Under the pieces are notes generated by a model, which saw only the letters and a list, made by a program, of their open reading frames with translations, ran no database searches and was not told where the DNA came from. Source: Mobula birostris (Eukaryota). Taken from it: DNA of 64,000 nucleotides. The stretch is from assembly GCF_030028105.1 (NCBI RefSeq), contig NC_092382.1, forward strand, positions 98,224,699 through 98,288,698, written 5' to 3'. Of the stretch, positions 1-64,000 are shown in pieces (the stretch's first letter is position 1; each line of letters begins with the position of its first letter). Position numbers and translations under genes: made by a program.

Positions 1-301
1 TCCATTCAAGAGTCGGGTAACCAAGGCAAAGAAGCTGCTGGATGGGTAACCGGAGCCCTTTATGTCCAACGGCTGCTTTACGGAGGAAACACGGTTTATG
101 GACAGAGGGGGTGTTTGGGCGATGTGCTGAGCTGTGCGCAGGTCTGTCTTGGGTTTCCTGCCATCAACTGCAGAACAGGTGCTATAACAGGCTGTTATTC
201 ACCAAAGCCTTTATGCTTCTCGGTGAGATATCTGAGAGACCAGGAGCCCGCGCAGAAAGCCAGCCGAGTGCTGCCCGTTCGTGACAGAAAGGGGCAGCCG
301 T

Positions 302-1370
302 GCACATAAAAGTTGCTGGTGAACGCAGCAGGCCAGGCAGCATCTGTAGGAAGAGGTGCAGTCGACGTTTCAGGCCGAGACCCTTCGTCAGGACTAACTG
401 AAGGAAGAGTGAGTAAAGGATTTGAAAGTTGGAGGGGGAGGGGGAGATCCAAAATGATAGGAGAAGACAGGAGGGGGAGGGATGGAACCAAGAGCTGGAC
501 AGGTGATTGGCAAAGGGGATATGAGAGGATCATGGGGCAGAAGGTCCGGGAGGAAAGACAAGGGGGGGGACCCAGAGGATGGGCAAGGGGTATATTCAGA
601 GGGACAGAGGTACACAAAGGAGAGTGAGAGAAAGAATGTGTGTATAAAAATAAGTAACAGATGGGATACGAGGGAGAGGTGGGGCATTAGCGGAAGTTAG
701 AGAAGTCAATGCTCATGTCATCAGGTTGGAGGCTACCCAGACGGAATATAAGGTGTTGTTCCTCCAACCTGAGTGTGGCTTCATCTTTACAGTAGAGGAG
801 GCCGTGGATAGATATGTCAGAATGGGAATGGGGTGTGGAATTAAAATGTGTGGCCACTGGGAGATCCTGCTTTCTCTGACGGACCGAGCGTAGGTGTTCA
901 GCAAAGCGGTCTCCCAGTCTGCGTCCAGTCTCGCCAATATATAAAAGGCCACATCGGGAGCACCGGATGCAGTATATCACCCCAGCCGACTCACAGGTGA
1001 AGTGTTGCCTCACCTTGAAGGACTGTTTGGGGCCCTGAATGGTGGTAAGGGAGGAAGTGTAAGGGCATGTATAGCACTTGTTTCGCTTACACGGATATGT
1101 GCCAGGAGGGAGATCAGTGGGGAGGGATGGGGGGGACGAATGGACAAGGGAATTGCGTAGGGAGCGATCCCTGCGGAATGCAGAGGGAGAGGGGTAGGGA
1201 AAGATGTGCTTAGTGGTGGGATCCCGTTGGAGGTGGCGGAAGTTACGGAGAATAATATGTTGGACCCGGAGGCTGGTGGGATGGTAGGTGAGGACCAGTG
1301 GAACCCTATTCCTAGTGGGGTGGCGGGAGGATGGAGTGAGAGCAGATGTTAGGCAAAAGGGATAGCCGTA
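302..1370 (-). mobile_element. Penelope-like retroelement 3' fragment (GIY-YIG endonuclease remnant plus pLTR region)
   Basis: ORF 687-1013 reads VIYCIRCSRCGLLYIGETGRRLGDRFAEHLRSV (GIY-YIG with CxxC). It is followed by a purine-rich tract and a hammerhead motif. A similar copy lies at 31360-32030. Confidence 0.85.
360..395 (-). ncRNA. Minimal type I hammerhead ribozyme motif of the Penelope-like element
   Basis: Minus strand reads AGTC-CTGACGA-AGG(gtctcgg)CCT-GAA-ACGT-C-GACT. This gives stem I AGTC/GACT, the conserved CUGANGA and GAAA boxes, a palindromic ACGT stem III and a GUC cleavage triplet. Confidence 0.8.
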
Positions 1371-1382
1371 TACGGTCTGGTG

Positions 1383-1396
1383 CTGCCACCTAGTGG
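1383..1396 (-). promoter_or_regulatory. CTCF-binding motif CCACTAGGTGGCAG, 35 bp behind a V RSS nonamer
   Basis: Exact match to the CCASYAGRKGGCRS consensus. Confidence 0.75.
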
Positions 1397-1431
1397 TACA
1401 ACGTGAAGCTCACTGCGCTTGGCTGGAAGGT

Positions 1432-1645
1432 TTTTTTTGCAGTGGGAGACTCGTTATCTGAAGTTCTGTGCCGTACTACAAGCGCAGTAGTAGACGGCAG
1501 AGTGGGAGGCCGATGCGTGTCCCAGTTCCAGTTTGAACAGAGTGCTGCTGGGTCTTGCCGCCGTGTAGGAATCGGATGTGTAGTTTTCAACCGAACCTTG
1601 TCCAACAGGATAGAAGACAGCATCTATTGTCCGGTCCCATCGCAA
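1432..1645 (-). pseudogene. TCR V segment (family B, 'CACS'), 5'-damaged, with 23-RSS
   Basis: Translation ...FYPVGQGSVENYTSDSYTAARPSSTLFKLELGHASASHSAVYYCACS. Heptamer CACAGAA 1470-1464, 23-nt spacer, nonamer GCAAAAAAA 1440-1432. FR1, WYRQ and leader not recognisable. Confidence 0.8.
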
Positions 1646-1799
1646 CTCCTTCCTCTTTCTACCCCATCACAGTTGAATCGGGTAATGGATATCATAGCGA
1701 GTAGGGTATAATAAGAGATCCTTTTAATTCCTCACGTCACCCTGTCATCCTTTTATGGGCAGAGGCCGCCGACAGCTGATCATCAGAGCACCCTGTCCT

Positions 1800-2270
1800 G
1801 GAGCAGACGGTCAATTTGCCCCCAGGTGTGGCTTATCTTTAAAAATGCTCCTTCTCCCCGGGGTGAGTACTTTGGAGAATCTGTTGGTGTTCCCGTACCT
1901 CTGCGTTTAACGGGGTGGAAATACGAGCCCCCATGCCCAACCCTACTCCATTCCTCAGCCTATGAAGGACTCTTCATTTCATGTGCCATGTGTTTCTCGT
2001 CACGTTATCGGTCGCACTCAAAAGTGACGATCCACCCGTGCTGAAGATCGGTGAGAAGACTGCACATAAGGAAGGATGGAGAGGGAAGATCGGTGCACGG
2101 ATTATCTCTTCCCATTTGAATGCTTAACGGAGAACATGAAAAGTTGTACCACTGCCCCTTCTTTCACTGATTTGCCGCTACGGCGCGCACGACAGATCAT
2201 AGACCCAACCCACACTATGATTGACAGGAGTCGTGTTTCCTGTTTTGCTTACAGCAGCGAGTACTCTAAC
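1800..2270 (-). pseudogene. Highly degenerate V-like relic (family X) with its own CCAAT/ETS-type promoter
   Basis: Block repeated at 2990-3470, 11260-11640 and (promoter only) 8050-8185. Frameshifted remnants such as Q..P....G..VTFEC and NRFS....FLKISH. Many stops. Confidence 0.45.
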
Positions 2271-2603
2271 GCTGCCCCTTCACTCTGAAGGTCACCTTCT
2301 GGCCGGCAGTTCCGGAGAAAGCCGGCGTCTGGAGGATGGTCACTGAGGTTGTGTCTGGAAATAAGACACGGGGGGGAGGCAGAACGTGTTGAATGAAAAC
2401 GGTGTCGCCAGTCAATGGGAAAGGCGAGAAAGAGTGTGCATTGAGGGAAGCAAAGAGGATGATGGAGGTCGGAAAATCTCTAGAGGCAATGGGAATTTAC
2501 GGGGTACGATAGAACGAGAGGAAGGCAGAGATGGAAGAAAAATAATATTTGTTAATTTTCACTCACAGTGCAATTCGAGAATGAAGTGCAGAAACAGAAA
2601 CAT
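2271..2603 (-). pseudogene. TCR V (family A) with an internal deletion: leader + FR1 joined directly to the RSS spacer
   Basis: Leader 2567-2603 (MFLFLHFILELH, GTGAGT donor). AG acceptor before 2354, TTSVTILQTPAFSGTAGQKVT, then TCAGAGTGAAGGGGCAGC (spacer of paralogous RSSs). Heptamer and nonamer both missing. Confidence 0.85.
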
Positions 2604-2693
2604 CCATCTTGAAGGGCTATTTGTCTCAGTCATGATAGTGCGAGCAGCAGAGAAATAATCGATTCACTTCAGGCCCCGATTGTTACTAATACC

Positions 2694-2736
2694 AGTGACG
2701 TAGGTGTGTTACGCAAGCAAAGATTGGCCACGCCCC
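2694..2736. promoter_or_regulatory. V promoter module: CRE-like AGTGACGTAG + CCAAT box + CACGCCCC GC box
   Basis: Motifs at 2694-2703, 2723-2727 and 2729-2736, ~90-130 bp upstream of the leader ATG. Conserved in paralogues. Confidence 0.65.
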
Positions 2737-2989
2737 TTCCATGCTCCAACCCGTTCCGCGGGGTGTGCTGATTCCTCTCGAACATGTTGACCACACTACA
2801 CACTCTCTCTGTTGCTCTTCCCGCCTTTCACTGTCTCTTTCTTCATCTCCCCTCGGTTTATTTAAGCTCCCAATTCTCTTAAATTTCTGAAAGCTACACA
2901 ACAGGTGAAAGAAGACGGGAATACTTCACCTCCATTTCAATGAAGCCAATAGTCTGTAATAATTAGGGCCACATGATTATCCTTATGAA

Positions 2990-3470
2990 ACATCATGGGT
3001 TCCGTACAGAGCAGGTGTGGACCACCTTCGAAGACCATTCCTCTCCCTGGTGTGATCACTATGGAGAATCTGTTGGCGTTCTTGTACCTCTGCCTTTTCT
3101 GTGATAGATCTGGGAGCCCCATGCGCATCTCCCCTCCATCACACAGCCCTTGGAGGACTCTTCAGTTCAGGAGTTCATGATCGACGTGTTTCTCGTCACA
3201 TTATCGGTCGCACTCAAAAGTGACGAGAAAACCCGTACTGAAGATCGGCGAGAAGATTGCACATAAGGAAGGATGAGTGGGAAGATCGGTGCCCGGTTTC
3301 TCTTCACCCATCTGAATGCTTCAGTGGAGGACGTGAACAGCTGTACCACCGCCCCTTCTTTCACTGATTCGCCGCTACGGCGCGCACGACTGAATGATAG
3401 ACCCACCGCCACCATATGATTGGCATGAGTCGTGTTTCCTGTTTCGCTGACAGAAGAGAACTCTCTGACG
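2990..3470 (-). pseudogene. Degenerate V-like relic (family X), second copy
   Basis: Paralogous to 1800-2270 and lies immediately behind the RSS of the V at 3515. Confidence 0.45.
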
Positions 3471-3475
3471 GTGAG

Positions 3476-4155
3476 AGTTTTTGTTCGGCTGCCCCGTCAC
3501 TCTGAGCCGCCGTGAACACTCTAGGCGCAGAAATACACGGCCTCCGCATTCGCCTCCAGTTTGTCGGACTTCAGGAAGAACTCGTTGCTCTAGGGTCTCT
3601 CCACCGTAAAACCGCCGACCAATCCTTCTGGCCTAACATGTTCAGCTGTCGACAAGTAAAACATGTTTTCCGGACCCTTTCCCGGGTATTGTCGGTGCCA
3701 GTACTATTCGTTACGTGCACTGGTGCTATCCTCCACTGTGCAATTCAGGGTCACCTTCTGGCCGGCAGTTCCGGCGAAAGCCGGCGTCTGGTGGATTGTC
3801 ACCGAGGTCGCGTCTGGAAAAAAGAGACGGGCTTGGCTGAACGGGGAAAGGGGAAGCAGGGACGGGGAGCAATCGGGATGGGGATAAACAGGGTGCACTG
3901 AAGGAAGCAAACAAGATGACTGTGGTAGGGGACATTTCTAGAGGAGATCGGAATTTAATGGCGGCGGCACAGGCCTGATCGTCTGCGGATGTGAGGGTTC
4001 GTAAATAAATAACGAATGAGTCCGAGAGAACGGGAGGGGAAAGCAAGTGGAACGAACGTGAAAGGAAGACACAAGTGGAGAATGAAAAAAATAATAATAT
4101 TTGGGAACTTTCACTCACGGCGGAAGGCGAGGATGAATTGCAGAAACAGAAACAT
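3476..4155 (-). pseudogene. TCR beta-like V pseudogene (family A, TRBV30-like)
   Basis: Leader 4119-4155 (MFLFLQFILAFR), V exon 3515-3813: ATSVTIHQTPAFAGTAGQKVTLNCTVEDS..*YWHRQYPGKGPENMFY..GFTVERP*SNEFFLKSDKLEANAEAVYFCA*. Three in-frame TAG stops. RSS CACGGCG(3514-3508)-23-ACAAAAACT(3484-3476). Confidence 0.92.
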
Positions 4156-4246
4156 CTTCCTTGGAGGGTTTACTCTCTGAGTGGTGAAAGTGGTGCGGGC
4201 GGCAGAGACGAATTCATTCACTTCCACCCGGTTTGTTACATAACCC

Positions 4247-4290
4247 AGTGACGCAGGTGGATTTGAGGACGTAGCAATTGGACACGCCCC
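4247..4290. promoter_or_regulatory. V promoter module (AGTGACGCAG, ATTGG, CACGCCCC)
   Basis: Same layout as 2694-2736, upstream of leader ATG 4155. Confidence 0.6.
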
Positions 4291-4412
4291 TTCCATCAAC
4301 CCGATTCGTGGGGTGTTCTGCTTCCGGTCTAGAAACTTGGCCACACAACCGACTCGCTCTGTCTCTGTCCCCTTCCCACCCTCTCCCTTTATTCCTCTCC
4401 CCGTTTAGATCA

Positions 4413-4414
<2 letters not shown>

Positions 4415-4466
<52 letters not shown>
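4415..4466. repeat. (GT)n microsatellite
   Basis: Direct reading. Confidence 0.95.
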
Positions 4467-4468
<2 letters not shown>

Positions 4469-4722
4469 CGGAAATCTACACAAACCGGTGAAAGACGGCG
4501 GATCACAATTCACGTTCTGTCGATAAACGGACCGCACACTGTACCATCTGAAACACTTTGTATCCTGCAAGGATCAGTCTCCGCAGAAAATCTCTCTCTT
4601 TCTCAGGCTTTCTTTCTCTCTATCGATGTCCTTCCTTCCACCTCTGGCTCTTAGCGCTTGTTGCGACCCTGTCGAAAGTGAAGGTCACCTTACGCAAACA
4701 ATTTGCTGCCTTTAATCGTTTT

Positions 4723-4736
4723 CCGCCCCCTAGTGG
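4723..4736 (-). promoter_or_regulatory. CTCF motif CCACTAGGGGGCGG behind a degenerate V end
   Basis: Consensus match, same orientation as the other copies. Confidence 0.7.
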
Positions 4737-4779
4737 TAGCAGGCTGAGCCTTCACATGTCGCTCAGCCTCCAATCGAGC

Positions 4780-5327
4780 TCAATAGCAGCGAGTTGGCGA
4801 GAGCAGGCCTAGAAGGAAGAGCAGATTTTCCTCATGTATCTAACCTAAAGGATATGTGCCCCTGCACATCTTGATGCTCTTACCAGGCTCCAGGCTAAAA
4901 TAATTTTTATTACAAACTGCTATTCTGTGATACTCTCCTTGGTAGACAGACCATGCATGAATCAATTCAACTCTTTCCTGTCAGGGTCGGAAAGCTGGAA
5001 TCTGGTGGATCGTCACCGGGGTCACATCTGAAGAAGAGAGTGGGAGTGAAAAGAGGTGAGCATGTGGAATGCGAGAACGACGGTGTAGAGAAGGGGAAGG
5101 ATTGAAGCCGGGGTATTTTCTGGTGGCGGTCAGTATGGAGAGTTTCCGACGAAGAAAAATCAGAGGGAGAATGGAAATGGGGGGAGAAAAGCGCAGATTG
5201 AGACAGAAAAGGCACAGGACGAGAGGAAGCGAGGACTACCCTAGGGTAAAGAGAGGAAGAAGTTTTGGCAAAGTTTTCCCTCACAGTGGAAGGAGAAGGA
5301 AACGATCACGTGCAAAAGCAGCAACAT
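4780..5327 (-). pseudogene. Chimeric V pseudogene: family-A leader/FR1 fused to the 3' half of a different degenerate V (family E)
   Basis: Leader 5285-5327 (MLLLLHVIVSFSFH), acceptor before 5027, VTPVTIHQIPAF. At ~4985 it switches to sequence paralogous to 9850-10030. Confidence 0.7.
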
Positions 5328-5610
5328 CTCCCCTGGAGGTTTATTCCGTCCCAAGTGAAACTGTTGTGTCCAGGAGCAATGAATCCACTCACTTCAGTCC
5401 CGCTTGTCATGTAACTCAGTGACTTAATTGGGCATTGGTGATACGGATGGCCACGCCCCCTGCTTCTTTTGGCCAATCAGAATCGAGGCATGCGGAGTTA
5501 TAATTTGCCATGTTATCATTGCACCTTCTTGACTTACCAAATCCGTCTCCCATCGATAGACAAGTGTTGATTGACTCGCTGCATTCTCTTCTTCCTTATC
5601 TGTCTTTCTT

Positions 5611-5654
<44 letters not shown>

Positions 5655-5744
5655 TATGCTGACCATGGTGGATTTCAATATGGAAGGAAACGTTGAAATC
5701 GAATGGAACACGGACAGCAGAAGCTGGCAGTTTATTGTTCCTGT

Positions 5745-5887
5745 CAGGTGCCTGGAGTTGGGCGAAGAATGAATCGATGAACTGGCCAACGGAGATCCCG
5801 TATTCCGGTGTTATCGATTGGAAAAGTGCTCTGAGTGATAATTAGTACAGAGAGAGCAGAGTGCAGGGTCGAAGCTGTTGGCCCAGG
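5745..5887 (-). pseudogene. Degenerate V-like relic (family D), cut by an assembly gap
   Basis: Paralogous to 14720-14890, which reads PGEKLRTC..LYK*SLRALF.SI..NGEIP. Confidence 0.4.
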
Positions 5888-6039
5888 NNNNNNNNNNNNN
5901 NNNNNNNNNNNNNNNNNNNNNNNNNNNNNNNNNNNNNNNNNNNNNNNNNNNNNNNNNNNNNNNNNNNNNNNNNNNNNNNNNNNNNNNNNNNNNNNNNNNN
6001 NNNNNNNNNNNNNNNNNNNNNNNNNNNNNNNNNNNNNNN
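5888..6039. other. Assembly gap (N run)
   Basis: Ns. Confidence 1.
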
Positions 6040-6221
6040 CTACTAATGCTCACACCTCTCATAACTTTCATATCGGTGTATCACTTTATTTATTTATCTT
6101 GATATGTATCTGAGTATTTATGTCTGAATTAACAGATCTCATTACGCAAGTTATGATCGATGATTTGCTTTATTTGTCCCATCCACATGGAACGTCAAAG
6201 ACCATCACGTTTTTGTCTGTA

Positions 6222-6354
6222 TAGATAGATCGATAGACAGTGAGATAGGTAGATAGATAGATAGATAGTTTGATTGATTGATTGATTGATTGATAGATAG
6301 ACAGACAGGCAGTTAGATAGACAGATAGATGTGCAGTTAGATAGATAGATAGAT
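6222..6354. repeat. (GATA)n/(GATT)n microsatellite
   Basis: Direct reading. A paralogous tract lies at ~15220-15340. Confidence 0.9.
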
Positions 6355-6649
6355 AATCCAAAATGACTGACTATAAACGTTTAATCATAGAACTCTATTC
6401 TCGTTCTTGTTCTGCTCGCCCGAAACACATCCCAGCTCTATAAAGGCTCCAATGGATGAAGTCGATGTTGTCAAGTGTTTCCCACGTCGCACAGTCTACC
6501 TGTGACTCAGCCTTCACTTTGATCCTCTGTGATTATCAATGGATCAGAGATAATTAAAGAAAGCTGAAACACGCGAAGGCGTGCAGTGCAGGGAAAGGTG
6601 TATGAAAGGCACGGTCCTGTGCTTCGGAGCTGTGAAACGCAATCTGCTA

Positions 6650-6663
6650 CTGCCCCCTAGTGG
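6650..6663 (-). promoter_or_regulatory. CTCF motif CCACTAGGGGGCAG, 39 bp behind the RSS nonamer
   Basis: Perfect consensus match. Confidence 0.8.
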
Positions 6664-6702
6664 TGCGAATCTGCTTACGAAGCTCCCAGCTACAGGGCAG
6701 AA

Positions 6703-6865
6703 GGTTGATGTCACACCAGATTCGGCTTGTCTCGCTCTGTGCACTAATACCAGTACAGAAGAAAACATCGAAGTGGGAGGGCGAGGCGATTTTCACTTCC
6801 AGTTTGAGCAGTGTGCTGTTCGTTCTCGTGGCGTGTAGGACTCGGTCGTGTAATTCGTGGCGAAC
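6703..6865 (-). pseudogene. 3' remnant of a family-B V with 23-RSS
   Basis: NYTTESYT..NSTLLKLEVKIASPSHFDVFFCTGIS (frameshifted). CACAGAG(6741-6735)-23-ACATCAACC(6711-6703). The 5' part is replaced by LINE sequence. Confidence 0.8.
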
Positions 6866-6929
6866 ATCAGCAAGCTAAATTTAAGGGGACCCCGACCCGG
6901 ACCATAACAGTCTCCTTCTGTAGCCATCG

Positions 6930-7410
6930 TGTTTCCTTAAATGTGTCTGTCCTTTCTGCTGTCCGCTAATTTGACCAGAAAGCCTTCAATTCCGTCATCC
7001 AAATCATTGAAGGACAACTGATAAAGAACTGTTCCCAAGGCTTTCAGCACTAGTCATTTGTAGCCAAATAGAGAAAGTTCTCTTTATTCTCACTCTTTTC
7101 CTCCTACCAATCACTCAATGCTCTATCAACACGAGTCTCGTTCATGTAATGCCATGGGCCGATGATAAACATCTTCCTGTGTGGCACCTTGTCCAATGCT
7201 TTCTGAAAATCCAAGTACACGGCATCCACGATTCTCCTTTGTCAATGCGGGTTATTTATTGAAAGAAGACCACCAGATTTGTCAGACAGGCTTTTCATTG
7301 CAACACACCATATTGACAGCCACCTATGAATGTGCCTCCAAGTACACCGAAACCACATCCTTTACCATCGATTCCAATATCTTCCCAGCCACTGAGGTCA
7401 GAGTAACTGC
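6930..7410 (-). mobile_element. CR1-type LINE RT fragments
   Basis: Degenerate RT-coding text (reverse complement of ..VDAVYLDFQKAFDKVPH.., ..NDLDDGIEGFLVK..). Boundaries approximate. Confidence 0.75.
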
Positions 7411-8187
7411 CCTATAATAAATGGGATTAGGTTACAACCAGCATTGAACATATAACTTTTGATGGACCAGGACAGTACGGGTTGTTCTGTCGTCGATCTT
7501 GCACCGACATTATACCATGCTCAAAGATTACTCTAACTCTTTCGTAAAACGTTAGTCCTTCATTTATTTCTATCACCGTAATGATATGGGCCTTGAGTTT
7601 GGAAATTGGATTGTCTTAAATAGAACAGGGAACATAAGACCGTGACACATAGGAGCAGAATATGACATTGTGCTTGCGGCGCTTTGGCATGTTTCGCGTG
7701 TTTTCCAGGTTTCCTGCATCTATTTAAAACCCCGAGGTCGGCTGACACCCCCAAAAACTGTCACCTCCAGCGATCGGTGAACGCGTAGATCAATATCCCG
7801 CTGTTCCTCCAAAGTACGCCGTGTTCTGCCCTTCACGCTGTGTGCTGTACCCTTGTTAACCTATCTCTCCCCGTCTCTTCACAATCCCCATTATCCAGCC
7901 CTCTCCTGTCTTCGTACACCGTGAACACTCTGTCGCCACCATTCACAGTGTGTGTGTCCTACCCTTGTATACCGAGGCCCATCTTGTCCCTCGACACTCC
8001 CCACCATGAACAGTGTGTGTCTTCATCCATGTGATTGCTTAATAAGGGGAAGAAATCGCTCCGCCCCTTCTTTCACTGATTGGTTGTTACGGCGCAGCGC
8101 CTGACCGAGAGACCCTCCTCCCACCCGGAGATTGACAGACGTCGCGTTTCCGGTTCAGCTGCCAACAGCGACGCTGCTGACAGTGAG

Positions 8188-8841
8188 AGTTTTTGTACAG
8201 CTCCCCCGTCACTCTGAGCCGCAGAAATACACGACCGACGGATTAGCTTCCAGTTTGTCGGATTTCAGGAAGAATTCGTTGGTCTGCGGTCTCTCCGCCG
8301 TGAAACCGGCGACCAATTCTTTTGGGTAAACGGATTTAGCCATCGTTGAGTAAAAGATGTTCTCCGGACCCTTTGCCGGGTATTGTCGGTACCAGTACAA
8401 CCTGTCAGTAGCACTCCTGATACCGTCCACTGTGCAATGCAGGGTCACGTTCCAGCCGGGAGATCCGGAGAAAGCCGGCGTCTGGTGGATCGTCACTGGG
8501 GTCGTGTCTGCAGAAGAGAATGGCAGGGCAGCAGAGGGAGGTGAATTTACTGGAAAGATGTAGAATTACTGATGGCGAAAACGAGCGTGTACCGAAGAAA
8601 AGTACTATTAGGAGGTTTGAAGGTGGAGCTTGTGGCGAGGCGATCGGAATTGAGAACAGGCGGAAGAGAGAAGACCGGGAGGGTGTAGAAATTCACAGAG
8701 GCAAGCACACAATGACCGGGAACGTTAATGGTGGAGAGGAAATTTAGGGTTACGAGAAAGGAAGGGAGGGAGACAAACAGAAAGAGTATGCAAATTTCCC
8801 TCACGGTGGAAATAGACGATCAGCTGCAGAGACAGGGTCAT
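8188..8841 (-). pseudogene. Family-A V with intact leader and open frame but RSS heptamer deleted
   Basis: Leader 8805-8841 (MTLSLQLIVYFH). V exon 8220-8507 is open: TTPVTIHQTPAFSGSPGWNVTLHC..LYWYRQYPAKGPENIFYS..GFTAERPQTNEFFLKSDKLEANPSVVYFC. Cys104+G abuts a full 23-nt spacer (8219-8197) and ACAAAAACT (8196-8188). Confidence 0.9.
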
Positions 8842-9163
8842 AAATCATGGATATTTACTCTCCCACTATTGAAAATGGTGTTTCGTGGAGCAGAGAATCC
8901 ACTCACTTGCGGGTGAGGCAGAACGGGTAAAGAAAACGGAGACGCGGGTCAACGGGGGAGGGGAAAAAAAGGGTGCCTCGAAGGAAGCAGAGAGGTGACC
9001 GAAGTCGGGAATTTTTTTACAGGAGATCAGAATTTAGAGGCGGAAAGTGCGCGGACGCGAGGGCTGGTAACTCAACAATAATGAGTCCAAGACGACAACT
9101 GAAGGGAATGTGACAGGAGGACAGAAGTGAAGAAAATATATATATTTGGGAACGTTCACTTAC

Positions 9164-9203
9164 AGCGGAAGCCGAGGATGAACTGCAGAAACAGAAACAT
9201 CAT
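9164..9203 (-). pseudogene. Orphan family-A leader exon (promoter + leader + partial intron, no V exon)
   Basis: MMFLFLQFILGFR with GTAAGT donor and CRE-like AGTGACGTAG at 9292-9301. The intron runs into the promoter of the 8.8-kb leader at ~8910. Confidence 0.8.
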
Positions 9204-9793
9204 CCTTGGAGGGTTCACTCTCTAAGTGATGAACGTTGTGCGTGAAGCAGAGACGAATCCGCTCACTTCAATCCAGATCGTTGCATATCTCAGTGACGTA
9301 GGTGGATTTACGGAAATAACTACTGGCCCCACCCCTTCCACTCTCCAACCCGATTCGACGGATGTGCTGGTCTCGCTCTACCATGTTGACCAAACAACAC
9401 ACTCTCTCATTTGCTCATCCCGCCCTCCCTCTCTCGTTCGTCACCACACCCCACCCCACGTTATCTTACTGTGTGCGATTTATTTAAGCTTCCAAAATCA
9501 TTGCAGTTTCCGAGATCTACATGACAGGTGCAAGAAGAGGGGCCACATGTGGCCTTCCTTTCGCTGAAACCAAGATTCTCTTGTGATGATGGCCACTCGA
9601 TTAAGCTTATAATTTGCCCTGAGCAGCATTCGGCATGAAATCTCTCTCTTTCCCTCTGTGCCTCAGCCTCTACCTCTGACTCTTAACACTAGATTCAACT
9701 TAGTCGAAGAAAGAAAAAATCACCTCGAAACAAATAATGTGTCCCTTTTCAAACCCTTCGAAATATCCAGCCTAAATTTAACCACAGTGCTTG

Positions 9794-9807
9794 CCGCCCT
9801 CTAGTGA
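9794..9807 (-). promoter_or_regulatory. CTCF-like motif TCACTAGAGGGCGG behind a degenerate V end
   Basis: Near-consensus, same orientation, in a context paralogous to 4723. Confidence 0.6.
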
Positions 9808-9840
9808 TGGCAGCCTGTGCCTTCACTGCTCGCTGGATTG

Positions 9841-10033
9841 CATAGTGGTTGACAGAGCAGAACTATAAGGAAGACAATATTCTTCTCCAGTATCTAACCT
9901 CAAGGATGTGTGTCCATGCGCATCCTCGTGCTTTTAGGTTCCAGGCTGAAATCATTTGTCTTACTACCTTCTTCTCTGTATTACTCTGCTTTACAGGTGT
10001 ACTGAACATGAATCAAATTTAACTCTTTCCTGG
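9841..10033 (-). pseudogene. Degenerate V relic (family E) with heptamer-like CACTATG and no nonamer
   Basis: PGKS*..FMFST.....ISA.....ILEV....SS.*FCSVN then CACTATG (9847-9841). Confidence 0.5.
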
Positions 10034-10289
10034 GTTCAGTGAGCTGAATCCCTCCGCAAGCAAAGGCATGAAGTGCGAAGGTGCGATCTGGCGTATACCT
10101 TCGTCAACTGAGCTGTCACGCCGAATATAGGGCAACCAGCCGCTGACTGACAGCAGACATTTCCTGCCTTTAACGGCGGAATAATTCTCGCTCAGCTACT
10201 TTGTCACCTCTCCAATTTCAGCTTATCCTTTTTTCAGGGGACAAAAAGGTCTTACAATACTCCAAACGATGCCTCACCGGTATTTTATA

Positions 10290-10680
10290 AGTTCACAACA
10301 TTGCATTGTTGTTTTTACATTCTAGTTGTTTGGAAATGAATGTTAGCATCTCATTTCCCTTCCTCAACTCTGGCTTAACCGACACATTCACCTTTGAGGA
10401 TCCTTTCTGGGGACTCCCAAGTCTCTTTCGACTTCAGGTTTTTGAATTTGTTCTCCATCTAGAAAATCGCCAAGGCATTTATTTATTCTACCGAAGTGCA
10501 TGACAATACAATTCCTGAGACTGCCATTTGTTCCCTTTTCTACTAATATGTCTAAGTCAGTCTGCGGCCACTGTGATTCCTTAAAAGAACCTGCTCCTCC
10601 ACCTATCTTCGTTCGGTCTGTAAACCTGGCCAGAAAACCATCAATTCCGTCATCCAAATCATTGACATTCAACGCGCCAA
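10290..10680 (-). mobile_element. CR1-type LINE RT fragment
   Basis: ORF 10388-10672 NVNDLDDGIDGFLARFTDRTKIGG...VERDLGV. Confidence 0.8.
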
Positions 10681-11259
10681 CCTTATCACTTGCTCAAATA
10701 TCAATGTAACTATTTCGTAAAGACTTAGTCCTTCCTTTTTCTTTCACGGGGATGCTTTGGGTCAAGTGTTTGGAAATTGGATTGTCTGACGTAGAACATG
10801 GAGCATTAGACCCTGACTCATATGAGCAGAATGTGGCATTCTGCGTGCGTCGCGTTTGCATGTTTTGTGGCTTCCGTTTAAAATCCCCAGATCCGCCGAC
10901 GCCCCCAAGTCCTGTGAAGGACGTCGCTTTCAGTGATTGGTGAACATGTACATCAATATCGCTTTGTTCCTCCAAACTACGCGGTGTTCCACCCTTCACA
11001 GTGTGTGCCCTACCCTTGTTATCCTATGGCTCCCCGTCTCTTAACAATCCCAACTATCCGGGCCTCTCCTATCTCTGTACATCAAAACCCCTCTGCCCCT
11101 CCACAGTCCCCACCAGACACAGTGTGTGCCCTACCCTGTACAGCGAGGTCCCTCTGTCCCTCGACACCTCCCCACCGTCCATGGTTTGTGTCCTACCCCG
11201 TATACTGAGGTCCCTCCGTTCCTCAACGTTCCCCACCATTTACGGCGTGTTTGTCAAAC

Positions 11260-11640
11260 ACTTATGCCGCGTTCTTGAACAGTCCGGTATTTCTCGTATT
11301 CTGTGTTTTCACCAGCAGACAAAGAAAATTACGAGCGGCAAATTGATCTTCGGGACGGAATATTGTTGGTGCACTCAAACGTACCGATGCTCCCAGACCG
11401 AAGATATGCGGGGAGGCAGCGCATAAGAAGTAAGAATGGAATGGAAATGTGAGTATGCGAATTGTCTTCACACAACTGAATGCTTCAGAAGAGGAGGAAA
11501 TTAAAAATTACGGTACAAGAGCAGTGCCTCTTGCTTCACTGATTGGACGCAACAGCGCCTACGACGTAGAACTACCTCCAACCATATGATTGACAGGAGT
11601 CGTGTTTCCTGTTTTGCTGACAGCAGCGAGTCTTCTGACG
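11260..11640 (-). pseudogene. Degenerate V-like relic (family X), third copy
   Basis: Promoter block shared with the 2.2, 3.4 and 8.1 kb copies. GTFEC remnant. Confidence 0.4.
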
Positions 11641-11645
11641 GTGAG

Positions 11646-12294
11646 AGTGTCTGTTCAGCTGTCCCGTCACTCTGAGCCGCCGTGATCACTCCAGGCGCAG
11701 AAATACACGGCCGACGAATTCGCCCCCAGTTTGTCCGACTTCAGGGAGATCTCGTTGCTTTCGATCTCTTCGCCGTAAAACCGTCGACCAATCCGTCTGG
11801 CCTGACGTACTTAGCTGCGGACCCTTTCCTGGGTATTGTCGGTACCCGTACAAGTAGTTAGTAGCACTGGTACTATCCTCTACTTACAACGCAAGGTCAC
11901 CTTCTGGCCGGGAGTTCCAGAGACAGCCGGAGTCTGGTGGATCGTCACCGAGGTCGCGTCTGGAAAAAGAGACGGGGGTGGCAAAATGCTTTGAGTGAAC
12001 AGGGAGACCCTGGTCAATAGGGAAGAGGAAAAGGAGGGAGCATTGAGAGAAGAGAGAAGAACTGAAGTCGGGAGAGCTCAAGAGGTGGACGGAATTCAGA
12101 GGGGACGGCTGAGGAAAGATCGTGTGAGGATGCTACGATTCGTAACTAAATATAGAAAGATTCGGAGACGACTGGAGTGTAAAGCAATTGAGGGGGATCA
12201 GAAAGGAAGAAAGAAGCAAAGAAATGAAAAGAATAATTTTTGTTCAAATTCACTCACAGTGGAAGGCGAGGATGACCTGCAGAACCAGAAACAT
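11646..12294 (-). pseudogene. Family-A V pseudogene (frameshifts, degenerate nonamer)
   Basis: Leader 12258-12294 (MFLVLQVILAFH). V exon 11685-11959 is frameshifted after Cys23 and ends VYFCAWSD. RSS CACGGCG(11684-11678)-23-ACAGACACT. CRE-like AGTGACGTAG at 12386-12395. Confidence 0.9.
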
Positions 12295-13853
12295 CTTCCT
12301 TGGCGGGTTTATTCTCTCAGCGATGAAAGCGCTGCGTGCATCAGAGACGAATCCATTCACTTCATCCCCGCTTGTTACGTGTCCCAGTGACGTAGGTGGA
12401 TTTGCGGAAGTAGCGATCAGCAACGCCCCTTCTATGAGACCGCCCCGATTCGAGGGATGTGTTGCTTCCGTTCCAGAGGGTTTGACCACCCATCACTCTC
12501 GCTCTCTCTCCCTATCACTCCCTCCCTGTTTCTCCCTCTCCCCGCTATATCTCATTCTGTACTGTTTTTATATATACTCCAAATGTTTTTGCCGTATATG
12601 CCTCCCAGTCTTTAGTTTTTCACCAACCATCTCCTCCCTTTGGTTCCACTCTTCGTCCCCTTTCCTCTGTGGTCCCCTCTGCTCTCATCTCGGAAATCTT
12701 CTTCCACCGTCTATGTCTTCCATGTACTGTACCGCCTTCCAGCTTCCCATAAAATGTGTCCTCCCCAATACGCACTCAACTGGCCTGAACTATCACCGAC
12801 CGTCTTGTGGTCCTTCTCATTTGGTACTTTATTATTCTATATTCCCTTCCAGTTCCGCTGGGATGTCTCGGTACTAAACATTGACTCGTTATTCCCCTCC
12901 ATAGATATACTAGACGTATTGAGTCTCCCAACGCCTCTTGTTTGTAGGCCACAGGACACAGAGTGCACGTCTCTCATCCACCGCTTCCCATAGTCAACGC
13001 TCGGGTTTAGCTCCGCTTCGTTCTTCTCTGAACCAGTTGGAACGAATGCATACGTTCGATCCAAATTAGCCGAATGCCCTCCTAACTCTCTCCCCAGCGG
13101 AATTCTCTCTTTCTCCCACTCTCTCTCTCACTGAAGATTATTCTCTTCCCCTACATCTTCATGAACGCCTCTCAGTCACAAATAAGCTGAAGTTGTTTGC
13201 CGGGCGCATTGACTATCTCCTTCTATGTCTGTCTCGCTATCACTCCAACCCTCTCCCTATCTACTGTTCTCTCTCTCTCTCTGTCTCTCTCTCTCTCTCT
13301 GTCCATCATCTAGCTAAAAATATATCTTTAAATCTATCTGTCTGCCTTTCTTCCTGTCTGTCTATTTATTAATCCATCTATCTAGTTATATTCATGTCTA
13401 GATATTACCTATTTATTTTATGTTTAGTACTTTGTTTACAGAATGACTTCGTCTTGTCAGGCAGCCTCAACGAAACATTAGGGAGAAGGGACGTTACGTC
13501 AGAGAAAGGCTTGACTCAGGCACAGCTGGCGTATTGCCCAGAATGATGCACAAAGCGATGAATGTGCAGGATGTAGGTGTAGGGAAACTGCATATAGTTG
13601 GAAGTCTCAACCCAGTTGGCCTTACTCGGAAGCTCTGATCAAAACGGTCATGTAACGAAGAACCACCATGCAGTCTGAGTACACACCAGTCTGATCATCG
13701 GAGGAAGGCTTTCACCGAAACAAAAAAAACAAAACGGGTGCAAAGATATCTGTGTAGAATCGCTACAGCCACTTTAATCCCTAACAAGACAAATGCATGA
13801 CAAGAGCAGGTGCGATATCGTCGCCCTTTGTTTCTCTCAGTGGCAGCATCGCA

Positions 13854-13867
13854 GCGCCATCTGTCGG
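13854..13867 (-). promoter_or_regulatory. CTCF-like motif CCGACAGATGGCGC, 41 bp behind the RSS of the intact V
   Basis: One mismatch to consensus. Same orientation and spacing as the other RSS-linked motifs. Confidence 0.55.
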
Positions 13868-13908
13868 ACAGGATCACACCCACACTTATATTAACATCAA
13901 GACGGTGA

Positions 13909-13947
13909 GGTTTTTGTTCATCTCCTCCGTCTGACTCAGTCGCTGTG
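13909..13947 (-). other. 23-RSS of the intact V: CACAGCG-23 nt-ACAAAAACC
   Basis: Heptamer 13947-13941, spacer 13940-13918, perfect nonamer 13917-13909. Confidence 0.95.
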
Positions 13948-14245
13948 TCACGCCAGGCACAGAAGTACACGGCTGATGAATTCGCCTCCAAGGCGACGGA
14001 GATCAGCCTGAAGATGTAGCTGCTCGGTCTCTCTGCGGTGAAGCCAGACAGCGGCCCCTTCGGTTGCACGTTACCGGTAAACGTAGAGTAGAACAAGTTC
14101 TCGAGCCCCTGTCCCGGGTACTGTCTGTACCAGAACATTCTATCAGCCGCGTTGCTGCTCCCCTCGACAGTACAGTTCAGAGTCACAGCCCGGCCGGTGG
14201 GACTGGAGAAAGCCGGAATCTGGCGGATCGTCACCGGGGTCACGT
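13948..14245 (-). CDS. TRBV: T-cell receptor beta variable segment, V exon (apparently functional, TRBV30-like)
   Basis: AG acceptor. Open frame VTPVTIRQIPAFSSPTGRAVTLNCTVEGSSNAADRMFWYRQYPGQGLENLFYSTFTGNVQPKGPLSGFTAERPSSYIFRLISVALEANSSAVYFCAWR with Cys23/Trp41/Cys104. The TI.Q..., CTVEG, LFYS and CAW motifs recall mammalian TRBV30. Chain assignment is by recognition, not search. Confidence 0.88.
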
Positions 14246-14500
14246 CTGAATAAGAGAGTGGGAGTGAAAAGAGGTGAGTATGCGGACGGCGAGAACGACG
14301 GTGTAGAGGAGGGGGAGGATTGAAGTCGGGGTATTTTTGGGCGACGATCGGTACGAAGACGTCCCGACGAAGAAAGATCAGTGTGAGGATGGAAATGTGC
14401 GGAGAAAAGCGCAGAATAAGACAGAAAAGGCACAGGACAAGAGGAAGCGAGGATTACCCGAGGGAAAAGAGAGGAAAAAGTGGTAACAAATTTCCCTCAC

Positions 14501-14537
14501 AGTGGAAGGAGACGATCAGTTGGAGAAACAGCAACAT
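14501..14537 (-). CDS. TRBV: Leader exon of the intact V (MLLFLQLIVSFH, phase-1 donor GTGAGG)
   Basis: 37-nt exon that splices in frame (T+AC) to the V exon at 14245. Confidence 0.85.
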
Positions 14538-14719
14538 CTCCCCTGGAGGTTTATTCCGTCCAATGTGAAACTGTTGTGTCCAGGAGCATTGAACCCACAC
14601 ACTTCAGTCACGCTTGTCATGTAACTCACTGAGCTAAATGGTCATTGGTGCTCCGGATGGCCACTCCCTCTGCTTCTTTTCGCCAATCAGATTCGAGGCA
14701 TACACAGTTATACTTTTCC

Positions 14720-14890
14720 GATGGCCATTATTCCTGTCTTGTGCTTGGAATTGGGTGAAGAAAGGGTCGATCAACTGGCCACGGAATTTCCCCATTCCGG
14801 TGTTCCGGTGTTATCGATCGGAAAAGTGCTCGGAGTGATTATTTGTACAGAGAGAGCAAACCGCAGGTTCGAAGCTTTTCGCCCGGGGCT
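14720..14890 (-). pseudogene. Degenerate V-like relic (family D)
   Basis: PGEKLRTCGLLSLYK*SLRALFRSITPEHRNGEIP. Paralogue at 5745-5887. Confidence 0.4.
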
Positions 14891-15231
14891 CTCACTTCTA
14901 TCGCTCTCTTTCTCTCTCTGTCCCTCTGTCCCTCCCCCCTTCCTCCTATCTCCCTCTCTCTCTTCCCCCACTCTCTTCCCTCCTCTCTCACCCCCTCCCT
15001 GACTATAGATCCTGCTGATTTCCTCAGTGATCATAACTCCATTATCGGTGTATATCTTTATTTATTTATCTTGATATGCATCTGCGTATTTCTGTCTGAA
15101 TAGACCGATCTCATTTCGCAAATTATGATCGATGATTTACTTTATTTGCCCCATCTACATGGAACGTCAATGACCAGCACGATTCTCTCTATTCAGATAG
15201 ATCTATAGACAGTGAGATACATAGATAGATC

Positions 15232-15273
<42 letters not shown>

Positions 15274-15692
15274 CAGACAGACATGCAGTTAGATAGATAG
15301 ATAAGTAGATAGATGCACAGTTAGATGGATAGATAGATAGTCCAACATGACTGAATATAACCATTTAATCACAGAACTCTAGTTTCGTTCTTGTTCTGCT
15401 CGGCCGTAGCACATCCCAGCTCTATAAAAGCTCCGATGGATGAGGTCGAGGTTGGGACGTTTTTCCCTCGCCGCACAGTCTACCTGTGACTCAGCTTTCA
15501 CCTTGGTCCTTTCTGATGATCAATGGATCAGATAAAAATCTAATTAATGAAAGCTGAAACACGCGAAGGCGTGCAGTGCAGGGAAAGGTGTATGAAAGGC
15601 ACGGTCCTGTACCTCGGAGCTGAGCAATACCGGACCAGAGTAAAATGGATCCTATGCCAGATACAAAATGAGTTGTGAAACGCAATCTGCTA

Positions 15693-15706
15693 CTGCCCCC
15701 TAGTGT
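15693..15706 (-). promoter_or_regulatory. CTCF motif ACACTAGGGGGCAG, 30 bp behind the RSS nonamer
   Basis: One mismatch to consensus. Paralogous to 6650-6663. Confidence 0.7.
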
Positions 15707-15736
15707 TGCAAAGCAGCTTATAAACCTCTCAGCGAA

Positions 15737-16175
15737 GGTTTATGTCACACCAGACTCAGCCTGTCTAGCTCTGTGCGCTAATACAAGTGCAAAAGAAAAC
15801 GTCGGAGTGGGAGGGCGAGACGCCTTTGACTTGCTGTTTGAACAGTGTGCTGCTAGTTCTCGTGGCAGTGCAGGGATCGGTTGTATAATTCGTGACGATG
15901 CCTTGCCCAGCAGAGAGGATAAGAGCTTCTACTGCCCGACAGAGTCTCTGTCTGTACCATAACATAGTGCTATTGCCGGTATTCAGCAGCATCCACGTGA
16001 CGTTGACTGACTCCCCAACTCCAATTGACAAGGAGGGAGGCATCTGTTCCACGTGCCCGACCAGAACCCCTGCAAGATGGAAATTATATCAGACTCTAAC
16101 TTTCTCTCAATAGTCACCCAGGTATTCTACAAAATTAGAAAGAAGGTACGCGCGCCCCTAAAAATTCCCGGCCAT
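15737..16175 (-). pseudogene. Family-B V pseudogene (stop in leader, Cys23 replaced by Trp)
   Basis: Leader 16118-16175 has TAG at codon 6. V exon 15776-16069 is open: VEQMPPSLSIGVGESVNVTWMLL..WYRQR..FFCTCIS. RSS CACAGAG(15775-15769)-23-ACATAAACC(15745-15737). Confidence 0.85.
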
Positions 16176-16447
16176 CCTTATATTAAGTACAAATAATTTA
16201 AGCACTTCAGTTGTAAATCTTGCTGTGGCTCAAAGCGGGGTTGCCAAATTTCTTCAGCTTCGTAAGAAATTCGAGGCGGCCACTGTTTTTATTTTGCGTG
16301 AAGTGTTTCTGAATTACTTCATTTAACCTTGCCTTTTTCCCTGTCTAATTTCCTGATATTACCTACTGGATTGGTTGGATAGAAAGAATCAAAAGGCAAT
16401 TGCAGTGTGATGCTGGACGCGACCCGGACAGTGAAGCTCAATGTGCA

Positions 16448-16461
16448 GCGACCCCTAGTGG
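16448..16461 (-). promoter_or_regulatory. CTCF-like motif CCACTAGGGGTCGC, 42 bp behind a stranded nonamer
   Basis: One mismatch to consensus. Nonamer ACAAAAACT at 16512-16504. Confidence 0.7.
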
Positions 16462-16525
16462 TGGGAAATAGTAGCTTCTGAGCCTTCAGCGATTGTGCAG
16501 AACAGTTTTTGTCAGAGGCGGCTCG

Positions 16526-16709
16526 CCCTCCAAGGATGATGTTTCTGTTTCTGCAGTTCATCCTCGGCTTCCGCTGTAAGTGAACGTTCCCAAATATATA
16601 TATTTTCTTCACTTCTGCCCTCCTGTCACATTCCCTTCAGTTGTCGTCTTGGACTCATTATTGTTGAGTTACTAGCCCTCGCGTCCGCGCACTTGCCGCC
16701 TCTAAATTC
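16526..16709 (+). repeat. 184-bp inverted copy of the 9030-9213 leader/intron segment inserted in an RSS spacer
   Basis: Manual alignment gives the same length and 3 mismatches. It carries ATGATGTTTCTG...GTAAGT on the plus strand. Confidence 0.92.
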
Positions 16710-16714
16710 CTGTG

Positions 16715-17146
16715 CGCTACTACAGGCGCAGAAATAGTCGGCCGAGTGAGAGTGCGAGGCGTTCTTTACTTCCAGTTGAAAGAAAGTACTGCTGGATCTT
16801 CTTGCCGTGTAGGATTCCGACGTGTAATTCCTGACTATATCTTTCCCATTAGAATGGAAAAGAGCTTCTATTGCTCCGTCCGCTCGCTGTCTGTACCAGA
16901 ACATATGATCATAGTCCGAATTCAGCAGCGTGCATTGGACGGTGATTGACTCCCCAAATCCAACTGACGGGGAAGGGGGCGACTGCTTCACGTATGCGGC
17001 CAGAATCCCTGTAAGGGAGAAATTGCATTAGAGCCTAACTTATCTCAACAAATGGTAGCCCGTTCTCTGAACCTGAGTTACCTTCCCCAGAACCATTGTT
17101 ATTCTGACTTATGCGGGATAAATGCCACGATCAGCGGAACACAATA
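16715..17146 (-). pseudogene. Family-B V with open V exon, mutated leader donor (ATAAGT) and split RSS
   Basis: V exon 16715-17008: ILAAYVKQSPPSPSVGFGESITVQCTLLNSDYDHMFWYRQRADGAIEALFHSNGKDIVRNYTSESYTARRSSSTFFQLEVKNASHSHSADYFCACSS. Heptamer CACAGGA 16714-16708. Putative leader YCVPLIVAFIP ends at 17113; its start is uncertain. Confidence 0.85.
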
Positions 17147-17262
17147 TGTTTCCCGCAACACCATTCACAGAGTGGATACTGGCGGGAATCGGGATGGAGT
17201 GCCGTTCAAGACCAGCCTTCAGAAGTAATGTACTGTGTTGCGCGATATAATTGCTGGTGCCG

Positions 17263-17292
17263 ATTGGCTCTATGACGTCTGTCACTTCCTGT
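17263..17292. promoter_or_regulatory. Compact promoter: CCAAT (17263-67), CRE TGACGT (17273-78), ETS ACAGGAAGT (17292-84)
   Basis: Motifs read directly, ~120-150 bp upstream of the family-B leader. Confidence 0.65.
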
Positions 17293-17400
17293 GTAACTGA
17301 TGGGCGGTACGTTTTCCTTCTGTCGTCATTCGAAAGCCGGAGGAGAGTGGAGGTCGCAGTTTCTGCAGTGTCGCTTTCGTGAGGAATCGTAACTACAGGA

Positions 17401-17401
<1 letters not shown>

Positions 17402-17440
<39 letters not shown>
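17402..17440. repeat. (CA)n microsatellite
   Basis: Direct reading. Confidence 0.95.
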
Positions 17441-17865
17441 GCACACCTCTCTCTCTCTCACACACACACACAGAAACATTTTCACGCGCACACACATAAA
17501 CACACACAGACATACGCACAAACAAACACGCACACATGCAAACACATCTGTGTATGGGGATAACAGGGATTTCGTAGTCGGTGAATGAAGCTGCTATCGT
17601 TACATATCATCTATGGGAAAATCGCTTGCATTTCCTGGTTAGAACAGAAACCAGCAATAATGCTCAATGTATTTCACACCCAGGGTGGAGTCTGTCGCTT
17701 CTCGGAAAGGAATACGGCGAAAAAGCAGAAGGAGCGGCGAACTTATCATGTATGTATGTATGTATCTATCTATCTATCTTTCTGTGTGTCTATCTATATA
17801 TCTGTCCATCAATCTATCTACCCTGTGTACCTACCGCTCTCTCTAGCTCTCTCACACCTCTCTCA

Positions 17866-17867
<2 letters not shown>

Positions 17868-17916
<49 letters not shown>

Positions 17917-17925
17917 CTATCTATC
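17868..17925. repeat. (CT)n/(CTAT)n microsatellite
   Basis: Direct reading. Confidence 0.9.
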
Positions 17926-18499
17926 CAGCTATCTCTCTATCCACCTATCTCACTGAATTTGGCGTAATGATTTTCTGTGTGTCTACTGTCTCACTGACTC
18001 TGGACCTGCAGATTGAAAAAGCGTGAAAGTCACGGGGAATTTCGTGACGAGTCGATGCAGAAGTTGTGGTTATACGGCAACCAAAGAACGTCGTTTGTCT
18101 CCAGGTAGGAAAACAAACGAAAGATGAACAGCAGCTCAATATGCTCCTGCCTCGGGTCGGGAAATCTCTCCTCCAGACGGAATACTGCGAAAGATGAGAA
18201 GGAGCAGCGAAGGTCTGCAGAGGTGATGATAAAGACAACACAACATACACTCAGTGGCTTCATTATTAGGTACAGTTACGGACTGACTACATAGATATTC
18301 CGCTCTGTCCGTTGACAATCTGCTCTAACATCCATGTCGCCGTCAATCATCGGGTCGTTTTCAACCTTACAAACCCATCTGTCCACGTTTTCATTCAAGC
18401 TACTCAGACGACGTGACCATTTTATTGGACAGGTCTACACCAAATAGTTGGTGCAAATGTCATCAGTCAACCTTGTTGCAGCAAGTCAATGCATAAGAG

Positions 18500-18930
18500 C
18501 ATGCAGAAAAGGTCAAGAGGTTCAATAGAATAGGTGCAGGAGCAAGCCATTCGGCCCCTCGAGCCAGCACCGCCATTCACTGTGATCATGGCTGATCATC
18601 CACAATCAGTATCCCGTTCCTGCCTTATCCACATAAACTTTAATTCCATTATCTTTAAGAGCTCTATCCATCTCTTTTATTTTTTGAAAACATCTGGAGA
18701 GAAGGCATTCTGGGGCAGAGCATTCCACACATCCAACACTCTCTGGGTGAAAAGATTTCCCTCAACTCCGTTCTAAATGGCCTACCCCTTATTCTTAAAC
18801 TGTGGCTTCTGCTTCTGGACTCACCCATCAGCGGGAACATGCTTCCTGCCTCCAGCGTGTCAAATCCCTTAATAATCTTATGTGTTTCAATCAGATCCCC
18901 TCTCATCCTTGTAAATTCCAGTGTTCCATT
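18500..18930 (-). mobile_element. CR1-type LINE 3' end
   Basis: ORF 18664-18948 MRGDLIETHKIIKGFDTLEAGSMFP..SRGHSLRIRGRPFRTELR. Confidence 0.8.
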
Positions 18931-19129
18931 TCTATTCAGCCTAAACATCAGAATAGGGAAGAAATATGATCTAATTTACTCCGACTGAAGAACGCTTATT
19001 AGTGCCAATCCGGGAGAGGTTGCGTATCTCAGAAATAACTGATATCCTGGGATATTAACAAACAACGTTCTTTAGTGTTTAGAGAGAATGGTGCGAAAAA
19101 CTATTGTGGTGATTATGTGGGTGAAAACG

Positions 19130-19335
19130 CCCTGCTAATGCCCGAGGATAGAGGAAAACGGCCGGACTCTTTCACGGTGAGTGGAAGGCGACAGTAATTC
19201 AAACAACCACGTGTTACAACAGTGGTTTTCAGAAGAGCATCTCTGAATGCACAATATATTGAACCTTGGAGCAGTTGGGCTGCAATAGCAGAGGACCACG
19301 ATCACACAGTGAGTGGCCATTTTATTAGGTACAGC
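19130..19335 (-). mobile_element. Tc1-derived non-autonomous element fragment (similar terminal pieces at ~18245-18480)
   Basis: Terminal motif GTACCTAATAAAA..TGGCCACTCA and internal text of a kind typical of fish Tc1 MITEs. Recognised by eye only. Confidence 0.5.
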
Positions 19336-19589
19336 AGGTCACCAAAAGGATGATCTCCCCATTAATTACATATGTCGAAAAGACATAGATGTTTGCGAGA
19401 TATTAGCATTTGTACAGATGCATCCGTAGAGCAAACTTTTACAGATGCACCGGTATAACATTTGCGCGTTGCTGCGTGCCGTTCGAGTAGGACAATGTGC
19501 AGCGATACACAGAGTACTGCTGCCCCCACGTGGCGAAAATTCCGTTCTGCACCTCTTGGTGAATAGGATCAAGGTATTTCCTGGTTTGA

Positions 19590-20060
19590 AACTCGCGGTC
19601 TAGCGCTGTTGCTGGCGTGTGGAAAAGTGCAACATTGGACGTTTCAGGCCAAGACTCTTCATCAGGACTGAGAGTGGAAAGTGGACGGAGTAGGGGTGGA
19701 GGATGATGCCTGAATTAAAAGTTGCGGGATGGGTAAAAGACCACTGGAGGTTGATAGGTGAAGACAGGTGGAAGGGAAAGGTCAAGGGCTGGAGTGGGAA
19801 GAATATGATAGGAGAGGAGAAGGAAAACAGGGGAAGGGGAAGTAGGAGAGGGCTAAGGGGGAACTAACAGTCAGGCGAGAAGAAATAGAAGGTAACGGTA
19901 AGACACACCATCAGGTTGGAAGGTACAGTACCTAGATGGAATAGAAGAGGTTGTTCCTCTACCTTGAGGGTGGCCTCTTCTTGACCCGAAGGGTCGTCAT
20001 GGACCGACACGTTGAAAGGTGAAGGGGATTCGGAATTACAATGCTAGGCCACAGTGAATT
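19590..20060 (-). mobile_element. Penelope-like fragment with a degenerate hammerhead motif (19634-19670)
   Basis: CAGTC-CTGATGA-AGAGTCTTGGCCT-GAA-ACGT-C with a mutated stem I partner. Purine-rich tract as in 400-700. Confidence 0.6.
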
Positions 20061-32649: not shown

Positions 32650-33290
32650 GAGGCCATCCGATGAGGAGCCCTTGAAAATCAATCCATACGTCATGGTGCA
32701 GGGCAACGTCGGGATTAGAATTTTTCAGGTGTATTAATTGCTTTGATGGCGGTCCTGTCAGTGCTAACGCCCCTGTATCACCTTCCAGAGAATGAAGAGA
32801 GCATGGCCTGGGTGATGGAGAGCACTGATGATGGATTTCGCTTTTCTGCTACTGCGTTCCTTGTAGATGCAGTCAATAATGAGAAGGGTTTTACCCCTGA
32901 TGGACTGGGCTGTATTCACATTACTTTAAAAGAATATTTTCTTTACAGCTGGTACAGGAACCCATACAATGGTTGCATAACCGTGACCTCAGTACGGGTT
33001 CCGCTGCCGCTTCAGCAGCTTAAAAAGACTCCGCACTGATCTCCTCCTGCCGCTGAACCCTGCATGCGGGACCTGTGCTGCGCCGGCCCGCACAGCGTCT
33101 CCCGCACCCACGTTCAGGTGCCTCTCTGATGAGGTGACACACCATCTGTTTCGCCTGATGTACCCGGTTTCGCCTGCTGTACCCGGTGTTGCCAGTGCAG
33201 TGACGCCTCCACCTCTTCGGTGAGATCCGAATGATTATAGGGGAACGTTTCTGCGAGTCCCTCGGCACCGTCGTGCGCAATAGTTAGAAC
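32650..33290 (-). mobile_element. Rex1/Babar-like LINE 3' fragment
   Basis: Degenerate text resembling HPGHALFS.LPSGRRYR (CCAGGCCATGCTCTCTTCA..GAAGGTGATACAGG). Recognised by eye. Confidence 0.5.
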
Positions 33291-34781
33291 TGCCTCTGGT
33301 CAGCAAATCTACTCCATCTTCCTATTCCCATACTGAGAGTTTATTCCTTAAATATTAATTATACTTACAAATCGAGCGCCGCCCCAACAAATATCAGAGA
33401 ATGCGCTTTAACCGTAAATTAATCAAGGAACAATTTACAAAAAGTAATTAACCAACCGGACAGCTCTTTAAAGTGTGGAAAGACAGATGGTGAATACGAG
33501 CACATTGAACGAGTGGGACACACAGATTGTCCTTACCGAGAACACTGCAATTGATCTCAGAACTCCGACCCTAACCGTTAGGTTAAGAGCCTGACCACGG
33601 TCTTTGCTGCTGGAATGATATTTTTAGGGGAAACAGTTCGTATTCTGTCTGGGTAGTATACTACCTACGGGTATGAACAGCGATTTCTCCAGCACCAACT
33701 CCTTTGTCCTCACTCACTACTCTCTCCTGTTCCATCAACGTTCCTGGTTCCCCTCTCGTTTCTTGTTATCAGCTCACTTACCCATCTTCTCCTCCGGTGA
33801 ACCCCCTTCCTCGCTTTCGTGTACTAGCCAGTGTCCTCAGGTTCCCACATCTATGTTCTCGTACAGTTTCCGCCGATCACCGCTCAGTTTCCTACATCAC
33901 CCCGCCCGATCCTACACTGTCCATCACTTACTTTCACACAGCCCCCCCCCCCCCGCGTCAGTAGTTAATCCACCTCATCGTACCCTGAACCGGCCCCTTG
34001 ACCTTTCCAATCCAGAAAAAGTCTCTCCAAAGTGTCAGCTGTTCATTCTCTTCATTGGAACATGACAGCACCAGAGCAGTCCCGTCGCCCCACAAAGTCG
34101 CACTGTACCAGTTGGATAAGTAACCTAATGACTAACCAATCTTATCTGCTTGAATTATCAGCATGTCCTTCCATTTTCCTCAGAGGCACATGTCTGTATC
34201 AGCAGCTCCTCAATGTCTCCCCTCCTTGTGTTCCCACCACCACACCAGGAAGTGCATCCCATGCACCCACTACTCTCTGTGTAAAGGTCTTGCTCTTTAG
34301 AGTTCATTTGAAATTAGCGCCCGAAGATCCTCCGGCGCCTTGCGTAAGTTAAATTGTTTGTGTCGTCCGCAAGATTATTAGTCAACTCATTCACATGCAT
34401 CCAAGTTATTTATATGTCTCACAAATCCCGGAACAACTCACTGTCGAACTTATTCTACAGACTGTTATTTCTCCTTTGTAATTAAAATGCGATTCCCGGG
34501 TGACAACATTGAAATCTCGGCATTGTCGACTGCCATCTTCTGCTGGCATACGAATCTACTTTTCTTTTATGTTTACATAGTGTTATCAAAAACCAGAGGG
34601 GTCATAGTCATAGACTTACCTGCCTGGGAGATATTACCGTATTTCTCAACCGTTTCGAAGCAACAGACACTGAACTGCCGTATTACTTTGACACAGTTAT
34701 GATTTCTGTGACCACAGTTTCAACCCATCTGCACTTTTACCGAGCCTCCTTCAACATCTCCAACTCCATCACGTGCCATTC

Positions 34782-35040
34782 GCCCTTCAATTTATAATAA
34801 CCAGTGGTCCCAGTAGCCCTTCAATTTATAATAACCAGTGGTCCCAGTAGCCCTTCAATTTATAATAACCAGTGGTCCCAGTAGCCCTTCAATTTATAAT
34901 AACCAGTGGTCCCAGTAGCCCTTCAATTTATAATAACCAGTGGTCCCAGTAGCCCTTCAATTTATAATAACCAGTGGTCCCAGTAGCCCTTCAATTTATA
35001 ATAACCAGTGGTCCCAGTAGCCCTTCAATTTATAATAACC
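34782..35040. repeat. Perfect 34-bp minisatellite, 7 full copies + 21 nt
   Basis: Unit GCCCTTCAATTTATAATAACCAGTGGTCCCAGTA starts at 34782, 34816, ... 35020. Confidence 0.97.
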
Positions 35041-35082
35041 TACCAGATAAAATGGGGCATATTGGGTGGTATGGGAGAAGTG

Positions 35083-35996
35083 TCACCGAGGATTAATGCA
35101 ATCCTGACAACGCCGAATGAACTTTGCCATGAGGCGTAAGGGTGATTTCACCGTCTCCTTCAGCTGCACCCTGAACCTGGCCTGGACCACGGCGTAAAGG
35201 AACGTGTTGGTGCAGCAGCTGAGGAGCTGCAGCATGTAGCCCAGCTCCCGCAGAGAACTCGGGGGAATCGAATCAAAGCTCTCCCATATGGAATACACCG
35301 TCAGCAGCGCCCACAGCAGGATGAAATTCCCCGACATAACCAGCAGTAAGAGGAGGGCTTGCCTGCGGTTCTTCAACTCCGGGTCGGCGGGCATTTCGCC
35401 ATCCCGCGAACCACGGAGTCTCCTCCGGGCTCGGCTGGCGAGGAAGACGTGTCTGATGGTTAAACTATTGAGCAGGAGTATCAGGACAAAGGGGAATATT
35501 GGGGTGAGGAGGAAATGAATCAGTCGAAATGTTGCCAGCTGAGAAATGGAAAATGAACGGTTACTGGTATAGCAGAGCAAGGACCGATCTAATGCGGAAT
35601 ATGACTCATCGAGCATAAAGTACCAGAATATGTTCTTTACGCAGCTCAGCACAGTCATTGTCCCCAGAACCAGAGCCGCCGCTCTCCCGGTGCAGTATCT
35701 TCGTTTCAGCTCCTGAAAACAAATGGCGACAAACCGATCAAAGGTGAAAGTGACGGTGAACCAGACAGAACAGTCCGTGGCGGCGTAGAACACAACGGCG
35801 TGGATATTACACACGGGAGCACGATGTGACCAGTAGAGAAACTCCATTGGCACGTTAGTCATCGGAATCTTGTTCAATACCAGATCGAAGAGAACGACGA
35901 GCTGATCCGCTGCTACCATGGCAACCAGGTACCTTGTGACGCCTTTGGAGAGACCGCACTTTCCCCGCGACAGGATGACGATTGTCACAACGTTCA
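35083..35996 (-). CDS. GPR139-like GPCR copy B, exon 2
   Basis: AG acceptor, 304 codons to stop. In-frame 4-aa deletion in ECL3 relative to A and C. Protein is 364 aa. Confidence 0.93.
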
Positions 35997-38712
35997 CTGT
36001 GCGGACGGAAATATAGAAGATTAATACACTTTCGGATGGAAACTTTCTCTGAAAGCAATTATTTTAATCGATAGCCCTCCCAAGAGCAGAGATGAACATG
36101 GAATTAATGTAACTATGAAGGAGATTATCAGGATCATTATTAAATTGGTAGTAATTGCAATGCACCTGCTGAAGTTCAGAAGGATGAGAGGAGTGTCACT
36201 GAAACTTATTGAACATTGAAAGGCCGAGATATCGTGGACGCGGAGAGGGTTGCTTCTGTCGTGGGGGAGTCTACAACCTGAAGACGAGGCTTCACAATAA
36301 AAAGACATCCCTTTAGGACGGAGATGGGTCGTAATTTCTTCAGACCGAGACAGGTGAATGTGTGGAATTCAGCGGCACAGACGGTTCTGGGGTAAGTTCA
36401 TTGGAACCATTGGCAGAGGAGAGTGATGGGTGCTTTATTCATCAGGCTGCCGATGGCTACGGGGCTGGGCGCCAGAATGTGGTTGAGTGCGATAATGAAT
36501 CAGCTACACGGAATGGCGGCGAAAGCTCGGTGCTCGGCTGGTCGAATTTAGCTTCTGAGCTTTATGGGCAAAGCAGTGATAGCAATCGATGCCTGAAACG
36601 TATTCTGATCTTTAGCACCAGGAGAACGAGTTGCAAACGGGAAGTGTTAGGAGAGTAATGAACGAATTAATGTACCAAGTACCACGGTGACAGAAATTCA
36701 ACTCCCCTCAGCTGTAAACACGAGAGAAAGTGAGAATATAAGAACATTAATAGTAGGATCAGGAATAGTCCATCTGTTCGGACTGGCATGATCTGACAAT
36801 GAAGAAGATCATGGCTGATCTGACCATGGACTCATCGCCGCATACCTACCTTTTCCTCATAGCCCTTAATTCGTCTACTATGCAAAATCAGTGGCAGCCG
36901 GTCTGAAATATATTTATTGAAGTTGCCTCCAGTGCTGCACTGAGCAGAGAATTCCACAATTCACCGGCCTCTGAGAGAAGAAATTCCTCCTCAACACGGT
37001 CCTAAGTTCAGTCCGCAGAATCCTCAGGCTATGCCCCGTAGTTCTAACCTCGCCTACCAGTGGAAACAACTTTCCGGCGGCTATCTTATCTATCCATTCC
37101 ATAATTTTAGTTGTTTCTAGCGACTTCCTTTCATTCTTCTGAGTTCCAGCGAGTACTATGCCCATCGAAACAATTTCCCCACATAGCCGAACCACCTCAG
37201 CTCTGCAATCAACTGGTGAACCGCCTGCACAGCCAGCTTACCCATCCTCAAGTCGGGAGACCAGAACTGCACTGTACTCCAAATGCCTCCTCAATAGTTC
37301 CTTGTCCAGCTGCAGCACATCCTCCCTACTCTTAAACTCAATTCCTCTGACAACAAAGGCTAACATCCTATTTACTTTCTTGACAGTCTGCTGCACCTGC
37401 AAACCAAACTTTTGTGATTCAAGCACAAGTACTCCAACGCCCCTCCGCACAGCAGCATACTGCAATCGTTTACCACGTAAATAATATTCTGTTCTTACAA
37501 TTGTCCTTCCCATTCGATAACCTCGCATTTACCAACTTTGCACTCCATCTGCCAGACGCTGCTGCATTCGCTGAACATATTAATATCCCTCTGCATGTTG
37601 TCAGTTTCCTCTGCACTCTTTGTGGCGTCGGTAGATCATGGCAGTGATGATGCCCACGTACCCTTATGCTTTTTAACTGGTGAGACGTTGGAGTATTACA
37701 TAACTGGTGGGTATCTTGTGACTGTCTTGTGACCATGATGTAGTTCAGTGCCTTGTAAGATTAGGAAGGTTTGTGCAATGTTCATTCGCCAGGACAAGGT
37801 CAGTTTATTTAAACCATTTGATTTCCTTCGCTGTGAATCTATTGGACAGAATCAGAAGTAACGTCACGTCTCGAAGACAGCCGTTTCCAGAGACATCTCT
37901 CCTGATTGACTGTGTAAATCACTTGGGCTTTCGAAGTTACCATTTTAATACCGTGTTCGAATTTACCACTTTAAGAACTGTTCCGGGGTTGTCGCATAGC
38001 AGTTAACTGCTGGTTAAGTTAGTCATTTGAATAGTTTTCGCTATTGCTGACCAGAATGTATTACATGTTTGTTTGTTTGTTTATAAAATCTGACACAATT
38101 ATATATTTGTGTTGCGAGTGACGTGACATAAGCTATTTGTTTGTTTATTAATTTATTTTTAAATTAATTCTGCTAATACTCTATTCTGCCAACATATTTA
38201 CCCTACCTAAAAGAACGTCTCTCATTTACCTATGTTGAACTCCAAGTTTTGCATCCTCTCAAACTCCAGCTGTAACCTCTGACAGCCCTCCACACTGTCC
38301 ACAGCGCCCCCAATCTTCTTTCATTACCAAATGTACTAACCCATCGCTCCACTTCCTCATCCAGGTCATTTATAAAAATCAGGAAGAGTAGGAGTTCCAG
38401 AACAGATTCCTGAACCACACCACTGGTCAACAACCTCAATGCAGAATATGACAGTCTACAACAACACTTTGCCTTCTGTGGATAAGCCATTTCTGTATCG
38501 GCATAGCAATGTCCCCTTGGATGACATGCCTCCTAAATTTCACAATAAGACTTGCATGGGGTACCTTATCAAATACACTCAGCCGATGTTTGCTGAAGCG
38601 ATACCGGTTGGAAAGACCTGTCTTGCAATTAGCGAGTCGTTAGAATACAGGATGAATGAGAAGCTAAATTCTATTTTTCAACATAATCATGAGGAAGAGA
38701 CGAAACACTTAC

Positions 38713-38893
38713 CAAGAAGAGCTACGATTGTGAGTGCAGGGTAGTAAAACTCTTTGACTCTCCGAAGGAGGAGACTGATTCGAGTGTCCAAAATCAGCCA
38801 TTGGTAATCATCAACAAGATGTGGATACAGCAAGAAAACGTACTTCGCAATTTCTGTAGCATTGGGCGATGCAGTTCCAGGATTATAATCCAT
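38713..38893 (-). CDS. GPR139-like GPCR copy B, exon 1
   Basis: MDYNPGT...YYPALTIVALL G|GTAAGT, 181 nt. Confidence 0.88.
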
Positions 38894-39372
38894 TGCTGGG
38901 ATTCGTGTTCCCGATCCAGCCTCTGTCTTCTCTCTGCCTGCAGCCTCTGGTCTCTGATAGCGTAGACCGGCGGCTCTCTCTGAAACTGTGGTTGTGAGGG
39001 AGACATATTAATAGAAAAGATAACCAGCAGCCACACCTCCGCGGTGACGTCGACAATCTCTACGGACACTTCCTTCATTAAACTCTCCGGAATGACAGGT
39101 GCAATTAACCCTTTATTTGCAGGCCGTCAGAGAAGCGATACCAAAGCAGATTCCAAGGTATACAATAATCCCACCAGTCGGCTGTCCACAGATGCGTGCC
39201 CTGTCTGTAGATGGACACAAAACTGAGAAACTTTTTGACACACAGCTGGACACTGATATACAACCAGACTGAAAAGGAAGGTACACGCAGCAAATAAAAA
39301 GAAAACTATAATGATATACACAGTTTAAAATAATTATTGCATAGATAGTTCTTAAAAAATTATAGTTGTATA

Positions 39373-41000
39373 CAGTGGCATGCAATGGTTTGGGCACCCT
39401 GGTCAAAATTTGTGACCCTGTAATAGCTCAGCGAGTACAAGGTGTCCTGATTTCCAAAAAAGCATAAAGTTAAAGATGACAGATTTCTTCAATAACTGAA
39501 GCAGGATTACTTTATATTTTTCCCATCCTTTACTGTTACAAAATAACAAACATGGAAAAGGTTCTGAAGCAAACGTTTGCGCACCCTGCATGGTCAGTAC
39601 TTGGTACTCCCCCTTTGGCAAGTATCAAAACTTGTGAACGCTTTTCGTAGCCGGACAAGTGTCTTTCAATGATGTTTGGGGATTTTCGTCTACTCTTCCT
39701 TGTAAAAGGATTCTAGTTCTGTGAGATTCTTGCGCCGTCTTGTATGCACTGTTTTTTTGAGGTTTATCTAAAGATTTTCGATGATATTGTGGTCGGCGGA
39801 CTGCAAGGGGCATGGTAAAACCTTCAGCTTGCGCCTCTTGAGGTAGTCTATTGTGGATTTTGAGGTGTGTTTCGGATCATTATCGTGTTGCAGAAGTCAT
39901 CCTTTTTTGATCAGTAGCTTTTGAATAGACGGTGTGATGTTAGTTTCCAGAATTTGCTGGTATTTAATTGAATTCATTCCTCCCTCTACCAGTGAAATGT
40001 TGGCCGTGCTGTTGCTGCATCAAAATCCCAAATCATGATTGACTCACCCCCGTGCTTAACGGTTGCAGTGGTGTTATTTTCATGAAATTCCTCACTCTCT
40101 TTTTCTCCAAACATACCTTTGCTCATTGCGACCGGTAAGTTAAATTTTAACATCATCAGTCCAAAGTACTTGTTTCCAAAATGCATCAGGCTTGTTAAGA
40201 TGTGCCTTTGCAAACTTCTCACGCTGAGTTTCGTGGTGAGGACGCAGGAAAGTTTTTTTTTTTTTTCTGCTGACTCTTCCATGAAGGTCACATGTGTGCA
40301 TGTGTTGCTGGACAGAAGAACAGTGCACCCCCACTGCAGAGTCTGCGAAATCTTCCTGAAGGTCTTTTGCAGTCAACTGGGGAATTTAATTTGCTTTTTT
40401 TTTTCGCAATCCTACGAGCAGTCTCTCAGATAGTTATCTTGTTCTTCCAGACCTCAACTTGACCTCCACCGTTTCTGTTAACTGCCATTTCTTAATTGCA
40501 TTACGAACTGAGGAAACGGCTACATGAACATGCTTTGCTATCTTCTTTTAGCCTTACACTGCTTTGAGGGCATCATTTATTTTTATTTTCGGAGGGCTTG
40601 GAAGCTGCTTAGAGGAGTCCATGCCTGCTGATTGTTTGGACAATGTTTGAGGAGTCGGGTTATTTCAAAGGCTTTGAAATTTGCATTCCCTGGCCTTTCC
40701 CAACGATGACCGTGAACAAACCAGAGCCCTAAAAGATAATTAAGGTCTGAGACCTTGGTAAAAGTGTTCAAAGAGCTCAAATCTCTAGGTGTACCCAAAC
40801 TTCTGCATGATGCTCTTTTTCCTTTATCTTCACTCGAAAATTGATCAAAGCAAAAAATACACGAACCTTGCTTCAAATGTTGAAAAGAATGATTCATCTG
40901 TAACTTTATGAATTCTGGAGATCAGTTCATCTTCGACTCACTGAACGTTTCACTGTAGCAGACATTTTGACCGGGATCCTCAAATATTCGCATACCAGTG
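39373..41000 (-). mobile_element. Full-length but degenerate Tc1/mariner transposon (1628 bp, TA target duplication)
   Basis: TA-CAGTGGCATGC..GGTCAAAAT and ATTTTGACC..GCATACCAGTG-TA imperfect TIRs. Transposase remnants AFWKQVLWTDDVKI and VKHGGESIMIW. Empty site in copy C at ~55620. Confidence 0.9.
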
Positions 41001-41499
41001 TAGGTAGATTGAAAATGATATCGAGTTTGATAATTTCAAAATAATGATTTTTTAGAAAAAAGAGTTTTTACCAGCGGGCAATCGCGTCTCCCTGTGATTT
41101 AGGAGGAGAGGACAGCACAGGTATAAAAGGCAACAGCGGGTCCTTAGATTGAGAAGCAGGTTTGATTAGCGACCAGGAGGCGTTTGTGGTTGAGCTGCAA
41201 GAGGAAGGCAGGGTCAGATGCAGTGGCCATCGTCTGAATGGGCCGCGAAGCAGGTGATCTTCAGGCTTCTGCTCGCCGAGGCGTCAGCTCAGGATACAAA
41301 GCAGGCAAAGAAAAGGAAAGCACTCGGCTAAGTCTTTTGTTCCTTCCCTTCTATATATCTGATCAGATAGGATAACAGAGAAGCCAGGCAGGATAGTTAA
41401 ATGCTCCTCTTGCGGCATCTGGGGAGCCATAGAGAACTCCAGTAACCCTGACGACGACAGCTGCGAGAGCTGCGTTCAGCTGCAGCTTCTGACAATCCG

Positions 41500-42310
41500 C
41501 GTTAACATAGAACATAGAACATAGAACGTAGTATAGTACAGTACAGTACAGGCCCTTCAGCACACAATGTTGTGCCGACCCTCAAATCCTGCCTCCCATA
41601 TAACCCCCCACCTTAAATTCCTCCATATACCTGTCTAGTAGTCTCTTAAACTTCACCAGTGTATCTGCCTCCACCACTGACTCAGGCAGTGCATTCTACG
41701 CACCAAAAACTCTCTGAGTGAAAAACCTTCCTATAATATCGCTCTTGAACTTCCCACCCCTTACCTAAAAGCCATGTCCTCATGTATTGAGCAGTGGTGC
41801 CCTGGGGAAGAAGCGCTGTCTATCCACTCTATCTATTCCTCGTATTTCCTTGTACAGCTCTATCATGTCTCCTCTCACCCTCCTTCTCTCCAAAGAGTAA
41901 AGCCCTAGCTCCCTTAATCTCTGATCATAATGCGTACTTTCTAAACCAGCCAGCATCCTGGCCAATCTCCTCGGTACCCTTTCCAATGCTTCCACATCCT
42001 TCCTATAGTGAGACGACCAGAACTAAACACAGTACTCCAAGTGTGGACTAACCAGAGATTTATAGACCTGCATCGTTACATCACGACTCTTAAACTCCAT
42101 CCCCCGACTTATGAAAGATAACACACCATAAGCTTTCTTAACTACCCTTTCGACCTGTGAGGCAGTTTTCATGGATCTGGGTACGTGTACCCCCAGATCC
42201 CTCTGCCTCTCTGCACTACCATGTATCCTGCTATTTACTTTGTACTGTGCCTTGGAGTTTGTCCTTCCAAAGTGAACCACCTCACACTTGCCGGGTTGAA
42301 CTCCATCTGC
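41500..42310 (-). mobile_element. CR1 LINE 3' end with (TAGAACA)n-type tail
   Basis: ORFs 41780-41995 (LERVPRRLARMLAGLE..ERRRVRGD) and 42023-42313. Paralogous piece at 59030-59550. Confidence 0.85.
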
Positions 42311-44499
42311 CATTCAGGAGGTGGAGCTAGAACTGGACGAGCTGCAGATGATTCGAGAGGCTGAAGTGGTGATGGACAAGGCATATAGAGAGGCAGTTAC
42401 ACCCAGGGTGCAGGGCACAGGAGACTGTCTGACAGTCATGAAGGAAAAATGGCTGAAGGGGACAGGGCAGAGTTCTCTTCTCGACAACTCGCTCAACATT
42501 TTGGATACCGTCGCGGAGTTTGTGGGGCAGGAGAATCAGCTAACAGTGTTCAATCACAGTAGTCGGTCGCAGGCGCTTAGTTTGCCTCTGTAACTCAGAA
42601 GGAAAGAGTGCGTTGAGTGGTGACTGTCTGTGTGTCTGGGGTTGCGGGGGGCGGAAGCGTAGAAGTCACGATGTGGTGATAGGATATTCGATAGTGGTGC
42701 GGACAGGTGGTTCTGTCGCGACAACATCAGGGATATCTCGGATCGAGTCCTCACCACTCTTAAGTGGGAGTGTGATCTGCTCGAAATCGTAGCCTATTTA
42801 ATTACCAATGACATGTGTGTCATGAACGATGCTGTTCTGCACTGCCAGTGCGGGAGTTCAGAGCGAATTTAAAAGGGAGAACCACCAGGATCTGCTGCCC
42901 GTTCCACGTGCCTGTGAGGCCGTAAACAGGAAAGGCTTCCAGATTAATAGGTTTCTAAAGAGTTGCTTTTACATCCTAGTCCTCTGGAAATGGATGCTAA
43001 AATTGCATTTGTCTTCCTCACCTTTCTGCAAATTTTCCTGTAGGGAATCCTCCCAAAAGGCTCTGCACCTCTGATTATTTCTCCATTGTTAAAATAGAAC
43101 AGGCATAAACAAATTATATACAGTTTATGGTATGGGGAAGGATTTGTTTTCAAACACCAGTTCTCTGAAAGTGGATTGGAACATGAATTCGGCTCCCTTA
43201 GCACTGACTCAAACTGCAGATTTTCCTGTGGCTCTGCACTCTTATTTTCAATTCAAATATTCTTCCCAATTACGAAATAGTCCACGACTTTATTCCCTCT
43301 GCCAAAGAGTAAAACTGGGCACTTCCCTGCATCAAGTTCTTGATGCCAATTCTTTGCCTGTGGTCCTGTTTGTTAATTCCTTTTGCAAGCACCATGCTTC
43401 CTAATCTCTACCTGCCCTTCCATCTACCTTCGCATGTGTCTGAAACCCTGCCACAAAGCAATCAAACCCTTCATCCAAATCAATGACGTTCAACGCCAAT
43501 TATACGACGACTGATCAATGACTATACATGGGAAAATCCATAATAAGCGTCCGGATATAGTAACACAGGATAGACAAAGTATAACAACATATTCCATGGA
43601 TAAAGCCGTTGAGAACACAGATAACATACAGAAATCATAGTTGAAAAACACCACAATATGCTGAATCAAAAGAGGAAAGTGAAAGAGGATAGAACAGGAA
43701 TAGGGTATATATTATCCCAATAAGAATATTTACAACTAGTATGATCGCATTCATTGCAAAACAGCATTAAAATTAGCGCTACCGATGAAATATGTATAGA
43801 GATTTCAAGAATGCTGTAACACCAAGCACGTCTAAATATTCCGAAAGCTCCGAGCATTTGAGAAATGGGCGTGTTTGTTTCAGGTTTTATCAGTGGTGTG
43901 GTGAGTGTTGTTACCCACTTTCGCTCAGGAACCTGATGTTTGCGAGGTCGCAACTGCTCGTAACCCTGAATTAGGAATCCTGAAGCCTGACTCAAGTCCC
44001 TGGTTCAAGGGGGTTAAAAAAAAAAAAACAGGAAACATTCAGCAAAGTCTACCTGCGCCGTTGTCAAGAAAACACCCTTACTTCTTTAGCTCCTGAAAGG
44101 AAAAGGAAATTCGCTAGGTTACCTTTGACTCTCCCCAATATTTAAACCATCCTGTCCTTTGATAAACAGCATGGGGTCTGGCCACCCAGCCACAATAGTG
44201 CTAATAATGAGGTCGCAGAAAATAAATCTAGGGGGCATACTATGCTGTTACATAGAATATAAGCACCTGATGAAATCGATTGAAATCATTCTGCATGTCC
44301 TCTTGTTTAAAGCGGAGGTTACGAGGCTGTTGATCACAAAGGGTTTCAAAAGATACGGGAGGATTCAGGCAGAATATTGGGAAATGCCACCTGCATCCTC
44401 TCTGAAGCTTCCATGTGTTGTGTATAATAAACCGACCGGAACTGAACACAATGCTCCAAGTATGGTCTACTTAGAGTGTTATAGCGTTGTAACATTACC

Positions 44500-45720
44500 C
44501 TCTGTTCCGAGCTGGACTAGTGTCACACTAACCGCTGCTCAACATACTGTTCCAACTTGTAACTCAACAATCCACCTTTACACTGTCTCTTTCAGGTCAT
44601 TTACAAACATCAGAAAGAGCAGGATCCCGAGCACATCTCTTGGATATGCTCCATCGCCTGCAGTTCCTTACTCTCTGAGCAAGATGATTCCAAATTCAGG
44701 AAGCAAAGTTTCTATCGATCTTATGCCTTCAAAGTTTCTGGGTGTGCCTAATAAGGGTCATCATGACGAACGGTCCACTCAGTTCCATATACAGAGCATC
44801 CGCCACTGTACCGTCATGAATTTCTTTTGTCACCTCATCAAAAAATCATTCAGGGCGTATGAAATGATCCGCCCCTGATATAGCTGTCCTTAATTCAATT
44901 TCTCCAAATAGTCATTCAACCCTGCATTTGATCTGCTATTGGGAAATGAATCAGATCAGCTTTCAGATCTCTCGGTGGGAGAGCATTTTAGAGATACTGA
45001 CCACAACTCTATCTCCTTCACCAGAGCGCTGGAGAGGGATAGGAGCAGACAATTTTGGAAAGTATTTAATTGGGCTATGGGAAATATGATGCTATTAGGC
45101 AGGACTTTTGGAGCAGATTTTCTCAGGGAAATGCACAGCAGAACTACGGCAAAAGTTCAGAGAACACTTGAATGGAGTTTTACATAGGTATGTTCCATTG
45201 AGGTAGGGAAAATGTTGGTACTGTATACAACCATGTAAAACAATGGTGTATAAGATCTGTAGAAATTCTAGTTAAGAACAACGGAAAAGCTTACGAACAG
45301 ATCAAGAAAATAAGTACTGTTAAAGCTCTAGAAAATTGCAAGTTTGCAAGGATGGACCCTAATAATGGAATTAGGAGAGCCAGAAGGGGCCATGAGAGGA
45401 GCCCGGTGTGCAGGATAAAGGAAAACCCCGAGTCACGTGAAGAGCAAGAGGATGAGCCGCGAGAGAATAGGACCAATCAAGTGTGTCAGCGGAAAAGTGT
45501 GTATGGAGTCGGAGGAGGTACTTAGTAAATGATTTGTTTCAGTATTAAACAAGAAAAATGATCTTTGCCATTTTTGGGACGACTTACAGTAGACTGAAAC
45601 CTTTGACCATATAGACATTAAGAAAGAGGATGTGCTGGAGTTTTTCAAAAGCATTAAGTTAGAAAATTCACCGAGACCCGATGAGATATACCCCAGCCTG
45701 ATAGCCTCATTTCCCCCCTT
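44500..45720. mobile_element. CR1 LINE fragments (both orientations)
   Basis: VGEHFRDTDHNSISF..ERDR (44939-45187) and DVLEFFKSIKLE.SPRPDEIYP (~45620). Confidence 0.7.
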
Positions 45721-48700
45721 ACTCCAAGCAAACGTTTCCCTAAATTGTCGATTCCTATCCATCTCCAATGGTTGTGGTTAAGGAGATAGAATTGTGATCA
45801 CTATCTCAAAAATACTCTCCCACTGAGAAGCCTGACACGTGACTCGGTTCATTTCCCAATACCAGATCAAGTACAGCCTCTGCTCCTGTACGCTTATATG
45901 CATATTGTGTCAAGAAACCTTCCTGAGCACACCTAACCATCTCCATCCCATCTAAATCAGTTACTCAAGGAAGATGCAAAACAAATTAAAATTAAAATCT
46001 CCCACCACAACAACCCTGTTATTATTCCACCTTTGCCGAATCTGTTTCGCTATCGGCTCCCAGATTTCCCTGTTGCTATTGGCTTTTCTATAAAATCACC
46101 CATTAGAGTCATTGACCCCTTCCTATTCCTAAATCCTCTCGCAGAGACTCCGTTGACAACTCCTCCATGTTTTGCTCCTTTCCTGATCAACTATCCTTGA
46201 TCAACAGTACCATGTCTCCATCTTATTTACTTCCCTCCCTGTCCTTTCTAAATCAGCTAAAGCCTGACACTTGAAGTAACCATTCCTGCCCCTGAACCAT
46301 CCAAGTCTCTGTAATGGCCAGAACATCATAGCTCCATTCACCAAGTCTGTGTCAGTTTAGCAAATGCTGGATGAGGACTCACAGGTCTCTTTGCAGTTCT
46401 GACTTCTGTCGTTTTTTTTTTTTTTTTTTTTTTCCCTGGTCTGTAACATAGTCTACATCTTTATCAGTTCTATCAAAATGCATGACCATTCAGTTCCCGG
46501 AGCTCGACTGAACTGACTTTATTTCTCACATCGTCCACATACATGAGGACGAAAAATCTTAACGTCTCCGTCTAAATGTGATATGTGTAATCATAGTCAT
46601 TTATAATAATGTTGAACTTAAAATAGACTCAAATCAGTGTGAGCTTATCTGTCTGAGGGCCTGGGGGCAGAAGTTGTCCCGGAGCCGATTGGACTTGGGT
46701 TTTATGCTGCGGGATTGTTGCCCGGATGGCAGCAGCTGGAAGAGATGGTGGCTGGGGTCACTTGGGGTCCCAGTGATGCTGCGGGCCCTTTTTACACAAC
46801 TGTCTTCGTAAATGTCTTATATAATGGGAAGTTCACAACTACAAATGTGCTGGGCTGTCCGCACCACTTTCTGCAGAGTATTCCATCTGTCAGTTATTTC
46901 CCCATTCTCCCAGTCTCTCTTCGTCCTTCTGTAGTCTCTCCACTTTCTGAAAACTACTTGACTCTTCACCTATCTCCGTATCCTCTGCAATCTTTGCAAC
47001 AAGACCATTAATTCCGTCATCCAAATCAAAGACATATAACGTAAAACTAATCAGTGCCAACACAGAAACCTGTGGAATACTACTCGTCACCAGCAGCCAA
47101 CCAGGAAAGGCTCCTTTTATTTCTTCTCTTTGTCTCCTGACAATCAGACACTGCTTTATCCATTGTCCCCATTGCAGACCCTGATTGGATTCTTGTCTCT
47201 TTTTTCGTTTGACGACATTTACTTTATTTCCCTTCATCTCCCAAAATTGGTTTCGCTTGCCAGCAATTGGTAACGAACTCCAATTATTGCAGTCATAGTC
47301 ACGGAGCACGAGTTACAGCCCGTCGGATCAATCAAGCAATGCCGAGGTCATATCGCTGTGATTTCCATCCCTCCAAGTACCCCCCCATTTGTTTCTTGAA
47401 TGATACAATCGTCTGTTTCTCAACCACTCTCACTGGTATAATTACACATCCTCTCAAATCCATCTATTTTAAAAAATTGCCCTTCCGGTCCCTACTGAAA
47501 CTTTTTATCCTATCTCTCGATCGTATTGTACCTGATTTTGCCTCTTGCCGTTTCAGCTCGTTCCCATAACACGGCCTTCGCAAGAAATCTTCCAGTAATC
47601 TGTCCTACCCCATCACCTGAACGCATGTCCACAAGATTTAGACTCCCCTATCCAGGATCTCATAAGACTCTTAACATCCACCTCGTCTACGTCTGTTGAC
47701 TTTTAAAATAAAGTCCTGCAACTCCGTCCCTCATTCTATTAAGTTCCAAGTACAAAAGAACCAACATGGCCTACCAGTCTCCATACCCCAAGTCCTCTCG
47801 AGCTGGGTACATGCCCGTAAATCTTTCCTACCCTTATTTCTGACCAACGGCACTTTTGCATGGTAACCAAATACAGTACTCAGTTTTACGACTGAGCCCT
47901 GATCAGCGAATCACAGAACTGCAACATGATCTCAATACGACTCTCCTGAAATTCCTGTTTGAGAAAGTCTGGCGGACTGTACGCTACTTTTCTATTGCTG
48001 ACATGTAATAGCTTACAGAATAGTTATCGAGAACCTCTGCTTGGTGTCCGAGTCCAAGGACACTCAAAGCTGCTACGCAAGTTGACTCTGTGGTGAAGAA
48101 GGTAGAAATTTGACCTACTACCTGTCAGTTTTCTATCTAGCCCCGAAACAATCATTTTTGTTTGTGGAATGAGAGTATCCTTCCATTTTCTTCAAAGGCA
48201 CATGTCTGTCTCAGCTTCCGCAGGCAGCTGTGCAGACTAAGCTGCTGGGTAGATTCAAGGCAGAGGTTGATAGTTTCTTGGTAGATCAGGGGAATAAGAG
48301 ATACGGGGCAAGGCAGGAGATTTTGGCTGTGAGGAAAATTGGATCAGACATGATAAAATTGCAGAGCAGAACGATGGGCAAAAGTGGCCTCATTCCACTC
48401 CAACATCTCATGGTCTGATGGTCCGAATGTCAGGATTATTCGCAGGGACAGAGATTTTGGTGGGGCCCACATCCAACTTCTCGCGCGATTTGATCGTGGG
48501 TGGGAGGTTTTGAAATTCAAAGACGCGTTATCCTTCATTAAGGAGAGGTGGACACAGCTGGACTACTTTCCCCAGAGCGGCGGACCGCAGAAGCAAAATT
48601 CGGCCGTTGCTCCATCGCATCTACAAAAGAAAATCGCATAGATGCTGCTTGACCAGCTGCGTTTCTCCAAGATTTTGTGTGTGTTGATTTAGCTTTCCAC

Positions 48701-51700
48701 CATCAGTAGAGCTGTTGTGTTCATGATTTGCTGCTGCATTACCAAGTGCCCTCGAGGCAAGCCTACCTTGAAGAAATCTAAAACCTCATTTCAACAGGAG
48801 TTCAGTGAGAGCCTTTCTGACTGCACCCGATCTGTACCATCAGATTCCTTCCTCTCCCACCCTTTTCCTTTCCCAATCATCTGACTTCACCTTTAACCTT
48901 CTAACTATCTTTCTTATCACCCTTAATCCCACTTTTAATTCTGGTGTCTTTCCCCACTCTTCCCAGTCCTGTTGATAGGTCCTGGTGCACAACATGGACT
49001 GTTCATTCTTTTCCATAGATGTTGAGTTCCTCCAGCAATTTGAAAGAAGAAATGCACTTTCTATTTTTATTCTTCAAACGAAAATGGAATCAACCGGCCA
49101 TTCTGTTTGGCTGATTGACGATCCCTCCCAACCCCATTCCCCTACCTTCTACCGTAACCTTTGATGGTCGTAATAATTATAAACATTTCAAACTCCGCCT
49201 TAAAGATGCCCAACAACTCCACCTCTCGTCTCTTCTGTTCAGCTGACTTACCATTATACTCCAGCTGGAGAACCTCCGTCTACCCTTTCGTCCATTGCCA
49301 ACTCCTCACTTTCCCTCTTCTTTATTCCCTTCCCTGTTCCACCTATCTCCTCACAGGATTTTAATTCACCCCCATCGGCCCACTCCCGTCACCTTATTTG
49401 CCTTACCACCAGTCAGATTGTAATCTCTCCTCTCATCCCGCTGAACCCACACGGCCCCTTGCCGTTCCCAATCCCTATGAAGGATCTCGCTCGGAATTGT
49501 CAATTGTTCATTCCCTGCTTTAGAATCCAAACGTGGGAGATTGCAGACACAGGAATAGACGCTTCGCCCAAAATTATCGTGCTGAAGGAGTTAAATTAGT
49601 AACCAAGTGGCTAACTGATCTTTTCAGCTTACATAATGGGCATATATTATCCATTTATTTTCCTCATGTTCACATGCCTATCTGAGCTTGTCTAAAAAGT
49701 CACTAATCATTGCACCTCTGCCACCACACCAGGAAGAGCATCCCAATCACCCACTATTCTCTGCGTGAATGTCTTGCCCCTTGTAGGTCATTTGAATTTT
49801 CCACCTTCTTAACTTTAATTTCTCCGGCACTTTGTGTATGTCTCGAATATATATATGTATTTGTGTTGTTGTTAAGATCATTAATCAGCCTCTCTGTATT
49901 CATTCGAGACTATTATGTATATACACAAACCCCGGAACAACTCCCTGTTAAACACTGCCTATGGTTTGCTCTTTGTGCGATATTTATTTTTTTCTAATGC
50001 GATACACGGGTTACCACATTGAAATGTCTGAATTGTTGTTTGTCACCTTCTAAGCGGCATACCTATCGCCGTTCTTTCTGTTTTTTTTTGTCTATGAGTG
50101 TGTCAGACAGCGGAGTTACTGAATTACCTGAGCACGAATGGGTGTTTCCGTTCAAGCCGATCAAGCTGAAGTTTTTTCTTACACTTCAGCCGGTCCAGTC
50201 TTGGTGTTCTCTCCTGTGTCTCTATATTAATAAAAATACCTCCTTTTCCTGAATTCCCTATCGTATCGAAGCAACGTGGACACCGAACTGATGTGTTAGG
50301 TTGACAAAGTTGTTAGTTCTGGACCGAATTTTCCAACCCAACCAACCTTCCTCAACATCCGCAACTCCATCACGTTGTGGGTCCTCTGCTAGCGTATGTA
50401 TGTGTTGTCTGCATTTTCATCCAAGTAAAACGCCAGAACTTCTCCAACACATGTCAAGTGTGTTTTACCTGTACCACTACCCTCTGTCCACAGTCTCTGG
50501 ACCAAATTAGGATGGATGCTGTGCAATGAATCTTCGTGTTCTGGATCACCCTACCTGGTAAGTGTCCTTCTCAAAAGTCTGACTTACAGTCCCTTCCACC
50601 TGGTCGGGACTCAGGTGGCACAATGCCTCAGCGACCCCATTCATGGGACAATTGACAATGATCAATTAACCGAACTCAATGTTTGGACTGTGGGAGGAAA
50701 CAGGAGCACCCCGAGGAAACCCACGCGGCCACGCTTTACAGGCAGCGGCCGGAACTGAGCACAACGGTGAATAATCAAACGGAAAAGGGAAAGGGCCAAT
50801 GTAGGAGGGACTGAGTGAAGAATCGCATCGGCGTTTCGGAGAGTTCCAATCAGTATCTACCTGTATAATGAGTGTAACCCTCCATTTTCCTCATAAGCAC
50901 ATGTCTATCTCAGCTTCCCTTTAAGGTCACTACTCATTGATCTCAAACACCACACAAGGAAGTGCATCCCCTGCACTCTTTGTTTAAAGGTCTTTCCCTT
51001 TAATGCTTATTTAAAATTACCACGTGAAAATTCCACGTCACGTTGTGCATGTTACTAAATAAATGATTCTGGTGTCCTCTGCAGGATTCTTAACCAGTCC
51101 ATTTTCATACATCTGAGCTTCCAGTGGTCCTAATCATGTGACAATTTTCAATGACCCATCAAGCTATTAGCATTTGGACTGCGGGAGGAATCCAAAGACC
51201 ATAAGAACACCGGATGATCAAACAGAGAAGGGAAAAAGGACAAACTCCGGCGGACGGAGCAAAGATGTCGGTCGATGTTTCGGAGAGGTTACTTTCTAAT
51301 CAGTAGCTCAGGTGGAATACTCCACAGCAAGACAAAATTCCTGAAGGGTCAGCGGGAAAAAGCTCTGATGTATCCATACCAATTGAAGGAGTTTCTGCTA
51401 GAGCCATACTTCTGGGAGCATCTCACATTTCGTGCCGAATCTCAATAAATAAATAAACATCCGGTGTCTTTTCCTCAGCAATCACCTTCCCCACATACCC
51501 AATATACTCAGTCAAATTCGACAGTTCGGACCACCACTGCACAAAGTGTCCAAGATTTCGTTTTTATTTTCCAGAAGGGATTGCGATAGCAATTGCTGCT
51601 TGAGACGTACGAAGGACGATTGGACGAGTGGTTTTACGAGTTGGAGTTACTGAATTAGCCTTGAGGTGACAGGCAGATTCCAAAGAACTCAGGATCAAGT

Positions 51701-51927
51701 GCAGATTTGCAAACTATCTGCGGTAACTAGTCTTCCCGAAACAGGTCAACGGTTGCGCATCTTGGAAACAGAATCTGTCGCCATAGGAAAGGTATGAAGC
51801 TGCATCGGGCGTACCTGATGGTGCTCGTGAATAGAAAGAGGGATCTAATCGGGGCTGCCAACAGTCCCAATGGAACTGCACATGCCATTGAAGATATGGG
51901 ATATGTTGTGGAGGTAGGGGATAAGCG

Positions 51928-52853
51928 TCACCAAGGATTAATGCGGTCCTGACAACGCCGAGTGAACTTTGCCATGAGAATTAAGGGCGATTTCACTGTC
52001 TCCTTCAGCTGAACTCTGAACCTGGCCTGGATCACGGCGTAAAGGGCCGTGTTGGTGCAGCAGCTCAGCAGTTGCAGCATGTAGCCCAGTTCCCGCTGAG
52101 AATTCGGGGGTATCACGTATAAGTAATAAATCAAGCTATCCCATACGGAATACACCGTCAGCAGCACCCACAGCAGGATGAAATTCCCCGACATCACCAG
52201 CAGTAACAGGAGGGATTGCCTGCGGTTCTTCATTTCCGGGTCGGCGGGCGTCTCGTCATCGCGCGAACCACGGAGTCTCCTCCGGGCTCTGCTCGCTACT
52301 AAGACGTGCCTGATGGTTAAGCTGTTGAGCAGGAGAATCAAGCCAAAGGGCAATGTAGGGGTGAGGAGGAAATGAATCAGTTCAAATGTTGCCTCCTGAG
52401 ATAGGGAAAAGAAACCATGTCCACTCAGACAGAGCAAGGACGTAATTGACATCGAATATGTCCCTTCGAGCATAAAGTGCCAGAATATGTTTTTTACGCA
52501 GCTCAGCACAGTCACGGTCCAGAGAACCAGAACAGCCGCCCTGCCGGTGCAGTATTTTCGTTTCAGCTTCTGAAAACAAATGGCGACAAACCGATCAAAG
52601 GTGAAAGAGACGGTGAACCAGACAGAACAGTCCGTGGCGGCGTAGAACAGGGCGGCGTGTATATTACACACCGGAAAGCGATTCGACCAAAAGAAAACCT
52701 CCAATGGGATGTAAGTCATCGGGATCTTGCTCAATATCAGATCGAAGAGAATGACGAGCTGATCCGCTGCTACCATGGCAACCAGGTACCTTGTGACGCC
52801 TTCGGAGAGACCGCACTTTCCCCGAGACAGGATGACTATTGTCACTAGGTTAA
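51928..52853 (-). CDS. GPR139-like GPCR copy C, exon 2
   Basis: AG acceptor, 308 codons to stop. Protein is 368 aa. Confidence 0.93.
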
Positions 52854-54948
52854 CTGTGCGGAGGGCAATAAAGACCAGGAACACATATTTGGCTGGAAAC
52901 ATTCTCTGAAAATAATATTTAAATCGATAGCACTTCCGAGAGCCCAGATGGGTTGGAATTTATGAATCCACTAAGGAGAATATCGGGAGCTATTATTAAA
53001 TTGGAAGACATCCCCTTGGAACAGAGATGGGGAGAAGTTTCTCGACCCAGAAGCTGGTGAATGTGGGGAGTTCACCGCGACAGACGGCTATGGGGGCCAG
53101 TTAATTAGAACCATTCGCAGAGGGGAGGATGGGCTATTGATTCATTGGGGCGCCGATGACGGCGGAACAAGGCGCCAGAATATGGTTGCGAGGGATAATA
53201 AATCAGATATATTGGAATGGGGAGAAGGCTCGGTGCTCGAATAACCGAATTCAGCTCCAAAGCCTTCTGGACTAATCAGTGATATCAACTGATGTCTGGA
53301 ATGTATTCTGAACTTTTGGCATCAGAAGAAAGAGTTACAGATGGGAGGTGTTAAGAGAATAATTAACTGATTAATGTACCAGGGATCACGGTGACAGAAA
53401 TTGAACTCCCCTTACTTGTTTACACGGGTGAAAATGAGAACATAAGTACATTAGTAATAGGAGCAGGAATAGTCCATCTATTCGGACTGGCATGATCCAG
53501 CAGTGAAGCTGATCATGGCTGATCTGACCATGGATTCATCGCTGCTGAACTAACTATTCCTCATAACGCTTAATTCGTCTCCTATGCAAAAGCTACGGCA
53601 GCCAGTCTAAAGTATGTTTATTGATGTAGCCTCCCCTACTTCACTGAGCAGAGAATTCCACAGATTCACCGGTATCTGACAGAAGAAGTTCCTCCTCATC
53701 ATGCTCCTAAATTTACTCCCCAGAATCCTCATGCTATGTCCCGTAGCTGTAGACTCACCTTCCGGTGGAAACAACTTTCCTGCCAGCATCATATCTATCC
53801 CTTCCAGAATTTTATATGTTTCCGGAAGATTTCCTCTCATCCTTCTGTGTTCCAGCCAGTATGATCCCAGTCGACTCTGTTTCCCCTCATAGTTGAATCA
53901 ACTCATCTCCGCCTACACAGCCGGTTTTCCTTCCTCAAGTCGGGAGACCAGAGCTGCACAGTATCCCAGATGCCGTCTCAGCAGTACCTTGTGTAGTTGC
54001 AGCATAACGGTCGTGCTCTTAAATTCAATCCCTCTGGCAGCAAAGGCGAACATCCCATTTGCCTCCTTGATAGCCTGCTGCCCCTGTAAACCAACCTTTT
54101 GTGAATCAATCACAAGCACTCCAACGTCCCTCTGCAATCGGTTACCACTTAAATAATATTCGGTTCTTCTATCTGCCCTCCCTAAGTGGATGACCTCGCA
54201 TTTCCGAACTTTACACTGCATCTGCCAGGCGCTGGTATGTGCACTGAACACATTAATATCCCTCTGCACGCTGTCAGTTTCCTCTGCACTCTTTGAGTCG
54301 GCGATAAATCATGGCAGTGATGATGCCCACGTGACCCCGGGTTTTTTTTTTAGCCCTTAAGTCATAGGAGCTACTTCTTTATTACTTTAATTCCGTTAAT
54401 CCTATATTCTGCCATCATATTTGACCTACTGAAATGAACGACCTTACACTTATCTGTGTTGAACTCCATCTTCCTCTCCTTAGCGTAGTTTTGCATCCTA
54501 TCAATATCCCGCTGTAATCTCTGACACCCCTTCACACGATCCAGAACACCTCCAACCTTTGTATCATCAGCAAATTCACTAACCCATCGCTCCACTTCCT
54601 CATCTACGTCATTTATGAAAATCACGGAGAGTAGGGGTGCCAGAACAGATCCCCGAGGCAAACCACTGGTCACCGACCGCAATGCAGAACATGACCGTCT
54701 GCAACAACACTTTGCCCTCAATGGGCAAGCCATTTCTGGATCCACTCAGCAATGTCCCCTTGGATCACATGCCTCCTTGCTTTCACAATAAGCCTTGCAT
54801 TATCAAATACACTCAGCCGATGTTTGCTGAAGCGACACCGGTTGGAAAGACCGGCCTTGCAAGTAACGAGTCGTTAGAGGACAGGTATGAAAGAGGGGCT
54901 GACTTATATTTTTCAACGTTAATCATGAGGACGAGACCGGACACTTAC

Positions 54949-55129
54949 GAAGAAGTGCTACAATTGCGAGTGCCGGGTAGTAAACCACTTGGAATGTCAC
55001 AAGCGCAAGTTCGATTCGAGAGTCCAACGTCAGCCGTTCGTAATTTTGAAGAAGATATTGATACGCCCAGAACATATTCTTCGCGATTCCCGTAGCACTG
55101 GGCATAGCATTTCGGAGATTATAATCCAT
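54949..55129 (-). CDS. GPR139-like GPCR copy C, exon 1
   Basis: MDYNLRN...YYPALAIVALL C|GTAAGT, 181 nt. Confidence 0.88.
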
Positions 55130-58100
55130 TGCTGCGATCGTCTAGATTCCTGTTCGCGACCCAGCCTCTGTCTTCTCTCGGTCAGCACCCGCTGGTCTCT
55201 GATAGCGTAGACTGCCTGTTCTCACTGACACTGTCGTTATGAGGGCGACATTTTAAGAGAACAGGCAACCAGCAGCCACACCTCCGCGGTGACGTCGACG
55301 ACCCCCCCACAGGCACACCCTTCATTAGGTTCTACGGAATGACAGGTGCAATTAAACCTTTACTTGCAGGCCGTCAAAGAAGCGATACAAAAGGAGAGTG
55401 GAGTTGTAAATAATAATCCCAGCAGTCGGCTATCCACGGATGCGTGCCGTGTCTGTAAAAGGACACAAAATCGAGACATTTACTGACACAGAGCAAAACA
55501 CTGATATACAACCAGTCTGGAAATAAAGGTACACGCTGCAAACAAAAAATAATACACAAACTCTAACAATAATAGAAACAGATTACAAATAATTATTGCA
55601 TTGTTAGTTCTTAAAATATAGTTGCAGATGTAGATTGAAAATGATATCGAATTAGATAATTCTAAAATAATGATTTTTAGAAACAGAGTTTTTACCAGCG
55701 GCCAATCGGGTCTTCGAGTTATTTGGGAAGAGATGACTTCAGTCAGCACGGGTATAGAAGTCGACGAAAACACGAGGAATTCTGCAGATGCTGGAAATTC
55801 AAGCAACACGCATCGAAGTTGCTGGTGAACGCAGCAGACCAGGCAGCATCTCTAGGAAGAGCAACAGTCGACGTTTCGGACCGATGCAGTCTGGCCTGCG
55901 GCGTTCACCAGCAACTTTGATGTGTGTTGCTTATAAAAGTCCACAGCGGGTCCTTACACTCAAAAGTTGCTTTGACCAACAGGTAGGCGGCGTTTGCGGT
56001 TGATTTGCAAGAGAAAGGCAGGGACAAATGTCGCAGCCGTCGTATGAATGGACCGTCAAGCTGCTGCTCGCCGAGGCGTCAGCTCAGGAAGGCTTCAGGA
56101 AAAGTAGGCAAAGAAGAGAAAATCACTTTGCTAAGAATTTTTTCTTTCCTTTCCTTCTTTCCATCTCATCAGATGGGAAAATCAGCTGCCAAGCCGGATA
56201 GTTAAATGCTCCTCTTGCGGAATCTGGGATGGCATAGAGAATTCTAGTAACCTAGTGGACGGCGAGAGCTGCGAGAGCTGCATTCAGCTGCAGCTTCTGA
56301 CAATCCGCTTTAAAGAGCTGGAGGTGGAACTGGACGAGCTCCAGAACAATCGGGAGGCTGAAGTTGTGATGGGCAGAACACATAGAGAGGGAGTTATACT
56401 CTGGGCGAGGGCACAGGGCACAGGAGACTGTGGCCATCTCCTTCAACATTTCGGATATTGTCACGGAGTTTAGCGAGCGGGAGAATCGTCTGACAGTGTT
56501 CAGTCTCAGTGTTCGTCTGTCCTGCACTTAGTTTGCCTCTGTGATTCAGAGGGGAAGTGGGCGTTGAGCGGTGTCTGTGTGTGGGGGGTCAGGGTGGGGG
56601 TTGGGTGGGGCGGCAGCGTAAAGGTCATGATGTGGTGCTAGGATACTCGATAGTGGTACGGACAGGTGCTCTGTCGGCGACAACATCAGCGATATATCGG
56701 ATCCTCTCCTCACCGTTCTTAACTGGGTGTGTGAGCAGCTAGAAATCGTGACCAATTGAGTATTCAATGACATGGGTACGATGAGCGACGAAGTATTTTA
56801 CGGCCAGTTCCGGGAGCTAAGAGCTAAGTAAAAAGGCAGGGCCCGTCTGGATTTACTGCCCGTGCTCCGGTGCTCCGGGCTTGTGAGGACGGAAGCAGGA
56901 AGACTATACAGATTAATAAGTTATTGAAGATTTGCTTTTATATCGCATTTTTCTGGAAACGGATGATAACTGTGCATTTGACTTCCCCACCGTTGTGTAA
57001 ATTTTCCTGCCGGAAATCTACCCAAACGGCTCTGCACCTCTGCTTGTTTCAATATTCTCTCCAGTGTTAAAACAGTCCAGGCCAATTTTGAGTTTGTACA
57101 GTTTATTACATGGCGTAGGAGTTGTTTTTATATACCAGTCCTCTGAAAATGGATTGGTACATGCATTTGGCTCCGTCACTACTGACTCAATCTGCAGATT
57201 TTCCTGTGTCCCTGCAGCACTGATTTTTTCGATTCAAGTGTTCCTCCCATTTACGAAATAGTCCAGGCCTTTATTACCTCTGCCAAAGTGTAAGACTGGG
57301 CACTTTCCTACATTATATTGCTTCATAGTTATTTGTCTCTTCTCCAGTCCGTCTAGTGGCTTCTGCCATGCTTCCTTAACCCTAGCTACCCTTCCATCTA
57401 CCCTCGCATGGCTCTCAAACCCTGCCGCAAATCAATCAAATTCTTCATTCAAATCATTGACGAACAACGGGAAAAGAAGCGGTCCCAACACCGATTGCTG
57501 CGAACCTCAACCGCTAACCGCCGTCCAATCAGTAAAGGGCCGACGCAGTGATTGGCTGAGTCTGGACATGAGGTTTCACCAGTTGCTGAGAAACAGGAAA
57601 GACAGAACAACTTACAATAGATACAAGAGTCATATTGGAACAAATTATACGACTACTGAGCAGTATTTACAGATGGGTTGATCCCTAATACCCGTCCGGA
57701 TTTAGTAACACAGGATAGACAAAGAACAGCAACTTATTCAATAGATAAAGCCATTGCAGGCATACAAAACCTACATAACTCAATGCTTGACAAACACTGA
57801 AATCTGCTGAATTAACCCATACATACTGTTCATATTGTATGCCTTCACACTATTGTCTGGGTTAGGTTTGATCCGCCGCAAGAATCCCCTCATAGCAAGT
57901 GTCTATAACAAATTTTGAAGCAAAAAAATCTTCTTTGAATGCATAAAGAGCCTATGTGCCATTGATAAATGGGTGATTCATTCTTAATGAATGTTTCGGA
58001 GAGCAGGGAAAGTGTATTTTTTTAGAGAAGAATGATTCGTTTATGGAGAATAAAACATCTACTATCACACAATAGCATGTCCTATTTTACCTAAGGCATG

Positions 58101-61100
58101 AAAACATAAAAGCCATAACGATTTCAATATATTTGTTGAAGTTGAAAACGGCAAGAGCATTCTGTAACTGTAGGGTTTACTTTATAAAAATTTACAACAA
58201 TTGCAACTATCAAACACTGTCCTCACTGCTATATCATATAATATCCTCATAACGACTGGGTAGTTATAACTATTAACTGTTAATCCAACATTAGCTAACC
58301 TTTAACTAACAAACATGGCATGTACAACTTCACCGTTTTAAGATTCCCTGAAACCGCAATTTCCCTTGATTTGACCCAGACTACTGGATCTAAAACCCAT
58401 TACAATAGCAACGGTTAAAATTTGACCCGGATTAGACTCAATGTGCAGAATTTTGTAGCACCGGTACAAAAGTATATATTTCTTTTCAATATCTTCATTT
58501 TGGCGCACTTTTGGTCACTATACATAAAGTCATCAAACTTCGGCTAAAAATTTAGTGTGTTTTTACTACTGTCAAATATCAAACCGGGTTCAATTTGACC
58601 AGAACAGTAAGTATGGGTTAACAGAGGAATGTAAAAGAGGATGGAACATGAATAGGATAAATATTGTTCTATTAATAATATTTATAACACGTATTATTTC
58701 ATTCGCGACAAAACTGCATTCAAGTTAGCCCTGTAGATAAAATGCTTAGGTAGTTTTCAAGAACGCTGCAACAGTAATCCCCTGTAAATGTTCCGAAAGC
58801 TCCGAGCAACTGAGAAATGGCTGTGTTTGGTTCAGGATTTATCAGAGGTGCGGTGAGTGCTGTTATCTACTCTCGTTCAAGAACCTGATGTTTCCGATGT
58901 CACAACTGCTCCTAATCCTGAATTAGGAATCCTGTATCCTGATTCAAGTCCCTGGTTGTAGAGAGAAAAAAATCAGCAAAGTCCTGCTGCGCCCTTGTCA
59001 ATAAGGCACACTTATTTCTTCACATAGAACATAGAACATAGAATAGTACAACACAGCCGAATATCAAACCATGCCTCAATATAACCCCCAACCCAACTGA
59101 AATTCCTCCATATACCTGTCTAGTAGTCTATTAATCTTCACTAATGTATCTGCCTCCACCACTGACTCAGGCAGTGCATTCCACGCACCAACCACTCTCT
59201 GAGTAAAAAACCTTCCTCTAATATCCCCCTTGAACATCCCACATCTTACCTTAAAGCCATGTCCGCTTGTATTGAGCAGTGGTGCCCTGGCTGTCCACTC
59301 TATCTATTCCTCGTATTATCTTGTACACCTCTATCTCGTCTCCTCTCATCCCCCTTCTCTCCAAAGAGTAAACCCCTAGCTCCCTTAATCTCTGATCATA
59401 ATGCATACTCTCTAAACCAGGCAGCATCCTGGTAAATCTCCCCTGTACCTTTTCCAATGCTTCCACATCTTCCCAATAGTGAGGCGATCAGAACTGGACA
59501 CAGTACTCCAAGTGTGGCCTAACCAGGGTTTTAGAGAGCTGCATCATTTAGTTCCTAGAAGGACACGTACATTCGCGAGGTGCCCATTGAATCTCCCCAA
59601 TATTTATAACTTCTTGTCCTTCCATAACCAGCGGCTGATAATTGATTCGGCCGTCTATCATGTCGCAGACACTTTCTCTGGGTAATTGGCAATCGGTTCA
59701 TTGGTGTGGAGGCACAGTGTAACTGTATGCAGTTTCTCTCTCTCTCTCTCTGTTCTGCAGGCCAGAAGGCCAGGATTGTACGTTTCTTTAAAGATATTGA
59801 GTTCGCAGAAAATAAATCCAGATTGCATACTACACTGTTACATAGAAAATAACCAGGTGATGAAACAGATTGAAACCAGTCTGCTTGTCCTGATGTTTTA
59901 AGCGGAGGTTGCAAGGTTGTTGATGAGAGAGGGTTATAAACATTTCGGGTAGAAGGAAGAGAATGGGGTTCAGAAAGGATAATAGATCAGTCATAATGCC
60001 AGGAAAAACTTCCAGTGACCGTTATTTCAATCTGGATAGCGTCTTATTAACGAGAGAGCTCAGACGAGAGTGGTCTTCTTACTCCGACCGATTAAGCGCC
60101 TATGTGTGCACGGTCTTTCATCAATTCTGTCATAGTTATTTTCCAATAAGAATTTATTGAGTATCCAAGCAAGAAAATGCATCTCGTGGTATATAGAAAC
60201 GTATATGTAGTGATTCCACCCCATTTGGTTTTGCTGCTGTGTAATTTGCAGCCCTGTTGCAAATTAGTGCCATGAAATAACAAACAGAATACGACTCAAG
60301 GGATTATATTTATGCATCTTAACGAACTGAGGGGTCAGTAAAGAGGAACAAACCGAAGAAAGCCCATTCCAATGAAACAGTCAAATACGCACATGTTGGA
60401 GTTAATCTTGATCTTCTTTGGTAATCGTTTGCTGGTCACTCGGTCAAGGTGAATCACACACCACCTTCAGAACGTCGCTCGCCGTCCATCTCGAACAAAC
60501 GGGTCTCCCAGCCGATTAAATCCTCCGATCTGTTGTCACGGCGTCTTCTTTCCTAATCTCCCGCCGAACCAAAAACAAAGCAAGACCCACCTTACTGTCT
60601 CTTGCCAGAAAATCTCCCCCTAAATCTACCATTCCAATTCGATAGCACGCATTCGTTATCTTCAACAGTATCCCAAACAGGTTGCAGCAGAACAGACTGC
60701 TCTTACTGAACTGCTAAATGAAATACATAAAACATGCCCGGAAATGTATGAGGCAGGGAGTTATAGCACTTTGATCATCATTGTGCTTTGAAGTTTGAAC
60801 TTAGAGCAGATTCCTACACAAAATGCCGCCGAAACTCATCAGGTCAGACAGCATCTCTTGTCATGAATAAGCGCTCGACGTCGCGGGCCGACAGCATTCA
60901 TTCGGACTTGACAGCAGCAATGCACGTTTACTGTCTACATAGTTTTGATCAGTTCCCTGCACGTCACCGATATTTGCAAACGATCATCGTGGCACCGAGC
61001 CGAAGCAAAAACTGATAAAAAATAGTTCTGTAGCTGTCATCAACTTTACACCACAGAAACATAAGACTATGAAATATAGGAACAGAATTAGGCCATTTGG

Positions 61101-61679
61101 CACAACGTGTCTGCTCAATCATGGCTGATATTTTGCTTCCCTTCCTCACCCGCAATCCCCGGCCTTCTTCCCGAAACGTTCATTGCTGCGTCCAATCAAC
61201 AACTAATAAATCTCTGGCTTAAATCAACCCAAGGATACGGCCTTCACAGCTGAATGTGGGAACAAATTCACCATTCTCTGGCGAAAGATAGTTCTCTGCT
61301 TCTCTGTTTTAAATTGACGCCTCTGTGTTCTGAGGCTGCACCCTCTTGTCTCAGACACCCCAGCCTTGGGAAACATCCTTTGCACATCCATCTGCCTTGG
61401 CTGTTCAATATCCGAAAGGTTGAAATGAGATCCCACCTCATCCTTCTGACGTTGCTGAGAGTACAGAGTTTTCTATAGGTCCCCTGGTAGCAGCAGAGAT
61501 ACCGAGGAGCAGATTGGGAGCAACACACAGAAAATTTGCTGGTGAACGCAGCAGGCCAGGCAGCATCTCTAGGAAGAGGTACAGACGTCGTTTTGGGTCG
61601 AGACGCTTCGGCAGAACTTCTTCGTCAGCAGATTGGGAGGCATTTTTTTGGAAAGGCGGGAAAATAACAGGGTTGTTAT

Positions 61680-63999
61680 CATGGGTGAATTAACCTCCTT
61701 AATATTGATTGGCACCTGATTAGCTCCAATGATTTAGACGGGACAGAGTTTGTTAAGTGTGTCCAGGACGGGTTCCTGTCACAAAATATGTACAGGACGA
61801 ACAGGCGGAATGCGATACTAAATCTCGTATTAGGTAACGAACTGCGTCTGGTCACAGGTCTCTCAGTGGGTGAGTTGCTGGTGGACTGTGAGCACCGCTC
61901 CCTGGCCTGTAATATTATCATGAAAAAGGATAGAATCAGAGAGGACAGGAATAAATAATTGGGGGAGGAGAAATGATGAGGTTTTAAGGCCAGAACCTGC
62001 GGTGTGAATTGGAGTGATGTTTTTGCAGGGAAATATACTGTGGACATGTGGTCGATGTTTAGGGATCTCTTGCTGGATGTTCGGGATTAACTTTTCCCGA
62101 GGAGGAAGATAAAGAAAGGTCGGGTGAAGGAACCATGGGTGACAAGTGAGGTGGAAAATCTAGACAGGTGGAAGAAGGCAGCTTGCCTGAGGTTTAGGAA
62201 GAAAGGATCAGATGGGTCTTTTGAGGAATGTAGGGCAGCAAGAAAGGAGCTTAGGAAGGGGCTGAGGACAGCAAGATGGGGGCATGAGAAGACCTTGGCG
62301 AGTAAGGTAAGGGAAAACACCAAGGCATTCTTCAATTAGGTGAATAACAAAATGATGGCAGGAGTGAAGATTGGATCATTTAGAGATACAGGTGTGAAGA
62401 TTTGCCTGGAGGCTGTGGAAGTAAGCGAGGTCCTCAATGAATTCTTCTCTCCGGTATTCACCAATGAGAGGGAACCTGATGAAGCTGGGGTCAATATGAG
62501 TGAGGATTATGTTCTGGAGCACGTTGGTATTAAGGGAGAAGAAGTGTTGGAGCTGTTAAAATACATTAGGACGGATAAATTCCCGGGCCATGACGGAATA
62601 TTACCCAGGCTTCTCCAGGAGGCGAGGGAAGAGATTGCTGAGCCTTTGGCTAGGATATTCATGTCCTTTTTGTCCAAGGGAATGGTACCGGAGGATTGGA
62701 GGGAGGCGAATGTTAACCCCTTGCTCAAAAAAGATATTAGGGATAGTCCGAGTAATTATAGACCAGTGAGCCTTACGTCTGTGGTTGGAAATCTGTTGGA
62801 AAAGCATCTTAGTGATAGGATCTATGGTCATTTAACGAATCATGATCTGATCAGTGACGGTCAGCATTTCTTCGTGAAAGGAAGACCGGCTCTAACAAGC
62901 TTGATAGACTTTTTGAGGAGGTGATCAGGCATATAGATGAGGGTAGTGCAGTGTTTGTGACTTGCATGGAAGTAAGTAAGGCATTGGAAAAGGTTCCACA
63001 GGGCAGGTTTGTTCAGAAAGTCAGAAGGCATGGGATCCAGAGAAGGTTGGCAAGGCGGTCTCCGAACTGGCTCGCCTGAAGATAGCAGAGGCTCGTGGTG
63101 GAGGGAGTACATTCGGTTTGGAGGGTTCTGTCTAGTTGTGTCCCACAAGGGTCTGTTCTGGGACCTCTGCTTTTCGTGATTTTTATTAATGACCTGGATG
63201 TGGGGGTTGAAGGGTGGGTTGGCAAGTTTGCAGAAGACACAAAGGTTGGTGATGTAGAGGACAGTGCGGGGAACCGTCGGAAAGACATTGATAGGATGTA
63301 GAAGCGGGCTGAGAAGTGACAGATCGAGCTCAATCCCGGGAAGTATGAGGTTGTATACTTTGGAAAGACAAACTCCATGGCAGAGTACAAAGTAAATGTG
63401 GGATACTTGGCAGTGTGGACGAGCAGAGGGATCTGGGTTTACATGTCCATATATCCCTGAAAGTTGCCTGATAGGTAGGTAGGGTAGTTTTGAAATGTTA
63501 AGGGGTGTTAGCTTTCATTAGTCGATGAACAGAGTTTAACAGTCGCGGGTAAATGATGCCGCTCCGCAAAACTCTGGTTAGGCCACGCTTGGAGTACTGT
63601 GTCCATTTCTGGTCACCTCACTATGACATGGATGTGGAAGCATTGGAAAGGGTACAGACGAGATTTACCAGCATGCTGCCTCGTTTAGAGAGTATGCCTT
63701 ATGATCAGAGATTAAGTGAGCTAGGGATTTAGTCTTTGGAGAGAAGGAGGATGAAAGGAGACCTGATAGAGTTATACAAAGTATTAAGAGGAATGGATAG
63801 AGTGGACAGCCAGCGCCTCTTATCCCCACGGCACCACTGCTCAGTCCAAGAGGACATGGCCTGTCTGAAAGTGGTGGGAATTTCAAGGGGGATATTAGAG
63901 GAAGGTATTTTACTTAGAGTGTGGCTCGTGCGTGGAATTCACTTTCTGAGTCACTGGTGGAGGTAGATACACTAGTGAAAATTAAGAGACTACTAGACT
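61680..63999 (+). mobile_element. Long degenerate CR1 LINE ORF2 (endonuclease C-terminal part, RT, 3' region)
   Basis: ORF 62340-62924 (..LKYIRTDKFPGHDGILPRLL..PEDWREANVNPL..NYRPVSLTSVVG), VPQGSVLGPLLFVIFINDLD, KFAEDTK. Multiple stops. Confidence 0.92.
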
Positions 64000-64000
64000 G

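What the first reader, a model, noticed from the sequence alone, without database searches (positions are those of the whole stretch)
1383..16461. Co-oriented CTCF motifs 30-42 bp behind V recombination signals
Seen: seven CTCF-consensus or near-consensus motifs, all on the minus strand (the V transcription direction), at 1383, 4723, 6650, 9794, 13854, 15693 and 16448. Where a nonamer is readable the gaps are 35, 39, 41, 30 and 42 bp. They occur behind three different V families, including the single intact V, and persist where the V and even the nonamer have decayed. Established: RSS-adjacent, uniformly oriented CTCF sites at mouse proximal Igh V genes impede cohesin loop extrusion and promote RAG-scanning access. 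Inference: the same architecture may operate in a chondrichthyan TCR locus, making loop-extrusion-guided V choice as old as jawed-vertebrate adaptive immunity. Pseudogene-linked sites may be retained as structural anchors. Part of the repetition reflects tandem duplication.
Basis: partly seen in the sequence, partly recalled or inferred. Interest (0 to 1): 0.76.

Follow-up and report, generated by a model that had tools for sequence, protein, structure and literature searches.

The report
CTCF-type sites behind ray TCR-beta V signals
In a small, mostly dead outlying cluster of T-cell-receptor beta V genes of a manta-type ray, same-direction binding motifs for the genome-folding protein CTCF sit 30-42 bases past the recombination signals; this layout is known from mouse antigen-receptor genes, and nothing yet shows that CTCF binds here.

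Summary
The seven motifs are real. An eighth lies at 19518. All eight strong CTCF matches (15.9-21.4 bits) are on the minus strand and within the first 20 kb. About 0.5 are expected by chance in the whole window, and the 44 kb of receptor genes beyond has none. The spacings 35, 39, 41, 30 and 42 nt reproduce exactly.

I found two TCR-beta V families, not three. All four family-B Vs and the one intact family-A V (13959, which is transcribed and spliced) carry the motif. The sites at 4721 and 9792 have no recognisable V end or signal in front of them.

Anchored on the recombination signal, the family-B motif core is the best-kept non-coding stretch: 10 of 14 columns are invariant against 20 of 161 elsewhere. 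Whale-shark relatives carry a weaker motif 38 nt past the signal.

The best reading is an inherited V-signal-CTCF unit under selection, working as an oriented cohesin barrier as in mouse Tcrb and Igh. CTCF binding, the direction relative to D-J-C, and any anchor role for sites behind dead Vs are untested.

This scan already reported the same layout in at least ten other windows of this genome. This is one more instance.

The parts
1381..1399 (-). CTCF-type motif (19.7 bits; core 1383-1396 matches the consensus perfectly), 35 nt past the nonamer of the family-B V remnant
1432..1666 (-). Truncated family-B V remnant (about 1471-1666) with its 23-RSS (heptamer CACAGAA at 1464-1470, nonamer GCAAAAAAA at 1432-1440)
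3476..3811 (-). Family-A pseudogene V (two stop codons) with a 23-RSS at 3476-3514. It has no CTCF motif behind it (best 4.4 bits, a decayed remnant at 3404-3422)
4721..4739 (-). CTCF-type motif (21.4 bits, perfect core). There is no RSS or V end in front. It lies about 250 nt behind a truncated family-A V 5' piece (4990-5025)
5888..6039 (.). Assembly gap. Its flanks are collinear with the paralogous unit 14727-15031. It is not near any motif and was not filled
6648..6666 (-). CTCF-type motif (20.4 bits, perfect core), 39 nt past the nonamer
6703..6855 (-). Truncated family-B V remnant with a 23-RSS at 6703-6741 (CACAGAG / ACATCAACC)
8218..8502 (-). Family-A V with an open reading frame that has lost its heptamer and coding tip. 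It has no CTCF motif behind it (best 0.9 bits)
9792..9810 (-). CTCF-type motif (17.3 bits, 1 mismatch), paralogue of 4721. No V end or RSS lies in front
11691..11954 (-). Family-A pseudogene V with no CTCF motif behind it (best -0.8 bits)
13852..13870 (-). CTCF-type motif (15.9 bits, 2 core mismatches), 41 nt past the nonamer of the only intact V
13909..14594 (-). Intact family-A V. The 23-RSS is at 13909-13947 (CACAGCG / ACAAAAACC), the V exon at 13948-14245, the leader intron at 14246-14500 (GT..AG) and the leader exon starts at 14501. An RNA-like run shows the spliced form
15691..15709 (-). CTCF-type motif (16.4 bits, first core base C to A), 30 nt past the nonamer
15737..16052 (-). Family-B V with an open frame but the first conserved Cys replaced by Trp. 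The 23-RSS is at 15737-15775
16446..16464 (-). CTCF-type motif (19.7 bits, 1 core mismatch), 42 nt past nonamer ACAAAAACT (16504-16512)
16526..16709 (.). 184-nt inverted copy (98.4%) of 9030-9213, inserted between the heptamer (16711-16717) and nonamer of family-B V 16718-16991
16718..16991 (-). Family-B V exon with an intact reading frame whose RSS is split by the insertion
19518..19536 (-). Eighth co-oriented CTCF-type motif (15.6 bits) with no V beside it. It lies between the last V and the first receptor gene (21003-21977)

Best explanation
These are CTCF-binding elements inherited as part of the TCR-beta V-gene unit: V exon, 23-nt-spacer recombination signal, about 40 nt, then the CTCF site, all in the V direction.

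Shown: the motif's excess over chance, its single orientation, its position anchored on the signal, its conservation above the flanks in family B, its presence at the same place behind whale-shark relatives, and transcription of the one intact V.

Inferred: in developing T cells CTCF binds them and, because the motif is asymmetric, stalls cohesin arriving from the side the V genes point to. That would make each V a loop anchor or pause site which brings its signal close to the D-J recombination centre. This has been demonstrated for the CTCF site of the isolated mouse Trbv1 and for proximal mouse VH genes.

In this outlying and mostly dead cluster, the sites behind pseudogenes are most simply left over from when those Vs worked. 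One family-A subfamily has already lost the motif.
For: Excess and strand. Six matches with at most 1 mismatch, all on the minus strand, against 0.77 expected. Eight hits of 15 bits or more against 0.475 expected, with none in the 44 kb of receptor genes.

Position. Five of eight Vs with a readable 3' end have the motif 30-42 nt past the nonamer.

Conservation. In the alignment of the four family-B Vs, anchored on V and signal, the 14-nt core has mean pairwise identity 0.86. The spacer has 0.39, the nonamer-to-motif gap 0.47, the nonamer 0.57 and the DNA beyond 0.27. Ten of 14 core columns are invariant against 20 of 161 other non-coding columns (Fisher p = 3e-6). Three of the five variable core positions vary only within the consensus's own degeneracy (K, R, S).

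Old copies. Flanks of most motif pairs show no detectable similarity, and paralogues are 70-86% identical. Recent duplication therefore cannot explain the intact motifs.

Other species. Three of three whale-shark relatives have a same-strand motif of 11.5-12.5 bits exactly 38 nt past the nonamer. One sturgeon V family has it at 48 nt. Motifs run in the V direction in 10 of 10 cases in sturgeon, 4 of 4 in alligator and 5 of 7 in a mammal.

Literature. Mouse Tcrb has 18 V-associated sites, all convergent with the sites at the recombination centre, and the Trbv1 site is needed for its long-range recombination (PMC10772921). Proximal VH genes have sites directly behind their signals (10.1101/2020.01.01.891473). 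Signatures of CTCF-oriented loop extrusion exist in the little skate (10.64898/2026.10.19.759930).

Transcription. The intact V 13959 is spliced in an RNA-like run of the same organism.
Against: No occupancy or contact data exist for this animal.

Three family-A Vs lack the motif, and one of them still has an open reading frame, so a V can persist without it. The 4721/9792 pair shows no conservation above its flanks.

Seven of the eight Vs here cannot work, so present function in this cluster is doubtful.

Unchecked scan notes place a D-J cluster 2.1 Mb beyond the window's end. If the locus reads in the plus direction, these minus-strand Vs and motifs point away from it.

The whale-shark motifs are weaker. 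They carry G or A where the matrix strongly prefers C.
Confidence: 0.55

Rival explanations
1. The sites are relics. The motifs were functional parts of V units in the past, but in this outlying and decaying cluster they do nothing now. They survive only because too little time has passed since the Vs died.
For: Seven of eight Vs are dead or cannot recombine. Spacing has drifted to 30-42 nt through 9-nt deletions. Two motifs carry damaging changes: core position 1 at 15691 and position 11 at 16446. One family-A subfamily has lost the motif entirely. The 4721/9792 pair is no better conserved than its flanks. For the 6648/15691 pair (77.5% identity), 18 of 19 identical bases is not significant (about p = 0.05 by my arithmetic).
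Against: The two most wrecked family-B Vs (1457 and 6737, both truncated) have perfect consensus cores. The sites at 4721 and 9792 keep strong motifs although the signal and V end in front of them are gone. The intact, transcribed V keeps its motif.
Confidence: 0.25
2. The element acts locally on accessibility. Bound CTCF, placed a fixed distance of about 40 nt from the nonamer, keeps the recombination signal in nucleosome-free DNA so that RAG can cut it. Long-range looping is secondary.
For: The spacing is nearly fixed and shared between ray (39-42 nt in the better-kept copies) and whale shark (38 nt in 3 of 3). A pure loop anchor would not need spacing kept to the base pair. That nucleosomes block RAG cleavage and that CTCF phases nucleosomes are from my own knowledge, not checked here.
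Against: In sturgeon, alligator and a mammal the co-oriented motifs lie 110-650 nt or further from the signal. That fits orientation-dependent looping better than a local spacing rule. Uniform orientation is not needed for nucleosome exclusion.
Confidence: 0.12
3. The sequence is not a CTCF site. It could be a chance resemblance, a target of another zinc-finger protein, or a motif carried by a transposable element.
For: There are no binding data. A conserved extension (GATTG...TTCA) follows the core in both ray and whale shark, which could belong to another factor.
Against: Chance is excluded. The flanks match only V-unit paralogues and no dispersed repeat in the window. Variation within the core follows the CTCF consensus's degeneracy.
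Confidence: 0.05

Closest known systems
Mouse Tcrb V-associated CTCF-binding elements, especially the Trbv1 site (Allyn et al. 2024, PMC10772921)
   Same: The locus type is the same (TCR-beta). Sites lie among the V segments in a single orientation. An isolated V far from the main V array carries its own site; in the mouse, that site anchors loop extrusion and is needed for long-range recombination.
   Different: Here the motif sits 30-42 nt past the recombination signal. I did not establish where the mouse sites lie relative to the signal; in the one mammal sampled they were about 310 nt away or further. Binding, looping and direction relative to the recombination centre are untested. Most Vs here are dead.
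Mouse Igh proximal VH CTCF-binding elements directly behind the VH recombination signals (Jain et al. 2018, as cited in 10.1101/2020.01.01.891473)
   Same: The site lies immediately downstream of the V recombination signal, and all are in one orientation along the V direction.
   Different: It is a different locus and cell type. In Igh the sites act during linear RAG scanning. Mouse Tcrb also uses diffusion-based synapsis, so the scanning mechanism cannot simply be carried over.
The same layout in other windows of this genome (scan notes s1-145257, s1-145207, s1-145130, s1-145129 and others)
   Same: A co-oriented CTCF-type motif about 39-43 nt past TCR-beta V signals in the main V arrays, 1.1-1.56 Mb away on the same piece.
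   Different: This window holds a small outlying cluster set among receptor genes. It is mostly pseudogenes, has looser spacing, and one subfamily has lost the motif.

Membership tests
V-gene-associated CTCF-binding elements (mouse Igh proximal VH / Tcrb V type) | Sequence matches the CTCF core motif | tested here: met
   Three perfect and three one-mismatch matches to CCASYAGRKGGCRS. Eight matrix hits of 15.6-21.4 bits.
V-gene-associated CTCF-binding elements (mouse Igh proximal VH / Tcrb V type) | Lies directly downstream of a V recombination signal | tested here: met
   Five sites lie 30-42 nt past a nonamer. Three further sites (4721, 9792, 19518) have no signal in front, and three family-A Vs have no site.
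V-gene-associated CTCF-binding elements (mouse Igh proximal VH / Tcrb V type) | Single orientation across the V array | tested here: met
   Eight of eight on the V strand. These represent about five flank lineages, so the independent count is smaller.
V-gene-associated CTCF-binding elements (mouse Igh proximal VH / Tcrb V type) | Convergent with the CTCF sites that flank the D-J-C recombination centre | not testable with these tools
   The recombination centre lies outside the window. Two look-ups meant to place the window on its chromosome found nothing.
V-gene-associated CTCF-binding elements (mouse Igh proximal VH / Tcrb V type) | Occupied by CTCF and cohesin in lymphocyte precursors | not testable with these tools
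   No ChIP-type run was identified. The listed runs carry no library description.
V-gene-associated CTCF-binding elements (mouse Igh proximal VH / Tcrb V type) | Mutation changes use of the linked V | not testable with these tools
   Needs genetics or repertoire data.
V-gene-associated CTCF-binding elements (mouse Igh proximal VH / Tcrb V type) | Conserved above the surrounding non-coding DNA | tested here: met
   Family B: 10 of 14 invariant core columns against 20 of 161, p = 3e-6. Whale shark has it at the same position. Not met for the 4721/9792 pair.
CTCF sites spread by a transposable element (SINE-type expansion) | Motif embedded in a dispersed repeat found away from V units | tested here: not met
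   Self-comparison of the window matches the motif flanks only to V-unit paralogues. There are no copies in 20-64 kb.

The most novel reading that the evidence does not exclude
The CTCF sites behind dead V genes, together with the V-less site at 19518, are kept for their own sake. They would form an oriented multi-site barrier. That barrier either insulates the neighbouring receptor-gene array from the TCR-beta domain, or lets this outlying cluster act like mouse Trbv1, as an origin or end-point of megabase-range loop extrusion that delivers the one working V (13959) to a recombination centre about 2 Mb away.
Probability: 0.15. Interest if true: 0.7.

Novelty: new member of a known kind. Interest (0 to 1): 0.45.

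Why it matters
If CTCF binds these sites, then oriented cohesin barriers attached to V recombination signals already existed in the common ancestor of rays and sharks. Together with the co-oriented motifs in bony-vertebrate TCR-beta arrays, that would place them at the base of jawed vertebrates, so control of V choice by genome folding would be about as old as V(D)J recombination itself.

This window also offers a natural experiment. Dead Vs with perfect motifs, a live V with a moderate motif, and Vs that lost the motif lie side by side. CTCF mapping and repertoire data could show which of them still act. On its own the window adds little, because the scan has already reported the same layout in the main arrays of this genome.

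Tried and rejected
Chance was rejected by shuffles and simulations. Recent tandem duplication as the sole cause was rejected: paralogues are 70-86% identical and most motif flanks are unrelated. A transposable-element origin was rejected.

An ungapped comparison of all eight sites shows flanks at random-level identity (0.27-0.29) and the core at 0.72-0.73. I do not use this as evidence of selection, because the sites were chosen by their motif, which makes the test circular.

DNA could not be fetched for the cloudy catshark, sawfish and stingray relatives (file or gene range too large). The word-index protein search found one relative for family B and none for family A.

Two look-ups of the window's receptor-gene products, meant to place the window on its chromosome and settle the direction towards D-J-C, found nothing on record. 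Scan notes gave distances but no strands.

Three literature searches found no description of CTCF sites behind recombination signals in cartilaginous fish. That shows absence from this library only.

The reads laid from two other organisms list no difference inside 13852-13870, but the table was truncated, so I draw no conclusion about conservation between species from it.
Full report
WHAT THE WINDOW HOLDS

The first 17 kb carry a cluster of V gene segments, all on the minus strand. They fall into two families.

- Family B has copies at 1457, 6737, 15789 and 16728.
- Family A has copies at 3527, 8221, 11691 and 13959, plus pieces at 2288, 5000 and about 10040.

Both families are V-set domains. 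The best single-domain matches among solved structures are TCR beta chains. Family B's nearest named relatives are TCR beta chains of the smalltooth sawfish (53% identity) and the nurse shark (46%), and an unnamed whale-shark protein (53%). The recombination signals have 23-nt spacers, as V-beta signals do.

From 20 kb to 64 kb the window holds three intronless rhodopsin-type receptor genes on the minus strand (21003-21977, 35083-35997 and 51928-52902) and repeats. There is no V there.

Unchecked scan notes say three things. The V cluster continues about 16.7 kb before the window. The main TCR-beta V arrays lie 1.1-1.56 Mb beyond the window's end. A D-J cluster lies 2.13 Mb beyond it. If so, this is a small outlying V cluster set among receptor genes.

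THE ASSEMBLY GAP

The gap at 5888-6039 was tested first, as asked. Its sides, 5734-5887 and 6059-6863, align in the same order and orientation with 14727-14887 and 15031-15898 of a paralogous unit. That unit has 143 nt where the gap stands. No motif lies within 600 nt of the gap. I did not fill it.

CHECKING THE OBSERVATION

The tool's consensus scan (CCASYAGRKGGCRS, at most 1 mismatch) finds six matches, all on the minus strand, at 1383, 4723, 6650, 9794, 15693 and 16448. The expectation is 0.77, and none of 100 dinucleotide-preserving shuffles reaches six.

It gives eight hits of 15 bits or more, all on the minus strand and all in the first 20 kb. Simulations expect 0.475.

Measured from the last nonamer base to the first base of the 14-nt core, the gaps are 35, 39, 41, 30 and 42 nt, exactly as reported.

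The claim of a single intact V holds:

- 13959 has an open frame, both cysteines, the tryptophan and a good signal.
- 3527 and 11691 carry stop codons.
- 1457 and 6737 are truncated.
- 15789 has lost its first cysteine.
- 8221 has lost its heptamer.
- 16728 has its signal split by a 184-nt insertion.

Three points need correcting.

First, there are two V families, not three. The sites at 4721 and 9792 lie about 250 nt behind truncated 5' pieces of family-A Vs and have no V end or signal in front. Their flanks resemble the flank behind family-B V 16728.

The best scores there are 4.4, 0.9 and -0.8 bits. Aligning them with 13959 shows a decayed remnant at the homologous place.

Third, the site at 19518 has no V. 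It lies between the last V and the first receptor gene.

INHERITANCE OR SELECTION?

The paralogues are old, at 70-86% identity. Outside the 19-mer, only the pairs 6648/15691, 4721/9792, 4721/16446 and 15691/16446 have detectable flank similarity. The eight sites therefore represent about five lineages.

The non-circular test anchors on the V and its signal, not on the motif. In the four-way family-B alignment, the mean pairwise identities are as follows.

| Region | Mean pairwise identity |
|---|---|
| 14-nt motif core | 0.86 |
| Heptamer | 0.81 |
| V coding | 0.69 |
| Nonamer | 0.57 |
| Nonamer-to-motif gap | 0.47 |
| Spacer | 0.39 |
| DNA beyond the motif | 0.27 |

Ten of 14 core columns are invariant, against 20 of 161 other non-coding columns (Fisher p = 3e-6). 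Of the five variable core positions, three vary only within the consensus's own degeneracy.

The criterion is not met for 4721/9792, where 12 of 14 core bases match amid flanks of about 73% identity. For the 6648/15691 pair alone it is also not significant.

OTHER SPECIES

I fetched a whale-shark locus holding four family-B-like Vs. The three with readable signals each have a same-strand motif of 11.5-12.5 bits exactly 38 nt past the nonamer. The same short extension (GATTG...TTCA) follows the core as in the ray. The shark motifs are weaker because G or A replaces a strongly preferred C.

Results for four other TCR-beta V arrays were as follows.

| Species | Motifs of 12 bits or more in the V direction | Distance from the signal |
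|---|---|---|
| Sturgeon | 10 of 10 | 48, 110 or about 646 nt past a signal, or nearer the next V |
| Alligator | 4 of 4 | none near a signal |
| Mammal (Pyrenean desman) | 5 of 7 | two at about 311-317 nt |
| Halosaur (teleost) | one on each strand | only weak ones within 100 nt of a signal (8.3 bits or less) |

Co-orientation with the V genes therefore looks general. The placement 30-48 nt behind the signal appears in ray, shark and one sturgeon family.

EXPRESSION

One run of the same organism, probably RNA, has exact contigs on V 13959. One of them joins 14245 to 14501 and skips an intron with GT..AG ends on the V strand. The intact V is therefore transcribed and spliced. I could not see whether it is rearranged.

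Contigs from two other organisms join 16525 to 16710 without the 184-nt insertion.

MECHANISM

Established from the literature:

- Mouse Tcrb has 18 CTCF sites among its V segments, all convergent with the sites flanking D-J. The site at the isolated Trbv1 anchors loop extrusion and is needed for its long-range recombination, which proceeds partly by diffusion and not only by RAG scanning (PMC10772921).
- Proximal mouse VH genes have sites directly behind their signals, and these promote their use (10.1101/2020.01.01.891473).
- Signatures of CTCF-oriented loop extrusion have been reported in the little skate (10.64898/2026.10.19.759930).

Inferred: the ray motifs bind CTCF and stall cohesin arriving from the side the Vs point to, which brings the linked signal to the recombination centre.

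The near-fixed spacing shared by ray and shark also suggests a local role in keeping the signal free of nucleosomes. I rank that second.

In this cluster most Vs are dead, so many sites may be relics. Perfect motifs do persist behind the two most wrecked family-B Vs and at 4721, which leaves room for an independent anchoring or boundary role. That role is unproven.

The direction relative to D-J-C could not be determined. If the locus reads in the plus direction, as the order of the scan notes suggests, these Vs and motifs point away from D-J. That would imply inversional joining and non-convergent sites.

NOVELTY

The kind is known in mammals. I found no description for cartilaginous fish in three literature searches. 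This scan has already reported the same layout in at least ten other windows of this genome. This window is a further instance. Its added value is the contrast between live and dead Vs and its outlying position.

Noticed in passing
window 16526-16709 and 9030-9213: A 184-nt inverted copy (98.4% identity) of a family-A leader region is inserted between the heptamer and nonamer of family-B V 16728. Contigs from two other organisms join 16525 to 16710 with 12-16 other letters instead.
   Followed up: partly
window 8188-8229: Family-A V 8221 has an open reading frame but lacks 18 nt that its paralogues 3527 and 11691 have. The missing stretch removes the coding tip and the heptamer.
   Followed up: partly
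window 2274-2288: In the family-A copy at 2288, V codon about 20 is joined directly to the DNA that normally follows the RSS. Most of the V exon and the whole RSS are deleted (compare 3474-3748).
   Followed up: no
window 13948-14594: The intact V 13959 is transcribed. An RNA-like run of the same organism has exact contigs with the leader intron 14246-14500 (GT..AG) spliced out. Whether it is rearranged was not visible.
   Followed up: partly
window 6630-6647, 15673-15690, 16428-16445; L001 626-650: A short block (GATTG, a few bases, then TTCA) follows the CTCF core at the same distance in three of the four ray family-B copies and, for its GATTG part, in all three whale-shark copies. It may be an extended CTCF contact or a second factor's site.
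   Followed up: no
window 3330-3360, 8075-8110, 11540-11570, 2165-2200: About 110 nt past the RSS, the family-A copies that lack the CTCF motif share a well-kept CpG-rich block ending in a CCAAT-like AATCAGTGAA.
   Followed up: no
window 21003-21977, 35083-35997, 51928-52902: Three paralogous intronless rhodopsin-type receptor genes lie on the minus strand and have no strong CTCF motif among them. The V cluster is set into this array. Neither of the two 324-aa products looked up (21003-21977 and 51928-52902) is on record in the gene collection.
   Followed up: partly
window 303-1013 and 31405-32023: Two copies (92-94% identity, inverted) of a repeat encoding a GIY-YIG nuclease domain, probably a Penelope-like element. 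One lies just beside the V cluster.
   Followed up: no
L002 (sturgeon) 2795-29246: Ten of ten CTCF motifs of 12 bits or more in a 36-kb sturgeon TCR-beta V array run in the V direction, several at 18-21 bits. They sit at family-specific distances of 48, 110 or about 646 nt past the RSS.
   Followed up: partly
window 2564-2602, 5282-5320, 12255-12293, 14498-14536: Family-A leader exons and their splice donors, read on the opposite strand, score as 23-RSS-like sites (CACAGTG plus an A-rich nonamer). I treated them as false positives of the RSS scan.
   Followed up: no
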